From: Candidatus Spongiisociaceae bacterium | Lineage (GTDB): Bacteria > Actinomycetota > Acidimicrobiia > Spongiisociales > Spongiisociaceae | Direction of reading: 5' to 3' | Length of the DNA: 64,000 nucleotides | Assembly: GCA_965219685.1 (NCBI GenBank) | Contig: CBDCOH010000002.1 | Coordinates: 3,680,001 to 3,744,000, forward strand | Part shown: positions 1 to 64,000 of the stretch, piece by piece | How positions within the stretch are numbered: position 1 is the stretch's first letter | Layout of the letters: each line of letters starts with the position of its first letter | The notes under the pieces: generated by a model | Told to the model about the DNA's origin: nothing | The model's input: the letters and a program-made list of their open reading frames with translations, nothing else | The model's database searches: none | Position numbers and translations under genes: made by a program

Positions 1-2
1 TG

Positions 3-215
3 ACCCTCATCTCCGAAGGCCACCTCGCCCAGCTTCTCATTGCCCAGGACGCCGCGGTGTCTCGCTTCTACAAGGCCTACGGCGGTCGGGGATTCGACTT
101 CATCGCCACCGAGTTCGTGGAGCGCCTGAGGGTGGCCGGTCTCTCCCGGGAGCAGATCGACATCCTGACGGTCCTGAACCCGCGTCGCATGCTGACCGGC
201 GAAGACCTTGGCTGA
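3..215 (+). CDS. Phosphotriesterase-like (PTE/Php) amidohydrolase, C-terminal part (truncated by window edge)
   Basis: Manual translation of frame 3 gives ...QLLIAQD...YGGRGFDFI...LRVAGLSREQIDILTVLNPRRML..., matching the C-termini of the full PTE paralogs at 36077, 41556 and 50610. TGA at 213-215 overlaps the next start. Confidence 0.75.
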   Translation, partial: TLISEGHLAQLLIAQDAAVSRFYKAYGGRGFDFIATEFVERLRVAGLSREQIDILTVLNPRRMLTGEDLG

Positions 216-1044
216 GTCGGAGTCCGGATCCTCCGCGCCGGTCGCTCTCATCACGGGAGGGGCGGGGGGACTGGGACGGGCCGCCGCGGCGGTCCTGATC
301 GAAGCGGGGTACCGCGTTACCGTGGCCGACCTTGACAATGGGCGAACCACCTCGGCTGCCCGCTCGCTCGGAGGCGACGCGCTGGGCATCCAGTGCGATG
401 TCACGGATGAGGCAGCTATCCCGCGGACTGTCGATCTCACCGTCCAGCAGTTCGGCCGGCTCGATGTGCTTGTCAACACGGCGGGCACCATCGATCCGTC
501 CCCGAGCCACATGACGGGCACCGACGGGTGGAGTCGCCTCATCGATGTTCACCTCGGCGGGACGATGAGGATGTGCCAGGCTGCCTTCCCCCACCTGACA
601 CGTTCCCCTTTCCCGAGCATCGTCAACATCTCGTCGATAACCGCTCAGCGCGGGTTCCCCGCCCGCGCCTCCTACAACAGTGCCAAGGCCGCTATCGAGG
701 CGCTTACCAGGACACTCGCCGTCGAATGGGCCGTCGTCGGGATCCGCGTCAACGCGATTGCACCCGGATTCATCCTCACGCCGCTGGCCGAGGAGGCGTA
801 TCGGACGGGTCTGGCCGACCGTACCGAGCGAGAGCGCCTAGTCCCGCTCGGACGGATGGGGCGGCCGGAGGAGGTCGCGCAGGCCATCCGCTGGCTCGCC
901 ACGCCGGACTCCAGCTACGTCACCGGCCAGGTGCTGGCGGTCGACGGGGGGTATCTGGCAGACGGGAGAACGGGACCGGACCCCAACGTGTGGCAGGCGG
1001 ACCGACTCCGCGCCTACCACCCGAAAGTGGGCGGGACATCGTGA
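208..1044 (+). CDS. Short-chain dehydrogenase/reductase (SDR)
   Basis: TGGAGGLG Rossmann motif, YNSAK (YxxxK), NAIAPG and VDGG motifs. Confidence 0.92.
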   Translation: MAESESGSSAPVALITGGAGGLGRAAAAVLIEAGYRVTVADLDNGRTTSAARSLGGDALGIQCDVTDEAAIPRTVDLTVQQFGRLDVLVNTAGTIDPSPSHMTGTDGWSRLIDVHLGGTMRMCQAAFPHLTRSPFPSIVNISSITAQRGFPARASYNSAKAAIEALTRTLAVEWAVVGIRVNAIAPGFILTPLAEEAYRTGLADRTERERLVPLGRMGRPEEVAQAIRWLATPDSSYVTGQVLAVDGGYLADGRTGPDPNVWQADRLRAYHPKVGGTS

Positions 1045-2129
1045 GCGATCCTCGCTACCCGAGATCGCGTGTCACCGTCAAGCAGGTCGCGGAAGCCGCC
1101 GGCGTCGCCACCTCATCCGTGTCTCGCGTCTTCGCCCGACACCCGGACACCAGCAAGCGGATGCGCGCCAGAGTGCTCGAGGCGGCCGACAAACTCGGCT
1201 ACGAGCCGGACCTGCTGGCCCGGGGACTCAGGAGCGGACGGACCGCGACGGTCGGCTTCGTGGTGCGCGACATCTCGTCCCCGCTGTTCGGCGACATCGT
1301 CAAGGGCGCGGAGGTGAAGCTGAGGCGGGCCGGGTACTCCATCCTGCTCGCCAACTCGGACGGCGACGCAGACCTGGACACCGACCACATCCGCCTGTTC
1401 AACCGGCGCCGTGTGGACGGGCTCATACTCTCGCTCGAGTCGGAGTCCAACCCGTCCACCCTGCGAGCGCTGGAACATCTGCGCGTGCCGGTCGTGCTGC
1501 TCGACCGCGAGATCCCGAGTCTGCAAGGGCAACGGGTGACCGCGGTGTTGTGCGACCACCGGACGGGAGCGCGCGATGCTGTGAGCGAGATGATCTCGGT
1601 CGGGCACCGCAGAATCGCCCTGATCACGGGTCCCGAGACCATCCGTCCCTCGCGGGAGAGGCTGGCCGGGTACCTGGAAGCTCATCGCTCGGGCCGCCTT
1701 CCCGTGGTTGACGAGCTCATCCGGCTGGGCAGTCACAGCGAGCGGTTCGGTAGGCGGCAGACCCGGGACCTCCTCAGTAGCGCAGATCCTCCGACGGCAC
1801 TTCTGGCCGGAGGGGTCCAACTCGGGATCGGAGCGCTGAACGCGCTATCGGAGGTCGGGCTGGTTCCCGGGCCCCGGTTCAGTGTCACGGTGAGCGATGA
1901 CATCCCTGCTCTGAGTCTGCTCTCGCATCCGTTGGCCCTGATCCGTCGGGATCGGCACCGGATGGGCGAAGCTGCCGCCGGATTGATGCTTACCATGCTT
2001 CAGGACGAGGGGAGTCTCCCGGATCCCGTGTCCGTACCGACCGTCTACCTTCCGGGTCAGTTGGTTGCGCCGGTCCCTGGCACAGTGACGATGCTCGATG
2101 ATCCTCGTGAGGGAGGTAACCCGCAATGA
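1041..2129 (+). CDS. LacI-family transcriptional regulator
   Basis: HTH VTVKQVAEAAGVATSSVSRV, ARGL hinge and periplasmic-binding-protein-like C-domain. Start taken at GTG 1041 (GTGA overlap with SDR stop), not the track start at 528. Confidence 0.92.
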   Translation: MSDPRYPRSRVTVKQVAEAAGVATSSVSRVFARHPDTSKRMRARVLEAADKLGYEPDLLARGLRSGRTATVGFVVRDISSPLFGDIVKGAEVKLRRAGYSILLANSDGDADLDTDHIRLFNRRRVDGLILSLESESNPSTLRALEHLRVPVVLLDREIPSLQGQRVTAVLCDHRTGARDAVSEMISVGHRRIALITGPETIRPSRERLAGYLEAHRSGRLPVVDELIRLGSHSERFGRRQTRDLLSSADPPTALLAGGVQLGIGALNALSEVGLVPGPRFSVTVSDDIPALSLLSHPLALIRRDRHRMGEAAAGLMLTMLQDEGSLPDPVSVPTVYLPGQLVAPVPGTVTMLDDPREGGNPQ

Positions 2130-3268
2130 TCCGATTCCCTGTCCCGGTAACCGTCCGCTCCGTCGATGTGGCCATGGTGCGGGGTGCCCTCCCCCAACCC
2201 ATCCGGTTCGGAAACTGGCTGATGACGTACCGGGACTTCGCGCTCGTTCGAGTATCGGTGGAAGAAGGGGCGGACGGGTTCGCGTTCACGCTGACACGGA
2301 ACGGTCCGGTTACCGAGGCGGTGCGAATCCTGCGTGACTCCTACGTAGGTCTGACCGTCGAGTCGCCCGCAAGCGCGTTCACCCGGGCTTGGAGCACCAA
2401 CCCGATGAGCCTGTCCAGCGGTGTCGGTTTGCGTGCCCTGTCCTTGGTCGATCTCGCCCTCTGGGACGCCGCCACCAGGACTGCCGGCGTGTCCGTCGCC
2501 GAGGTTCTGGGAGGCCGCCCGGGGCCCGTCCCGGTCACCGCGATCGCGGGGTACCCGCCCACGATGGAACCCGAGGGAGTTCGTCGCCAGGTCGCAGCGC
2601 TGTGGGAGGCAGGTTGGCGGCGCTTCAAGATGCCGGTCTCTGCGACATGGCAGGAGACCTACGACCGGCTGGCCGCGGCGAGAGATGCGGCGCCGTCGGC
2701 CAGGCTGGCCCTCGACGCGGCCTGGACCCTCAGGACGGTGTCCGATGCGGTCGAGTTCTGCGAAGGGTTGCCGGTCGAACTCGAGTGGTTCGAAGACATG
2801 TTCCTCCCCGGCGACGCCGCTCAACTTGCGGAACTGCGGAGCGCTATCGACATCCCTATCGCGGTGGGTGACGAACAGGGGGGTTCCTACTACCCGGAGG
2901 CCCTGCTCCAAGCCGGGGCGGTTGACGTCGTGAGGCTGGATGCCACATGCATGGGCGGCGTGACCCGCTTCGTGGAGATGGTCGGCAAGGTCCGGCAGGC
3001 TTCGGTGAGCCCGTCTCCCCACATGAACGCCCACGTTCACTCATCGCTCCTGAACGGCCTCGGTATCGCGGACGTAGCGGTCGAATGGGGCGTTCCCGGG
3101 AGCGGGGTGGACCCCTTCGCCGACTCGCTCCGGCAGCCGGTGGTCAAGGACGGGTACATGGAGCCGCTGGGGTCGGGTCCCGGTTTCGGCGCCCTTGTCA
3201 ACCCCGCGTGGCTCGCCGAGCAGGAGGTTGACGATCCCGAGGGTCTCGTTGCGAGTCTCTGCGGTTAG
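2126..3268 (+). CDS. Mandelate racemase/muconate lactonizing enzyme (enolase superfamily)
   Basis: SLVDLALWD N-domain, metal ligands in LDAA/WFED/GDEQ, C-terminal PGFG; ATGA overlap with the upstream gene. Confidence 0.85.
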   Translation: MIRFPVPVTVRSVDVAMVRGALPQPIRFGNWLMTYRDFALVRVSVEEGADGFAFTLTRNGPVTEAVRILRDSYVGLTVESPASAFTRAWSTNPMSLSSGVGLRALSLVDLALWDAATRTAGVSVAEVLGGRPGPVPVTAIAGYPPTMEPEGVRRQVAALWEAGWRRFKMPVSATWQETYDRLAAARDAAPSARLALDAAWTLRTVSDAVEFCEGLPVELEWFEDMFLPGDAAQLAELRSAIDIPIAVGDEQGGSYYPEALLQAGAVDVVRLDATCMGGVTRFVEMVGKVRQASVSPSPHMNAHVHSSLLNGLGIADVAVEWGVPGSGVDPFADSLRQPVVKDGYMEPLGSGPGFGALVNPAWLAEQEVDDPEGLVASLCG

Positions 3269-3348
3269 CCGACGATGCGGCACTCGCCGGTCTTGGGCAC
3301 CAAGGCAGCGAACCTCCGGGGAATACGGCTTTCTTGGGAGGTGTGAAC

Positions 3349-3837
3349 ATGCGGATCTTTGAGGCTCGGGATCGCCGCTTCGGCGGATACGTAGAGGATT
3401 ACGAGGTGGGCGATCTGTACCGGCACTGGCCGGGGAAGACCATCACGGACGCCGAGAACCATCTCTTCTGCCTGCTGACCATGGCGACCAGCCACCTGCA
3501 CATTGACGGGCACCACATGAAGACCTCCGACAGTGTCTTCGACCGCCCGGTGGTGGTGGGCTCGTATGTCTACTCGCTCCTGCTGGGGATGAGTGTCCCC
3601 GATATGTCGGGCCGGGCGCTGGCCAACCTCGGTACGACGGACCTTCGCCATGAGGCCCCGGTGTATCCCGGTGACACCCTGTACGGGGAGTCGAGCGTGA
3701 CGGAGGCGCGGCTGAGCAACTCGCGTCCGGACGCAGGTGTGCTCACCTTCGAGACGAGGGGTCGCAATCAGGACGGGGCGGTCGTGGCCAGGTACACCCG
3801 CTCGGTGCTCCTGCCCAGGCGCGACGACCATGGCTGA
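3349..3837 (+). CDS. MaoC-family (hot-dog) dehydratase
   Basis: GKTITDAENHLFCLLT..HLHID and PVYPGDTL motifs; GGAGG upstream of ATG 3349. Confidence 0.88.
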   Translation: MRIFEARDRRFGGYVEDYEVGDLYRHWPGKTITDAENHLFCLLTMATSHLHIDGHHMKTSDSVFDRPVVVGSYVYSLLLGMSVPDMSGRALANLGTTDLRHEAPVYPGDTLYGESSVTEARLSNSRPDAGVLTFETRGRNQDGAVVARYTRSVLLPRRDDHG

Positions 3838-4987
3838 ACAGGGACCCCTGTCCGATGTGCGGGTGATCGACATGGCGACGATCATCGCCGGACCCGGAGC
3901 CGCTCGACACCTCGCCGACTTCGGAGCCGACGTGATCAAGGTTGAGGCGCCGGGAGGCGACGCGACACGCAGGTTGGGTTGGACCGAACCCGGCGGCGAT
4001 GACTCCTACTTCTGGAAGATGGCGGGCCGCGGCAAGCGCAGCATCGTTCTCGATCTCAAACATCCCAAGGGTCATGAAGCCATGCTGCGTCTCGTCGACA
4101 CCGCCGACGTGCTGGTGGAGAACATGAGACCCGGGAAGCTCGAGGGACTGGGCCTGGCTCCGGACCTGCTCCACGAGCGCAATCGCCGTCTCGTGATCCT
4201 GAGAGTCACGGGGTTCGGCCAGAGCGGCCCCTACGCGTCCAGGCCCGCGTTTGCCACGCTGATCGAAGCGATGAGCGGTCTGTCCGCCATTAGCGGACTG
4301 GCCGACGGGCAGCCACTGCTTCCTCCGATACCCCTCACCGACGAGGTCACCGGGATACTCGGTGCCTTCTCGGTCATGGTCGCGCTCCGGCACGCCGAGA
4401 ACACCGGCGAGGGACAGGTCATCGACCTCAGCCTCCTGGAGTCGACCCTCCAACTCATGGGGCCCCTACCTTCCGCATACGCCCACCTCGGCTACCTGCA
4501 ACCCAAAATGGGAGCAGGCCTTCCCTGGACCGTGCCAAGAGGTACGTATCAGTGCTCCGATGGTGCTTGGGTTGCCCTTTCATGCTCGAATGACGCGGTT
4601 GCGGAGCGCGTGCTCAAACTCATTGGCGCCGCCGGGGATCCGCGCTTCGCCACCTTCCAAGCCCGCTTCAACAACCGTGACGATCTCGAAGCCCTCATCG
4701 TCGACTGGATCGCGGTTCGCACGAGCGACGAGGTGATGGGACGTTTCAGGGAAGTCGATGCAGCAATCGCACCGGTGTGCACCATGGCCGAAGTCTTCGC
4801 CGATGAACAGGTCCAGCACCGGAACGCAATCATCGAGGTAGACGGCGTTCAGATGCAGGGAATCGCACCCAGGTTGTCTTCGTCCCCTGGAGAGGTACGT
4901 TTCGCAGGCAGATCCCTGGGCGCCGACACGGCGAAAGTCCTCTCGGAGCTCGGCGTCGAAGTACCACCAGAAGTGAGTGGTGAGTAG
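3830..4987 (+). CDS. Family III CoA-transferase (CaiB/BaiF)
   Basis: LADFGADVIKVE, RGKRSIVLDLK, ENMRPG and GFGQSGPY motifs. Confidence 0.92.
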   Translation: MAEQGPLSDVRVIDMATIIAGPGAARHLADFGADVIKVEAPGGDATRRLGWTEPGGDDSYFWKMAGRGKRSIVLDLKHPKGHEAMLRLVDTADVLVENMRPGKLEGLGLAPDLLHERNRRLVILRVTGFGQSGPYASRPAFATLIEAMSGLSAISGLADGQPLLPPIPLTDEVTGILGAFSVMVALRHAENTGEGQVIDLSLLESTLQLMGPLPSAYAHLGYLQPKMGAGLPWTVPRGTYQCSDGAWVALSCSNDAVAERVLKLIGAAGDPRFATFQARFNNRDDLEALIVDWIAVRTSDEVMGRFREVDAAIAPVCTMAEVFADEQVQHRNAIIEVDGVQMQGIAPRLSSSPGEVRFAGRSLGADTAKVLSELGVEVPPEVSGE

Positions 4988-5040
4988 TGAGTGGTGAATG
5001 GTGAGTAGTGAATGGTGAATGGTGAATGGTGAATGGTGAG
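4973..5040 (+). repeat. Heptamer tandem array (GTGAGTG/GTGAATG/GTGAGTA) x9 plus partial
   Basis: Read directly. The CoA-transferase stop codon lies inside the array. Confidence 0.95.
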
Positions 5041-5052
5041 GTTCTAACCCAT

Positions 5053-5140
5053 CACGAGCCACCAGCCACCAGCCAGGCCAGAGGCCCTCGGATCCTGATG
5101 CGATGCCCGGTCGCCCCACAAGCCACAAGCCACAAGCCAC
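5053..5140 (+). repeat. Two short C/A-rich heptamer runs (CACCAGC and CACAAGC, about 3 units each)
   Basis: cacgagc-caccagc-caccagc and cacaagc x3; opposite base polarity to the preceding G/T-rich array. Confidence 0.75.
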
Positions 5141-5224
5141 CATCCCATTGACGGTGCTGAGTGCCCTAGGTAACGTCCTGAGGCGGTCACTTGTCCGCTG
5201 TGACCGCTGATCGGGAGGTAAGAC

Positions 5225-7480
5225 ATGGAGATCGTTGGCTACGCCGACAGGCTACGCGCCCAGCCGGGAGAGACCATAAGCTTCATGGTCAGTTGCCAGG
5301 CGCCGAGCTTCAAGGCCCAGTTGGTCCGGGTCGCCCACGGGGATGACAACCCCGACGGGCCCGGGTCCAAGATCTACGACCTCGACTCGGCTGCCAACGG
5401 CGAGTATCCCGGACGGTTCCAGAAGCTCAATCCCGGTTCTTTCGTCATGGTGCCTGACGACCCCCGCCTGCGGCTGGACGGGAGCTTTACCATCTCGGCG
5501 TGGATCTACCCGACCACCACCGGCAAAGGCCTCCAAGGTGTGGTGACCAAGTGGGACTGCCCGACCGGCGCCGGATACGGGCTGTTCGTCGACGAGGATG
5601 GCGCCGTCTCCTTGCGGGTCGGCGACGGCGGGAGGGTCGACACGGTCACCACCGGCGTGCCGATGCTGAACTCCAAGTGGTACTTCGTCGCCGGCACCTA
5701 CGACGCCGGCGACGGTTCGATGCGCGTCTACCAGACTCCCCTTGACCACTGGCCCCTCCAAGACACAGCCGGCGAAGCCGGAGCAAATGCATCGGAGGGA
5801 CCCGGCCGGACCGGCGCCGCGCTGGTGATCGGCGGCGCCAGTCGCGGTCAGAACACCGGCATCGGCACGGTGGGCTGCCTCTACAACGGCAAGGTCGACA
5901 ACCCGGCCATCCTCGGGCGGGCTCTCGCACCGGAGGAGATCGCGGCTCTCAGAGGCGATCGGTCGTCTGTGGCAGGCGACGCGGCGCTGGTCGCCGCATG
6001 GGACTTCGGGCGCGACTTCTCCACGTCCATCGTGACCGACGGCTCTCCCAACGGCCTGCACGGTGAGGCGCTCAACATGCCCGGACGGGCCGTCACCGGT
6101 CACAGCTGGAACGGTGGGGTGATGGACTTCAAACAGGCCCCCGACCAGTACGCCGCCATCCGCTTCAACGACGACGACCTCGACGACGCCCGCTGGGATG
6201 TGGACTTCGAGTACACGGTGCCCGAGGACCTGCGGAGCGCCATGTACGCGTTCCGGCTGACCACCGAGGACGCCGAGGACTACATACCGTTCGCGGTACG
6301 GCCCAGGAACGGGGAGCAGACCGCGAAGATCGCCTTCCTGCTCGGGACATATACCTTCCTTGCCTACGCCAACGAGCACCTCGCCAACAACCCGGTCATC
6401 ATCGAGTACCTGGAAGGCAAGGAGCTGGAGATCGAGTTCCCGCTCCTCCCGCACGAGCACTACATGGTCGACAACAAGCTGGGCGGCCTCTACGACCTGC
6501 ACACCGACGGCGGCGGGATCTGCTACTCGACGATCCGCCGGCCGATCGTCAACTTCCGGCCCAACAACAAGCAGCGGACGATCGGCGCCGGACTGGGCGC
6601 ACCGGTCCTGCTGTCGGCCGACCTGCACCAGATGGACTGGATGGAGAGCCAGGGATTCGAGTTCGACGTCATCACCGACGAGGACATCCACTTCGACGGC
6701 TTGGACATCCTCTCCGGGTACAACGTGGTGATGTCGGACGCCCATCCCGAGTACTGGACCGAGGACATGCTCATCGCCTTGGAGGCCTACCTCAACGCGG
6801 GGGGCCGGTTCATGTACCTGGGGGGCAACGGGCTCTACTGGATCACCTCGGTCGACCCCGAGCGCCCTCACGTCATCGAGGTGCGCCGTTGGAACGGCAC
6901 CGGTTCGTGGAGGACCGACTTCGCGGAGAGCCATCACAGCACCACGGGGGAGCCGGGCGGCCTGTGGAGATTCCGCGGCTGGGCGCCCCAGCGATTGGTG
7001 GGTGTCGGGATGACCGCCCAGGGCGGCACCGGCACCAACTCGGCCTACCGGCGCCTACCCGACAGCTTCGACCCGCGGGCTGCCTTCATATTCGAGGGGA
7101 TCGGGGACGATGAGGAGATCGGCGGCTTCGACACCCTCAACCTGGGCTGGGGAGTGGCAGGCTACGAGATGGACCGGGCGGACCCCGCACTGGGGACTCC
7201 TGCCCACGCCCTGGTCGTGGCCACGGCGACCGACTTCGACGACAGCTTCCACCATGTCGTCGAGGAGGTGATGCACATGAACTCCGAGCAGACCGGCACC
7301 ACCAACGACATGGTGCGGGCGGACATGGTGTTCTTCGAGTACCCGAACGGCGGAGCGGTCTTCACCACCGGTTCGATCGCCTGGAGCGCCGGCCTCTCCC
7401 ACAACGACTACGACAACAACGTGTCGCGCATCACCGCCAACGTGCTCAGGAAGTTCGCCTCCGACGACACTCTCCTCTAG
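5225..7480 (+). CDS. N,N-dimethylformamidase large-subunit family protein with LamG/concanavalin-like insertion
   Basis: GYADRLRAQPGETISFMVS start, LamG-like FTISAWIYP...WYFVAGTYD, FLAYANEH, LYDLHTDG, HPEYWT, YLGGNGLYW and GGAVFTTGSIAW. Confidence 0.85.
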   Translation: MEIVGYADRLRAQPGETISFMVSCQAPSFKAQLVRVAHGDDNPDGPGSKIYDLDSAANGEYPGRFQKLNPGSFVMVPDDPRLRLDGSFTISAWIYPTTTGKGLQGVVTKWDCPTGAGYGLFVDEDGAVSLRVGDGGRVDTVTTGVPMLNSKWYFVAGTYDAGDGSMRVYQTPLDHWPLQDTAGEAGANASEGPGRTGAALVIGGASRGQNTGIGTVGCLYNGKVDNPAILGRALAPEEIAALRGDRSSVAGDAALVAAWDFGRDFSTSIVTDGSPNGLHGEALNMPGRAVTGHSWNGGVMDFKQAPDQYAAIRFNDDDLDDARWDVDFEYTVPEDLRSAMYAFRLTTEDAEDYIPFAVRPRNGEQTAKIAFLLGTYTFLAYANEHLANNPVIIEYLEGKELEIEFPLLPHEHYMVDNKLGGLYDLHTDGGGICYSTIRRPIVNFRPNNKQRTIGAGLGAPVLLSADLHQMDWMESQGFEFDVITDEDIHFDGLDILSGYNVVMSDAHPEYWTEDMLIALEAYLNAGGRFMYLGGNGLYWITSVDPERPHVIEVRRWNGTGSWRTDFAESHHSTTGEPGGLWRFRGWAPQRLVGVGMTAQGGTGTNSAYRRLPDSFDPRAAFIFEGIGDDEEIGGFDTLNLGWGVAGYEMDRADPALGTPAHALVVATATDFDDSFHHVVEEVMHMNSEQTGTTNDMVRADMVFFEYPNGGAVFTTGSIAWSAGLSHNDYDNNVSRITANVLRKFASDDTLL

Positions 7481-7585
7481 TCCGATCGTCTGTTGGCTCA
7501 TACGTAGATGCGGCGCCGATGACGCGGTGGCCAATACGGAGTCCGGCTACGGCCGGCTGTAGTCCCGTGTGTCTCTCGCGTGGCC

Positions 7586-8151
7586 CTAATCAGCGCTATC
7601 AAGCCAGTGACACCAGAGAGACCGGCTGCTGATCGCAAGACGTTTCTTGTACTTGAAGGCCGGCGACCAAGCAGAGACTTCGACGCGGGCTGCGTCAAGG
7701 TCAACGACGGCTTCAAGCGCGGGAATGAGATCGGTGTCCGAGGACATCAGGATCCCAACATCGTATTCGTTCCGAACTGCCATGAGCACGAAGTCGACAG
7801 CGAGCGACACATCGACACCTTTCTCTTGGGGCTTCTCCCTCGGCCAGTTGTTCGGATATCGGAGGGGCCGAGTGACAACTTGGACGCCTTCAAGTCTGGA
7901 CCAAGCCGCCGACTGGCGTAGACAGGCTCGGTTCCCCTTCGGATCCTTCGTCGGGTCCGGAATCCCTCTGTACAGGCGTACACCCGCGAGGGTGCGCTCG
8001 AACGGACTCCCTTCGACCATCAGCCGACCGAGGGTGAGCGGATTGACTTGCCCCGCCCAGTGAGGAATCGTCGCCGTCGATGGATAGAACGCTTCAGAGC
8101 AGACATGTAGACGTTCTGGTAGTCCACGAACAGTACAACCCGATCAGCCAT
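7586..8151 (-). pseudogene. NYN-domain (PIN-like) RNase, frameshifted
   Basis: ATG 8151 reads MADRVVLFVDYQNVY. The downstream frame has QEKGVDVSLAVD and SSDTDLIPALE. Total span 566 nt (3n-1), with the shift near 8096-8100 (GCT CT GAA). Confidence 0.75.
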
Positions 8152-8198
8152 TATGTGGTCTCCGGTTAGCGCTTCCCGCGGCGGGTCTTACAAGATAA

Positions 8199-8237
8199 TC
8201 CCCACCAGTTCGGGTCACAGAACCCGAACGGTGGGGA
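8199..8237 (-). other. Long hairpin in the 5' leader of the NYN gene
   Basis: TCCCCACC-A-GTTCGGGT-loop CACAGA-ACCCGAAC-GGTGGGGA: a 16-bp stem with one bulge. Confidence 0.75.
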
Positions 8238-8248
8238 ACATTGACGCA

Positions 8249-8277
8249 AACATACCTGATCAATTCATACATGTCAA
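8249..8277 (-). promoter_or_regulatory. Sigma70-type promoter for the hairpin-NYN transcript
   Basis: Minus strand TTGACA (8277-8272), 17-nt spacer, TATGTT (8254-8249), in an AT-rich patch. Confidence 0.7.
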
Positions 8278-8402
8278 TTAGAACGCCCAGGCGAGGCGCG
8301 GCCGGGCGTGACGATGGCGGTGGCCATTGTGTAGGAGGTGTCGTTGCGAGTCCGACTGGATAACAACTGCGGGATTTAGGAGGTCGGTGTAGGGTGCGGA
8401 TC

Positions 8403-10424
8403 ATGACTACCTGGCTCGAAGAGAGACCCGGCCCGGCCCGGACCAGGCCCAATGTACGTATCCCCATGCGCGACGGTGTCGAGTTGTCGGCCGACCTGTT
8501 CTACCCGGAATCGGACGATCCGGCTCCGGTGATCATCAAGTACTACCCCTACCGCAAGGACGACGGCCTGCGAGTCCTGACCGTGTACCGCGCCAACTAC
8601 TACGCCGCCCACGGCTACATAACCGCCCTGCTCGACGTGCGCGGGACGGGCGGCTCGGCGGGGGTGTGCGACCGGATGCTGCGGCTCCAGGAGTGGGAGG
8701 ACGGCTACGACGCGGTCGAGTGGCTGGCCGCCCAGCCGTGGTGCACCGGGTCGGTGGCGATGACCGGGGTCTCGTACGGGGGCTACTCGGCCCTGCTGAC
8801 CGCGGCCCAGGCGCCCCCCAGCCTCAAGGCGATCGCTCCGATCTACGCCGGCTGGGACTGCTACGAGAACAGCCACCAGGGCGGGATGTGGCAAACATCG
8901 ATCTGGACCGGGGCCTACAACGCCATGATGATCGCCCTGTCCGGGGCGCCCCCGGCCGCCGACCCCGAGGGCGCCTGGCTGGAGATCTGGGAGGAGCACC
9001 TCGCCAACAACAAGCCCTGGCTCGAGGCGTGGATGCACAACCCGGTCGACGGACCCGTTTGGCACGAGGGGTCGGTCCGCTACGGGCTGGACAACATCGA
9101 CGCCGCCACGTTCATCATCGGCGGCTGGCACGACATCTTCGTCTCCGACCCGTTCTACATGTACATGAACCTGAATCCTGGCGTGCCGAAGAAGCTGATG
9201 ATGGGCCCTTACCTGCACATTGCTCCCGATATCGGAGCCCCCGGGGAGCGTGTCGACCACCTGCACGAGATCGTGCGATGGTTCGACCAGTACGTGAAGG
9301 GCGAGGACACCGGCATCGCGGAGGAGCCACCCGTCAACATGTGGGTGCGCGCCTACGACCGTCCCCAGGCCCGGCGGGAGGGCGCCAACGGCTACTGGCG
9401 TTCCGAAGCGGAGTGGCCGCTCGCTCGGGCGACGGACGAGGCCCTCTACCTGCATCCCCGAGGGCGGCTGGCCGAAGACGCCCCGGTGAGCGGGGAAGGT
9501 GGAAGCGTCTCCTACGATTACGACCCGGTGGTGGGTGTCTCCACGATGGGCCTGATAACCGGTTTCGGCGCCGACGTCGGTCTGCCGCTGGACCAGCGCC
9601 GGGAGGCGGTGGGCTCGGCGGTGTTCATCGGCGAGCCGCTCGATGCGGATGTCGAGGTCACCGGATTCCCCGAAGCGACCCTATACGTGTCGTCCACAGC
9701 CGAGGTCACCGCCTTTTCGGTCAAGCTGATCGACGTCCATCCCGACGGTCCCTGGGCGCTTGTGTCCAGGATCATCCAGAACACGGCTCAGCGGAACTCC
9801 CGGACCGATCCGGAACCCCTGGTACCCGGCGAGGTGACCGAGCTCAACATCGAGTTGGAGGCCGCCTCCTACGTGTTCGGGGCGGGCCACCGGATGGGAA
9901 TCATGATCTCGAGCTCGGAGTTTCCGCTGCTCTGGCCCTTGCCGCAGAGCGCCATCAACACCATCCACATGGATGCCGATCATCCCTCCCGGGTAACCAT
10001 CCCGGTGGTGCGCAACCCCGACTCCGGCCTGCCGCCGCCCGACTACCGCCCGGCTCACCCGGTCGACATACCGGGTACCGCCGAGCCGCTGCGCTGGGAC
10101 CTGGTGGAGGACCTCGCCGGTACGGAGGTGAGCGTGGTGGTCTCGACGGGTGGGGAGGCCGTCTTGGACAACGGCGCCCGGGTGTACTCCCATGTGGACT
10201 TCAAGGTCACCACCGATCGGGCCGATCCCGCCAACTCAAGGGTCGAGTCCGGCTACCGCTACGACGTGGACCACGGCACCGCCATGACCGAGGTCAAGAG
10301 CACCGGCCGCGTGGAGGGGAGCGCCGACGCCTTCCACGCCGTGACAGCACTCGAGGTCCGCAGCGACGGGATGCCCTGCTTCTCCCGGACCTGGCACAGC
10401 TCGGTCCCTAGGGGATTCCTGTGA
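8403..10424 (+). CDS. CocE/NonD-family (peptidase S15) serine hydrolase
   Basis: IPMRDGVELSADL, PYRKDD, DVRGTGGS, nucleophile GVSYGG, GGWHD and MGPYLH. Start could be GTG 8394. Confidence 0.9.
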   Translation: MTTWLEERPGPARTRPNVRIPMRDGVELSADLFYPESDDPAPVIIKYYPYRKDDGLRVLTVYRANYYAAHGYITALLDVRGTGGSAGVCDRMLRLQEWEDGYDAVEWLAAQPWCTGSVAMTGVSYGGYSALLTAAQAPPSLKAIAPIYAGWDCYENSHQGGMWQTSIWTGAYNAMMIALSGAPPAADPEGAWLEIWEEHLANNKPWLEAWMHNPVDGPVWHEGSVRYGLDNIDAATFIIGGWHDIFVSDPFYMYMNLNPGVPKKLMMGPYLHIAPDIGAPGERVDHLHEIVRWFDQYVKGEDTGIAEEPPVNMWVRAYDRPQARREGANGYWRSEAEWPLARATDEALYLHPRGRLAEDAPVSGEGGSVSYDYDPVVGVSTMGLITGFGADVGLPLDQRREAVGSAVFIGEPLDADVEVTGFPEATLYVSSTAEVTAFSVKLIDVHPDGPWALVSRIIQNTAQRNSRTDPEPLVPGEVTELNIELEAASYVFGAGHRMGIMISSSEFPLLWPLPQSAINTIHMDADHPSRVTIPVVRNPDSGLPPPDYRPAHPVDIPGTAEPLRWDLVEDLAGTEVSVVVSTGGEAVLDNGARVYSHVDFKVTTDRADPANSRVESGYRYDVDHGTAMTEVKSTGRVEGSADAFHAVTALEVRSDGMPCFSRTWHSSVPRGFL

Positions 10425-11806
10425 GCCTGGACCGGGCCTACGAGTCGGCGATCGGGGATGACCGCTCCCATGTGATCCACCCATTCAGCCAGCTCGCCAC
10501 CACCGAGATCACCGCCGACGACATGTACGTGGGAGGGGAGGGCTGCTTCCTGCAGGACGCCCGAGGCAACCGGCTGTTCGACGCCAACGCCGGGCTCTGG
10601 TGCGTGAACATCGGTTACGGGCGGACCGAGATGGTGGAGGCCATCGCCGAGCAGACCGCCCGGATGAGCTACGGCCAGATCTTCGCCGGGAACGCCAACC
10701 TGCCGTCGGCCGAGCTGGCGGGCCGGATCGCATATCTGGCCCCCGACGGTCTCAACAAGGTGTTCTTCAGCACCGGAGGTTCGATCGCCAACGAGACGGC
10801 GGTGCGCACAGCCCACCACTACTTCCGGCTGCAAGGCAGGGACAGCAAGCGGTTTGTGCTGAGCGTCGACCAGTCGTACCACGGGTCCACGTACCTGGCG
10901 GCCTCGCTCACCTTCTCGGGGAACTACCACGAGACGTTCCACGTGGTGGACGTGGTCCGCAAGGTCGCCTCCCCCTACCAGTACCGCGCGCCGGGGGGCC
11001 TGGGCGGCGAGGACTTCGTCGACTACCTGGTGGACGACCTGGAACGGACCATCACCCGGTTGGGCGCCGACAACATCGCGTGCTTCATCCTGGAGCCGGT
11101 GCTGGGCGCCGGAGGGGTGATCGTGCCGCCCGACGGTTACCACGCCCGGATGGTGGAGGTGTGCCGGGCCAACGACATCTTCGTGATCGCCGACGAGGTG
11201 GTGACCGGGTTCGGCCGCCTGGGCCACTTCATGGCCGCCGAGACGGTGTTCGGGATGGAAGCCGACATGATCACCCTGGGCAAGGGGATCAGCTCGGCCT
11301 ACCAACCCCTGGCAGCCACGCTCGTGTCGGACCGTATCCACGATGTCATCAGCTCGTCCAAGGACCCCGACCAGATCTACGCCCACGGGTTCACCCACTC
11401 CGGCCACCCTGTGTGTTGCGCGGCCGGCCTCGCCAACCTCGACATCATGGAACGGGAGGACATCTGCGGACATGTGACCCGGGCGGGGTCCGGATTCCAG
11501 GCCCGGCTACGGGATCTCCATGACTCGGCACTGGTGGGCGAGGTCCGAGGCATGGGTTTCATGGCGGCAGTGGAACTCGTCCAGGACCGCGACACCAAGG
11601 CGGTCTTCCCTCCGGAGGTCGGGATATCCGGCCGGGTAGAGGCCCACTGCCGGAGCCAGGGCCTGATCGTGCGACCCCTGCGCCAGCACATCATCCTGTC
11701 GCCGCCCCTGGTCATGACGGCCGAGCAGGGTGAGTGGGTGGTCGGGGTAATCCGCGGGAGTCTCGAACGGGTGGAGTCCGACCTCCGGGCCGAAGGGATA
11801 CGCTGA
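10421..11806 (+). CDS. Class III PLP aminotransferase (omega-amino acid/putrescine type)
   Basis: AGLWCVNIGYG, SYHGST, IADEVVTGFGR, ITLGKG (PLP Lys) and HGFTHSGHP. Confidence 0.93.
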   Translation: MSLDRAYESAIGDDRSHVIHPFSQLATTEITADDMYVGGEGCFLQDARGNRLFDANAGLWCVNIGYGRTEMVEAIAEQTARMSYGQIFAGNANLPSAELAGRIAYLAPDGLNKVFFSTGGSIANETAVRTAHHYFRLQGRDSKRFVLSVDQSYHGSTYLAASLTFSGNYHETFHVVDVVRKVASPYQYRAPGGLGGEDFVDYLVDDLERTITRLGADNIACFILEPVLGAGGVIVPPDGYHARMVEVCRANDIFVIADEVVTGFGRLGHFMAAETVFGMEADMITLGKGISSAYQPLAATLVSDRIHDVISSSKDPDQIYAHGFTHSGHPVCCAAGLANLDIMEREDICGHVTRAGSGFQARLRDLHDSALVGEVRGMGFMAAVELVQDRDTKAVFPPEVGISGRVEAHCRSQGLIVRPLRQHIILSPPLVMTAEQGEWVVGVIRGSLERVESDLRAEGIR

Positions 11807-11842
11807 CCGGACACGAGTCGCGGACCGGGAGGTCGTACGTCG

Positions 11843-12952
11843 ATGTCTAGCGTCCCCATCCTGGCAGCCGTCTCCCGCGATACGGGTTCCGACCTGGAAC
11901 TCGAAGAACTCCGCCTGGAGGAACCCGGACCGGGGGAGGTGCGGGTCCGGATCGCCGCCGCGGCCATCTGCGCGAGCGACACTGCATACATAGACGGCGC
12001 GTGGGACGCACCGAGGCCGGCGGTGTTCGGACATGAAGCGGCTGGCGTGATCGACGCCGTCGGCGCCGGCGTGGAGGATGCCGACCCCGGTGATCGGGTG
12101 GTTGTGACCCTGGTGCGCAGTTGCGGGTCGTGCCGCCATTGCCTCCGGGGGGAACCGGTCGCATGCCGGGGCGAGTTCGGACTGGACGAGCGACACCCGA
12201 CACGCGACCGGACGGGTAGGCCGGTGCACCGGGGTCTCCGGGTCGCCGCCTTCGCGTCGGCCGTGCTCGTTCACCGCTCCCAGGTCGTGAAGGTGGGCGC
12301 CGGGATCCGCCTCGATGCCGCCGCGCTGCTGTCGTGCGGGGTGCTGACCGGTGTCGGATCCGTGTTCAACACGGCGGACGTCCAGTCAGGCTCGCACGTC
12401 GTCGTGCTCGGCTGCGGCGGTGTGGGACTCAACGTCTTGCAGGGGGCCCGCATCGCGGGCGCGGCCACGGTTACGGCGGTCGACCCGGATCCCCGCAAGC
12501 TGGCCGCCGCGCGACGGTTCGGCGCTAGCGGCGCGGTCGGCTCCGGTGACGATGTCGATGCCGCCGTCTCGGAAGTCACCGGCGGAGAGATGGCCGACTA
12601 CGTGTTCGTGGCCACCTCCTCGGTGACGGCCATCGAGACAGGCTTCGGTCTGCTGGCCCGGATGGGAGCCCTCGTGATCGTGGGCATGCCCCCGACCGGA
12701 GCCACCGCAACGCTCGATGCCGGCTCGGTGGCGGCCTCCAACCAGCGGGTTCTCGGTTCGAAGATGGGTACCACCCGGCCGGCCGAGGACATTCCCAGGC
12801 TGGCCGACCTGTACGCGGAAGGCCGGTTGGAGCTTGACGGCTTGATAACCGGGCGTTACCGGTTCGAAGACATCAACGAGGCGCTGGAGTCGTCCCGCCG
12901 GGGCGACGCGCTGCGAAACTTGGTGATCATGGCGGACGAGCTGATTCCATGA
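11843..12952 (+). CDS. Zn-dependent alcohol dehydrogenase (MDR, class III-like)
   Basis: ICASD, GHEAAG, CGSCRHC..C and GCGGVG. Confidence 0.92.
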   Translation: MSSVPILAAVSRDTGSDLELEELRLEEPGPGEVRVRIAAAAICASDTAYIDGAWDAPRPAVFGHEAAGVIDAVGAGVEDADPGDRVVVTLVRSCGSCRHCLRGEPVACRGEFGLDERHPTRDRTGRPVHRGLRVAAFASAVLVHRSQVVKVGAGIRLDAAALLSCGVLTGVGSVFNTADVQSGSHVVVLGCGGVGLNVLQGARIAGAATVTAVDPDPRKLAAARRFGASGAVGSGDDVDAAVSEVTGGEMADYVFVATSSVTAIETGFGLLARMGALVIVGMPPTGATATLDAGSVAASNQRVLGSKMGTTRPAEDIPRLADLYAEGRLELDGLITGRYRFEDINEALESSRRGDALRNLVIMADELIP

Positions 12953-14154
12953 AGATCTCCGGGTTCGAGACCTTCGTGGTGGCCAACCCGCCTCCGGGCT
13001 TCGGCGGCCGCTACTTCATATTCGTGAAGCTCACCACCGACGACGGGATCGTCGGCTACGGCGAGCACTACGGGGCCACGTTCCGGCCGCTGGTCGTTGA
13101 GGCGATGCTGCGAGACGTTGCCGGGGCGCTCCTGATCGGAGAGGACCCCTTCCGGATAGAGCGCTTCTTCCGCCGCGCCTACGGGCGAGGCTTCACGGCC
13201 CGGCCCGACGTGTCGATGGCCGGAGTGGTCAGCGCCCTCGAGATGGCCTGCTGGGACATCATCGGCAAGGCCCTGGACAGGCCTGTCCACGCGCTGTTGG
13301 GCGGCCGGGTCCGGGACGCGGTCCGCTCCTACACCTATCTCTATCCAGAACTCGGCGAAGAAGGCGACGTGTACGCCGATCCTGAACTGGCGGCCAGCCG
13401 AGCTGCCGAGTACGCCGCTCGAGGGTTCACCGCTGTCAAGTTCGACCCGGCCGGTCCCTACTCGTCGATGGGTGGCTACCAGCCGCTCCTGGAACGGATC
13501 GATCTGTCCGTGCGGTTCTGCCGAGCGATCAGGGAGGCCGTCGGGACCGGCGCCGACATCCTGTTCGGAACGCACGGGCAGTTCACGCCCGCCGGCGCCA
13601 TCCGCCTCGCCAAGGCCCTCGAGCCCTTCGACCCGCTGTGGTTCGAGGAGCCTGTCCCGCCCGACGACATCCCGGGGATGGCCCGTGTCCGCAGCCGCAC
13701 GTCCATCCCGATCGCGGCCGGCGAGCGCTTGGTCAACAAAGTCGAGTTCGCCCAGGTCATCGCGGCGGAGGCGATCGACATCGCGCAGCCCGACCTGGGA
13801 CGGTGCGGGGGCTTGCTCGAGGGCAAGAAGATAGCCTCGATAGCCGAGGCTCACGGCGTGCAGATCGCTCCGCACTGTTACAGCGGTCCCATCGTCGGCG
13901 CCGCCAACCTGCAGTTGGCCGCATGCACGCCCAACCTCCTGGTTCTCGAGGCGATCAAGGACTGGGGCGGGTTCCACGCCGAACTGCTGAAGGCCCCTCT
14001 TCGGCTGGAGGGCGGGCACACCATCGTTCCGTCTGCGCCGGGTCTGGGAGTGGAACTAGACGAGGAAGTCGCCCGTGCACACGCCTTCGACGGCGAGGGC
14101 CTGCATATCGAGATGGTGGACGAACCGGTCGACTACGGGAGTGGTGAGTGGTGA
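12949..14154 (+). CDS. Mandelate racemase/galactonate dehydratase-like enzyme
   Basis: EMACWDIIGK, AVKFDP, GTHGQF, WFEEP, AGERL, APH and PGLG. Confidence 0.9.
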   Translation: MKISGFETFVVANPPPGFGGRYFIFVKLTTDDGIVGYGEHYGATFRPLVVEAMLRDVAGALLIGEDPFRIERFFRRAYGRGFTARPDVSMAGVVSALEMACWDIIGKALDRPVHALLGGRVRDAVRSYTYLYPELGEEGDVYADPELAASRAAEYAARGFTAVKFDPAGPYSSMGGYQPLLERIDLSVRFCRAIREAVGTGADILFGTHGQFTPAGAIRLAKALEPFDPLWFEEPVPPDDIPGMARVRSRTSIPIAAGERLVNKVEFAQVIAAEAIDIAQPDLGRCGGLLEGKKIASIAEAHGVQIAPHCYSGPIVGAANLQLAACTPNLLVLEAIKDWGGFHAELLKAPLRLEGGHTIVPSAPGLGVELDEEVARAHAFDGEGLHIEMVDEPVDYGSGEW

Positions 14155-14187
14155 GTGGTGAGTGGTGGTTCGTGGCTGGTGGCCCGT
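14139..14187 (+). repeat. Heptamer array (GAGTGGT) x4 plus degenerate units
   Basis: Read directly; contains the stop codon of the upstream gene. Confidence 0.85.
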
Positions 14188-14249
14188 AACCAATCTCACT
14201 GACGGGACACCTGGCGCCAGGCGCCCCGGCCCGAGGTTGCAGGGAATGT

Positions 14250-14549
14250 TCACGCTGATGCCGGTACCACCGGTTCGGGGCTACCGACCGTGATCTGATC
14301 CTCGCGAAGTCGGGCCTGAGCGAGGTCGTAGGCGGCCTGCCGACGGATCCAGAATTCGGCGTTGGACCATCCGACTTTCTCCAGACGGATCGCCATCTCT
14401 GGTGAGATGCCGGCATGCCCGTTGAGGACGCGGGAGAGCGTGTGTCGGGCGACGCCCAGCATGCGCGCAGCTTCGGTCACAGTGAGCCTTCCCGCCAGGC
14501 AACCCTCCCGGAGGCTGATCCCCGGATGAGTGGGGTACTCGATGGACAT
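14250..14549 (-). CDS. higA: HigA addiction-module antitoxin (HTH)
   Basis: HPG...[33 protein letters not shown]...W...QAAYDL. Confidence 0.9.
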   Translation of the reverse strand: MSIEYPTHPGISLREGCLAGRLTVTEAARMLGVARHTLSRVLNGHAGISPEMAIRLEKVGWSNAEFWIRRQAAYDLAQARLREDQITVGSPEPVVPASA

Positions 14550-14562
14550 CGTTTCGCTCCTC

Positions 14563-14844
14563 CTAGTGGTAGTCGACTAGGTCCACGTCGAACGCATCAC
14601 CTTCCTCAAACCTGAAGACAATCCGCCAGTTGCGTGACACGCGAATACTCCAGAAACCCGCAAGCTCTCCCTTGAGCGGGTGGAGTTGATACGTGGGAAG
14701 ATGGAGATCTTTGACCTTCTCGGCCACATCGAGGTCCGAGAGTATGGTCGCAATCCGCGCCTGGTGTGTCGTGTGGACCTTGCGGAAATCTCCACGTTCG
14801 TGTGCCCTCCTGAGCCCTCTGTGGCGAACGTTTCGGATCACCAC
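14563..14844 (-). CDS. higB: HigB toxin (RelE/ParE superfamily)
   Basis: RHRGL...LHPLKGELAGFWSIRVSRNWRIVFRF...VDLVDYH, immediately upstream of higA. Confidence 0.9.
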   Translation of the reverse strand: MVIRNVRHRGLRRAHERGDFRKVHTTHQARIATILSDLDVAEKVKDLHLPTYQLHPLKGELAGFWSIRVSRNWRIVFRFEEGDAFDVDLVDYH

Positions 14845-14983
14845 TAAGAAAGCGTACCGTGTACCGGTATCAGTATCAGCCTAGTAGGACGGCGGGTCTT
14901 GTCGGATCGTTTGTAGCATCTCCGTGACGACCGTGTCTTGTTAACAATCACAGCAATAGGCTAACACCTACTGCCACTACTTG

Positions 14984-15487
14984 CTATCGTGTAGGGTCGC
15001 GCAGGCAGCGTTCATCGGCTAGTGCCTCGAGAAGCTGGCTGTAGGCCTCGAGTCCGGGTTCGGACTCGGGCACGTCCAGCAGTTCGCCACGGGCGTCGGC
15101 GACCGGGGCTGTTGCATCCTGCAGGGTCGTATCGCCCTTCCAAGCCTCGCAGACCGCACTGATGTCAACCAGCAACTCGTCCTCGGTCACGTCCGCAAAG
15201 GCGGTTCCCCCGGCTGCCGACTGCAACTGGTCGATCAGATCGGGTTGTGGCGAGGCCGGCTGCTGGGCGGGCGTCGTACCGGACGTGTCGGATGCCGGAC
15301 ACCAGGAACACTCCTCGATCTTGGCGGTGGTGGACGGTTGCTCCTCAGCCCGGGCGGTGGTGGACGGTTGCTCCTCCACGTCGGTCGTGGGCGGGGTCTG
15401 CTGTTCTACCTCGGTGCCGGGTCCGTGACAGGAGGTTGACGCCAGGAAGGCGGTCAAGATCCATGGAGCGAGCCGCGATACCTTCAA
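14984..15487 (-). CDS. Hypothetical, probable lipoprotein with 10-aa (30-nt) repeats
   Basis: TTG start overlapping the CocE stop. MKVSRLAPWILTAFLASTSC resembles a signal peptide/lipobox; EEQPSTTA repeats at 15323-15407. Confidence 0.5.
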   Translation of the reverse strand: MKVSRLAPWILTAFLASTSCHGPGTEVEQQTPPTTDVEEQPSTTARAEEQPSTTAKIEECSWCPASDTSGTTPAQQPASPQPDLIDQLQSAAGGTAFADVTEDELLVDISAVCEAWKGDTTLQDATAPVADARGELLDVPESEPGLEAYSQLLEALADERCLRDPTR

Positions 15488-17184
15488 CGGGGGATGACGG
15501 GGAGGAGCACGTGGCTGGGGCGGTCCCGGTTGTGGAACACCCGCTGGGTCGCCGGTTGCATGGAGGTCTCGTTCCACAACTCGCCGCCCATGTTCGGGTT
15601 GCGGTCGAATCGGGGGAAGTTGCTGCTGGACACTTCCACCCGGATCCGGTGTCCTGCTTTGAAGACCTGGCTGGTCTGCCACATGTCGATGGTGAACTCG
15701 TAGGGCGTTCCCGGAGTCATCAGGCTCGGGTCGGTGACCGAGTCCCGGTACCGGGCCCGGCGGATCCCCTCGCACACGATGATGGCCCGCCCGTCCGGAT
15801 GGACGTCGCAGAGGGTGGCGGTGAAGTCCGTGTCCGGCGCCGAACTGGAGGCGTGGAGGGTCATGGTCACCGGGCCGGTGACCTCTAGGTCGCGATCGAG
15901 GCGGTCGCCGGTGTATACGAGAACGTCGGACCGCTCCTGCAGCACGGCGCGGTCCTTGGGACCGGCGTTGTCGAGCATCACATCACATCCGCCGAGGGTG
16001 GGGACGGGATCGGCCGGGTTGTACACGAACCGGTCGGGCGGTTCCTGCCCCGGAGGCTCGAAAGAGACCGTGCCGTCACCGGCGAGCGACCGGGCGTCTC
16101 CTCCGCTGTGCAGGTAAAGGGGCCGGTACTCGGTGCGGGCCAGGGGCCACTCGTCCTCGCTGCGCCACTCGGCGTCGCCCATCACGTAGATCCGCACGGG
16201 GGGTTCCCTGTCCACACCGTTGTCGATGCCCTTGAGCCGGCGGTCGTACCAGTCGAGATGCAGGCCTGGCAGGTCGAACTCGCCCCCCGGTCCCAGGTCG
16301 ATGTCGCCGTTGCGGTCGGCCCGATCTAGATCGTGGGACCACGGGCCGATGATGATCCGGGTCAGATCCCGCGCCGTCGCCGACCCGCCCCCCTGCTTGA
16401 GGCCCGCGTAGGCCTTCATGACCTCCCGTGACAGGTTGTCGTACCAGCCGGTGACGAAGTGGGCGGGGGCTTCGATCATCCCGTACTTGTCCTTGAGGCC
16501 GTAGGTCTGCCAGGACTCGTCGAAGGTGGGATGGTCCAGGAACTTCCAGTAGGCGGGCCGGAAGATGCCCGACACCGCCTCGCGCAGCGGCATGTGGCGG
16601 TAGAGGGCCTCGACATCGAGGAACTCGAAGCTGGTGCAGTTCATCGTTCGGCGCCCGCTGTTGATGCCCCACACGAAGTTCTGCAGCTGGAGCACGCCTC
16701 CGTCCATCAGGAAGTAGCCGAAGTTGTCCTCCTGGTTGCCCACCGGCAGGATGCCTTTGAGAGCGGGATGGCCCGACAGGGCCGCCTGGAGTTGGGTGAA
16801 GGCCACATAGGACTGCCCGAAGGTGCCGATGTTCCCGTCGCACCAGGGCTGGGCGGCCAGCCAGGCCAGCGTATCGGCCCCGTCGGGGGCCTCGAAGATG
16901 TAGGGGACGTAATCGCCACCCGAGTCGTACCGGCCCCGGCAGTCCTGCATCACCGCCGCGTACCCCCCGCCCAGGAAGCGGGGCACCCACTCCTGGAGGT
17001 AGGCCAGGTCGGTGCAGATCTCTCCACTCTGCTTCCCGTAGACGGTGCGGCACAGGAGCGTGGGAAACGGGCCGTCGCCGGGCGGGAGGTATATGTCGGC
17101 CGACAGGTCGACGCCGTCCCGCATCGGCACCATCACGTCGATCATGACCGAGACCCCGGCCCGAACCTCCTCTATGGCACCCAT
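15484..17184 (-). CDS. CocE/NonD-family serine hydrolase
   Basis: VPMRDGVDLSADIY, QDCRGRYDS, GQSY, TGWYD, IGPWSH and SSSNFPRFDRN; GGAGGGAG RBS before ATG 17184. Confidence 0.92.
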   Translation of the reverse strand: MGAIEEVRAGVSVMIDVMVPMRDGVDLSADIYLPPGDGPFPTLLCRTVYGKQSGEICTDLAYLQEWVPRFLGGGYAAVMQDCRGRYDSGGDYVPYIFEAPDGADTLAWLAAQPWCDGNIGTFGQSYVAFTQLQAALSGHPALKGILPVGNQEDNFGYFLMDGGVLQLQNFVWGINSGRRTMNCTSFEFLDVEALYRHMPLREAVSGIFRPAYWKFLDHPTFDESWQTYGLKDKYGMIEAPAHFVTGWYDNLSREVMKAYAGLKQGGGSATARDLTRIIIGPWSHDLDRADRNGDIDLGPGGEFDLPGLHLDWYDRRLKGIDNGVDREPPVRIYVMGDAEWRSEDEWPLARTEYRPLYLHSGGDARSLAGDGTVSFEPPGQEPPDRFVYNPADPVPTLGGCDVMLDNAGPKDRAVLQERSDVLVYTGDRLDRDLEVTGPVTMTLHASSSAPDTDFTATLCDVHPDGRAIIVCEGIRRARYRDSVTDPSLMTPGTPYEFTIDMWQTSQVFKAGHRIRVEVSSSNFPRFDRNPNMGGELWNETSMQPATQRVFHNRDRPSHVLLPVIPR

Positions 17185-17347
17185 CTCGTCTCCCTCCAGG
17201 ACGGTGGCTCGACAGGGCAGCGAACCCGAAAGACAGATTCCCGTCCGGCGTCCAACGGTAGCGGCGCGCCGAAATCGGTGGCGGGGTCGACCGGTGCGGG
17301 TGTACGGTGATGCGGAGTACGCACAAGGCGAGGACGGAGAGGTCGGG

Positions 17348-18238
17348 ATGATCATCGACACGCATGTCTGGCTCTCGAAGCCGGAGCATTGGGGCGACCA
17401 GGACATCATGGACGATGCGATGTACAAGGCGGGCTGGGCCGCCCGGGGACTCGGTACCACGACCGGGCTCACCAAGGGTACGAACGCCGAGCAGATGGTG
17501 GAGATCATGGACGAGGCGGGGGTCGACATGGCGGTCTGTCACTCTGTGAAGGTGCCCCGTCTCAACACCCACGTGCCCACCGAGTGGGTGATCTCGGAGT
17601 GCGCCAAGTTCCCCGACCGGCTCATCCCGATGGGCAGCGTCGACCTGCTCGGCGGCGTCAAGTCTCTCCGGGAGATGGAGGAGATCACCGCCATGGGGGG
17701 CGTCGGCATGAAGATGACCCCCGCTCCCAGCTACGGCATCGCCCTCAACGACGAGCGCCTGATGCCGATCTACGAGAAGGCTGCCGAACTAGGGATGATC
17801 CTCCAGATCCACACCGGCTGGTCCGGGTTCGGCCGGCTGGCCCTGCAGCATCCCATCCTGCTGGACGACGTGGCGGTACGCGTCCCCGAACTGAAGCTGA
17901 TCGTGGTGCACGCCGGGGAGAACTACTACGAGGAAGTCGTGATGATGATGCTGAAGAATCCCAACATGTACGCCGGCACCGGCTGGTGGGGGTTCCTGCA
18001 GCCGCTGGAGACCAACGTGCGGTTCCTCAAGTACGCCAAGCACTTCATGGTGCTCGACAAGTGCCTGTGGGGCACCGACAACTTCGACTGCCGCGAGGAC
18101 GTGCCCTACACGAAGTCATTCCCGAGGCTGGCCAGGGAACTGAACATCGCTCCGGGGTTGCCGGAGCTCACGGATGAGGACATAGACGCCTACCTCGGCG
18201 ACAACGCAGCCCGGCTGTACGGGGTCGAAAGGGACTGA
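17348..18238 (+). CDS. Amidohydrolase_2-family protein
   Basis: IIDTHV, MDEAGVD, PIYEKAAELG..IHTG, VHAG and WGTD; GGAGAGG RBS. Confidence 0.85.
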   Translation: MIIDTHVWLSKPEHWGDQDIMDDAMYKAGWAARGLGTTTGLTKGTNAEQMVEIMDEAGVDMAVCHSVKVPRLNTHVPTEWVISECAKFPDRLIPMGSVDLLGGVKSLREMEEITAMGGVGMKMTPAPSYGIALNDERLMPIYEKAAELGMILQIHTGWSGFGRLALQHPILLDDVAVRVPELKLIVVHAGENYYEEVVMMMLKNPNMYAGTGWWGFLQPLETNVRFLKYAKHFMVLDKCLWGTDNFDCREDVPYTKSFPRLARELNIAPGLPELTDEDIDAYLGDNAARLYGVERD

Positions 18239-18246
18239 TCGAAGCG

Positions 18247-19356
18247 ATGACCCGAACCGGCCGGCCACGCCCGGGCATGGCCGAGGCCGACTTGGACACG
18301 CCTGCCTTGGTGGTCGATCTCGATGCCATGGAGCGCAACCTCGATCGGATGGCAGTCGCGGCTCGTGCGGCAGGTGTGGCCCTGCGCCCCCACGTCAAGA
18401 CCCACAAGAGCGTCACCATCGCCCGGATGCAGTTGCAGCGGGGTGCGGTGGGTATCTGCGTCCAGACAGTCTCGGAGGCGGAGGCCATGGTCTCGGGCGG
18501 TATCCGGGATGTCTTCGTCGCCAACGAGGTGGTTGGCGCCGGGAAGCTCCGGCGCCTCGCCAGCCTTGCGCGCGAGGCCACGATCACCGCCTGCGTCGAC
18601 GATCCGGGCAACGTCGACGATCTGGGAAGGGCGGTCCGTCGGGCGGGGTCGTCCGTCGGGGTGATGGTCGAGATGAACACTGCCGATTACCGGGCCGGGG
18701 TGCCGCCAGGCGAACCGCTTCTCCGTCTGGCCGAGCGGGTGGACGCTGCACCGTCTCTCCGTTTCATGGGGATACAGGCCTACAACGGGGTCGCCCAGCA
18801 CATCAGGGATCACTCCGCCCGGCTGGCCGCTACAGAGCACAACACCGCCCTGGTGCAGGAGTCGGTCGACCTGCTGGCCCGGCACGGCATCCCTTGCGAG
18901 GTGGTCAGCGGTGGAGGCACCGGTACCTACAACCTCGAGGCCGCCTCAGAGGTGTACAACGAGATCCAGCCGGGCACCTATGTCTTCATGGACGCCGACT
19001 ACCTGGCCAACCGGGACCGGATAGGAGGCCCGTTCCGGGACTTCGAGGTGAGCCTCTACGTGCTGGCGAGCGTAATGAGCCGCCGGCCCGGGATAGCGAT
19101 CGTCGACGCCGGGCTCAAGGCCATCTCCCTGGGCAACGGTCTACCAATCGTCCAGGGCGGCGGGGCCCATTACAGGAGGTTCGCCGACGAGCATGGGGTG
19201 CTGGCTCCGTCCGACGCCAGGCTTCCGGAGCTAGGAGATCAGGTCTACCTGATACCGGTCAACTGCGACCCGACCGTCAATCTCTACGACCACCTCGCCG
19301 GTGTACGCAACAGTGTGGTCGAGACGGTCATCAGCGTCGACGCTCGTGGCTACTGA
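18247..19356 (+). CDS. DSD1/D-threonine aldolase-like fold-type III PLP enzyme
   Basis: LDTPALVVD, LRPHVKTHK, SGGGTGT, EIQPGTYVFMD, DAGLKA, DEHG and CDPTVNLYD. Confidence 0.9.
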   Translation: MTRTGRPRPGMAEADLDTPALVVDLDAMERNLDRMAVAARAAGVALRPHVKTHKSVTIARMQLQRGAVGICVQTVSEAEAMVSGGIRDVFVANEVVGAGKLRRLASLAREATITACVDDPGNVDDLGRAVRRAGSSVGVMVEMNTADYRAGVPPGEPLLRLAERVDAAPSLRFMGIQAYNGVAQHIRDHSARLAATEHNTALVQESVDLLARHGIPCEVVSGGGTGTYNLEAASEVYNEIQPGTYVFMDADYLANRDRIGGPFRDFEVSLYVLASVMSRRPGIAIVDAGLKAISLGNGLPIVQGGGAHYRRFADEHGVLAPSDARLPELGDQVYLIPVNCDPTVNLYDHLAGVRNSVVETVISVDARGY

Positions 19357-19462
19357 GACGATCCACAACTCTTTGACCAGCGTCCCCGGGAGGAGGGCTG
19401 CGTAGTGTGCAGGCCCAGGCAGCGATGCCGTCGCTGAAGCGTGGTCGACCTTTCGCTTGCGA

Positions 19463-19669
19463 CTAAAGATCGTCTTCGCGAATGTTCGCCAACTTCATGA
19501 GGTGTCTCTGCAGTCCGCGCTTGAGGCTCGTATTTCGATGCACCGGCACCGAGACACGGATGTTCGTTCCTGGTTTGGTGTAGATGTGGTGACTTCCCTT
19601 TGTGCGCGCCAACTGCCAGCCACGAAGCTCGAGTAGCCGGCAGAGTCGCTTTCCGCTGATTGCCTTCAT
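19463..19669 (-). CDS. hicA: HicA toxin (dsRBD-fold mRNase)
   Basis: GW...RTKGSHHIY...SVPVH; ATGA overlap with hicB. Confidence 0.88.
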   Translation of the reverse strand: MKAISGKRLCRLLELRGWQLARTKGSHHIYTKPGTNIRVSVPVHRNTSLKRGLQRHLMKLANIREDDL

Positions 19670-19869
19670 ACGGCGATTTCGACAACCCGCCCTTTGTCTG
19701 AACCACGAGCCCCGCCGACATCGACAGATAGGCAACCCTCAACCGCTTCGTAGAGGTTGATCAACAACTCTTCGAAGGACTCCCCCTGCGTAGCACAACC
19801 AGGGATCGCCGGTACCTCCGCCCAGTAGCCACCCTCTTCTGCTTCATGAACGACGACCGCCAGCTTCAT
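19666..19869 (-). CDS. hicB: HicB antitoxin (short, no DNA-binding domain)
   Basis: EEGGYWAEVPAIPGCATQGESFEEL; gene order is hicB-hicA. Confidence 0.88.
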   Translation of the reverse strand: MKLAVVVHEAEEGGYWAEVPAIPGCATQGESFEELLINLYEAVEGCLSVDVGGARGSDKGRVVEIAV

Positions 19870-20085
19870 CTTTTGATCTCCTGTCTGATAGGTCGCCCAC
19901 CCGCCATGCCTGCCGGACCGACTCCGAAGGGTTCCCGGTGATGACCTAGGGCTCAACTCTATCAATGACCGGCGGGTAATCAGCAGGCGTACCGGTCGGC
20001 GCTAGTCGTGGTCGTCGTCAGGTTGCCCGTGACCGCTTGGACCCCTCCCGGAGGGGAGTTCGTGCTCCGGCGCCTCCTAAAACTG

Positions 20086-20116
20086 GTGTGGCTCCCGGAC
20101 GGACCGGGAGCCACAC
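20086..20116 (-). terminator. Probable intrinsic terminator after the SBP gene
   Basis: 13-bp perfect stem GTGTGGCTCCCGG/CCGGGAGCCACAC followed on the minus strand by CAGTTTT. Confidence 0.7.
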
Positions 20117-20142
20117 TTGGCTATTCGAAATGTTGGGGGGTT

Positions 20143-21507
20143 CTAGCCCTGTGGTTCGTCGCCGTCGGGACCGACGCCGGTGCCGAGCGGGGCGTTGATC
20201 CAGTCCACCAGGTCTTGGCGTTCGAGGAGGCGGTTGAACCAGACTTCCTCGACTTCGTAGTCCTGCCACTCCACGCCTTCGGCGATGTAGCCCTCTTCGC
20301 GTCCCGCTTCGAAACGCTCGGCGACCACGTTGCCGAAATAGGTGATCTCACCCGGCGTGAACATGTAGTCCTTGGCGTCTTCCAGCAGCGGGAAGTAGTT
20401 GAGCTCGGTCATGATGCGGGAGGTCACGATGCCGCCGAGGCTGGTGCCACCGGTCTGGTCCTTGGCCTCCTCGCCGACGAACTCACCCACGATGTCGGGA
20501 TACTCGTCGAGGTAGCGGGAGGCCCGGTACCAGATCGCCAGCGAGCGCAGCACGGTCTCGGGGTTCTCCTCGAGCCAGTCGGCCCGCACGCCCTCGGTCG
20601 AGTACAGGATCGCCGAAGCCCCGAACAGTTCGAGGGGCGCCGCCACTACGTACTCCCCGGCCAGTTCTTCGGAATAGAGCATCCGCGCCTGGGCGGAAAG
20701 GTTGCCCGTGTAGTAGTCCGCCTCACCGCTCAAGTAGCCGAAGTTCATGGCTTCCATGCTCGGGTAGTACCTGAATTCGACGTCCTGCTGGCCCTCGGGG
20801 TCGAAGGTCAGGCCGATGTTCTCCAATAGGGCTCGCTCGAAGGTCGTCGGGAAACCCTCCGTCTTCACGAACTGCTTGCCCCGCATGGACTCGGCGAGTT
20901 CGGCCTTGGCGGCCTCCTCGTCGCCCAACCTATCGAGTGCCTCCTCGTACACCACCGTCTGGCCGGCTCTACCGATCAGCACGAATCCCTGGTACTGGTT
21001 GGTGATCAGGTAATTGCGGTACTCGGGGAACTCCTCGATGATGGTCCCGTAGCAGATCTGGCACGAGAAGAGCATGTCGATCTCGTCGGTCTGCAACTGC
21101 GTGTAGGGGATGCTCACGAACGGGATGATCTCCAGGTCGAGGCCGATCCGCGTGTCCATCCCGATTTCTGCCGCGTACGACCACAGGCGGTCATCGTATG
21201 AGGGGGTTGCGCCGATCCGGATGACCCCGCCCTTAGGCTCGTCGGGTGGAACGGTCAGGTCGATACCCATGTCCTCTTCCATGGGTTCTTCCATCTCCTC
21301 TTCCATCTCTTCTTCCATGGTCTCTTCCATGGCCTCTTCCATGGGTTCTTCTTCCATGGGTTCCTCTTCGACCATGGCAGCCGTCGTGGCAGTTGTCTGC
21401 GGGGCCTGAGTGGTCGCGGGGGCCTCCTCCTCGGCGTCGCCGCAGGCGACCGCCAACATCGCCAGAATGGCTAGTAGGAGTGTTCCTTTCCACCAGCGAT
21501 TGCGCAT
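20143..21507 (-). CDS. ABC transporter substrate-binding lipoprotein (NitT/TauT/SsuA-like)
   Basis: Lipobox LAVAC, Thr/Glu/Met-rich linker; paralog of 42742-43932. Confidence 0.75.
   Translation of the reverse strand: MRNRWWKGTLLLAILAMLAVACGDAEEEAPATTQAPQTTATTAAMVEEEPMEEEPMEEAMEETMEEEMEEEMEEPMEEDMGIDLTVPPDEPKGGVIRIGATPSYDDRLWSYAAEIGMDTRIGLDLEIIPFVSIPYTQLQTDEIDMLFSCQICYGTIIEEFPEYRNYLITNQYQGFVLIGRAGQTVVYEEALDRLGDEEAAKAELAESMRGKQFVKTEGFPTTFERALLENIGLTFDPEGQQDVEFRYYPSMEAMNFGYLSGEADYYTGNLSAQARMLYSEELAGEYVVAAPLELFGASAILYSTEGVRADWLEENPETVLRSLAIWYRASRYLDEYPDIVGEFVGEEAKDQTGGTSLGGIVTSRIMTELNYFPLLEDAKDYMFTPGEITYFGNVVAERFEAGREEGYIAEGVEWQDYEVEEVWFNRLLERQDLVDWINAPLGTGVGPDGDEPQG
21268..21376 (-). repeat. 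Low-complexity coding repeat (MEEE/PMEE units)
   Basis: Repeated tcttccat/ctcttccatgg units encoding MVEEEPMEEEPMEEAMEETMEEEMEEEMEEPMEEDM. Confidence 0.85.
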
Positions 21508-21683
21508 ATTCCCTCCCTTAGTCTCGGCGGCCCGCGCGCGCTTCTGGCCCGTCGGTCTCCGCCCGCTTGCGCTTATGATGCTTATCGAGGTTCGGCGTGT
21601 CAACAGTTATGCCGGACGTCTCATTGCGGAGTGCCTCCGTTCGGGAGGCTCGCCTCGACTACTAGAAGGTGTGGGAGATGACC

Positions 21684-23426
21684 ATGAGACAGAGGATCAT
21701 GCTCGATGTGCGGGTGCCGATGAGGGACGGGACCCTGCTGTCCGCAGATGTCTACCTGCCGTCAGACGGGGACTGTTTTCCCGTCCTGCTCACCCGGACC
21801 ATCTACAGCAAGGAGAGCTATCCCGAGACCGACGGGGCGCGGCCGAACGGTTACGTGGGCTGGGGGGAACGGTTCATGGAAGGCGGCTATGCGGTTGTGA
21901 TCCAGGACTGCCGGGGCCGCTACGACTCGGACGGGGTCTGGGAGGTCTACGTCCAGGACGAGGACGGTCACGACACCGTGGAATGGCTCGTCCGCCAGCC
22001 CTGGTGCGACGGCAACGTCGGCATGTTCGGTATCTCCTACCTGGGCTTCACCCAGATGCACCCCGCTCCGTTGGCCTCGGAGGGACTCAAGGCCATCCTG
22101 CCGATCGGGGCGACGCCGGACGGTTACGACATGTTCTGGCAGCAGGGCGCATTCCTGATGCAGCAGGCCAGCCACTTCCTCCAGATCGGCCGCCGCACCA
22201 GCCACGCGCAGGGGATGGCCATGCTGGCCGGCCTTCCAGGGGGGACGATGGGGGTGGGTGGCGGCAAGGCCGGTGAGCCCCCCGGCGACCTCTCGTACCT
22301 CTACGAGCGGATGCCTCTCTACTCGGCTTTCGACGAGTACGACGACGTGAAGATATGGAAGGAACTGCTCGACCACAACACGTACGACGCCTACTGGAAG
22401 AAGCGGATCGTGAACGGCCGCTACGACACGATCGAGGCACCCGCCTTCTTCCTGACCGGATGGTGGGACTGCACGGTCCGTCACATGTTCGAGGCGTTCG
22501 AGAACTGGACGCGGCACGCGCAGCCGGAGGCGCGCGCTAAGACCAAGATCATGTGCGGCCCCTGGACCCACACCCGCATCGGGGTGGCCGACTGGGGCCA
22601 GGATGTCCAGTTCGGCCCTGATGCCGAACTGGACATCTTCGCCCTGCATCGCCACTGGTACGACCAGCGCCTCAAGGGGATACCCACCGGTGTCGACGAC
22701 GAGGCCCCACTGCAACTCTTCGTGTGCGGCGACAACGTGTGGCGAGGGGAGTACGAGTGGCCGCTGGCGCGTACCGAATACCGGGAGTTGTTCCTGCACG
22801 GGCAGGGTTCGGCGAATACGCGGCATGGCGATGGCGGCCTCATCTGGGATCCGCCGGCCGGCGAGCAGCCGCCGGACACCTACGTCTACGAACCTTCCGA
22901 TCCGGTTCCGACGGTGGGTGGCCAGGTGGCGTACGTGGACCAGAGCGGACCGCGGGACCGGTCCGCGGTCGAGGAGCGGTCCGATGTGCTCGTCTATACC
23001 GGCGAACTCCTGAGTGCCGATCTCGAATGCACGGGACGGGTGACGGCGGTCCTGTTCGCGGCCTCCTCGGCGCCGGACACCGACTTCACCGCCACGTTGG
23101 TGGACGTGCTGCCCGACGGGAGGGCCATCAATGTCACCGAAGGGATCGTCAGGGCGAGGTGCCGAGGTGGTCGCCAGTCGCCCTCTCTGATCGAGCCCGG
23201 ACAGGTCTACGAGTACCGGATCGACCTGTGGGAGATCTCCTGGGTGTTCAAGGCCAGCCACCGGATCCGCCTAGAGGTGTCGAGCAGCAACTTCCCCCGG
23301 TTCGACCGCAACACCAACCTAGGAGGCGACATCGGCCACGAATCCGGGTTCCGGTCAGCCGACCAGACCCTCTTCCACGATGCAGAACACCGAAGCCGGC
23401 TCGTCCTCCCGGTGATCCCGCGGTAG
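21684..23426 (+). CDS. CocE/NonD-family serine hydrolase
   Basis: VPMRDGTLLSADVY, QDCRGRYDS, GISYLG, TGWWD, CGPWTH and SSSNFPRFDRN; start uncertain (21669-21684). Confidence 0.92.
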   Translation: MRQRIMLDVRVPMRDGTLLSADVYLPSDGDCFPVLLTRTIYSKESYPETDGARPNGYVGWGERFMEGGYAVVIQDCRGRYDSDGVWEVYVQDEDGHDTVEWLVRQPWCDGNVGMFGISYLGFTQMHPAPLASEGLKAILPIGATPDGYDMFWQQGAFLMQQASHFLQIGRRTSHAQGMAMLAGLPGGTMGVGGGKAGEPPGDLSYLYERMPLYSAFDEYDDVKIWKELLDHNTYDAYWKKRIVNGRYDTIEAPAFFLTGWWDCTVRHMFEAFENWTRHAQPEARAKTKIMCGPWTHTRIGVADWGQDVQFGPDAELDIFALHRHWYDQRLKGIPTGVDDEAPLQLFVCGDNVWRGEYEWPLARTEYRELFLHGQGSANTRHGDGGLIWDPPAGEQPPDTYVYEPSDPVPTVGGQVAYVDQSGPRDRSAVEERSDVLVYTGELLSADLECTGRVTAVLFAASSAPDTDFTATLVDVLPDGRAINVTEGIVRARCRGGRQSPSLIEPGQVYEYRIDLWEISWVFKASHRIRLEVSSSNFPRFDRNTNLGGDIGHESGFRSADQTLFHDAEHRSRLVLPVIPR

Positions 23427-23432
23427 GTGATG

Positions 23433-23502
23433 GTGAGTGGTGAGTGGTGAGTGGTGAGTGGTGAGTGGTGAGTGGTGAGTGGTGAGTGGTGAATGGTGAA
23501 TG
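23433..23502 (+). repeat. Heptamer tandem array (GTGAGTG) x8 plus (GTGAATG) x2
   Basis: Read directly; starts 6 nt after the CocE stop. Confidence 0.95.
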
Positions 23503-23587
23503 GTGGTCTGAGTCAACCTTTAAGGGTACTAGGCGGTACACGACTCACGGGCAACGGGGAACGGGCAACTACCGACTAGCAACCAAA

Positions 23588-26218
23588 TCAGAGGGCGCCG
23601 AAGCGGCGGACCACCCAGCGGCTTGCCAGGACTGTGGCGAAGAAGCCCACCACCAGGCCGGCCAGGAGGAGGATCCACGGGCCGGAGCCGAGTGGCACCG
23701 TACCGAATGCGGTGTTGCCGAACGAGGTGTAGATGATGCCTATCTGGAGGAGGAGGCTCACCGTCACCGAGATCCACAGCCACTTGTTGGTGAAGGGCGG
23801 CATCCGCTCCTGAACCCGGATTACGACCAGGCGCAGGTACTCGTGAATGACGAAGCCGGTGAAGGTTACGGTGCGAGCCGTCTCCAGATCCCAGAGGTCA
23901 AGGGCGACGAAGAAGGTGGCCAGGAGGATGATGGAGACGACCACCCCCACCGAGCCCACCAGGGCCGTCATGGACCGTCCCAACACGGCTCCGTGGCTGG
24001 GAGGTCGCCGCATCGTGTCCTTGGGCGCAGGGTCCACCGCCAAGGCGACCGCCGGCCCCGAATCGGTGACCAGGTTGATCCACAGTATCTGCACGGCGGT
24101 GATGGGGAGGTGGCCGAACACGGTTGCCACCAGGATGACAAGCACCTCCGCGAAGTTGCCGGTCAGGAGGTAGTTCACGAACTTCTTGATGTTGCCGAAG
24201 ATGCGGCGTCCCTCCTCCACCGCCGAGACGATCGTTGCGAAGTTGTCGTCGAGTAGGACCATGTCGGAGGTGTCCCGGGCAACGTCGGTGCCCTTGATGC
24301 CCATGGCGATCCCCACGTCGGCGTTGTGGAGGGCGGGAGCGTCGTTCACCCCGTCGCCGGTCATGATCACCACGTCGTGATCTTCCTTGAGGGCTCTCAG
24401 GATCTTCACTTTGTGGCGTGGTTCGGCCCTGGCGAAGATGTCGGTGCGCTGGATCACCTCTCCGAGTTGGTCTCCCTCCATCTCTTCCAGTGACTTGGCC
24501 TCCACCGTCTCTCCCTTGAGCCCCACTTCCCGCCCGATGGCGGAGGCGGTCAGGCTGTGGTCCCCGGTGATCATCACGACCCGGATGCCGGCTCGACGGG
24601 CGTCTGCAATCGCCTCGGCAGCTTCGGGTCGGGGCGGGTCGCTCATTGCCGCCAGACCGGCGAAGGTGAGGCCCTCCTCGGCGGGCTCGGCGAGGGCTTC
24701 CTGAGGCTTGTAGGCGAGCGCCAAGACCCGAAGGGCCTGACCGGCCAGTGCCCGGTTCTTTTCCACGAGGGCGGATCGCTGTTCTGGCGTCATGGACACC
24801 ACACCCTCGGGCGTGGAGACACGGCCGCAGAGTGGTAGGACGACCTCGGGTGCGCCCTTCGTGAGCATCAAACCGGTCCCGTCGCCCGGATCGTGAACGA
24901 CGACCGACATCATCTTCCGCTCGGAAGCGAAAGGGATCTCGGCGGTCCGGTCGTAGCGTTCAAGCGAGACGCCGGCGCCCTCCGCGAACTCCAGCAGGGC
25001 GGTCTCGGTGGGGTCGCCCATATAGCCGTGGTCCGGATGGCGGTGGGCGTTGTTGCACAGACCCGCCGAGAGCACCGCCATCGAAAGCGGCCCGTCCGTG
25101 ATCCCGGCGGTCAGGTGGTCGGTGTCGATGTCCCCGGCGACGGTGGAGACCCGGCGCACCGTCATCCGCCCTTCGGTGATCGTTCCGGTCTTGTCGCTGC
25201 ATATCACTTGCGCCGCGCCCACGATCTCGACCACGGGCAGGGAGCGCACCAGGGCCTTTCGCTCCAGTATCCGGCGGGTACCGAAGGCCAGCGCCAGAGT
25301 GAGCACCACCGGCAGCCCCTCGGGTACCGCAGCCACCGCCAGCGCCACGGCGGTGATGAAGGTCTCCAGCAGGGACAACTCGCCGACCAGGAGCTGCAGC
25401 CCCGCCACGATGGCGATGAGGATGGCCACGGCCCACCCGATCCGCACAGCCAGCTTGCCCACCTCGCGCTGGAAGACGGTGGACTCGTCGTCTGTGGTCT
25501 GTACCTCCTCCGCGATCTTCCCGACCTCCGTGCCCATCCCGGTGTCCGTCACCATCAGTTTCCCCCGCCCCCGCATCACCACGGTGCTGCTGTAGGCCAT
25601 CGAGGAGCGCTCCGCCAAGATGGCTTCCTCGGCCGAGGGTGCGCTGGTCTTGGCCACCGGCAGGCTCTCACCCGTGAGGGCCGACTCATCCACACGGAGA
25701 TGGGCGCTCTCCAGCAGCCGCCCGTCGGCGGGAACACGGTCGCCCTCCTCCAACAGCACCACGTCGCCGGGGACGACCAGTTTGGCGTCGATCTCTTCCC
25801 GGAGGCCCCCTCTCAGGACCTCGGCGGACAGAGCAGCCAGCTGGTTCAGAGACTCGATTCCCCGGTTGGCCCGGAAGTTCTGAGTGAACCCCAGACCGCT
25901 GTTCAGCACCACGATCAGACCGATGAGCACGGCGTCGACCAGTTGGTCCGAGTCGTCACCCAGGACCGAGACAGCCACCAGCACCAGCGCGGCGGCGAGC
26001 AGCACGATCACCAGCGGGCTCCGGAATTCGTCGAGCAACAACTTGAGAGGAGAAACCGGGGCAGCGCTTACCAGTTGGTTGGGGCCGTGGCTGGAGAGTC
26101 GATCCGCGGCATCCTCCTGCGACAGCCCGCTCGGTGACGAACCGAGCTCCGCTAAAGCCTCATCCACCGAGAGGTTATGCCAGGACGGCCGGGCAGAGTA
26201 TTCACCACCGGACACCAT
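23588..26218 (-). CDS. Cation-transporting P-type ATPase (P2, Ca2+-ATPase-like)
   Basis: TGES, PEGL, CSDKTGT, KGAPE, MITGD, GDGVND and WINLVTD. Confidence 0.95.
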   Translation of the reverse strand: MVSGGEYSARPSWHNLSVDEALAELGSSPSGLSQEDAADRLSSHGPNQLVSAAPVSPLKLLLDEFRSPLVIVLLAAALVLVAVSVLGDDSDQLVDAVLIGLIVVLNSGLGFTQNFRANRGIESLNQLAALSAEVLRGGLREEIDAKLVVPGDVVLLEEGDRVPADGRLLESAHLRVDESALTGESLPVAKTSAPSAEEAILAERSSMAYSSTVVMRGRGKLMVTDTGMGTEVGKIAEEVQTTDDESTVFQREVGKLAVRIGWAVAILIAIVAGLQLLVGELSLLETFITAVALAVAAVPEGLPVVLTLALAFGTRRILERKALVRSLPVVEIVGAAQVICSDKTGTITEGRMTVRRVSTVAGDIDTDHLTAGITDGPLSMAVLSAGLCNNAHRHPDHGYMGDPTETALLEFAEGAGVSLERYDRTAEIPFASERKMMSVVVHDPGDGTGLMLTKGAPEVVLPLCGRVSTPEGVVSMTPEQRSALVEKNRALAGQALRVLALAYKPQEALAEPAEEGLTFAGLAAMSDPPRPEAAEAIADARRAGIRVVMITGDHSLTASAIGREVGLKGETVEAKSLEEMEGDQLGEVIQRTDIFARAEPRHKVKILRALKEDHDVVIMTGDGVNDAPALHNADVGIAMGIKGTDVARDTSDMVLLDDNFATIVSAVEEGRRIFGNIKKFVNYLLTGNFAEVLVILVATVFGHLPITAVQILWINLVTDSGPAVALAVDPAPKDTMRRPPSHGAVLGRSMTALVGSVGVVVSIILLATFFVALDLWDLETARTVTFTGFVIHEYLRLVVIRVQERMPPFTNKWLWISVTVSLLLQIGIIYTSFGNTAFGTVPLGSGPWILLLAGLVVGFFATVLASRWVVRRFGAL

Positions 26219-26500
26219 CTATGGATCATACAGGCGTCCGTATTAGCGGTCCGTAAGCCACGGTCTTAACAAACGGCTAACGGTCACCGGCCGGGCGCAA
26301 GCCCCCACGCCGACACTCGTTGGGCGCCTGGGAATGGCCGACCGCCCGTGCCTTGGACGCCGACTTTCGCGTATTGTTATCCCGGCGTTGTAGAACGTTG
26401 TCTATGGAAGGTGATAGTCTAGAGGGACTGGAGTGCCCGTCGCTGTTGGATCACCGACCGAAGCGACGGCAAGCTGACTGGAAGGTGTGGCAACCAAGGT

Positions 26501-27232
26501 ATGGCTACAACGATCAACACGATAGAGGACCTCATGAGGGTCCTGGATAGCCATCCCGAATGGTTGGAAGCCATGCGCTCCCGCCTGCTGACCCGCGAGC
26601 TCCTGGCCCTGCCCCAGATCCTTGCCGACTTCATCGAGACCACCAACCGCCGGTTTGAGGAGGTGGATCGGCGGTTTGAGGAGGTGGATCGGCGGTTTGA
26701 CGGGGTGGATCGGCGGTTTGAGGAGGTGGATCGGCGGTTTGACGGGGTAGATCGCCGGCTTGATGGGATGGATCGTCGTCTCCAGCGGTTGGAGGACCGG
26801 ACCGGGATGCTCGTGGGGGCTCACGCGAGGAACGAGGCACTGAAGGAAGTCGTGCTCCTGTCCAGGGATATGGGTATGGCCAAGATGCGGCGACTCTGGA
26901 GCTTCGAGGACGTGGATGCCCTCGTCCACGCCGGCGACACGACGGGCATACCTGCCAACGACCTCAGGAGCTTCCGCAGGGCGGATGCCATTGTGGAGGT
27001 CGCCGACGATGAGGGCAGGACTTGCTACATAGCCGCGGAGGTATCCTTCACCGTCAACGGACGTGACACGAGCCGTGCTATCAGAAACGCCGAGTACATG
27101 ACCAGGCTCACGGGTGACCGCGCCTACCCCGCCGTCATGGGCGTTCATATCGACGAGCAGGTCCTCGACACCGTCGAGTCCGGCGAGGTCTACTGGTACC
27201 GCTTGGATCCCCAGGTCCTGGAGGTTGACTGA
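26501..27232 (+). CDS. Hypothetical protein: heptad-repeat coiled coil plus PD-(D/E)XK-like C-domain
   Basis: (DRRFEEV/DRRFDGV)n followed by ADAIV...AAEVSFTV...DTSRAIRNA. Confidence 0.7.
   Translation: MATTINTIEDLMRVLDSHPEWLEAMRSRLLTRELLALPQILADFIETTNRRFEEVDRRFEEVDRRFDGVDRRFEEVDRRFDGVDRRLDGMDRRLQRLEDRTGMLVGAHARNEALKEVVLLSRDMGMAKMRRLWSFEDVDALVHAGDTTGIPANDLRSFRRADAIVEVADDEGRTCYIAAEVSFTVNGRDTSRAIRNAEYMTRLTGDRAYPAVMGVHIDEQVLDTVESGEVYWYRLDPQVLEVD
26651..26776 (+). repeat. 21-nt coding tandem repeat x6
   Basis: cggtttgaggaggtggatcgg and close variants, read directly. Confidence 0.92.
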
Positions 27233-27315
27233 GAAGGCGCAGCCGGACCCGCGGATGACAGCAGTTACGGGTTGAAGGGCACTGTTGGATGGGGGCCGTG
27301 GTACAGCGACCGCAC

Positions 27316-27837
27316 TCAGCCCTCGGTCACCTCGAAGGTGGCGACAGCCTGGATCTCGAAGGGTTCGGTTTCCCCTATGTAGCAGAGGATGCCGTAGGTG
27401 TTGTCGAACAGGGTTCTGTTGGCGCCCATCAACTGGTTAGCCGGAGCGCGAATCTTGCGGGTCTGGTCCACCCAGTCGGGGGAGTCCTGGTTGGCCGCCG
27501 CATCGCCGCTCTCGACGTAGGCGACCAGATCCTCGAGTTTCTTGTCCTCGGGAAAGCGGAGAATGTCGATACGCGCCCGGATGTCACTCCGGTTGTCCAG
27601 CGTCATCCGCACCGGGCCGGGATCGACCGTCTCGGGTCCGATATAAGTGCACGTCTCCCCGTCGTACACCACGGTTGGCAACTCGGCGCGATCCGCAAAC
27701 TGCCCGAAGGTCGAAACGGTCGTCTCCGACTCCGCAGCGTCGCCACCACCGTCGCCACCGCCGTCTTCGTTTCCGCCGCACGCGGCCAAGAGAAGAACTG
27801 CCGTTGCAAAGAAAACCGGCAACGTCCGAAACCGCAT
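27316..27837 (-). CDS. Hypothetical lipoprotein
   Basis: MRFRTLPVFFATAVLLLAAC lipobox, Gly/Asp linker and a small beta-rich domain. Confidence 0.65.
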   Translation of the reverse strand: MRFRTLPVFFATAVLLLAACGGNEDGGGDGGGDAAESETTVSTFGQFADRAELPTVVYDGETCTYIGPETVDPGPVRMTLDNRSDIRARIDILRFPEDKKLEDLVAYVESGDAAANQDSPDWVDQTRKIRAPANQLMGANRTLFDNTYGILCYIGETEPFEIQAVATFEVTEG

Positions 27838-28119
27838 GCTGACCCTCCCTGACGGCCTGAGCTCATTGTAAGCCGCAAGCACGTTCCATCGTCGGTCTGC
27901 CGGTTTCCGGCGTCGGGTTCCTCCGATACCGTCTCACAGCCAACCGGTAGGTGCAGCAGCATTGCGGAGAACCACCTGCTTGCAAACAGGTTGGACCCGC
28001 GGCCTGCTGATACCGGCGGGGGTTGCCGACGAGTTTCTGGATAGAGCACTGGCGTAACCGGTTCTGGGCCGGACCATGCACGGTCGGGACAGATCGGGCT
28101 AACAGAACATCCATACTCT

Positions 28120-28135
28120 GGATAATGTATTATCC
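28120..28135. promoter_or_regulatory. Palindrome (possible operator) upstream of the AAA-DUF4143 gene
   Basis: GGATAAT-GT-ATTATCC, 10 nt before ATG 28146. Confidence 0.4.
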
Positions 28136-28145
28136 TTTTCTGTTG

Positions 28146-29372
28146 ATGTACCTGTCCAGACACATTGACGGTCGGCTGGGCCACCTGCTGAGCGTGCATC
28201 CGGCTTGCCTGATCCAAGGCATCAGGGGAGTGGGCAAGACGACCACGGCGACTCGTCTGGCGGCGTCGGTGTTACGGCTCGACCATCCGCCCACCGCGGC
28301 GGAAGTGTCCGCCGATCCGGAAGCGGTTTGCATATCCCTGCCGGAACCCTTGCTCATCGACGAGTGGCATAGGGTTCCGGAGGTGTGGGATGCGGTGCGC
28401 CGCATGATCGACGCCGATCGTAGACACGGCCGGTTCCTGCTGAGCGGATCCTCCCGGACCGCGGTCGGCGCCGATATCCACGCCGGCGCGGGGCGGATTC
28501 TGGCATTGCGGTTGCGACCCATGACCCTGTCGGAGAGGCAGGGCCGGGTTCCGGTGGTCGACCTCGGGGACTTGGCGGAACACGGGATCGAAGCAGTGCG
28601 AGGCGCCCGCTCCCCGTTCTCGCCGTCCGAGCAGACGGCCCCTGCGACCCACTCGGGCCTACCCGGTTATCTGGGCCTGAAGGCTGCGGACCATCAGGAA
28701 GTCCTGCGCTCCTACCTGGACCTGGCCATCGCGCGCGACCTTGCCGAGATATCCTCAGCAGCGCGCAACGCACCCAAGCTACGCCGTTATGTGCGGGCCT
28801 ACGCGGCCGCTGTCGCAACCACCGCCGACCACAGCACCATCTATCGAGCGGCCGACCTCGCCAAGGCGACCGGCCAGACCTACCACGATCTGCTCGACCG
28901 CCTCGGGCTCGTCGAGGAACTGCCCGGTTGGTCGAGCAACCACTTCAAGCGCCTGACAAAGAGGCCCAAGAGGCACTTGGTGGATCCGGCGTTCGCGGCG
29001 GCCGACCACCACGAGACGCCCGACATCCTTCGCCGTCTCCGTAGACGGTTGGGCGCTCTCTTCGAGAGTGTGGTCGTCTGCCAAATCAGGGCGACCGCTG
29101 AAGCTCGTGGGCTGGGTTGGAGGTTCGGCCACCTGAGGTCGGCCGGTGCGGATCATGAGGTCGACCTGATCGCCGACCTGCCCGGTGGAGGCGTCGTGGC
29201 GTTCGAGGCGAAGCTCGGCGAAGTGGTCTCAGCCGCCGCCGCCCGCCATCTTGCCGTACTCCGAGACTCGCTCGGCGAGCGCTTCCGCGCTGGATTGGTG
29301 GTGCATCCCGGAACGGTGGCGGTCCGGGTCGACCGCCGCATCGCCGCCGTTCCGCTCGGCGTTCTGGTGTGA
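28146..29372 (+). CDS. AAA_14 ATPase with DUF4143/PD-(D/E)XK C-terminus
   Basis: Walker A GIRGVGKTT, Walker B LLIDEW, FLLSGS, GR..LRPMTLSE and EVDL...FEAK. Confidence 0.85.
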   Translation: MYLSRHIDGRLGHLLSVHPACLIQGIRGVGKTTTATRLAASVLRLDHPPTAAEVSADPEAVCISLPEPLLIDEWHRVPEVWDAVRRMIDADRRHGRFLLSGSSRTAVGADIHAGAGRILALRLRPMTLSERQGRVPVVDLGDLAEHGIEAVRGARSPFSPSEQTAPATHSGLPGYLGLKAADHQEVLRSYLDLAIARDLAEISSAARNAPKLRRYVRAYAAAVATTADHSTIYRAADLAKATGQTYHDLLDRLGLVEELPGWSSNHFKRLTKRPKRHLVDPAFAAADHHETPDILRRLRRRLGALFESVVVCQIRATAEARGLGWRFGHLRSAGADHEVDLIADLPGGGVVAFEAKLGEVVSAAAARHLAVLRDSLGERFRAGLVVHPGTVAVRVDRRIAAVPLGVLV

Positions 29373-29508
29373 TAGGAGTTCAGCCCGACGGTAAGTAGGC
29401 GGCCGCTCCGATGCCTTTTAGCCTGACTGCGGCGAACGTAGGCTGTGTATCCTGCGACCACCCGGCCCCCGGCGCGGCAGGCCGGAATATCAAGGCGAGG
29501 GACACGGA

Positions 29509-30381
29509 ATGGTCGGACCGGACGAGAGCCGATTTAGGCGGATGCTCCGCGGCGGCCCCGCCGATCGAGTTCTCGCCTGGATACGGAGGCCGGGTCGTTC
29601 CAGCCGGGTTGTGCGGGCACTGTTCGTGCCGGCGTTGTTGCTGGTGATCTGGGCCGCCATCACCAACCTCGGTCTCGTCAAGCCCATCCTCCTTCCGACA
29701 CCCCAGAAGCTCTTCTCGGTGTGGTGGGCGATCGGGGACCTGATTCCCGCGGCTTTCTGGATCACTTTGCAGATGGTGCTGACCGGCATCGTCGTCGGTG
29801 GGTTGGCGGGACTCGGTTTCGGGCTCGTGTTCGGATACAGCCGATGGGCAAGGGACCTGCTGGAGTTCTCCTTCGATGGATTGCGAGTGGTCCCGATCTT
29901 TGCCCTGATCCCCCTGTTCCTGCTCTGGTTCGGGATCGGGATGCGGCCCCAGATCGCCCTCGTGACCCTGGGTGTGATGCTGATCCTCACCATCCAGACC
30001 ACTGAGGCGGTTCGCAACGTGCTGCACATACATGTGCAGGCCGCCCTTACGGCGGGGGCGTCCCGGTTCCACATCTACCGCACGGTGGTCGTGCCGTCGA
30101 TCATCCCCCACATACTGGCCGGATTGCGCCTGGCGGTGATGGCCGCGTGGGGACTCGACGTGGCCGCCGAGTTCATGGGGTCGGTCCAGGGCCTCGGCTT
30201 CCTGATGCTCGCCGGGCTGGTCAACCTCGACTCCGCCCGCATCATTGCCATGGTGATCCTCTTCGCGCTGCTGGCCATAGGTTCCGACTTCCTGCTGAGA
30301 GCGTTGATCAAGCGAACCCTGAGGTGGGCGCAGCGATCCACCGGCGGCGGCCTGGTGGCGGAAGTGCTAGGTACGAGGTGA
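29509..30381 (+). CDS. ABC transporter permease (NitT/TauT)
   Basis: LLPTP, PIFALIPLFLLWFG, EAA-loop equivalent AALTAGAS, and VAAEF. Confidence 0.88.
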   Translation: MVGPDESRFRRMLRGGPADRVLAWIRRPGRSSRVVRALFVPALLLVIWAAITNLGLVKPILLPTPQKLFSVWWAIGDLIPAAFWITLQMVLTGIVVGGLAGLGFGLVFGYSRWARDLLEFSFDGLRVVPIFALIPLFLLWFGIGMRPQIALVTLGVMLILTIQTTEAVRNVLHIHVQAALTAGASRFHIYRTVVVPSIIPHILAGLRLAVMAAWGLDVAAEFMGSVQGLGFLMLAGLVNLDSARIIAMVILFALLAIGSDFLLRALIKRTLRWAQRSTGGGLVAEVLGTR

Positions 30382-30388
30382 CAGGCCC

Positions 30389-31288
30389 ATGAGACTGAAA
30401 CGTCGGCGCAACAGGGCGGCCCGTCCCGGGATGGTGCTGGGTGACCAGCGGGTCTTGGGCGGCACCCGCTTGCGTTCGGTCGTCCGGGCCCTGCTCGTCC
30501 CGCTCGGTGTGCTGCTGATCTGGTACGCGGTCACCAACGCCGGGTGGATAGGTCCCGAGTACCTGCCGCCCCCGCAGAGGCTCGTCGAAGTCTTCAGTAC
30601 CGGGTTCCACTACCTGGCCGGCAAGAGAGTTCCCTTCGCCGACGGCGTCTACGACGCGACCTGGATCAGCACCCGGATGGTGCTGCTCGGGTTGGCGATC
30701 GGCACCCCTCCGGGCCTGCTGGTAGGGCTCGCCTTCGGTTACAGCCGCCTGATGCGCGACCTTCTGGAGTTCACTCTGGATGCCATCCGTCCCACTCCCC
30801 TGCTGGCGCTGCTCCCACTGTTCCTGCTGTGGTTCGGCTCCGACCCTTCGACCGGTGTGGCTCTGATCGCCTTCGGGGTGTTCCTGATCCTCACGATCCA
30901 GGTCACCGAGGCGGTCCGCAACGTCCCCCACATCTACGTGAGAGCCTCCCTGACCGCGGGCGCCTCGCGGTTCCACATCTACCGGACGGTGGTGGTTCCC
31001 GCCATCCTGCCGCACATGATGGCCGGCTTCCGGCTGGCGGTGGTGGTGTCCTGGGGCCTGGTGGTGGCGGCAGAGTTCATGGGCGCCGGTGTCGGGCTTG
31101 GATGGTTGATGATCGGCCGGAGCCGGTACCTGGACAACGCCGGGATACTCGTGATCGTCTTCATCTTTGCGGCGCTGGCGATACTGAGCGACTTCCTTCT
31201 GCGCGCCGCCGCCAAGCGCTTCACCCGTTGGAGTCCCAGAGCCACAGGATCCGTCAGCATGGTCGGTGAGATGCTCGGCTCGCGATGA
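30389..31288 (+). CDS. ABC transporter permease (NitT/TauT)
   Basis: Tandem paralog of the preceding gene with the same motifs. Confidence 0.88.
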   Translation: MRLKRRRNRAARPGMVLGDQRVLGGTRLRSVVRALLVPLGVLLIWYAVTNAGWIGPEYLPPPQRLVEVFSTGFHYLAGKRVPFADGVYDATWISTRMVLLGLAIGTPPGLLVGLAFGYSRLMRDLLEFTLDAIRPTPLLALLPLFLLWFGSDPSTGVALIAFGVFLILTIQVTEAVRNVPHIYVRASLTAGASRFHIYRTVVVPAILPHMMAGFRLAVVVSWGLVVAAEFMGAGVGLGWLMIGRSRYLDNAGILVIVFIFAALAILSDFLLRAAAKRFTRWSPRATGSVSMVGEMLGSR

Positions 31289-31327
31289 GGGCAGCGTCAA
31301 ACCCGGAGTCACGTCTAGAGGAGTGGG

Positions 31328-34300
31328 TTGGCGTTGGGTAGCCGCGTGGGGGCCGATGTCGGCGGCACGTTCACCGATGTGATCGTCGAGGGACCCGACG
31401 GCCGTACCACCACGCTCAAGGTACTGTCCACGCCCCCCTCGTACGACAAGGCGGTCACCGTCGCCATAGACGCCTTGCTGGGGGACTCGCATGGCTCGGC
31501 CCTCCGGCCGGTGCAGGAGGTCGTCCACGGGACAACCGTCGCCACGAATGCCATCCTGGAGCGAAGGGGTGCCCACATGGCACTGGTCACCACCGAGGGT
31601 TTCCGTGACGTGCTGGAACTGCGCCGGGTCCGGATGCCACACCTCTACAACCCGTTCTGGCGCAAGCCGCCGCCGATTGTCGAGCGCCGTCTCCGGTTCG
31701 AGATCGGCGAACGGATGCTGGCCGACGGGACGGCCCACCGCCCGGTCGATGAGGAAGAAGTGGCCCATGTGGCCGCCCGGCTGCGAGACGAGCAGGTAGA
31801 GGCGGTGGCGGTGTGCCTGCTTCACGCCCACAAGCACCCGGCCCACGAGGAACAGGTGGCCCGGATACTCAGGCGCGAGCTTCCCGGTATCCATGTCGTG
31901 CTGTCCAGCGAGGTCCTGCGGGAGCAGAACGAGTACGAGCGGTCGGCGACCACAGCCCTCAACGCCTACGTCATCCCGATCATGGGTTCCTACGTGCGCG
32001 ATCTCGTGGACGGCCTTAAGGGAATCGGGGTGGACGCGCCTGTCCTGATCATGCAGTCCTCCGGTGGCGCGATGACCGCCGCCGACGCGGCCCGGCGACC
32101 GGTGTACGCGCTCGAGTCCGGGCCCGCCGCCGGGGTGGTGGCTGCCCAGGGGCTGGCCAGGGAACTGGGAATCGAGAATGCCATCTCCTTCGATATGGGT
32201 GGCACCACCGCCAAGGCGTCGCTCATCGAGGAAGGTCGGGTCACTCTCAGCAGGGAGTACGAGGTGGGGGCGGACCTCTCGGTGGGCACGAGGCTGCTGC
32301 GAGGCTCCGGGGAGTTGCTGAGGGTGCCGAGCATCGACATCGCCGAGGTCGGGGCGGGCGGAGGGAGTATCGCCTGGGTCGATTCGGCCGGTGGTCTGCA
32401 GGTAGGTCCCCGCAGCGCCGGCGCGGTCCCCGGTCCTGCCTGCTACGGCCTGGGAGGTGACGCCCCGACAGTCACCGACGCCAACGTGGTGCTCGGCTAC
32501 GTGCGGTCCGGACCGCTCGCCGGGGACGCGGTCTCGATATCGCCCGATCTGGCTCGGCGGGCGGTCGAGACGGTGGCCGATCCGCTCGCCATCCCGCTGG
32601 CCGAGGCCGCCCGTGGTGTCCACGATCTGGCCAACGCAAGGATGATGCGGGCTCTCCGGGCCGTGTCGTCCGAACGGGGACGCGATCCCAGGGAGTTCGC
32701 GCTGATAGCCTTCGGCGGAGCTGGCCCGATCCACGCCGCCAGCCTGGCCACGGAGTTGGGGATCGACACGGTGGTGGTGCCTCCCAATGCGGGGGTGTTC
32801 TCGGCGGCCGGCCTGCTCTACGCCCGGCCCGAGTACCACGACGTACGGTTCTGCGAGTTGGATGCCCGGGATCCGTCGGTCGTCACCACCATTTCCCGAC
32901 TCTTCGATGAACTGGAATCGCAACTCGCGTCGAGCATCGCCGGTGGGGTCATCGAGTGGGTTCGGTCGGCCGATGTGCGCTACAAGGGCCAGAGCTTCGA
33001 CATCGAGGTGACGACTACGGACACGGAGATGACCGCGGCGGCGCTGGTGGATCTGGTCGAGGCCTTCGAGGACCGCCACGAGCAACTGTACGGCGTGCGC
33101 AAGGATCCGGATGACCCGATCCAGGTGCGAGCGGTCCGCCTCGCTGCCCTCGGACCCCTACCGCGAACCGGGCGCGTCTCGGAAGGTGAAGTTCGCTCCG
33201 GTCCGAGCCCGGGAACCGGCCGGCCGGATGGCTCTCGCCCTGCTCTCTTCGCCCTCGCCGACGGCTACCTGGACGCCCCGGTACGGAGCCGGAGGGACGA
33301 CGTCGGCCCTGACGGGATGGCCGGTCCGCTCCTCATTGACGAGTACGACACCACGATCGTCGTACCTCCCGGCTGGATCGCCCGGTGGCACGACTCGGGG
33401 GCTCTTTACCTGGCCCGCCAAGAGGTCGGCAAGGCGGCGGTGGAGCACACCGATGTCGTCACCCGCCAGATCGTGGCGAACGCTCTGGCATCGGCAGCGG
33501 ACGAGATGGCCACCACCATCTTCCGGACCGCCCACTCCACCGTGGTCCGGGACGCCATGGACTTCTCGGCCGCTCTTCTCGGTCCCGACGCCCAGACCGT
33601 GGCGCAGGCGGTGACCATCCCCTTCCACCTCGGAGCCGTGCCCACCGCGGTCGCGGCCCTGCTGGCCCGGTTCCGGGACAGGATGCGGCCCGGTGATGTC
33701 TTCATAATGAACGACCCGTTCGACGGCGGGATGCACCTGCCCGATGTCTTCGTCATCAAACCGGTCTACTACGAGGACACCCTCATCGGCTACGGCGTCG
33801 CCACCGCCCACCACGGTGACATCGGCGGCCGCTTGCTCGGCAGCTCCGCGACCGACAACACCGAGGTGTTCCAGGACGGTCTCCGTATCCCGTGGATGCA
33901 CCTGTACAAGGAGGGACGCCCGGTGGAGGAGGTCCACGCCCTCATCAGGGCCAATGTGCGCGTGCCCCACATGTTGTTCGGGGATCTCGGCGCGCAGGTG
34001 GCTGCCTGCTCGGTGGGCGAACGGGCGTTGCAGGCCATGGTCGAGCGGTACGGGATCGAGCGGTTGGCCGAATTGATGGACGGGCTCATCGACTACACCG
34101 AGGCTCTGATGCGCCGGGAGATCTCCTCCTGGCCCGACGGGACCGCCAGCTTCACCGACTACATGGACTCCGACGGCATCGAGAGCCGCGATGTGGCCAT
34201 CAGCGTGAAGGTGACGATCGACCGCGACGAGGTAGAGGTCGATCTCTCAGACTCGGACCCCATGGTGGCCGGCTCTCTCAACGCCACCCGTTCCTTCATC

Positions 34301-35161
34301 ATCGCTACCGCGTACCACTGCGTCATGTCAGCGTCCGCTTCGGAGTTCCCCAACACCGCAGGGGCCTTCCGCCCGGTGCGCATCGTCACCAAGCCTGGGA
34401 CCGTCACCCACGCGGTCTATCCGGGCGCGAACTCGATGAGGGGCGTCACCGGCTTCCGGGCGTTCGACGCCATCAACGGCGCCCTGGCCCAGCTGGTTCC
34501 GGACCGGGTTCCCGCTGCGGGGGAGGGCGGAAACACCGTGGTGATACTCGGGGGTCATCACGAGGACGGGGAGCCGTTCGTCTACTTCGAGTTGCTGGTC
34601 GGCACCTGGGGAGCCACACCCGGGAACGACGGGAACGACGGGCTCAGCAACCCGATCGCCACGGCGGCCAACGTCCCGATCGAGGTCGCCGAGGCCGAGT
34701 TCCCGATCATCATCGAGCGGTACGGCCTGGTTCCCGACAGCGGAGGCGCCGGCCTCCACCGTGGAGGCCTGGGTCTCCAGAAGTCGTGGCGACCGCTGGT
34801 GCCCACTTCCCTGCTGATCCGATCCGACCGACAGCGCCACCCGCCCTTCGGCCTGATGGGCGGAGCGCCGGGCGGCTTTTCCAGCAACACCGTCTACCGG
34901 CTGTCCGGGGATGAACAGGTGTTTCCGCCCATGTTCAGCGACGGTCTCGCCGCCGGCGAGCGATACCACCATGTCCAAGCGGGCGGGGGCGGCTGGGGAG
35001 ATCCCATGGAGCGGGATCCCGAGCGGGTGGCCGACGACGTGCGGAACGGGAAAGTCGATCGCAGAGCGGCGCTGCGTTACTACGGGGTGGTCCTCGACGA
35101 TGGATACTCGGTGGATGCGAAGGCCACCGCCTCCGCCCGCCTGGAGATGAGGTACCGGTGA
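31328..35161 (+). CDS. Fused hydantoinase A/B (5-oxoprolinase/N-methylhydantoinase family)
   Basis: ADVGGTFTD, HGTTVATNA, ESGPAAG, DMGGTT; B half has NDPFDGGMHLPD, HHGDIGG and GGGGWGDP. Confidence 0.93.
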   Translation: MALGSRVGADVGGTFTDVIVEGPDGRTTTLKVLSTPPSYDKAVTVAIDALLGDSHGSALRPVQEVVHGTTVATNAILERRGAHMALVTTEGFRDVLELRRVRMPHLYNPFWRKPPPIVERRLRFEIGERMLADGTAHRPVDEEEVAHVAARLRDEQVEAVAVCLLHAHKHPAHEEQVARILRRELPGIHVVLSSEVLREQNEYERSATTALNAYVIPIMGSYVRDLVDGLKGIGVDAPVLIMQSSGGAMTAADAARRPVYALESGPAAGVVAAQGLARELGIENAISFDMGGTTAKASLIEEGRVTLSREYEVGADLSVGTRLLRGSGELLRVPSIDIAEVGAGGGSIAWVDSAGGLQVGPRSAGAVPGPACYGLGGDAPTVTDANVVLGYVRSGPLAGDAVSISPDLARRAVETVADPLAIPLAEAARGVHDLANARMMRALRAVSSERGRDPREFALIAFGGAGPIHAASLATELGIDTVVVPPNAGVFSAAGLLYARPEYHDVRFCELDARDPSVVTTISRLFDELESQLASSIAGGVIEWVRSADVRYKGQSFDIEVTTTDTEMTAAALVDLVEAFEDRHEQLYGVRKDPDDPIQVRAVRLAALGPLPRTGRVSEGEVRSGPSPGTGRPDGSRPALFALADGYLDAPVRSRRDDVGPDGMAGPLLIDEYDTTIVVPPGWIARWHDSGALYLARQEVGKAAVEHTDVVTRQIVANALASAADEMATTIFRTAHSTVVRDAMDFSAALLGPDAQTVAQAVTIPFHLGAVPTAVAALLARFRDRMRPGDVFIMNDPFDGGMHLPDVFVIKPVYYEDTLIGYGVATAHHGDIGGRLLGSSATDNTEVFQDGLRIPWMHLYKEGRPVEEVHALIRANVRVPHMLFGDLGAQVAACSVGERALQAMVERYGIERLAELMDGLIDYTEALMRREISSWPDGTASFTDYMDSDGIESRDVAISVKVTIDRDEVEVDLSDSDPMVAGSLNATRSFIIATAYHCVMSASASEFPNTAGAFRPVRIVTKPGTVTHAVYPGANSMRGVTGFRAFDAINGALAQLVPDRVPAAGEGGNTVVILGGHHEDGEPFVYFELLVGTWGATPGNDGNDGLSNPIATAANVPIEVAEAEFPIIIERYGLVPDSGGAGLHRGGLGLQKSWRPLVPTSLLIRSDRQRHPPFGLMGGAPGGFSSNTVYRLSGDEQVFPPMFSDGLAAGERYHHVQAGGGGWGDPMERDPERVADDVRNGKVDRRAALRYYGVVLDDGYSVDAKATASARLEMRYR

Positions 35162-35240
35162 TTGGTATAGAGCCGCTAACGGTTGCGTACACAGGTGGTA
35201 CGGCGGTAGGTTGACTGCTGATCGGAGGAGAAGAGCGACG

Positions 35241-36017
35241 ATGGACTTCAGCGGGAATGGCATGGTAAAGCTGGACGTACAGGACATCTCGATCTACTTC
35301 GATGATCTGCATGTTCTCGACAACATTTCCTTCCAACTCTCGGAAGGGGACTTTGTCTCACTCCTCGGTCCGAGCGGGTGCGGGAAGTCGACGCTTCTCA
35401 ACCTCGTCGCGGGTCTGCTGACCCCAACGGGGGGCACCATCAGCCGGGACGGGAGACCGGTGACGGGTCCGGGTCCCGACCGCAGCATGGTGTTCCAAGA
35501 CGATGCCGTCTTCCCCTGGTACACCGTGGTCCAGAACGTCGAATACGGTCTCAGGGTCAAGGGAGTCGAGAAGACGGAGCGGCGCGTGAAGGCTCAGGGC
35601 TTCATCGACCTGGTGGGGCTGACCGGAAGGGAGGACGCGTATCCGTACCAGTTGTCCGGCGGGATGCGCAAGCGGGTGGACGTGGCCAGAGCGCTGGCCG
35701 CCGAGCCTGATGTCTTGCTGATGGATGAGCCCTTCGCCTCCTTGGACGCCATGACCAAAACCCGTCTCCAAGTCGAGTTCCTGCGTATCTGGGAGAACTC
35801 GCGGGCAACCGTTCTTTTCGTCACGCACGATGTGGAGGAAGCGCTGTACATGAGTGAGCGGGTGTTCGTGATGTCCACCGGACCCGGCCGGCTGTTCCAC
35901 CAGACCGATGTTCCGTTTCCTCACCCCAGGGACGAGTCGCTCCGCACCAGCACTGCCTTCCAGGATCACCGCGCCGAACTCATAGACGCGCTCCACCGGG
36001 CAGGCGCGCAGTTCTAA
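35241..36017 (+). CDS. ABC transporter ATP-binding protein (NitT/TauT)
   Basis: GPSGCGKST, LSGGMRKR, MDEPF and VTHD. Confidence 0.95.
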   Translation: MDFSGNGMVKLDVQDISIYFDDLHVLDNISFQLSEGDFVSLLGPSGCGKSTLLNLVAGLLTPTGGTISRDGRPVTGPGPDRSMVFQDDAVFPWYTVVQNVEYGLRVKGVEKTERRVKAQGFIDLVGLTGREDAYPYQLSGGMRKRVDVARALAAEPDVLLMDEPFASLDAMTKTRLQVEFLRIWENSRATVLFVTHDVEEALYMSERVFVMSTGPGRLFHQTDVPFPHPRDESLRTSTAFQDHRAELIDALHRAGAQF

Positions 36018-36076
36018 TGGTCCGCCTGCGAATGCCAAGCGACCGTTTGCACAGAGGCCACTAGCCAGGAGAGGAG

Positions 36077-37135
36077 TTGAAGATGGGGATGGTCCGCACC
36101 GTTCTGGGCGAGATCCCGCCGGAGGATCTAGGAGTCACCCTCAGCCACGAGCACATCATCATCGACAGCGGCGACCTGTTCTGGGAGCCTCCCGGTCCCG
36201 ACGATCCGTCCGAGGTACAGGCTCTGGCCGAGGCCCCGGTGACCCGGGATTCCTACGAGATTCTCGCCGAGCGGCCCTACATATCCCGGGACAACCTCAA
36301 CATGACCGAACTCGACGTGGCGATCCGGGAACTTCAGATGTATGCCGACGCCGGCGGGCAGAGCATCATCGACGTGAGCGGCAAGATACCGGGTTGGTGG
36401 CCGGACGCCCTCGCGGAGGCCAGCCGCGCCACCGGCCTCAACGTGGTGGCCTCGACCGGGTGGTACATCGCACCCTCCCACCCACCGGGTCATGCCACGG
36501 CGTCGGTCGGCGAACTGGCCGAGATGCTCATCAACGACATCGAGGTGGGCATCCAGGGAACCGACATCCGGGCCGGCGTCATCGGCGAGTTGGGCATGTG
36601 CGAGCCCCTGCATCCCCAGGAGGAGAAGGTCCTCCGCGCCGGGGGGAGAGCCCAGGCCGCCACGGGGGTTCCTCTCACCGTTCACCCGATGGTCTTCATG
36701 AAGGAGGCCCATCGCTACATCGACATCCTCGAGGAGGAGGGCGCCAACCTCGACAAGGTGTACATGAGCCACATGGACGGCAGTTGCCCCGACTACAAGT
36801 ACCACGAGTCGGTGATGGATCGGGGCGTGTCGATCGACTACGACCTGTTCCGGGGAACGCCCTGGAACGACTCCCACCTGCTGTTCGGTGGCGACCACTG
36901 GGTCTCGGACCGCGAACGGGTCGAGACCCTGGCCCGGATGTGCGCCGACGGCTACAGCAACCAGTTGATGCTGGCCCACGACAACTGCTTGAAGATCCAC
37001 TTCGTGGAGTACGGCGGCAAGGGCTATGCCTACATCCTCAAGGAGATCGTGCCGCAGCTACGCGAGTTGGGGGTGACGGAGGACCAGATCGACGACATGC
37101 TGGTGAAGAACCCCCGGCGGATCTTCGCGGTCTAG
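36077..37135 (+). CDS. Phosphotriesterase-like (Php-type) amidohydrolase
   Basis: TLSHEH, STGWY, GVIGELG, VH, SHMD, AHD and NPRR. Confidence 0.9.
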   Translation: MKMGMVRTVLGEIPPEDLGVTLSHEHIIIDSGDLFWEPPGPDDPSEVQALAEAPVTRDSYEILAERPYISRDNLNMTELDVAIRELQMYADAGGQSIIDVSGKIPGWWPDALAEASRATGLNVVASTGWYIAPSHPPGHATASVGELAEMLINDIEVGIQGTDIRAGVIGELGMCEPLHPQEEKVLRAGGRAQAATGVPLTVHPMVFMKEAHRYIDILEEEGANLDKVYMSHMDGSCPDYKYHESVMDRGVSIDYDLFRGTPWNDSHLLFGGDHWVSDRERVETLARMCADGYSNQLMLAHDNCLKIHFVEYGGKGYAYILKEIVPQLRELGVTEDQIDDMLVKNPRRIFAV

Positions 37136-37166
37136 ACCTGGACGGATTGCTGACGAAGGAGGCGAC

Positions 37167-37544
37167 GTGAACCTGGGAGCGGTACTGCTCTATGCGGATG
37201 ATTTCGAGGCGATGCTCGCCTTCTACCGGGACGTCCTCGGTCTGGAAGTCATCGAGATCAACCCCGGACCCGAGTACGACGAGGGGGTCGACTTCGTTTT
37301 CCTCGACGCCGGCGGACCGGGGGTGGAGATCTTCGACCGGTCGGTCCACCCCGCCGAACTCCCGATGGCGGTCGGGGGATCGGTACGCGCCGCCTTCCAG
37401 GTGGACGACCTCAACGCCACCCGCGACGGCCTCATGGCCCGCGGGATCGCAGTGGGCGAGTTCGTTAACCGCCAATGGGGCCGCTACGTGGAACTTTGCG
37501 ATCCGGAGGACAACCCCTTGGTCATCTTCCAGGTTGCCGGCTGA
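37167..37544 (+). CDS. VOC/glyoxalase-family protein
   Basis: AFYRDVLGL, FQVDDL and WGR...DPEDN. Confidence 0.85.
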   Translation: MNLGAVLLYADDFEAMLAFYRDVLGLEVIEINPGPEYDEGVDFVFLDAGGPGVEIFDRSVHPAELPMAVGGSVRAAFQVDDLNATRDGLMARGIAVGEFVNRQWGRYVELCDPEDNPLVIFQVAG

Positions 37545-37546
37545 GC

Positions 37547-37574
37547 CTGGCGGCTGGCGGCTGGTGGCTGGCGG
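37547..37574 (+). repeat. Heptamer run (CTGGCGG/CTGGTGG) x4
   Basis: Read directly, immediately after the VOC stop. Confidence 0.7.
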
Positions 37575-37588
37575 GTATCGGTGTCGCT

Positions 37589-37879
37589 CTACAGGACCGC
37601 CGTCAGGCGCTCGACCTTGATGTGATCAGCCTTCTGCATCGCTCGGGCGAGGTCGTAGGCCGCCTGGAGTCGGTACCAGGTGTCAGGGCCTCCTCCGAAT
37701 GCCTTGTCGAGCCGGATCGCCATCTCGGGCGAAATGCCTGACCGGCAGTTGACCACATCCGACAACTGTTTGCGACTGACCCCCAGCTTCCTCGCCGCTT
37801 CGGTGACACTGAGACCGAGCGGCTCCAGGCAATCGTGGCGAACGGACAGTCCGGGGTGGGGTGGATCCTTCATAGGCAT
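37589..37879 (-). CDS. higA: HigA antitoxin (second copy)
   Basis: [10 protein letters not shown]...[18 protein letters not shown]...[10 protein letters not shown]. Confidence 0.9.
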
Positions 37880-37892
37880 GTCGTCTCCTCCT

Positions 37893-38172
37893 TCAGTGGT
37901 AGTCGACCAGGTCGACGTCGGTCGCGTGGAGGCCCTCAAACCGGCACACGATCCGCCAGTTGGCGGACACCCTTACGGACCAGTAACCGGAGCGGTCCCC
38001 TTTCAACGGATGGAGCCGGAAACCGGGAAGATCCATGTTCAATGGGGCCGGTCGCCTGATCGAGACGCGCCAAGATCCGTTCGACCTTGGAAACGTGCGC
38101 GGGCGGCATGCGGTGTCGGTCTCCCCTTTCGTAGAGCAGTTTCAGGCCCCCGTGCCGGAAGTGGATGATCAC
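37893..38172 (-). pseudogene. higB: HigB toxin, +1 frameshift
   Basis: N-half IIHFRHGGLKLLYERGD...LARLDQA and C-half [29 protein letters not shown]...VDLVDYH lie in different frames. Span 280 nt (3n+1); 4-G run at 38044-38047. Confidence 0.82.
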
Positions 38173-38187
38173 CCGGGTAGTGTAACG

Positions 38188-38206
38188 TGTCACCACTCAG
38201 GTGACA
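38188..38206. promoter_or_regulatory. Palindromic operator upstream of higBA-2
   Basis: TGTCACC-ACTCA-GGTGACA perfect inverted repeat 16 nt upstream of the higB start. Confidence 0.6.
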
Positions 38207-38394
38207 ATAGTATCCGAGATTGCCCATCCAACCTCGAAGCTGAGGGAGTCCTGCGGCGGCTCCTTGGTCATCTTGGGGGGCAGAAGCCTGAACTTGGCAG
38301 CTCGCGGCCAGCCGGTCAACGGTGCAATTGGCAGGCTGTCCCGACAGTAGCGGGGTTATAGTTCGCGAGCGGCGGCGGTTCCGGGAGGTCGGCA

Positions 38395-39345
38395 ATGATT
38401 GAGCAGTTCACCGACGAGCAGATTCAGCAGTACCGCGACGACGGGTTCCTGATCGTGGAGAACCTGATCGACATGGACGCGGTTATGGAACTGCGGGAGA
38501 GGTACGACCGCATCTTCGACGGGCAGCACGATCTGGTCAACTGGCCGGACGAGTACTACTGGCAGAAGGGTCGGGATCCGGTGGACGCCCACCGGGTGCT
38601 GGCCGGGCTGTGGCGGACCGACCCGGTGGTGGCCAAGCACACCTTCGGTGGGCCGTTCGGCAAGCTGGCGTGCCAGTTGGAAGGCGCCTCGAGCGCCCGC
38701 CTCTGGGCCGATGTCGCCATGTACAAGCCGGAGGGGGGCAAGCCCTTCGACATCCACCAGGACGCGGCCTTCATGTGCTGGGTCGACCCGGTTTGGAACT
38801 GGACGTGCTGGATCGCCCTCGACGACACCTACGCCGATGGGGGCACCCTCGTCTACGTCCGGGGGAGCCACAAGTGGGGGCCGCAGCCGGCGCCCGGCAC
38901 CACCCAGATCTCCCGGGACACGATGGAGGGGTGGACCGACTACGTACAGCAGTTCGCGCCCGAGGGTGCGGAAGTGGAGTTGGTCCCCCTGGTCTTCGGG
39001 GCCGGATCGGCCGCATTCCATACCGGCTGGATATGGCACGGCAGCGGGCCCAACACCCGGCCGGGGAACATCCGGCGGTCCTACAGCGTTCACATGATCC
39101 CGGCCACCTCCACGCACCATCCCCGGATCCGGCACCGCGCCTACAGCCGCTACTTCGCTCCTGGCCAGACACAGTTCGACGACAACTTCTTCCCGGTTCT
39201 CTGGTCGGAGGACGGCTACCGGAGCCCGTGGCTGGACGAGTACGCCGCCCAGGAGATCCCGATCGACGCCTTCTCCTCCGATGCCGTGCTCACCCTCGGC
39301 GACGACGGGATCAATGTCGAGCCGTGGGCGACCGCCGCGGGTTGA
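38395..39345 (+). CDS. Phytanoyl-CoA dioxygenase (PhyH) family Fe(II)/2OG dioxygenase
   Basis: QYRDDGFL, HQD, WIALDD, GSHKW and FHTGWIWHGSGPN...RR. Confidence 0.9.
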   Translation: MIEQFTDEQIQQYRDDGFLIVENLIDMDAVMELRERYDRIFDGQHDLVNWPDEYYWQKGRDPVDAHRVLAGLWRTDPVVAKHTFGGPFGKLACQLEGASSARLWADVAMYKPEGGKPFDIHQDAAFMCWVDPVWNWTCWIALDDTYADGGTLVYVRGSHKWGPQPAPGTTQISRDTMEGWTDYVQQFAPEGAEVELVPLVFGAGSAAFHTGWIWHGSGPNTRPGNIRRSYSVHMIPATSTHHPRIRHRAYSRYFAPGQTQFDDNFFPVLWSEDGYRSPWLDEYAAQEIPIDAFSSDAVLTLGDDGINVEPWATAAG

Positions 39346-39409
39346 AGGGTCCGGTAGCCGCCGTTCGAGCATGAGCGCCGCTGCACGCGGGTAGTCGGCC
39401 GGCGGGGAC

Positions 39410-40627
39410 ATGTTCGCGAGGGGTCTCCGCTGCACCAGGTGCCGGGCCGAGTGGGACCTCGGCCCCTACTTCCGGGGATGTCCTAGCTGCCATGACGCCC
39501 TCGAGGTGGTCTACAAGGAGGCCGCGGTCCGCTCGGTTGTCTCCTTGGAGATGTGGGCCCGGCGGCCCGCGTCGGTGTGGCGTTTCGCCGAACTCCTCCC
39601 CCTCCGGGCCGGTGGGGAGAGGGTGACGCTCGGTGAGGGCGGCACGCCGATGATCCAGCTTCCCAGGTCGGAGGAGAACCCGCTTCCGTTCCTCTACCTG
39701 CAGAACGAGACCGTGAACCCGACCTACGCATTCAAGGACCGGTTTCACGCGGTGTCGGTCTCGATGGCGCGCCAGTTCGGGTTCGACCGGGTCGTGTGCT
39801 CGACCACCGGGAACCACGGGATGAGCGCCGCGGCATACGCGGCCCGGGCCCGGATGAGGTGCGTCGTGCTGGCCGACCCCCGTGCTCCGATGGTGCAGCG
39901 GGACTGGATGCGCCTGTTCGGGGCCACGGTGATCGTGGAGATGAACCGCAAACCTCCCCTCCAGGCCTTCGTCGAGGAGCACGGCTGGTACCCGTCGACG
40001 TACATGACCCCGATGCCGGTCTCGACGCCGTACGGGGTGGAGGGGTACAAGACCATGGCCTACGAGGCGGTACTCGCCCTGGGGCGGGCACCGGATCACT
40101 ACCTGTTCCCGGTGGCGGCGGGCGACGGGCTGTACGGTCCGTGGAAGGGCTTCCAGGAGTTGTACCGGCTGGGTCTCATCAAGGCCCTTCCCCGCGTGCA
40201 CGGGGTGCAGGCGGCAGGCGCCAACCCGATCGTGGAGGCCATCGGGCAGGGCTTGGACGATGTCCCCGTGCACCCCGGTCCTGACACTGTGGCGCTCTCG
40301 ATCGCCGACGACACGGGAGGGCGGATCGCTCTCCAGGCAATCCGCGACTCGGGAGGCACCGCGGTCGAGGTCACCGACGCGGCGATCATCGAGGCCCTCC
40401 ATCGGGCGGCCAGGGTAGGGATGAGCCCCGAGCCGGCCTCGGCCGCCGCCCTGGCCGGGGCTTGGAGACTGGCCGAGCAAGGGATAATCGAGCCCGGAGA
40501 TTTCGTGGTGTGTTGCATAACGGGCGCAGGACCGAAGTGGCCAGGGGTAATGTCGGGTCGGGTTCCGGGCGAGGAACTCGTCAACCCGGGACGGGCCGCT
40601 CTGCACAGGCTGATGACGGGACGCTGA
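39410..40627 (+). CDS. Threonine synthase-like fold-type II PLP enzyme
   Basis: N-terminal CxxC..CxxC, TLGEGGTP, NPTYAFKDR, STTGNHG, EGYKT, EPASA and ITG. Confidence 0.85.
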   Translation: MFARGLRCTRCRAEWDLGPYFRGCPSCHDALEVVYKEAAVRSVVSLEMWARRPASVWRFAELLPLRAGGERVTLGEGGTPMIQLPRSEENPLPFLYLQNETVNPTYAFKDRFHAVSVSMARQFGFDRVVCSTTGNHGMSAAAYAARARMRCVVLADPRAPMVQRDWMRLFGATVIVEMNRKPPLQAFVEEHGWYPSTYMTPMPVSTPYGVEGYKTMAYEAVLALGRAPDHYLFPVAAGDGLYGPWKGFQELYRLGLIKALPRVHGVQAAGANPIVEAIGQGLDDVPVHPGPDTVALSIADDTGGRIALQAIRDSGGTAVEVTDAAIIEALHRAARVGMSPEPASAAALAGAWRLAEQGIIEPGDFVVCCITGAGPKWPGVMSGRVPGEELVNPGRAALHRLMTGR

Positions 40628-40651
40628 CCGGACGCGCGAGGAGTTGATGCA

Positions 40652-41461
40652 ATGACATCCACCGTTGAAGAGCTGATCACCTTCTTCCGTTCGGACTACT
40701 GGGCGGAGCACATCGAGTTGATGCACCGTCCCGACATAACCCTCCACGAGGTGATGCTGGCGACCAGCGTCCACCCCGTGACTCTCGAGTTCCTGTTCGA
40801 GCGCTACATCGCCGCGGCCGGCAAGAACGTCGTCAACGTGGGCCATGCTGTGGTCGGCAACAGAGGCCTGATCAAGTACTACACGTCGGACCGACCTTCG
40901 TTCTTCCTCATGTGGACCTACGGTGACGAGGCCCTGATCGGTCCGGACCCCGACGGCAGGACCGTCCTACTGGACGACGACGGTGAGCAGTCCTACCTGG
41001 ACGACATCGAGCCGAGAAGGATCTCCGACTCGGACCACGACGTCATCGACCGTTACTTCGCCTCCGAACACTGGGACGAGATGCTCGCAAAGTTTCGGGA
41101 TCCGGACATCGAGCACTTCCACGACTACCTGCTCACCGATATACACCCCTACGACTTGGCGGAGCGGTGCAACGCAGCGATAGCGGATGCCGGTTACGGA
41201 GAGGTCGAGCCGTACTACCTGGCGAGGCCGGACATCGGCTCGATGTGGATCGGTTACGCCCCGCCCGGCACCAAGTCGATGGAGTTCGTGGCGACCCACA
41301 CGCCGGGAGCCGTTTTGGAACCGCAGGAGTTGACCGCCGAGGACCGAGCCTACGGAGGTGACGGTTTCACTATCACCCAGATGAGGGAGTTCGTAGCCAA
41401 GGACCCCTACCGGCCGGTGACCCTCAGCGAAGCGCGAGCCGTCCTCGCAGAAGTCCTGTAG
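40652..41461 (+). CDS. Hypothetical two-repeat protein with HFH...HP motif
   Basis: GAGGAG RBS; full-length paralog of 53334-54149. Confidence 0.8.
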   Translation: MTSTVEELITFFRSDYWAEHIELMHRPDITLHEVMLATSVHPVTLEFLFERYIAAAGKNVVNVGHAVVGNRGLIKYYTSDRPSFFLMWTYGDEALIGPDPDGRTVLLDDDGEQSYLDDIEPRRISDSDHDVIDRYFASEHWDEMLAKFRDPDIEHFHDYLLTDIHPYDLAERCNAAIADAGYGEVEPYYLARPDIGSMWIGYAPPGTKSMEFVATHTPGAVLEPQELTAEDRAYGGDGFTITQMREFVAKDPYRPVTLSEARAVLAEVL

Positions 41462-41555
41462 GAGGGATTCACCCTCCGAGACACTTGTACATCGACGAAA
41501 TACAAAACCGTTGGTGGCCGTCTAGTGTCGGGGTAAGCATGGAGGGGAGGTTGCC

Positions 41556-42605
41556 GTGAGAGACGAGGGCAAGGTCATCACCGTCAATGGTCCGGTCGAG
41601 CCTGAACAGCTCGGGATCACCCTCATGCACGAGCACCTGCTGTTCACGTGCCTGATGTGGTTCCTGGAGGAGAGTCATCGTGGCCTGGGGTCGGATGCCT
41701 ACATGCCGGTGACCGCCCAGAACGCGGCCCTGCTCCGGGAGTTCCCGTATCACAACCGGGACAACCTGATCAACACCGACTGGTATCTCACCGCGATGGA
41801 GGTCAGACGTTTTAAGATGGCGCTGGGCCGCACTGTCGTGGACTCCTCGGACCTCGGCCTCGGCAGGGACGTGTGGGGGTTGCGCAAGATCGCCGATGAC
41901 GTCGGGGTCAACATCATCTCGGGTACCGGGTACTACGTCCACCACGCCCAGCCCTGGTACGTCGATTCGATGACCGAGCACGAGATGGCGGAGGGCATGA
42001 TCCGGGACATCACCGAGGGCGCGGACGGCACTGACATCCGCTGCGGGCTGATCGGGGAGATCGGGACATCGGATCCGGTCGCTCCGTCCGAGTGGAAGGC
42101 TTTGAGAGCCGCCGCCATCACCCACCACGCCACGGGTGCCGCGATCCAGATCCACGCGTTGCATGAACAGAGGCTGATGCCCGACATCCTGGACCTGCTG
42201 ATCGAGGAGATGGGAGTGCACCCCACCAGGGTGATCGCCGGTCACATGGACCTGACCACCGGCGACCGCGGCTACATGAAGCGGGTCGCTGAGTACGGCA
42301 CCTTCTTCGAACTCGACGGATTCGGCCACCCGTGCCCAACCGAAGGGGTGTACGTCACCGACGCTGACCGGGTCGGAGCCGTCGAGTGGATGATCTCCGA
42401 GGGTCGTGAGGACCAGTTGCTGTTCTCCCATGACATCGGGCTCAAGGCGAGGCTGTCCAGCTTCGGGGGGCCCGGCTACGACCACATCATGAACGTGATC
42501 ATCCCCGCGCTGAGCAGGGATGGCGTTCCCCGCGACGTCATCAACAAGATCCTGATCGAAAACCCGCGCCGGGTGCTGACCCTCGCCGAGGAGTCACCTG
42601 CCTGA
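41556..42605 (+). CDS. Phosphotriesterase-like amidohydrolase
   Basis: TLMHEH, GTGYY, GLIGEIG, QIH, GHMD and SHD; close paralog of 50610-51656. Confidence 0.9.
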   Translation: MRDEGKVITVNGPVEPEQLGITLMHEHLLFTCLMWFLEESHRGLGSDAYMPVTAQNAALLREFPYHNRDNLINTDWYLTAMEVRRFKMALGRTVVDSSDLGLGRDVWGLRKIADDVGVNIISGTGYYVHHAQPWYVDSMTEHEMAEGMIRDITEGADGTDIRCGLIGEIGTSDPVAPSEWKALRAAAITHHATGAAIQIHALHEQRLMPDILDLLIEEMGVHPTRVIAGHMDLTTGDRGYMKRVAEYGTFFELDGFGHPCPTEGVYVTDADRVGAVEWMISEGREDQLLFSHDIGLKARLSSFGGPGYDHIMNVIIPALSRDGVPRDVINKILIENPRRVLTLAEESPA

Positions 42606-42655
42606 CAACCGAGCCGATCATCTCGGTACCGACCAGGAAAGGCGTTTCCATGGAC

Positions 42656-42697
42656 AGAGAATGGCGCTCGGCCTCACGGGGCCAAGCGCCATCCTCT
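42656..42697. terminator. Hairpin between convergent genes
   Basis: ATGGCGCTCGGCC...GGCCAAGCGCCAT inverted repeat. Confidence 0.55.
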
Positions 42698-42741
42698 TGA
42701 TTCGCGGCGACCTGCGGCGGTGCCGGTCGGCCTTCTACCGC

Positions 42742-43932
42742 CTAGTTGAGCGGTGAGTTCACGTACTCCATCAGGTCTTCCCGGGCCAGCAGCTTGTCGA
42801 GCCACTCTCCGGAGACCTGGAAGGTACGCCAGTCGTCATCCGCGCTGTACTCACCTGCGGCCACACCCCTGTCGAACAGGAACCCGATCGACTTCTCGTT
42901 GTCGAGCGGCGACCCGGTGGTGAAGAATTCGGCTTTGGCGTCCTCGGCCGTCGGGAAGTAGTTCAGGCTGGTCATGATCTCATGGGTGGTGGTGGTCCCG
43001 AGAGTCCCGCCCGTGGCTATCGCCACGTTGTCGTCGACCAGTGGGATGACGACGTCCGGCTTCTCGTGCAGGTAACGCACGGCGCGATAGAAAGCCGCCA
43101 CCGATCGCAGGGCTGCTTCCGGATTGGCGTCGAGGAAGGTCTGGGTGGTTCCCATGGTGCTGAACCACAGCCCTCCCGGACCGAACGCGTTGAAGGGCGC
43201 CGCCACGACGAAGTCCTTCGCCGTCTCAGGGTCGTAGACCATCCGGGCCACCTGTGACAGCGTCCCGAAGTAGATGTCACCCTCGCCTGCCATGAACGCC
43301 AGCCCCGCCTTGGGCAGGTCGGGGAAACCTATCCGGTTCAGATCGTCGGCGGTGAGGCCGCCCTGGTTCATCATGGCTTCCACGAGCGCGATGTCGCCGG
43401 CGTCCCACACGGGGAGGGTCATCCCTTCGATGGACTTGATGAAGGCCTCCGTGGCCGCATCCTCATCGCCGAGATCGTCGAGAAAGTCGTACCAGGTCTT
43501 CATTCCGGGCCTGCCGACCAGGATGAAACCCTTGAACTGGTTGGTGATCATGAAGTCCCGGTACTCGGGGAAGTTCGCCCAGGACGACGCCACGCAGACC
43601 TGGCACGAGAACATCATGTCGAAATCCCCGCCGATCAGTCCCTGCAACGGGAAGTCGGTGAACTTGATGATCTCGATATCGATACCGAGGTCGGTGTCTA
43701 TCCCGAACTCGTCCACCCATATCCAGGGCTCGTCGTCGTAGGACACGCCCTCGGCCACCCGGACCTTGACGATTTCCCCGTCGATGCCGTCACTTAACTT
43801 GGCCGGCGCTGCGGTTTTCGGCGCTGCGGTGGTAGCAGCTGCCGTTGTGGTCGTGGGCTCCTCGTCATCCGCGCATGCCGCGGCAACCAGAACGAAAACG
43901 AGGGCGAGAACCGCCCACTTCGTGTATTTCAT
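42742..43932 (-). CDS. ABC transporter substrate-binding lipoprotein
   Basis: Lipobox VAAAC, Thr/Ala linker; shares SYDD, FSCQxC and ITNQ with 20143-21507. Confidence 0.78.
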   Translation of the reverse strand: MKYTKWAVLALVFVLVAAACADDEEPTTTTAAATTAAPKTAAPAKLSDGIDGEIVKVRVAEGVSYDDEPWIWVDEFGIDTDLGIDIEIIKFTDFPLQGLIGGDFDMMFSCQVCVASSWANFPEYRDFMITNQFKGFILVGRPGMKTWYDFLDDLGDEDAATEAFIKSIEGMTLPVWDAGDIALVEAMMNQGGLTADDLNRIGFPDLPKAGLAFMAGEGDIYFGTLSQVARMVYDPETAKDFVVAAPFNAFGPGGLWFSTMGTTQTFLDANPEAALRSVAAFYRAVRYLHEKPDVVIPLVDDNVAIATGGTLGTTTTHEIMTSLNYFPTAEDAKAEFFTTGSPLDNEKSIGFLFDRGVAAGEYSADDDWRTFQVSGEWLDKLLAREDLMEYVNSPLN

Positions 43933-44011
43933 ATGATCCCCTTCGGTCGGTTGCTTGTCCGGGTCTTCTGCTAGGTCGCTCGTTTAGTTCCTTGGGGGCT
44001 TGCTGTCGACG

Positions 44012-44866
44012 TCAAGACCTGCCGAGCATATCACTCACTATCCCGGTGGGTCGGGTGCGAGGACTCCATCTTGTGGCATGCCGGAAGAAGGACTTGACGA
44101 TCTGATCGAAGATGATGGCGAGGATCCCGAAGATGATCACGATGAGCACAACCCCGGGCGTGTCCAGGTAGGAACCACGGATGAGCATTATGTAGCCCAG
44201 CCCTGTCTGGGAACCGCTGTACTCCGCGGCCACGTCCAGGCCGAACGAGTAGGCAGTGGCAAGCCGGATACCCGCGATCAGGTGGGGGGTGATCGCCGGG
44301 ACGACGATCGTCCTGTACACGTCCCGGCGGGTGGCGCCGAGCGTCAGCGAAGCTCTCACGTAGACGGGCGAGACGCTGCGGATGGCCTCGATGGTGACGA
44401 CCGACAGGAGCAGGAAGACGCCCAGCGAAACGAGGGCTATCTGCGGCGCCTTACCTATACCGAACCAGAGAATGAACAGAGGTATCAGGGCAAAGAGGGG
44501 AATCGGGCGGATCAGGTCGACCGGGCCCTCGAAGAAATCACGGGCTTGGCGGCTCAATCCGAATAGCAGCCCGGCGATGATCCCCAACGAGCCACCGATG
44601 AAGAGGCCTCCGAGGATCATCTGCATGGATATGAGGAACCCCGTCAGCAACTCGTCCCGGATAGCCCAGAACACCTGCCAGATTCGGTAAGGAGACGGAA
44701 GGAAGACCTCGCGGATATCGGTCAGTTCCGTGAGCGCCACCCAGATAACGGCGGCGACGGCCGGGACGACCAGTGTCTTGAGGGTGCGAGCCGAGACACG
44801 GCGAGTTCTCGGCGGCGTCTCTCCTGCGGGCGGTGGGTCGCTCGAGATGTCCTGGCCTACTGACAT
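44012..44866 (-). CDS. ABC transporter permease (NitT/TauT)
   Basis: FLPSP, PIPLFALIPLFILWFG and VAAEY. Confidence 0.88.
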   Translation of the reverse strand: MSVGQDISSDPPPAGETPPRTRRVSARTLKTLVVPAVAAVIWVALTELTDIREVFLPSPYRIWQVFWAIRDELLTGFLISMQMILGGLFIGGSLGIIAGLLFGLSRQARDFFEGPVDLIRPIPLFALIPLFILWFGIGKAPQIALVSLGVFLLLSVVTIEAIRSVSPVYVRASLTLGATRRDVYRTIVVPAITPHLIAGIRLATAYSFGLDVAAEYSGSQTGLGYIMLIRGSYLDTPGVVLIVIIFGILAIIFDQIVKSFFRHATRWSPRTRPTGIVSDMLGRS

Positions 44867-45031
44867 GGCCTGCTCCGGCGGGTTGGAAGGAGGCGGACCT
44901 CCCCGGCGGTTTGTGAACCGCCAACCCTGTTGGTCTATGACGCGCCGCCGAGTGTATCAGCCGCCACCAGGGCGGTACGGCGGGGACGGGATCGGCTTTG
45001 CCCGATTCGAGATCGGCGCCGCCGCCTGCGT

Positions 45032-46243
45032 TCAGGCGAGTTCGACCACCTGCCGTACTCGATCGGCGACGTGCACTCCGATGGCGAGCGACGACGTTGC
45101 AGCCGGCGACGGGGCGTTCAGCACGTGGACCGATCTGGGGCCGGCCTGGATGAGGAAGTCATCGTGGAGATCGCCGGAGCGGGTCAGGGCCAGCGCCCGG
45201 ACCCCGGATCGACCCCGTCTGAAATCCGCCGGGTCGAGTTGCGGTACGAGCTCGCGCGCCGAACGCACGAACAGGCGGCGGCTTGCCGACCGGATTATCT
45301 CGGCGGCCCCGGACCGCCAGTGCCGGCGCGCCAACCTCAGGAAGCCGGGGTAGGTCAGCGACTGCATCAGTTCCGCGGGCCGCACCGTTCCCCGGCCGTA
45401 TCCCTCGCGGGCCAGCGCGGGCACCGCGTTGGGGCCGGCATGCACCGAGCCGTCCGCCGACCGGGTCAGGTGAAGACCGAGGAAGGGCAGCTTCGGGTCC
45501 GGAACGGGATAGATCGACGAGCGGACGAACCCGGCGCTGGGACCCGTGATGTCGTAGTACTCGCCCCGGAAGGCGACGATCCGGACTTCCGGGGCGAGGC
45601 CCGCCGCCATGGCCAGGCGGTCGCTGTAGAGACCGCCGCAGTTGACGATTGCACGTGCCGTAACGGACCGGTGCGGTCCCTCGACCGTTACGTGTGATCG
45701 GGCGACGTCGATGTGTTCCACGCGGAACGAGGTCGAGATCGTCGCGCCCCGTTCCCGGAGGACCTCCGCAAGAGCGCGGCACACGTCGGCGAAGTTCACC
45801 GCGCCGGTCTCCGGGACATGCAGAGCCTCGACACATACGGCGTGCGGCTCGAGCTCGCGGAGCTGGTCCGGGCCGATGCGCCTCACGTCCCGGAGACCGT
45901 TGGCTCGCCCCCTCCGTTCGAGTCGGGCCAGCGCCGGAAGCTGCGCCTCGGTCGTGGCGACGACGACCTTCCCGTCGCGGGTGTACGCGACTCCTCGCTC
46001 GTCACAGAACCTGACCAGGCGGGCGATCCCGTCCCGGCACAGGGTCGCCCTCAGCGAGCCGGCGCGGTAGTAGAGCCCGGAGTGGATGACCCCGCTGTTA
46101 CGCCCCGACTGGTGAGCAGCAAGCTCGGGCTCCTTCTCCAGCACGATGACGTTCGGGCGCGGAACCCGCCCGGTCAGCGCCATCGCCGTCGCCAGGCCGA
46201 CGATGCCGCCGCCGATGATCGCCACGTCGTATTCAGGCACCAT
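45032..46243 (-). CDS. lhgO: L-2-hydroxyglutarate oxidase family FAD oxidoreductase
   Basis: GGGIVG, HQSGRNSGVIHSG, FRGEYY, YPVPDP..PFLGLH and HVLNAPSPAATSSL. Confidence 0.85.
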   Translation of the reverse strand: MVPEYDVAIIGGGIVGLATAMALTGRVPRPNVIVLEKEPELAAHQSGRNSGVIHSGLYYRAGSLRATLCRDGIARLVRFCDERGVAYTRDGKVVVATTEAQLPALARLERRGRANGLRDVRRIGPDQLRELEPHAVCVEALHVPETGAVNFADVCRALAEVLRERGATISTSFRVEHIDVARSHVTVEGPHRSVTARAIVNCGGLYSDRLAMAAGLAPEVRIVAFRGEYYDITGPSAGFVRSSIYPVPDPKLPFLGLHLTRSADGSVHAGPNAVPALAREGYGRGTVRPAELMQSLTYPGFLRLARRHWRSGAAEIIRSASRRLFVRSARELVPQLDPADFRRGRSGVRALALTRSGDLHDDFLIQAGPRSVHVLNAPSPAATSSLAIGVHVADRVRQVVELA

Positions 46244-46254
46244 GACGATGATCG

Positions 46255-47193
46255 CTACGGCTTCAAGACCAGCCGACCGGCGACTGCGCCCGCTCGCAGG
46301 CGGTCCAAGGCGGTGTTGGCATCATGCAGAGGCAGCACTTCGACGTGGCACTCGACGTTCCCTCGCTGCGCATGGGCCAGTACGGTCGTGACATCTGACC
46401 GCGATCCCATGATGGAAGTGCTCACCCACGCCTCGTAGGGAATCGTCTCCATGCCCACGCGGATCGTCGCGCCGCCGCCTCCCACTATCACGATCCTCCC
46501 CTTCCGCTCGACCACCGACTTCGCCAACTCCAACGACTCCGGGGTTCCCACGAAGTCGAGCACGACCGGAGCGGGTTCAATGTCGGCTGTGGGCGGGTGA
46601 GCCTCGTCGGCGCCGAGTTCGAGGGCTCGGATCAGCTTCTCGGGGGCCGTGTCCACGGCCGTGACCGAGCAGTCCGCCAGCAGCCGCAGCCACTGGATGG
46701 CGAACTGCCCGAGACCGCCGACCCCGATCACCACCGCCCGCGATGCCGGCATGGCCCTACGGACCGCCCGGTATGCGGTGGCGCCCGCGTCGGCGAGGGC
46801 CGCGGCCACGGCCGGGTCCAGGTCGCCGATGGGGTAGAGGTAGCTTTCGTCCGGGATCACCAGAGCGTCCGCGTAGCCACCGTCCGCATGTACCCCCTCG
46901 ATAACCACGTCGGGGCACATAGCCTCGTCACCCGACCGGCAGTGGACGCAGTCTCCGCATCCCCAGCTGGCATAGACCAGGCACGGCTCCCCACCGGGGC
47001 CGGCCACCACCACTTCGTGGCCGAGAACGTGCGGAGTACGGGTGGCCTCGCTGTCGAGCAGGTCGAGGTCGGTGTGGCAGACCCCGCACGCGAGGACATC
47101 CGCTACGAACCCCGGCGTGGATCGGGGGCTCGGTCGCGGCCGCTCCTCGATCACGAGTGGCGCTCCTGCCGAGCGCATCACGGCAGCCCGCAT
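46255..47193 (-). CDS. Zn-dependent alcohol dehydrogenase
   Basis: GVCHTD, LGHE, CGDCVHC..C and GVGGLG; start at ATG 47193 preferred. Confidence 0.88.
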   Translation of the reverse strand: MRAAVMRSAGAPLVIEERPRPSPRSTPGFVADVLACGVCHTDLDLLDSEATRTPHVLGHEVVVAGPGGEPCLVYASWGCGDCVHCRSGDEAMCPDVVIEGVHADGGYADALVIPDESYLYPIGDLDPAVAAALADAGATAYRAVRRAMPASRAVVIGVGGLGQFAIQWLRLLADCSVTAVDTAPEKLIRALELGADEAHPPTADIEPAPVVLDFVGTPESLELAKSVVERKGRIVIVGGGGATIRVGMETIPYEAWVSTSIMGSRSDVTTVLAHAQRGNVECHVEVLPLHDANTALDRLRAGAVAGRLVLKP

Positions 47194-47221
47194 GCCGGTG
47201 AGGTTATCCAGACCGGTCGGG

Positions 47222-48112
47222 TCAGCCGGTATTGACACCGAACAGTCGAGCCGCGTTGTTCCCGATGTAATCGGCGATGTCGTCGTCGGTGATGTCCGGC
47301 AGGCCGGGGGCGATGTTGAGCTCGGCTGCCTGGGCGGGCAGTGACTTGACGAACGGGAGGTCCTCGCGGCAGTCGTAGTTGTCCGTTCCCCACAGCACCT
47401 TGTCCAGCACCATGAAGTGTTTGGCGTATTTGAGGAAGCGGATGTTGGTCTCGAGAGGTTGCAGGAACCCCCACCAACCGGTGTTGGCGTACACGTTGGG
47501 GTTCTTCAACATCATCATCACGCATTCCTCGTAGTAGTTCTCCCCGGCGTGGACCACCACCAGCTTCAGATCGGGGAAACGCACCGCCACGTCGTCGAGC
47601 AGGAGCGGGTGCTGGTTCTTGAGCAGGAAGTATCCGGACCACCCCGTATGGACGAAGATGACCATCCCAAGCTCCTCCGCCTTCTCGTATATCGGCATGA
47701 TCGATAGGTCGTTGAGCGGCATGTCGAAGCTGCTGGCCGGCGAGATCTTCATCCCCACCAGGCCCATGTCGACGATCTCCTCCATCTCGCGCAACGCGGG
47801 AAGGCCCCCGAACAGGTCGACGCTGCCCAAGCCGATGTAGCGGTCGGGGTATTTGTCAACCGCTGCGGCCACGAAGGAGGGCGGCACCTCCGAGTTGAGA
47901 TGGGGCGCCTTGCTGGCGTGGCAGACCGCCATGTCCACGCCCGCCTCGTCCATGCGCTCGATCATCTGCTCGGCGCTCATGCCCTTGACGAGCCCCGTCT
48001 TGGTGCCTAGGCCACGGGAAGCCCACCCCGCGGCGTACATGGCGTCGTCCATCACGCCCTTGCCGCCCCAGTGCTCCCGCTTCGAGAGCCACACATGGCT
48101 GTCGATGATCAT
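47222..48112 (-). CDS. Amidohydrolase_2-family protein
   Basis: Close paralog of 17348-18238 (IIDSHVW...VHTG...VHAG...WGTD). Confidence 0.85.
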   Translation of the reverse strand: MIIDSHVWLSKREHWGGKGVMDDAMYAAGWASRGLGTKTGLVKGMSAEQMIERMDEAGVDMAVCHASKAPHLNSEVPPSFVAAAVDKYPDRYIGLGSVDLFGGLPALREMEEIVDMGLVGMKISPASSFDMPLNDLSIMPIYEKAEELGMVIFVHTGWSGYFLLKNQHPLLLDDVAVRFPDLKLVVVHAGENYYEECVMMMLKNPNVYANTGWWGFLQPLETNIRFLKYAKHFMVLDKVLWGTDNYDCREDLPFVKSLPAQAAELNIAPGLPDITDDDIADYIGNNAARLFGVNTG

Positions 48113-48365
48113 GGTCGTCCCCTTTCCTTCCGGCCTCCACACCCTGGCCACGAGGCGTGACGTTGGTGTGATCACCATAACCAGACGACCGATCCCGGCT
48201 CCGTCTCCTGGTCGGCCGTGTCGGCCACGATACGCCATCTCCCAATCATCGTCATCGGATGGGCATGGACACGCGCCGTCCGCCATCCGTAAGCTCGGTG
48301 ATGTCCCATTCGGGCTGCGCCAAACCGCAACCCGAACAGGGGAAGACGCAACGGAGTCCGAGACG

Positions 48366-49505
48366 ATGAACGCAGCATCGGCCGACCGCAATCTGACCAA
48401 CGACTTCACCCACCGGATCCAGCAGCTGAGGCGGAGTATGGAGGCGGCGAACGTCGACGCCCTGGCCGTCCTGAGCCCGAGCAACATCGAGTACCTGACG
48501 GGCATCGATCTGGTCGACTTCCAGCCCATGGAGACATCGCAGGGGATCGGCAAGCTCGTGTACATTGCCGAGGACCGCGCCGAGTTCATCTACTACGCGG
48601 TCACCAGCCCCGGGATCATGAACGCGGTCACCTGGCTGGACCACGTCGTGTACGACGAACCCGAGGACCCGGCCTCGGTCGTCGCACGGCGCGTTTCCCG
48701 AGATGTCCGGGCACTCGGAGTCGAAGGCGCATTCCTTCCGCACAACCTCTCCAAGCGTCTCGAAGACGCCCTCCCCTCTGTCGAACTCGTCGACGCGACC
48801 CGCCTGGTCTACGAGCAACGCATGGTCAAGTCGGCCGAGGAGGTGAACCGATCGCGGAGGTCGGCGCGTATCGCGGACCTCGCGATGGTTGACATCCTCC
48901 CCGGCATCTACGGGATGAGGGAAGTCGATGTCGCCTCGGCCGCGATGGAGTCCATGCTCGGCCACGGCGCCCACAACGTCGCCTATTCCCCGATCGTCTC
49001 CTCCGGGGAGAGGTTCGGGGGCATCACCTACGGCGCCACCGAGAGAAGGATCGGCAGGGGCGACTCGGTCATGATCGACCTGGGCGCCAAATACAAGGGC
49101 TACCGCTCCGACTTCACCCGCACCTCCCACTTCGGGCCGGCTCCGGCGCCATTGAGGAGGGTGCGGAGGGGGATGCTCGAGGCCAGGAAGGCGGCCCTGG
49201 GGGTGATGAAGGCCGGTGTGACCTTCGGGCTGGTGGACCGGACCATCCGCGACGTTCTCCAGGACAACGGTGTCGATCCCGGACACCTGATCCACGCCAG
49301 CCACGGCATCGGGATCGAGGTGGTCGAGATGCCGTGGCTGGCCGATCAGACACCGGATGTAGTCCTGCGGCCCAACGTGGTGATGACCCTGGAGTTGATA
49401 ATGGGCGTACCGGGCGTCGGGGCCTACACGATCGAAGATGTCCTGGTGATAACGGAAGAAGGAACCGAGGTCTTCACCGAATGCCCCGTTCCCTTCTACG
49501 AATGA
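48366..49505 (+). CDS. Xaa-Pro peptidase (M24)/creatinase-fold hydrolase
   Basis: SNIEYLTG, RMVKS, IDLG, SDFTRT, HGIG, TLE and IEDV metal ligands. Confidence 0.87.
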   Translation: MNAASADRNLTNDFTHRIQQLRRSMEAANVDALAVLSPSNIEYLTGIDLVDFQPMETSQGIGKLVYIAEDRAEFIYYAVTSPGIMNAVTWLDHVVYDEPEDPASVVARRVSRDVRALGVEGAFLPHNLSKRLEDALPSVELVDATRLVYEQRMVKSAEEVNRSRRSARIADLAMVDILPGIYGMREVDVASAAMESMLGHGAHNVAYSPIVSSGERFGGITYGATERRIGRGDSVMIDLGAKYKGYRSDFTRTSHFGPAPAPLRRVRRGMLEARKAALGVMKAGVTFGLVDRTIRDVLQDNGVDPGHLIHASHGIGIEVVEMPWLADQTPDVVLRPNVVMTLELIMGVPGVGAYTIEDVLVITEEGTEVFTECPVPFYE

Positions 49506-49520
49506 CGGCGCCGGTAGGAT

Positions 49521-50498
49521 ATGGGTATGGCAACCACCGTGATATCCCCTCCTTGTATGGCAGATGCCGAGAGAGCCGCCGAGGCCATCGCTGTCGAAGG
49601 GGTGTCGGAGATCCTGGTCTACGGGTCGGTGGCGCGGGGCGAGGCCGGTCCGGATAGCGATATCGACCTAGTGGCCATCCACGACGACCTGGACTACTCG
49701 ACCCGTGGTGACAGGTCGCACGATCTCAAGGAACTGGCCGGGTCCGCCGTCGCGCACAGGGTGTCCGTTTACGTCACCGACTGGCCGGAGTGGACCCATC
49801 GAGCCACCCGGGTGTCCACTTCTCTGGAGAGCGCCATCACCGCCGATGCCGTCACGCTATACCACCGGGACCCGAACGGGGTGCGCTGGGGGAAGGAGAT
49901 CGGTATGCCCACCACCAACGAGGAGGAGGCTGCCGGCCGGCTCCACAACGCCCGGCGCGCCCTCTTCGGCTTGAGCGATCATCTGATGACGAGCCCATCG
50001 GAAGGGAGCGCGCTCGAGGACCGTGATCCCGGTTACTACCTTTTTGCGATGAGGGACCGGATGTGCCGTCTGTGCGCCGACGCCCATATGGCGATGGAAA
50101 GCAGCCTCAAGGCCCTCATCCATCTTGGTGGTATGCGCCCTGCCCGTACCCACGACTTGGACGAGTTGCTGAGTGCCCTCCCCGCCGCACAGCGGGATCA
50201 CGTTCGGGGGATGTTCGTCGAGGTCAGCCCCGAGCAGGCGTCGAAGTGGCGGGAGGCGGGCGCATACGAGTACGCCGACTGGTCCTTGGACTACCTCGTA
50301 CCCCATGCCTACCACATGGCCGGCGCCGGCATCGCCGTATCCCGCTACGCCGCCGATCTTCTCTCCGGCGTAGAGGCCGCCCGCCTCATTAACAAGGTGG
50401 CGGTGAGAGCTGAGGATGTGCTCGACGGGTGGGATCTCTCCGCCGAAGACCCGTTCGAAGTGGTCGGTCAACCACCCCCGCCCGAGCTGTCCGAATAG
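49521..50498 (+). CDS. Fused minimal nucleotidyltransferase (MNT) plus HEPN protein
   Basis: YGSVARG..DSDIDL N-domain; HMAMESSLKAL...RTHDL HEPN C-domain. Confidence 0.8.
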   Translation: MGMATTVISPPCMADAERAAEAIAVEGVSEILVYGSVARGEAGPDSDIDLVAIHDDLDYSTRGDRSHDLKELAGSAVAHRVSVYVTDWPEWTHRATRVSTSLESAITADAVTLYHRDPNGVRWGKEIGMPTTNEEEAAGRLHNARRALFGLSDHLMTSPSEGSALEDRDPGYYLFAMRDRMCRLCADAHMAMESSLKALIHLGGMRPARTHDLDELLSALPAAQRDHVRGMFVEVSPEQASKWREAGAYEYADWSLDYLVPHAYHMAGAGIAVSRYAADLLSGVEAARLINKVAVRAEDVLDGWDLSAEDPFEVVGQPPPPELSE

Positions 50499-50609
50499 CC
50501 CCCGGGCCAATCGACTTCACCCCGACGTCCGGGGGGACGAAGCAGTTGCCATCGGGACAAGGTCCACCGGCACCGGTTAGTGTCGGCCGGACATGACGAC
50601 GGAGGATCA

Positions 50610-51656
50610 ATGAAGGACCTGGGCAAAGTCATCACGGTCAACGGTCCCATCGAGACCGACCAACTCGGGGTGACCCTCATGCACGAGCATCTGCTGTTCA
50701 CCTGCCTGATGTGGTTCCTGGAGGGAAACCACCGGGGCCTGGGTTCCGACTCCTACGTCCCGGTCACCCCCCAAAACGCAGCGCTGCTACGCGAGTTCCC
50801 TTACCGCAGCCGCGACAACCTGATCAACACGGACTGGCGGCTCAGCGCCCAGGAGATCAGGCGGTTCAAGATGGCCCTCGGCCGCAGCGTGGTCGACTCG
50901 TCGAACCTCGGTCTCGGAAGGGACGTGTGGGGGCTCCGCAACATCGCCGACGACGTCGGGATCAACATCATCTCGGGCACCGGGTACTACGTCGACCATG
51001 CCCATCCGTGGTACGTCGATTCGATGACCGCCGAGGAGTTGGCCGAGGGGATGATCGGTGACATCACCACCGGCGCCGACGGGACCGATATCCGCTGCGG
51101 GCTCATCGGGGAGATCGGCACCTCCGATCCCGTCACGCCCAACGAGTGGAAGGTGCTCGAGGCCTCCGCCATCACCCACCACGCCACCGGCGCGGCCATC
51201 CAGATCCATGCCCTCCACGAGCAGCGTCTGATGCCTTCGATCCTCGAGTTCCTGATCGACGACCACGGCGTGCATCCCAGCCGGGTAATCGCCGGACACC
51301 TAGACCTGTGCACGGATGACCGGCCCTATCTCGAGCAGATCGCCGCCTACGACACCTTCCTGGAACTGGACGACTGGGGCCACCCGTGCCCCACCGACGG
51401 CGTCTACGTGTCCGACGACGACCGGATGTCGACCGTTGAGTGGATGGTGGAGGACGGTTTGGGCGACAAGCTCCTGTTCTCGCACGACATCGGCCTCAAG
51501 GCCCGGTTGTCACACTTCGGCGGGCCCGGCTGGGACCACATCATGAACGTGATCCTCCCGTCGCTCAAGGACCGGGGCATGCAGGTCGACCCGCTCTACG
51601 GATTCGTGATCGACAACCCGGCCCGGGCTCTGGCCCTCGCCATGAAGACAGGATGA
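50610..51656 (+). CDS. Phosphotriesterase-like amidohydrolase (first gene of the BMC-linked run)
   Basis: TLMHEH, GLIGEIG, QIH, GHLD and SHD; GGAGG RBS. Confidence 0.9.
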   Translation: MKDLGKVITVNGPIETDQLGVTLMHEHLLFTCLMWFLEGNHRGLGSDSYVPVTPQNAALLREFPYRSRDNLINTDWRLSAQEIRRFKMALGRSVVDSSNLGLGRDVWGLRNIADDVGINIISGTGYYVDHAHPWYVDSMTAEELAEGMIGDITTGADGTDIRCGLIGEIGTSDPVTPNEWKVLEASAITHHATGAAIQIHALHEQRLMPSILEFLIDDHGVHPSRVIAGHLDLCTDDRPYLEQIAAYDTFLELDDWGHPCPTDGVYVSDDDRMSTVEWMVEDGLGDKLLFSHDIGLKARLSHFGGPGWDHIMNVILPSLKDRGMQVDPLYGFVIDNPARALALAMKTG

Positions 51657-51725
51657 CGCCCTCGGAGCGGGATCGGGGTTGCGGGCTGGCACCGCCGTGA
51701 CGGCGGCCGATAGGATGGGCCATTG

Positions 51726-52199
51726 ATGGACTACAGGGTTGCGAACACGATCGAGTTGCTGAACCGTGCCACCACCGCCATCTGGTACGAGATGCCGGAG
51801 GAGGTGCGCCGCCTGCGTACCCGGAGGGGGACCAAGGGCTACGGCTGGCCGATGATCATCTGCGCCGAAGAGAACACGAGGGCCTTCGCCGACGACATGG
51901 CCGTGTTGCGGAACGCCGGGCGGGACGCCTCGCTCGACTTGGAGACCCTCAAGCAGTTGGTGCGGATGTTCTGCGAGGCCCAGATGGGCATCCTCCACAA
52001 CTGGTACGGGCTGGACGACAGCGTCGATCTGGTCCGCAGTTCGCTCGACGCACTGGATCACATAGAGACGCATGGGGAATACCTCGCTTACACCCACGAG
52101 TTGAGCGTGTACCTGGGACGCCTTCACTGGTGGGCCGACACCCTGGTGCCGTGGGACGACATAAGTGCCAGATACGCGGATATGGACCTAGACCGCTAG
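51726..52199 (+). CDS. Hypothetical helical protein resembling the cucumopine synthase/McbB C-terminal domain
   Basis: IWYEMPEE, EENTR, YGL and YLGRLHWWADTLVPW pattern; similarity recalled from memory, not searched. Confidence 0.6.
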   Translation: MDYRVANTIELLNRATTAIWYEMPEEVRRLRTRRGTKGYGWPMIICAEENTRAFADDMAVLRNAGRDASLDLETLKQLVRMFCEAQMGILHNWYGLDDSVDLVRSSLDALDHIETHGEYLAYTHELSVYLGRLHWWADTLVPWDDISARYADMDLDR

Positions 52200-52219
52200 A
52201 CAGGAATCGAGGAGGAACG

Positions 52220-53278
52220 GTGGCCGAACGCGACGGTAACTACAGGGTCGGATGCGTGGGGGCGGGCTTCGCGGCCTCGGTATACCACCTGCCCGTCCAG
52301 CAGCGGGTCGAAGGCGTGGAGACGGTGGCGATCGCCGATCTCAACATGGACCTGGCCCGGCAGCGGGCGGACGAGTTCGGGATCCCGGAGGTCTACGGTC
52401 CGTTCGAGGACATGATCGAACAGGCCGACCTGGACATCGTCTCCGTCTGCGTGCCGCCCTTCCTCCACCTGGCGGTCACCAAGGCGGCGGCTGCCGCCGG
52501 CGTTCATGTCATCTGCGAGAAGCCGATGGCTGCCAGCCCCGAGGAGGTGGCCGAACTGGTCCAGGTGGTGGAGGACAGCGGGATCAGGTTCATGATCGCC
52601 GAGAACTTCTGGTGGTATCCCGACCTGATCGACGCCAAGGCGCGGATCGACGCCGGGCTGATCGGCGACCTCTTCCATGTGCGGGTCGAGGAGTTCATCA
52701 ACGACATCGACCCCACCTACCGGCGGGACCAGGAACGGTTCCTCATGTACGAGCAGGACGTCCACTACGTCGACGTGATCCGGCACCTGGTCGACGACGA
52801 TGTCGTACGGGTCCACGCCATGACCCGCCAGATCGCCACCCAGCAACTAGCCGGTGAGAATTTCGCCATGATCACCATGGAGTTCGCCAACGGAGTGATC
52901 GCTCGCATCGACGAATGCTGGGTCTCCGCCCGTGGCGACCAGTACGTGATGAGGATACGCATCGACGGCACGCTCGGGTCGATCTTCATCAACCAGCCCG
53001 ACCATCCGTACAGGCTCTACACGGACAAGCCCGGTCTGGAGGGCTGGCACTATCCCCCGACCGACACCAAGCCACCGGGCGGGCACGATGTCGGCTATGC
53101 GGCCCCTTGGCCGGCCGACGAACTCAGGGAAGGCACCGTGGGCTGCTACATGGCCTTCCTCGATTACCTGGAAAACGGTGTTCCTCCGGTCACGGTGGCA
53201 TCCGACAACGCCAAGACGATGGAAGTCGTGTTCGCTGCCTACGAGTCGGCCGAGACCCAGCAGGTGATCCACCTGTGA
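52220..53278 (+). CDS. Gfo/Idh/MocA-family NAD(P) oxidoreductase
   Basis: VGAG, VPPFLH, HVICEKP and HYVD; GAGGAGG RBS before GTG 52220. Confidence 0.9.
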   Translation: MAERDGNYRVGCVGAGFAASVYHLPVQQRVEGVETVAIADLNMDLARQRADEFGIPEVYGPFEDMIEQADLDIVSVCVPPFLHLAVTKAAAAAGVHVICEKPMAASPEEVAELVQVVEDSGIRFMIAENFWWYPDLIDAKARIDAGLIGDLFHVRVEEFINDIDPTYRRDQERFLMYEQDVHYVDVIRHLVDDDVVRVHAMTRQIATQQLAGENFAMITMEFANGVIARIDECWVSARGDQYVMRIRIDGTLGSIFINQPDHPYRLYTDKPGLEGWHYPPTDTKPPGGHDVGYAAPWPADELREGTVGCYMAFLDYLENGVPPVTVASDNAKTMEVVFAAYESAETQQVIHL

Positions 53279-53333
53279 CAGTTGCGGCGGGACCCGCCTC
53301 ACCCGGTCGGCCGGACTAGACCCGGCACACCTG

Positions 53334-54149
53334 ATGTCCACGGCGTTACGGGACGGGCTCCTCGACTTCTTCCGCTCGGATGCATGGGCAGACGCCCAGG
53401 CTCTGCTCGATGATCCGGGGGTGAGCTTCTTCGAGGCGAAGGTCACCACCGTGGTCCACCCGCTCTCGCTCGAGTTCCTCTTCGTGGAGTACCTGGACCG
53501 TATAGGCCGCCGCGTGCGCAACGTCGGCCACGCGTTCGTCGGGGAATGGGGATGGATCAAGATCTACCCGGAGACCCGGCCGGTTCTCAACGTCGTGTGG
53601 CGCTACGACGATTCGGCGGTGATCGCCGCCCACCACGAGGACTTCCTGGACGTGTGGACCGACGAGGGGGAGCGCGACTACCTGGCTGATGTCGGGCCGA
53701 GAAGGGCCACAGCGGCGGACCGGGAGGGCATCCTCTCCTACATAGCGTCCGACCACTGGCAGCAGGTCCTGGACTGGTACGCCGACCACGAGACCGAGCA
53801 CTTCCACACCTACCTCCATACCGACCTGCACCCCCACGACCTGGCGCCATTCCTGATCGACAGCCTGGCGCAGCGTGGCTTCGAGTTGGGGGTGGCGCCC
53901 TTCTTCCTGGCCCGGCCCGATCTCGGGCTGATGTGGATCGGGCTGGCGCCGGACGGCATGACCTCCCAGGAGGTGGCCTGCATCCACACCCCAGGGGCGC
54001 TCATCGAGCCCAAGGAACTCACCGACCAGGACCGGGAGTACGGTGGCGATCCGTGGACCGTGGCCGACTTCCGCGCCCGCGTTGTCCAGGACCCGTACGA
54101 GGTTCTGACGCTCTCCGAGGCAAGGGCGATAGTCGATGAACTGCTCTGA
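53334..54149 (+). CDS. Hypothetical two-repeat protein with HFH...HPH motif
   Basis: Full-length paralog of 40652-41461. Confidence 0.8.
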   Translation: MSTALRDGLLDFFRSDAWADAQALLDDPGVSFFEAKVTTVVHPLSLEFLFVEYLDRIGRRVRNVGHAFVGEWGWIKIYPETRPVLNVVWRYDDSAVIAAHHEDFLDVWTDEGERDYLADVGPRRATAADREGILSYIASDHWQQVLDWYADHETEHFHTYLHTDLHPHDLAPFLIDSLAQRGFELGVAPFFLARPDLGLMWIGLAPDGMTSQEVACIHTPGALIEPKELTDQDREYGGDPWTVADFRARVVQDPYEVLTLSEARAIVDELL

Positions 54150-54161
54150 GGTGAGGGCGCC

Positions 54162-55955
54162 ATGAGACGCTTCGTGACCACCGAGGACATCCGGGAGTTG
54201 GCCGAGGTCGGCGAGTTCGAGTTCATGATGCGGGAGGGGACGGTCCTGACCGATGCGGCCCTTGACGAGGCGCACCGCCTAGGCGTGCGTTTGGTGGAGG
54301 GATCCAGCTTGGCCGCTCCCCGGGCCGCCACCGGTGGCCGGCCCGCTTCCCGCCCGTCCCGGGTCGCGCCTCCGTCGCCCGCCCGCTCGTCGCGGGTCCC
54401 GGCCCGCGATGCTTCGCCGGCCCCGGGAACGAAAACGGCTACCTCTGCACAGCCTCGGTTCGAGGGACTTCCGGACCCCGCCCGGATGCACCCGAAGCTC
54501 CTGGTCGACGGTGAGTTCCGGGATGCCACCGGTGGGGCTACCAACCGTTCGGTCGATCCCGCCACGAGGGAGACCATCGTCCAGGTGGCGTCGGCAGCCC
54601 CCGACGACATCGACGCAGCGGTCCGGGCCGCCCGGCGGGCCTTCCGCGACTGGCGGGTACGCGACCCCGCCGAGCGCGCCGATCTCCTGCTCAAGGTCGC
54701 GGAACGGATCGAGCAGGAGCACGAGTTCCTGGCCAAGGTCGAGAGCCAGGATGTGGGGCGGCCGATAAGGGAGACCACCCTGATCGACCTTCCGGCATCC
54801 TGGGATCCCTTCCGGTTCTTCCAGGGCTTGGTGCGCGCCATCGACGGGAGGGTGCTGGCGCTGCCCCAGGACTCGCTCGACTACGTGCGCAAGGAGCCGA
54901 TGGGGGTCGTGGGCATGATCATCCCCTGGAACTTCCCCCTGCACATCGCCTGCCGCAAGTCGGCCGCAGCACTCGCGGCGGGGAACACCGTAGTTCTCAA
55001 GCCACCGGAGTTGGCGCCGCTGTCCTGCCTGGAGCTGGGGCGGATCTGCCTGGAGGCCGGCCTCCCACCCGGCGTATTCAACGTGGTGCCGGGCGCCGGC
55101 GAGGTGGCGGGACAGGCCCTGGTCGAGCACCGGGGGGTGGACAAGATCGCCTTCACGGGATCGACGGTGGTCGGCCGCTCCGTGATGCGCGGATCGGCGG
55201 CGACGATCAAGAGGGTGTCCCTCGAGTTGGGCGGCAAGTCACCGTCGATCGTCTTCGCGGACGCCGACTTGGACCGGGCGGTGAGCGGCGCCCTGTTCGG
55301 CATCTACCTCGCCCAGGGGCAGGTGTGCTCCGCCGGATCGAGGATCCTCGTGGAGCGGTCGATATACGACGACTTCGTGGAGCGCTTCGCGGCCAGGGCG
55401 GCGTCCATCCGGATCGGGCTGCCGTGGCGGTGGCGGACACAGCTCGGCCCGCTGGTGAACGAGCGCCAGATGGAGCGGGTCTACGAGTACGTGGACATAG
55501 GCAGGGCCGAGGGGGCGACCGTGTTGGGGGGCGGTACTCCGCCCGACGACCCCGAACTCGCCCGGGGTAACTTCATCAGGCCCACTGCCTTCGTTAACGT
55601 CGAGCCCGGGTTCCGCATCGCGCAGGAGGAGATCTTCGGTCCGGTCGTGGTCGTCATGCCGTTCAGCGGTGAGGAGGAGGCTGTCCGGCTTGCCAACGAC
55701 GTCCGCTACGGTTTGGCGGCCGGAATCTGGACCACCGATGTCGGTAGGGCGCATAGAGTGGCCCGGGACCTGGAGGCCGGCTCCATCTGGGTAAACCACT
55801 TCGGTGTCTACCCCAGCGAGGCGCCCTTCGGTGGCTACAAGGAGAGCGGCACTGGCCACGACCTGGGCCTGGAGTCGCTGCACGAGTACATGGAGACAAA
55901 GAACGTGCACGTCAACATCGGGCGTGGATTCAACGACTGGTACGAGGACAACTGA
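54162..55955 (+). CDS. Non-acylating aldehyde dehydrogenase with about 105-aa N-terminal extension
   Basis: IPWNFP, FTGS, LELGGKSP, GQVCSAGSR, EEIFGPV and PFGGYKESG; a 47-aa module plus Pro/Ala/Ser/Arg linker precede the ALDH fold. Confidence 0.93.
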   Translation: MRRFVTTEDIRELAEVGEFEFMMREGTVLTDAALDEAHRLGVRLVEGSSLAAPRAATGGRPASRPSRVAPPSPARSSRVPARDASPAPGTKTATSAQPRFEGLPDPARMHPKLLVDGEFRDATGGATNRSVDPATRETIVQVASAAPDDIDAAVRAARRAFRDWRVRDPAERADLLLKVAERIEQEHEFLAKVESQDVGRPIRETTLIDLPASWDPFRFFQGLVRAIDGRVLALPQDSLDYVRKEPMGVVGMIIPWNFPLHIACRKSAAALAAGNTVVLKPPELAPLSCLELGRICLEAGLPPGVFNVVPGAGEVAGQALVEHRGVDKIAFTGSTVVGRSVMRGSAATIKRVSLELGGKSPSIVFADADLDRAVSGALFGIYLAQGQVCSAGSRILVERSIYDDFVERFAARAASIRIGLPWRWRTQLGPLVNERQMERVYEYVDIGRAEGATVLGGGTPPDDPELARGNFIRPTAFVNVEPGFRIAQEEIFGPVVVVMPFSGEEEAVRLANDVRYGLAAGIWTTDVGRAHRVARDLEAGSIWVNHFGVYPSEAPFGGYKESGTGHDLGLESLHEYMETKNVHVNIGRGFNDWYEDN

Positions 55956-55971
55956 CCGGGAGGTTCGGATC

Positions 55972-56250
55972 ATGGAAGGTGCTCTTGGGTTGATCGAGAC
56001 CCGCGGGCTGGTAGGCGCCATAGAGGCGTCCGACGCGATGGCCAAGGCTGCCCGCGTCGAGATCATCGGCCGCGACGTGATCGGAGGCGGTTACGTCACG
56101 GTCATGGTGCAGGGCGAGGTCGGCGCGGTGAAGTCGGCGGTGGACGTCGGCGCATCGGCTGCCAAGAAGGTGGGGGATCTCGTCGCAGCCCATCTGATTC
56201 CCAAGCCCCATGAGGACTTGGGGAAGGTGAGCGCTCTGCTCGACGGCTGA
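55972..56250 (+). CDS. BMC-H hexameric shell protein (PduA/EutM/CcmK family)
   Basis: ALGLIETRG...DAMAKAA...IGGG...GEVGAV..AV...IPKPH; GGAGG RBS. Confidence 0.96.
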   Translation: MEGALGLIETRGLVGAIEASDAMAKAARVEIIGRDVIGGGYVTVMVQGEVGAVKSAVDVGASAAKKVGDLVAAHLIPKPHEDLGKVSALLDG

Positions 56251-56328
56251 CCCCAAGGACTTGCCCGACCGGAATGCGGGGCTGGGCAGCCGGGAGGCAG
56301 TGGGCAGAGCGAGAGCGAGGAGACATAG

Positions 56329-56595
56329 ATGTTGTTGTGCCGTGTTACGGGAAGCACCGTCGCGACGGTGCGCGCCGGCGGTGTGGGAGGCACCAGGCTG
56401 CTGGTCGTGCGGCCGGAGGGCGGCGACCCCGCCTCGTCATTCGTGGCGGTGGACGTCGTAGGAGCCGGATCCGGCGACCTGGTGCTGGTCGCCCAGGGGA
56501 GCGCGGCGAGGATCCCCGACGCCGCCGCGTCGGTACCGACCGATGCGACCGTCGTCGGCATCGTCGACGAAGCAAGCCACGACCCGGGAGGCTGA
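56329..56595 (+). CDS. BMC-P pentameric vertex protein (EutN/CcmL family)
   Basis: M...RVTG..VAT...LLVV...VAVDVVGAG.G..VLV..GSAAR...DATVVGIVD. Confidence 0.93.
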   Translation: MLLCRVTGSTVATVRAGGVGGTRLLVVRPEGGDPASSFVAVDVVGAGSGDLVLVAQGSAARIPDAAASVPTDATVVGIVDEASHDPGG

Positions 56596-56596
56596 G

Positions 56597-57226
56597 GTGA
56601 CGAGTCCAGGGCAATCGGGTGGCGGGAGCGGCAACGCCCTGCGCGCCTATGTGTACGTCGACAAGATGCAGCCGACCTGGGCGGCCTATGTGGGAAGGGA
56701 CGACCGGGGAGGCTCCTCATTGGAGGGGATGGCCCAGCTCTACGTGGAGGTGGCGCCGGCCACGCTGGTGTTCTCCCTGGCCAACGCCGCGCTGAAGAGC
56801 ACAGAGACTGCTTCCTCGTTGCTGGTTGCCGAGCGTCGGTACGGGACGCTCGAGCTCCATTCGGCCAACCCCGACGCGGTCCGCCAGGCCGGAACGATCA
56901 TCCTGGCGATGATCGGCAGCTCCTCGGCGCCTGGTATAGCGCCCTCGTCGGTGACCACCCGCATCGTCAACAACGTGACCGGAACCGAGGCCGGCCTGGT
57001 GAACCGGATGGGGGTCCGAGGCCGGCTCAGGAAAGGCGACGCCATGCTGGTCGTGGAGACGGAGCCCGCCGCCTACGTGGCCCTGGCCGCCAACGAGGTG
57101 GAGAAGCACACCTCGCTTCGCATGATCCTCGTACGGCTCCACGGGGCCAGCGGCCGCCTGATCCTCGCCGGGAGCGAAGCCGAGGTGGAGATAGGGCACC
57201 AGGTGGCCCTCGAGGCTCTCGGGTAG
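56597..57226 (+). CDS. BMC-T tandem shell protein (CcmP/CsoS1D-like permuted type)
   Basis: LRAYVYVDKMQPTWAAY, EVAP, ERRYGTLELHS, LVNR, ETEPAAY...AANEVEK and GASGRL..G. Confidence 0.88.
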   Translation: MTSPGQSGGGSGNALRAYVYVDKMQPTWAAYVGRDDRGGSSLEGMAQLYVEVAPATLVFSLANAALKSTETASSLLVAERRYGTLELHSANPDAVRQAGTIILAMIGSSSAPGIAPSSVTTRIVNNVTGTEAGLVNRMGVRGRLRKGDAMLVVETEPAAYVALAANEVEKHTSLRMILVRLHGASGRLILAGSEAEVEIGHQVALEALG

Positions 57227-57237
57227 GGGGAGGAGTC

Positions 57238-57780
57238 GTGCGCCAGATACTTACCACCGATGACATCCGGGCGGCAGTCCGCCGCGGCAAGACCGAGTTG
57301 GTGGTGGAGCCACCTACCGTGATCACCGCGGCCGCTCGGGACGAGGCCAACCTTGCCGGACTCCGGATCATCGAAGGACCCAAGGAACGCAGCTCAGACA
57401 TTGTCATCAAGGTGGCCGGCGAGCGGATCCGGGCCACCTTGCTCCTCGACGAAGCGCCTGTCACCGCGTCCGCCATCCGCGACCTGCTCCCCCTGTCGGG
57501 CACCGTCAACCATGCCCGCCTGGCCGGTGACGAGCTCATGTTCCCGATCCGCACCTACCTGGGTGCCGAGAACCAGTCCAAGGCACAGACGGCCGGCAAT
57601 ATCGCCTACTGGCCCGACCGGATGATCATCGCCATGTTCTACGGAGACACCGGAGGCGTGGGACTCACCAACGTCTTCGCCCAGGTGGTGCCCGAGGACA
57701 TGGACGCCTTCCGCCGGGCCGGCGACTTCGTCTGGAAGAACCAGGGCGTGGAGCTCCTGATAGAGCGTCACCGGGGTTAG
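57238..57780 (+). CDS. DUF3830/cyclophilin-like-fold protein with BMC-type N-terminal module
   Basis: APVT...LLPL...HARLAGDE...EN...GNIAY...IAMFYG; N-terminal 47 aa similar to the ALDH N-terminus. Confidence 0.75.
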   Translation: MRQILTTDDIRAAVRRGKTELVVEPPTVITAAARDEANLAGLRIIEGPKERSSDIVIKVAGERIRATLLLDEAPVTASAIRDLLPLSGTVNHARLAGDELMFPIRTYLGAENQSKAQTAGNIAYWPDRMIIAMFYGDTGGVGLTNVFAQVVPEDMDAFRRAGDFVWKNQGVELLIERHRG

Positions 57781-58030
57781 CGCCCTCATGGTCCGGTCGG
57801 CGCGCCTAAAACCGCCGGATGCCGATCCGGTCATGCGCAGAGTGAAGACCGGATGATGTCGACGGCGTATGGGCACTTCTATCCCGAAGACGGGATGCGG
57901 AACGAGTGCTACCGCCCCTTCCCGGCTGGGAAAACGAACGGCTGGATCGCGCTCACCATGGTGGCGGGCTCAACCGTCCTCGAGGAGCCCCGGGTGATGT
58001 CCTCGACGTGAAGCCAGGACTGGAGGGATC

Positions 58031-60481
58031 GTGAGGTCGCAGTACCGGGTGGTGGTGATCGGGGGCGGCGTGGTCGGTGCCAGTGTTCTGTATCACTTGG
58101 CGAAGCTGGGTTGGAGCGACGCGGCCATTGTGGAGCGCGAGGTGTTGACGGCCGGGTCGAGCTGGCACGCCGCCGGCGGTGTGCACACTCTCAACGCCGA
58201 TCCGAACATCGCGGCTCTGCAGGCGTACACGATCGATCTGCTATCGGAGATCGGGGAGGAGTCGGGCCTCGACGTGGGGATGCATATGACGGGTGGCATC
58301 TCGGTCGCTTCGGTGCCGGAGAGGTGGGAGTGGTTGCAGGCGGCGTATCGGGTGTTCCAGACGATGGGTATCGAGGACGTGCGGCTGATCGGTCCGGATG
58401 AGATCGAGGAGCGGTGTCCGATCATGAACGTCGCTGATGTGCTTGGGGGTCTGTGGGCGGATCGTGAGGGCTATATCGATCCGTCGGCGGTGGTCCATGC
58501 CTACGCCAAGGCTGCCCGGTTGCGTGGCGGCGAGGTGATCGAACACAACCGGGTGGTCGAGTTGCACCCACGCCGTGACGGGTCGTGGAAGGTGGTGACC
58601 GAGTTGGGAACCATCGTCGCGGAGCACGTTGTGAACGCCGCCGGGCTATGGGCCAAGCAGGTGGGGCGGATGGCGCGGCTGGAGCTTCCCGTCTCCCCGA
58701 TGCAGCATCACTATCTGGTCACCGAGGCGATCCCCGAACTCGCGGCGCTCAACTTCGAGGTGCCGATGATGATCGACCTGGAGGGGTACACCTACATGCG
58801 GCAGGAGCTCCATGGGGTGCTGGTCGGGATCTACGAGCGCGATTACCGGCACTGGAACATGGATGGTGCGCCGTGGGACTACGGCTTGGAGCTGATCCCA
58901 CCGGACGTGGATCGGATCTCGGGCGAGCTGTCGTTTGCGATGTCCCGCTACCCGGTCCTCGAGCGCACCGGTATCAGCCGCTGGGTGAACGGGGCGTTCA
59001 CGTTCTCACCGGACGGCAACCCCCTGGTGGGTCCGGTGCCCGGGTTGCGCAACTACTGGTCGGCGTGTGCGGTGATGGCCGGTTTCCTCCAGGGTGGCGG
59101 CGTGGGCAAGTCGCTGGCGGAGTGGATGATCGAAGGGGAGCCGGAGGAGGACATCTTCGCGATGGACGTGGCCCGTTTCGGGTCCTTCGCCCAGAATCGT
59201 GAGTACATCCGCCAGATGACCGGTCAGTTCTACTCGCGCCGGTTTGTGATCACCTACCCGAACGAGCAGCTGTGGGCGGGCCGTCCGCTGCGGATGGCCC
59301 CAGCGTACGATGCGATGACCGCGGCGGGGGCGCAATGGGGGTGCTCGTACGGTCTCGAGGTCCCGATCTACTTCGCCCCCAAGGGCTTCGTGGAGGTGCC
59401 GACGTTGCGCCGCTCCAACGCGTTCGACATCGTCGGCGAAGAGTGCCGGCGGGTGCGTTCCGGTGTGGGGATCCTCGACATTGCCGGGTTCTCCCGGTAC
59501 GAGGTCGCCGGTCCCGGCGCCGCGGCGTGGCTCGACCGGCTCTTCGCCGGCGCGCTGCCCGCACCGGGGCGGATCAAGCTGGCCCCGATGCTGGGCCACG
59601 ACGGCCGGCTCAAGGGAGACCTGACGTTGTTCAACTGGGGGGACGGCACCTGGTGGATCGTGGGCTCGTACTACCTGCGGGCCTGGCACATGCGCTGGTT
59701 CAACGACCACCTCGGCGACGGGGTGACGGTGCGTGATATCTCCGATGCAGTCGTCGGCTTCTCGCTCTCCGGGCCGGGTTCTCGCGAGCTGTTGCAACGG
59801 GTCACGCCGGATGACGTCTCAGCGGATGGCATGCGTTTCATGGCGTGTCGCCAGTTCGACATCGGTATGATCCGCGCCCGGGTGGGCCGGATCTCGGTCA
59901 CCGGAGAGCTCGGATACGAGATCCACTGCCCGGCCGCCGAGCACATCGCCCTGCGCCGCCTCCTTCTCGAGGCCGCCGACGGTCTCGATGCGATCGAGTA
60001 CGGCTACAACGCGCTGCTCTCGCTCAGGATCGAGAAGAGCTTCGGCGTCTGGTCGACCGAATTCCGCCAGGAGTACACCCCGGCCATGACCGGGTTGGAC
60101 CGATGGATCGACTGGTCCAAGGACGACTTCATCGGCTCGGGGGCGGCTCGCAGGGAGCGGGACAACGACAGCGCTACCAGGAGGCTGGTCACCCTCGAGG
60201 TGGACGCCACCGACGCGGACGCCACCGGGTACGAGCCGGTGTGGAACGGCCACCGACGGGTCGGCTACATCACCTCGGGCGACTACGGCCACACCACCGA
60301 CAAGAGCCTCGCCATGGCCCTCATTGACCGGGAACACACCGCAGAAGGAACCGAACTCACAACCCACATCGTCGGTGTCGAACGCCCAGTCCGAATAATC
60401 GCCGCCTCACCCTACGACCCGAACGGCACGGCGATGCGAACCGGCGTCCCGGCCGGCCCGGTCGGTCGGGCAAAGCCATGA
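58031..60481 (+). CDS. GcvT-family FAD oxidoreductase (dimethylglycine/sarcosine dehydrogenase-like)
   Basis: GGGVVG, GSSWHAAG, FTFSPDGNP, RISVTGELGYEI and SLRIEK. Confidence 0.92.
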   Translation: MRSQYRVVVIGGGVVGASVLYHLAKLGWSDAAIVEREVLTAGSSWHAAGGVHTLNADPNIAALQAYTIDLLSEIGEESGLDVGMHMTGGISVASVPERWEWLQAAYRVFQTMGIEDVRLIGPDEIEERCPIMNVADVLGGLWADREGYIDPSAVVHAYAKAARLRGGEVIEHNRVVELHPRRDGSWKVVTELGTIVAEHVVNAAGLWAKQVGRMARLELPVSPMQHHYLVTEAIPELAALNFEVPMMIDLEGYTYMRQELHGVLVGIYERDYRHWNMDGAPWDYGLELIPPDVDRISGELSFAMSRYPVLERTGISRWVNGAFTFSPDGNPLVGPVPGLRNYWSACAVMAGFLQGGGVGKSLAEWMIEGEPEEDIFAMDVARFGSFAQNREYIRQMTGQFYSRRFVITYPNEQLWAGRPLRMAPAYDAMTAAGAQWGCSYGLEVPIYFAPKGFVEVPTLRRSNAFDIVGEECRRVRSGVGILDIAGFSRYEVAGPGAAAWLDRLFAGALPAPGRIKLAPMLGHDGRLKGDLTLFNWGDGTWWIVGSYYLRAWHMRWFNDHLGDGVTVRDISDAVVGFSLSGPGSRELLQRVTPDDVSADGMRFMACRQFDIGMIRARVGRISVTGELGYEIHCPAAEHIALRRLLLEAADGLDAIEYGYNALLSLRIEKSFGVWSTEFRQEYTPAMTGLDRWIDWSKDDFIGSGAARRERDNDSATRRLVTLEVDATDADATGYEPVWNGHRRVGYITSGDYGHTTDKSLAMALIDREHTAEGTELTTHIVGVERPVRIIAASPYDPNGTAMRTGVPAGPVGRAKP

Positions 60482-60576
60482 CACCGGAATCAGCGCAGCA
60501 ATAACTCGCTGATGCTCGGCTACGACCTCAGTAGTGAGTCAAATCCGTTGACATGCCTGGAAATGGGCCTGGTCGC

Positions 60577-61818
60577 TCACCGAGCGACAGCGGGCAGTAT
60601 GGCCTTGGCGTTGTCTCCGAGCACCATCCGGCCGGCTTGTTCGGCCTCCGCCTCGGTCCACTCCAGGTCGGCAGAGAGATCGCTCAGCACGAGTGCCAGA
60701 TGTTTCCGCATCCGGTGTGCGCTGTAGCCGAGCCACTCGGCCGATGCGTAGGAATCGCTGCCGTAGAGCACCTTGTGCGCAGGAGCTATGGACAGAATGG
60801 TGCTCAGAATCGAATTGAGGCGCCCCGGTATCCGCATCGTGTGGGACAGGTCGACGTACACGTTGGGAAACTGCCAGGCCATGTAGGCGGCGTTCTCGTG
60901 GTACGGCGCCCCGGCATGGAGCATGACGAACGTCGTTCCGTTCGAAGCCGGGTCCGAGAAAAGGGAGAACAAGCGTGCCGGATCCGCGGCATGCAGGTTC
61001 TGGTTGGGCGAGTACTGGGCCCCCGTGTGAATCAGCTGCAGCAGGCCGAGATCGCCGGCGCGGGCGACGATGTGGCGGATCACGAAGTCCTCGTATGCCC
61101 GCGCCGCGCGCCCGGTCGCCTCGTCGTAGGTCCCGATACGCCCGTATAGGAACGACTCTTTCACGTCGGCCGGGGGCGTCGCCGCTACCTGGCGCAGCCC
61201 GGAAGCGGCTTCATCGGCGGTGGGCCTCGAGACGTCGAGCGCGCGGTAGTAGCCCATCAGGTTCTTGAACCCGACGCACCCTTGCGCCACGGCAATGTCG
61301 ATCGACTCGTCGACCCACCTGATGGCGTCGTCGAGCGAAGTGATGCCGCTTTCGATCACGGCAAGTGGAGAGAGCAACGGGGTGATTCCGTAGATCCACA
61401 CATAACGGTCGTCCGGGAATCCGGCGGCCCCGTCACGTAACTCGCCGAGCAGGTCGAGCACGACGAGGTCGATACGCTCCCGGTCGAGCACCGACTCCAG
61501 ATACATGCTGAAGCCCTGCTCCATCGTGGCAGAGAGCGTTTCGTCGATCTTCACGACATCGGGCTCGCATCCCAGGGCCCCGGCCACGTACCTGATCAGC
61601 ATGCGGTACTGCGAGTTGAGCGGGTGGGCCCATTGCGCCATGCCGCGCTCGTGGTCGGGGGCCGGTTCAAGATCGTCCCAGCGATATGACTTGCCCGGCG
61701 TGCCGTGGAAGAGGTTCAGTTGCGCGGTCACGTCGCGCCGGATCAACTCGCCCACACCGATCTGGATCGACATGTGGGCATGGAAATCGACTACGCCGGC
61801 GTCGGTGAGGTCGATCAT
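60577..61818 (-). CDS. Amidohydrolase_2-family protein (FluG N-terminal-like)
   Basis: VDFHAH, GFK, IHTG, LHAGAPY, NVYVDLS and KVLYGSD. Confidence 0.82.
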   Translation of the reverse strand: MIDLTDAGVVDFHAHMSIQIGVGELIRRDVTAQLNLFHGTPGKSYRWDDLEPAPDHERGMAQWAHPLNSQYRMLIRYVAGALGCEPDVVKIDETLSATMEQGFSMYLESVLDRERIDLVVLDLLGELRDGAAGFPDDRYVWIYGITPLLSPLAVIESGITSLDDAIRWVDESIDIAVAQGCVGFKNLMGYYRALDVSRPTADEAASGLRQVAATPPADVKESFLYGRIGTYDEATGRAARAYEDFVIRHIVARAGDLGLLQLIHTGAQYSPNQNLHAADPARLFSLFSDPASNGTTFVMLHAGAPYHENAAYMAWQFPNVYVDLSHTMRIPGRLNSILSTILSIAPAHKVLYGSDSYASAEWLGYSAHRMRKHLALVLSDLSADLEWTEAEAEQAGRMVLGDNAKAILPAVAR

Positions 61819-62183
61819 CCTGCGAACTGGTAGACCTGTAGCCGGTTGCCTTCGGGGTCGGACACAACGAAGTACGTCCCCCAGTCGCGGGTCTCGGTAG
61901 TGCCCATCGCGTCGAGGCGGTCCCTTTCCGTTGCCAGATCGGCCACTTCCAGCCCGATGTGCACCCGCCCTGCCTCATCGTCCGTGATGCCGGAGCCGTG
62001 GGTGGCGCGATCGAATATCTCGAGCGCTGCTCGGTCCGACGCCAGGAATGCGAAGTCGACCAACGGCTGGTAGCCGGCTCCGGGGTCTATGTCGGCAACA
62101 TCCAGGCCTACGGTGTCGCGATAGAACTCAAGTGCCGTGTCGAAATCGTCGACGTAGAGCATGACCGCGCCGATCTTCATCAT
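61815..62183 (-). CDS. VOC/glyoxalase-family protein
   Basis: Paralog of 37167-37544 (GAV.LY.DDF...FYRD..GL...DPEGN). Confidence 0.85.
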   Translation of the reverse strand: MMKIGAVMLYVDDFDTALEFYRDTVGLDVADIDPGAGYQPLVDFAFLASDRAALEIFDRATHGSGITDDEAGRVHIGLEVADLATERDRLDAMGTTETRDWGTYFVVSDPEGNRLQVYQFAG

Positions 62184-62191
62184 CTCAACCC

Positions 62192-62689
62192 TCAGACGGC
62201 GAAGATCCGCTTCGGGTTCTCCACCAGGATATCGTTCAACTGATCTTCGGTGACCCCGGCCTCGCGCAGCATCGGAACCACCTCGGTCAGAGGGTACACC
62301 CATCCCTTGCCGCCGTGCTCGGCGAAGTGCACCTTGAGACAGTGGTCGTGCGCAGTCATGACCTGCTTGCTGTAGCCGTCTGCGCACAACCGGGCGAGCG
62401 TCTCTACCCGCTCCTGGTCCGAGACCCAGTGGTCTCGTCCGAAGATGAGGTGCGACTCGTTCCACGGTGAGTCCCGGAGCGGCTCCTCGATGCTCGGACC
62501 CGGTCGGAACGGGCGTTCGGTCGTTACCGAAGCCTGTGTCCGTGGGGTATCGACCCGCCTGGGGTTGTCAGAGAGCAGCTTGTGCGTGAGCACGCTACCT
62601 GCCGGCGTGCGCGCCACGATGTCGGTGAACCTGCCGCCGCGATCGATCCAGAACCGCCGGCCAGCCAGTTCAGCATCCATGAATCGCAC
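62192..62689 (-). pseudogene. Chimeric remnant: oxoprolinase N-terminus fused to PTE C-terminus
   Basis: [15 protein letters not shown]...HKLLSDNP, then [29 protein letters not shown]...NPKRIFAV, closely matching the 36077 PTE end. Confidence 0.75.
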
Positions 62690-62821
62690 CTCGAACGAGT
62701 AACGTCAAGGATGACCAGGCCGCGTTTGCCGCTCTCGTGATCGCAGCGGCCGGCCAGATCTCGTACGAGCTCGGCTGGCTCGGCCCGGACCGGCGATGAC
62801 CACCAAAGGCGGAACGGCGAC

Positions 62822-63526
62822 ATGACCTACACGATCCTCGGATGTGACTCTGCGACGGGCCGCGTCGGCATCGGCATCGCCACCCACTCGATCGCCGCCG
62901 GCGGGTACTGCCAGGTGGTCCGGTCTGGCATCGGTGCGATCGCCAGCCAGGCGTACGCCGACCCCAGGCTGCTCCCCGTGGCAACCGGCATGCTGGAGCG
63001 CGGCCTCTCTCCTGCGGAAGTCGTCACCGGGTTGGCCGACGTCGATCCCGACTACGCCTTTCGCCAGACCGCAGTGCTGACCCCGGACGGGGTCGCCGCT
63101 GCGCACACCGGGGACAGGACAGGCCACTGGTCGGGCCACGTCATCGGCGACGGCTACATCGCCACGGGGAACTCCCTCGAGGGCGAGGGGGTGGTCGAAG
63201 CGATGGCCGATGCGTTCGAGTCGGCGGCGGGTAATCCTGTGGAGGACCGTTTGGTGGCCGGCCTGGAGGCCGGTCGCGATGCCGGAGGCCAGGTCGGGAA
63301 CTACTACGAGCGCTCGGCCACGCTGGTGGTGGCCGAGACGGATACGTTTCCCGACATCGATCTGCGCATCGACTTCCACGCGTCCGACGCCGTCGGCGAG
63401 CTTCGCTCCCTGCTCCATGTCTACCGGCCGTACCTGCACATCTACAACCACGTCCGCACCAAGGAGCCTCGACAAGCCGTCGGGATGACCTACGAAGAGT
63501 GGAATCCGCTGCCCCCGGAAGGTTGA
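62822..63526 (+). CDS. DUF1028-family (Ntn-hydrolase-like) protein
   Basis: MTYTI..D..TG..GI, ASQA, RQ, HTG, GN.L, AGG and DLRID. Confidence 0.8.
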   Translation: MTYTILGCDSATGRVGIGIATHSIAAGGYCQVVRSGIGAIASQAYADPRLLPVATGMLERGLSPAEVVTGLADVDPDYAFRQTAVLTPDGVAAAHTGDRTGHWSGHVIGDGYIATGNSLEGEGVVEAMADAFESAAGNPVEDRLVAGLEAGRDAGGQVGNYYERSATLVVAETDTFPDIDLRIDFHASDAVGELRSLLHVYRPYLHIYNHVRTKEPRQAVGMTYEEWNPLPPEG

Positions 63527-63527
63527 G

Positions 63528-64000
63528 ATGCGCTACCGAAGGCTCGGGCGTACCGGGCTGGAAGTGTCGGAAGTCGGCATCGGGACGTGGGGCATCGGCG
63601 GGCTGGCTTGGGGCGAGCGAGACGACGAGCGGTCCAAGCAAGCCCTCCATCACGCTCTGGACCTGGGCGTCAACTTCATCGACACGGCGTACGGATACGG
63701 CGAAGGCCGGTCGGAGGAGTTGATAGGCGAGGTCCTCGTGAGCCGACCGGATGTCACACCCGTCGTCGCCACCAAGATCCCGCTCGAGACACGTGTCTGG
63801 CCCGCTACCGACGACATGGCGGTCGAGGACTGCTACTCACCCGGGTGGATTCGATCGTGCACCGAGGAGAGCCTGCGCCGTCTCGGCACCGACCACATCG
63901 ATCTCCAGCAATTCCACTTCTGGGCCGACTCCTGGACCGACCAGGGCCAGTGGGCGGACGCGGTGTCGGCGTTAAAGAAAGAGGGCAAGATCCGGTTCTT
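63528..64000 (+). CDS. Aldo/keto reductase (truncated by window edge)
   Basis: Manual translation: MRYRRLGRTGLEVSEVGIGTWGIGG...GVNFIDTAYGYGEGRSEELIG...ATK...SLRRLGTDHIDL.QFH. Confidence 0.9.
   Translation, partial: MRYRRLGRTGLEVSEVGIGTWGIGGLAWGERDDERSKQALHHALDLGVNFIDTAYGYGEGRSEELIGEVLVSRPDVTPVVATKIPLETRVWPATDDMAVEDCYSPGWIRSCTEESLRRLGTDHIDLQQFHFWADSWTDQGQWADAVSALKKEGKIRF

Follow-up and report, generated by a model that had tools for sequence, protein, structure and literature searches.

In a sponge-associated actinobacterium, an operon for a bacterial microcompartment (BMC) contains two separate genes for the two parts of a fold that is otherwise known from single-chain enzymes making alkaloids and opines. 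Here, we consider a window of 64,000 nucleotides (the whole stretch of DNA that was analysed), in which a stand-alone helical-bundle protein is encoded at 51726..52199 and a cyclophilin-like barrel protein at 57238..57780, both on the forward strand. Our main reading, to which we assign a probability of roughly 0.55, is that the two genes encode two subunits of one McbB/KslB-fold enzyme, which would be encapsulated with a CoA-independent aldehyde dehydrogenase (AldDH) and would release an aldehyde by ring opening.

The operon and its surroundings

The BMC cassette consists of nine genes, all on the forward strand. It begins with a PTE-family hydrolase (phosphotriesterase, amidohydrolase-fold; 50580..51656; Pfam PF02126, 211.8 bits), which is 83-95% identical across related loci and matches the NCBIfam phosphotriesterase-related protein at 139 bits, below the equivalog cut-off. 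The helical subunit comes next, followed by a Gfo/Idh/MocA-family NAD(P)-dependent oxidoreductase (52220..53278; PF01408, 93.9 bits, plus C-terminal domains) that, as read from the sequence, starts with GTG at 52220 behind an AGGAGG; its top NCBIfam match, inositol 2-dehydrogenase at 128.7 bits, is likewise below the cut-off. The fourth gene (53334..54149) encodes a conserved, internally duplicated protein of 271 residues without a known family: Pfam and NCBIfam searches gave no match, and its AF2 model (pLDDT 94.5) found only weak glyoxalase/bleomycin/HPPD matches in Foldseek (E 2.4e-4, TM 0.15-0.17), the highest VIA Z being 4.7. It is possibly made of VOC-like beta-alpha-beta-beta-beta modules, and a paralogue with 46% identity lies at 40652-41461.

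The AldDH (54162..55955; PF00171, 573 bits, residues 124-582) is of the CoA-independent class; its top NCBIfam matches are betaine-aldehyde dehydrogenase (537.7 bits), HpaE (522.9 bits), StyD and aminobutyraldehyde dehydrogenase, all below their equivalog cut-offs. Three shell proteins follow, namely a BMC-H hexamer protein (55969..56250; PF00936, 90.3 bits, the only match to this family in the genome), a BMC-P pentamer or vertex protein (56329..56595; PF03319 EutN_CcmL, 79.7 bits), and a CcmP-like BMC-T tandem-domain protein (56597..57226). The last gave no match in a Pfam search and is assigned by NCBIfam CcmP NF053796 (E 5.9e-43, 147 bits, residues 3-197); a GTG start at 56597 with GGGAGG ahead can be read from the sequence, with an alternative ATG at 56543. 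The barrel gene closes the cassette.

The nine-gene cassette is kept in all 12 related loci that are long enough to show it, of which 11 are genome loci and one is L019. In this genome the BMC locus is the sole one, and the helical and barrel genes occur in one copy each, both inside it. Genome GC is 65%, and both open reading frames have high third-position GC, as real genes do (0.87 for 51714-52199). The surroundings are catabolic, with PTE paralogues, amidohydrolases, an M24 hydrolase, an ABC importer and FAD oxidoreductases, and no biosynthetic tailoring genes were seen around the locus.

None of the papers searched describes this operon. The locus resembles the MIC types (metabolosomes with incomplete core; Sutter et al. 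2021, PMC8217296) in combining shell genes with a pfam00171 AldDH and in lacking the usual phosphotransacylase and alcohol dehydrogenase. The ARO microcompartment is also actinobacterial, and its AldDH is atypical and akin to semialdehyde dehydrogenases; however, no targeting peptide is detectable on that AldDH, whereas the one here is tagged, and ARO contains ring-opening pfam02900 dioxygenases, which the window locus lacks (PMC8217296). The terms PF12903, PF18631, PF02126 and 'Acidimicrobi' do not occur in the main text and seven supplementary files of the same source, although its catalogue may still include the locus.

Two proteins that together tile the McbB chain

A preliminary description had likened the two proteins to the two domains of McbB/cucumopine synthase. 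The strings that it quoted are all found in the translations (IWYEMPEE, EENTR and YLGRLHWW...PW in the helical protein; LLPLSGTVNHARLAGDEL, FAQVVPEDMDAFRRAGDFVWK and YGDTGGVG in the barrel protein), and the resemblance is well beyond chance, as both proteins match the Pfam families that it had named. The helical protein, whose probable start is the ATG at 51726 (the open reading frame listing begins at TTG 51723), matches Cucumopine_C PF18631 at 46.9 bits (Pfam cut-off 27) and covers profile positions 3-138 of 141; the barrel protein matches DUF3830 PF12903 at 48.1 bits (cut-off 26), Cyclophil_like PF04126 at 36.3 and PF18050 at 26.6.

The description had also tied its claim to a profile or structural match between the helical protein and the C-domain of McbB (Marinactinospora thermotolerans, PDB 3X27), a beta-carboline-forming Pictet-Spenglerase, and both kinds of match were found. 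Against PDB chains, phmmer aligns the helical protein with McbB residues 185-333 (E 0.0018), and the profile of its family, A1, finds McbB residues 181-325 at E 4e-20 and residues 4-146 of KslB (9ns6) at E 6e-10. Its AF2 model (pLDDT 97.5) superposes in Foldseek on McbB with TMq 0.83 and rmsd 2.2 Å and on KslB with TMq 0.74, the next, unrelated match having E 0.48. The helical protein is thus a homologue of both the C-domain of McbB and the N-domain of KslB. Similarly, the barrel protein is homologous to the McbB N-domain: phmmer gives E 0.0087 over McbB residues 35-146, and the barrel family profile A4 gives E 3e-5 over residues 20-146, with 4e-14 for 2nnz and 1e-11 for 3kop. The top sequence matches of the barrel are in fact stand-alone DUF3830/cyclophilin-like proteins (PDB 3KOP, 2NNZ and TM1367 1ZX8), and it has a GDTG motif in common with 3KOP and an NHA motif in common with McbB. 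Because profile A4 reaches KslB with E 0.25 only, KslB Arg256 and Lys264, which bind keto-acid carboxylates (PMC12012969), are unmapped on the window barrel.

The two proteins together tile the McbB chain, in which the same cyclophilin-like barrel is N-terminal and the same helical bundle C-terminal. McbB, however, is a single-chain homodimer of biosynthetic function without a microcompartment link, whereas the window has two genes 5 kb apart, and the sequences are no more than about 20% identical. KslB (Kitasatospora setae, PDB 9NS6/9NST/9K0A), also a single chain, has the same two domains in reverse order, helical first (PMC12012969), and the way in which the domains are joined can therefore vary. 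In KslB the active-site residues Phe89, Tyr92 and Asn93 come from the helical domain, Tyr92 from the dimer partner (PMC12012969); taken with the opposite domain orders, this argues that both domains are needed while their connectivity is free to vary. By profile alignment, the conserved W94-Y95 of the helical protein aligns with the KslB Tyr92-Asn93 segment. The cucumopine/mikimopine synthases of Agrobacterium rhizogenes Ri plasmids, after which PF18631 is named, make opines from His and alpha-ketoglutarate by the same Pictet-Spengler type of chemistry (PMC12012969), but they are fused and expressed in plants. Their relation to the helical protein is remote, since tblastn of the latter against 72,556 plasmids gave no match.

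The preliminary description had treated the two proteins as partners, and the distribution of their genes agrees with it. None of the 12 related loci of sufficient length lacks either gene. In another actinobacterial class the helical gene occurs in 11 of 301 genomes: in 10, all of one genus, it overlaps a barrel gene immediately upstream, and the eleventh encodes both as one fused frame of 400 residues. Hence every examined genome with a helical gene also has a barrel, whether elsewhere in the operon, next to the helical gene or fused to it. The word 'split' holds in that there are two genes here, but not as a local oddity: 98 of the helical protein's nearest 115 relatives are shorter than 200 residues, so that the stand-alone form is the majority and the two-gene state is common rather than a local accident. 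Pfam applied to 25 of the relatives (all 17 of at least 200 residues and eight shorter ones) showed a cyclophilin-like N-terminal domain in nine; in these the helical phmmer match lies in the C-terminal half, with Pfam Cucumopine_C in five. It should be noted that the independent lineages behind this co-occurrence are few, namely a clade of sponge symbionts, a single genus and one fused case, which counts against the pair.

A module common to the barrel and the AldDH

In comparison with McbB, the barrel protein has an extra N-terminal module (57238-57381) ahead of the barrel domain (about 57403-57741). The same module of 48 residues begins the AldDH (54162-54305), where a Pro/Ala/Ser-rich linker follows it; the two copies share 43% identity across 49 residues (E 3e-13). 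Both proteins carry it in 11 of 11 loci, and a six-frame search of the genome returned two significant matches, of 99.7 and 92.8 bits, the next having E 0.05. The module resembles positions 1-47 of the EutQ model, which 13 of 14 copies match (best E 2.2e-6). This likeness is weak, with scores of about 27 bits where the equivalog cut-off is 193, and is confined to those first 47 positions. In the Eut microcompartment of Salmonella, the N-terminal H1/H2 helices of EutQ bind the shell, and EutQ 1-99 targets GFP to the organelle (PMC12487888). Because of its likeness to this shell-binding N-terminus, the module is probably a targeting tag; unlike in EutQ, it comes without a cupin domain, is fused directly to enzymes and would be used as a cargo tag. 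No tag is visible on the helical subunit, the PTE, the Gfo/Idh/MocA protein or the 271-residue protein, which leaves the contents of the shell uncertain.

The preliminary description had remarked that the acidic catalytic residue after the YG motif did not seem clearly conserved, and a profile alignment bears this out: a Gly in FYGDTGGVG aligns with the catalytic Glu97 of McbB and Glu274 of KslB. The motif was sought in 22 related clusters, two of which (P0132 and P0133) gave none; among the other 20, the position is Gly in 12, Asp in two and Glu in six, the Glu occurring in more distant orthologues. Glu274 is indispensable in KslB, where E274Q is dead (PMC12012969), and in Fcs1 the 19 substitutions of E100 are likewise all dead (PMC10372676). 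The replacement of Glu by Gly is a point against reading the pair as a McbB-fold enzyme. Other polar residues of the barrel are invariant or nearly so (H92, R94, D98, E99, R105, E111, K115, D127 and R128) and are also kept in the tag-less orthologues P0134-P0137, which fits a catalytic or ligand-binding site in the barrel.

Proposed role and competing explanations

It is likely that the two proteins form a two-subunit McbB-fold pair that is cargo of the microcompartment, and the pair is the best candidate for the organelle's core enzyme. We infer the following arrangement. The N-terminal module would bring both the barrel subunit and the AldDH into a shell made by the three shell genes that lie between them, and the helical subunit, which has no tag, would be carried in as the barrel's partner in a heteromer. 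As signature enzyme of the organelle, the pair could then split an adduct of the Pictet-Spengler or opine type, in which a carbonyl compound is linked to an arylethylamine or an amino acid, and so release an amine and an aldehyde. Inside the shell, the AldDH would convert the aldehyde to an acid and may thereby pull an otherwise unfavourable cleavage forward. The aldehyde-releasing direction in particular is put forward tentatively and is rather doubtful. No enzyme-catalysed retro-Pictet-Spengler reaction is known to us, and this speaks against cleavage.

The opposite direction, in which the pair would join an amine (Trp, His or another arylethylamine) to an aldehyde or keto acid made in the shell, either to make an alkaloid or opine or to scavenge a toxic aldehyde, seems quite unlikely. 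Sponge symbionts are known alkaloid producers, which counts in its favour. A second point for it is that every characterised member of the fold is a condensing enzyme (PMC12012969, PMC10372676); KslB, for example, condenses L-Trp with alpha-ketoglutarate or succinic semialdehyde and so accepts an aldehyde co-substrate (PMC12012969). However, the co-tagged AldDH would compete for the same aldehyde, the neighbouring genes are catabolic, with no biosynthetic tailoring genes seen, and the Glu needed for condensation is the one replaced here. That loss, in the window's clade, would suit a barrel that is a non-catalytic organiser linking shell and cargo, with the helical protein as adaptor, by analogy to EutQ, which combines a shell-binding N-terminus with a small beta-barrel. 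In Eut microcompartments, EutQ serves as the hub between shell and cargo (PMC12487888), and the module matches its N-terminus. We nevertheless regard an organiser as unlikely. The AldDH, a bona fide enzyme, carries the same module, which thus behaves like a tag rather than like something peculiar to a hub; orthologues lacking the module keep the same polar motifs; the 16 kb read around a barrel-helix pair in genome G565 contain no shell genes (other loci of its genus span about 3.4 kb each); and the cargo-binding helices H3/H4 of EutQ have no counterpart, since the match stops at model position 47.

The two proteins could also be independent, the barrel being a lone encapsulated enzyme or binding protein like stand-alone DUF3830 proteins, and the helical protein serving a separate cytosolic role beside the PTE and the Gfo/Idh/MocA protein. 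The genes are seven genes apart here, a separation that weighs against a pair, and the helical protein has no tag. PF12903 occurs in 40 of 401 genomes of the phylum and profile A1 in two of the same 401, so that canonical DUF3830 is mostly without a helical partner (38 of the 40 have no A1 match); for the 12 best canonical DUF3830 loci, no helical gene lies within 1.5 kb. Independence is nonetheless improbable, given the operon, adjacent and fused arrangements described above and given that both domains build the active site in solved relatives (PMC12012969). Moreover, the two genomes with the helical profile score lowest for DUF3830, at 44.7 (the window gene in this search of the phylum) and 29.6 bits, against 83-227 for the canonical rest; the window's barrel is a member of this weak-scoring branch, which accompanies helical partners.

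Two proteins with the halves of the McbB fold

The preliminary description had proposed that two proteins of the window resemble the two domains of McbB/cucumopine synthase, and every peptide string that it quoted is present in the ORF translations. The resemblance of both ORFs to the halves of McbB is confirmed. The helical protein (51723/51726–52199, plus strand) matches PF18631, Cucumopine_C, almost end to end (46.9 bits, cut-off 27; Pfam). Residues 56–168 of the barrel protein (57238–57780, plus strand) match DUF3830, PF12903, at profile positions 2–134 of 143 (48.1 bits, cut-off 26; Pfam). The barrel also has weaker Pfam matches to two other cyclophilin-like families; PF04126 scores 36.3 bits. 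The window has a GC content of 65% and lies on contig 2 of a 4.4 Mb genome.

In a phmmer search against all PDB chains, both proteins lead to the same chain, McbB 3x27, the helical protein at residues 185–333 and the barrel protein at residues 35–146. The use of family profiles instead of single sequences sharpens both matches. A profile of 35 stand-alone helical proteins aligns with McbB residues 181–325 (E 4e-20) and with the N-terminal helical domain of KslB (E 6e-10). A profile of 17 barrel orthologues aligns with 3x27 residues 20–146 (E 3e-5), McbB ranking behind the uncharacterised cyclophilin-like 2nnz, 3kop, and TM1367. The AlphaFold2 model of the helical subunit (pLDDT 97.5) was compared with the PDB by Foldseek: McbB, 3x27_A, is found at TMq 0.83 and rmsd 2.2 Å, and KslB at TMq of about 0.74. 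Down to rank 24 there are solely McbB and KslB chains, and the next unrelated chain stands at rank 35 (E 0.48). The proposed likeness of 51726–52199 to the McbB C-domain is thus borne out by profile and by structure. The barrel and helical domains are encoded by two ORFs, not one polypeptide, with seven genes between them, an arrangement shared by 12 of 12 related loci.

The active sites of solved relatives, co-occurrence, and fusions argue that the two proteins belong together. As described for KslB, the active site of the solved relatives is assembled from both domains: the helical domain supplies Phe89, Tyr92, and Asn93, and Tyr92, donated by the dimer partner, gates the loop bearing the catalytic Glu274 (PMC12012969). 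The domain order of KslB in that account is opposite to that of McbB, thus the covalent link between the domains is not fixed. The helical-profile alignment sets the Tyr92-Asn93 segment of KslB opposite W94-Y95, which is conserved in the window protein.

Of 401 Actinomycetota genomes searched with a profile, just one besides that of the window has a match to the helical gene: G565, where a DUF3830-like gene lies directly upstream and overlaps it. In the class of G565, the helical gene occurs in 11 of 301 genomes. Ten of these, all from one genus (10 of 72 sampled genomes), have the barrel gene directly upstream, and the eleventh, from another family, has barrel and helical domains fused in one 400-aa frame in the McbB order (genome G896, locus L021, 991–2190). 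As the G565 barrel is one row of the barrel profile, the scores of that profile in the genus are inflated, and the adjacency is independent of this. The counts are given without a statistic, the lineages being few and the related genomes not independent. The G565 pair (locus L018, 2179–3209), from an actinobacterial genus unrelated to the window's lineage, consists of two overlapping genes that neighbour a carbamate kinase and a PTS/beta-glucosidase cluster, and the 16 kb read around it holds no shell genes.

The phmmer relatives of the helical protein (E <= 1e-3) comprise 115 representatives, 98 shorter than 200 aa and 17 longer. A Pfam scan covered 25 of them, all 17 long and 8 short ones. 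Nine of the 25 have a cyclophilin-like/DUF3830 N-terminal domain with the phmmer helical match in the C-terminal half, and Cucumopine_C is listed by Pfam itself in five of those nine. Two of the relatives, P0026 (343 aa) and P0057 (264 aa), have tandem Cucumopine_C domains without a barrel domain (Pfam), an architecture absent among solved structures.

PF12903 is present in 40 of the 401 Actinomycetota genomes, 38 of them without a helical match, and no helical match lies within 1.5 kb at the 12 best-scoring canonical DUF3830 loci. The lowest DUF3830 scores, 44.7 and 29.6 bits versus 83–227 in the others, belong to the two genomes with the helical gene. Helical-partnered barrels thus form a branch of their own, nearer McbB, and 'DUF3830' is an approximate label for the window gene. 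Three complex-prediction runs with barrel residues 50–180 (barrel alignment) and the helical protein (helical alignment), made without controls, scored 0.01, 0.42, and 0.15, the mark being 0.32, and point neither towards binding nor away from it. A tblastn search of plasmids with the helical protein gave no match.

A shell cassette with a shared N-terminal module

Nine same-strand genes form a cassette that is bracketed by the helical and barrel genes. It comprises a phosphotriesterase (PTE)-family hydrolase (50580–51656), the helical subunit (51726–52199), a Gfo/Idh/MocA oxidoreductase (52220–53278), a 271-aa protein of no family (53334–54149), an aldehyde dehydrogenase (AldDH; 54162–55955), BMC-H (55969–56250; PF00936, 90.3 bits), BMC-P (56329–56595; PF03319, 79.7 bits), a CcmP-like BMC-T (56597–57226; E 5.9e-43), and the barrel subunit. 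All three shell classes are thus contiguous at 55969–57226 and clustered with the enzymes. PF18631, PF12903, and PF00936 have one match each in the genome, all at this locus. The nine genes keep an identical order in 11 of 11 related genome loci with enough flank, at 71–98% protein identity; the twelfth related locus, a 3.4 kb contig, holds the first three cassette genes only. A three-row helical alignment, searched against metagenomes, found two loci: contig L019 has the entire cassette, and the more distant L020 (68% identity) has the PTE, helical, and Gfo genes on its 1.3 kb.

A dimethylglycine-dehydrogenase-like gene (58031–60481) was considered as a cassette member and rejected. Its matches in related loci are just 27–29% identical and lie upstream of the cassette, and none of these loci has a counterpart downstream of the barrel gene. 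Directly upstream of the cassette, 49521–50498 encodes a fused nucleotidyltransferase-HEPN protein, that is, MntA/HepT-like toxin-antitoxin domains in one chain. The fusion is present in five related loci (L004, L006, L007, L014, and L019) and has no match in L005, L008–L010, L012, L013, and L015. A promoter and terminator scan of 49400–58200 gave nothing above shuffled expectation.

The closest NCBIfam families of the AldDH are CoA-independent, namely betaine-aldehyde dehydrogenase, HpaE, StyD/phenylacetaldehyde dehydrogenase, and aminobutyraldehyde dehydrogenase, all below equivalog cut-offs; by these best matches, the enzyme would belong to the CoA-independent class. Phosphotransacylase and alcohol dehydrogenase families were not found among the nine genes (Pfam, NCBIfam). 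A CoA-independent-like AldDH in a cassette that lacks both points to a metabolosome with an incomplete core, in contrast to the canonical core of acylating AldDH, phosphotransacylase, and alcohol dehydrogenase.

The 271-aa protein has no Pfam or NCBIfam match. Its AF2 model (pLDDT 94.5) is internally duplicated, and the protein has many invariant His and Glu residues. Structure searches gave nothing usable in the Atlas, VOC-family proteins at TM 0.15–0.17 by Foldseek, and a VIA-wide best Z of 4.7; the likeness of the predicted model to VOC/glyoxalase proteins is weak, and no fold is claimed. Members of the family were found in close relatives only (26 clusters).

The barrel protein and the AldDH both begin with a 48-residue module, 43% identical between the two (E 3e-13), and both proteins keep it in 11 of 11 loci. 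A profile of 14 module copies finds two places only in the six-frame genome (99.7 and 92.8 bits), the next match having an E of 0.05. Pfam has no family for the module, and even its best PDB match is not significant (E 0.13). Thirteen of the 14 copies match positions 1–47 of the NCBIfam EutQ model (best E 2.2e-6), and the match is confined to positions 1–54 of 233. Neither the barrel nor the AldDH has a cupin or EutQ Pfam match (PF06249), and both differ in this from EutQ, in which the C-terminal cupin has acetate kinase activity. As reported for Salmonella, EutQ residues 1–99 are enough to direct GFP into Eut microcompartments, and helices H1/H2 are the shell-binding part (deletion of residues 9–41) (PMC12487888). 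By analogy, the module probably serves as a shell-targeting tag, which would make the AldDH and the barrel the tagged cargo. The helical subunit lacks the module; if inside the shell, it must therefore ride on the barrel. In the AldDH, a long Pro/Ala/Ser/Arg-rich linker (residues ~50–123; 54306–54530), probably disordered, lies between the module and the catalytic domain, and the Pfam domain begins at residue 124.

The catalytic position and the proposed reaction

In the profile alignment, the family motif Y-G-x-T-E falls on Y-G-P-L-T-E of McbB. In the deposited chain the aligned Glu is number 118; this chain apparently opens with a 21-residue tag, so residue 118 would be native Glu97. In KslB, the catalytic Glu274 is preceded by Thr273, as described in PMC12012969, which is consistent with the Glu97 assignment. 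The barrel motif of the window is F-Y-G-D-T-G-G-V-G, with Gly at the catalytic position (McbB Glu97, KslB Glu274, Fcs1 Glu100); the McbB-barrel alignment is remote (~20% identity), and a shift of a residue or two is possible. The barrel of the G565 pair keeps Glu (FDVCEPFG).

The motif was found in 20 of 22 related clusters, with Gly in 12, Asp in 2, and Glu in 6. By locus, Gly occurs in the window and ten others and Asp in L015, and the motif pattern has no match in L005. Tagged proteins that lack Glu number 13, and each has Asp at the second position upstream (D-T-G or D-T-D); where Glu is kept, in three tagged proteins, that upstream position holds Asn or Lys (N/K-T-E). One untagged orthologue, P0135, has neither Glu nor the upstream Asp. 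The D-T-G/D-T-D pattern would fit a relocated carboxylate.

KslB E274Q is reported dead (PMC12012969), and all 19 substitutions of the equivalent Glu100 in Fcs1 are reported to abolish activity (PMC10372676). For this reason the window protein is not classed as a Pictet-Spenglerase: the fold and the two-part active-site architecture are present, and the catalytic Glu is missing.

Of the two tagged proteins, one consumes an aldehyde and the other is half of an enzyme with relatives that condense amines with aldehydes or keto acids. The enzyme that shares a metabolosome shell with an AldDH is the one that produces the aldehyde. Following this rule, the simplest reading of the tagged AldDH is that the pair cleaves an amine-carbonyl adduct. 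The pair would run in the cleavage direction, and the AldDH would remove the released aldehyde. We give a probability of roughly 0.7 to the pair being a two-subunit McbB-fold cargo of this microcompartment. The aldehyde-releasing cleavage is a tentative proposal, on balance doubtful. Its most specific form is unlikely as a whole and is offered as speculation. With the pair, the Pictet-Spenglerase fold would then gain its first catabolic member, a two-subunit encapsulated lyase that reverses the reaction, its substrate being a tetrahydro-beta-carboline, tetrahydro-imidazopyridine, or opine-like adduct from the host. The aldehyde would be oxidised at once by the co-encapsulated CoA-independent AldDH, the shell would pull the thermodynamically uphill C-C/C-N cleavage, and the catalytic carboxylate, in place of that of Glu, would be the one of the Asp at the second position upstream.

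Three other explanations compete with this account. The pair could carry out synthesis or aldehyde trapping; the relatives act in the joining direction, and the company of a tagged aldehyde consumer speaks for release. The barrel could instead be a non-catalytic organiser resembling EutQ, with which it shares the N-terminal module. Against an organiser, four orthologues of the barrel without the module (P0134–P0137; 54–59% identity, 131–135 aa) keep its polar motifs NHARLAGDE, ENQSKAQ, and WPDR, which argues for a role of the barrel beyond shell organising. Finally, the barrel and helical proteins could have independent functions, as the many DUF3830 genomes without a helical match might allow; the composite active sites, the adjacent genes, and the fused frames favour a joint one. 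The two-subunit cargo remains the preferred reading.

Comparison with known systems and the surrounding genes

Of the characterised proteins, McbB and KslB come nearest to the window pair. They have the fold in common with it and differ in being single chains, in having the Glu, and in being biosynthetic. Among organelles, the MIC types and the actinobacterial ARO type in the 2021 catalogue come nearest, and their descriptions in section 8 of that work are without the families of the window cassette (Sutter et al. 2021). The terms PF12903, PF18631, pfam02126, and 'Acidimicrobi' are absent from the main text and seven supplementary files of the catalogue, the locus diagrams of Supplementary Data 2 being outside the scope of this search; the cassette is likely absent from the catalogue. 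A literature search found nothing joining microcompartments with DUF3830, cucumopine, Pictet-Spenglerases, or sponge Acidimicrobiia.

Many catalogued microcompartment types have an AldDH and no recognisable aldehyde-generating signature enzyme, according to section 8 of the catalogue (Sutter et al. 2021). The window offers a concrete candidate for one, a two-subunit version of the alkaloid/opine-synthase fold that is tagged like the AldDH. If this is true, microcompartments would also handle amine-carbonyl adducts, which may be sponge alkaloids or opine-like compounds, and many stand-alone Cucumopine_C proteins (the 98 short ones among the 115 nearest relatives) would prove to be subunits in heteromeric enzymes. 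The shell-binding module from the N-terminus of EutQ would have been reused as a portable cargo tag, useful for shell engineering. The Glu/Asp/Gly variation at an otherwise irreplaceable position within one orthologous group is a natural experiment on the mechanism of the enzyme class.

The neighbourhood includes four PTE paralogues, two Amidohydro_2 genes, an M24/creatinase-like hydrolase, an ABC importer, FAD oxidoreductases, and a hydantoinase/oxoprolinase, and by these gene families it is predicted to be catabolic. PTE-family hydrolases are often lactonases. As a speculation, the PTE and Gfo enzymes of the cassette could process a sugar-like or cyclic moiety, either ahead of the encapsulated steps or following them.

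The four PTE-family paralogues lie within 64 kb, in the regions 36065–37544, 40652–42605, 50580–54149, and 62192–62689, the last being a C-terminal fragment. One PTE gene adjoins a canonical glyoxalase/VOC gene (37107–37544), and another adjoins a paralogue of the 271-aa protein (40652–41461) that is 46% identical to 53334–54149. A third shares the operon of the other 271-aa gene (50580–54149). A recurrent pairing of PTE and VOC-like genes in the window is suggested. Upstream of the cassette, 31319–35161 encodes a 1280-aa fused hydantoinase A/B (oxoprolinase-like) protein, followed by an ABC ATPase, a PhyH-family dioxygenase (38362–39345), and a PLP-dependent enzyme (39410–40627). The whole window looks like an island for degrading nitrogenous cyclic compounds.
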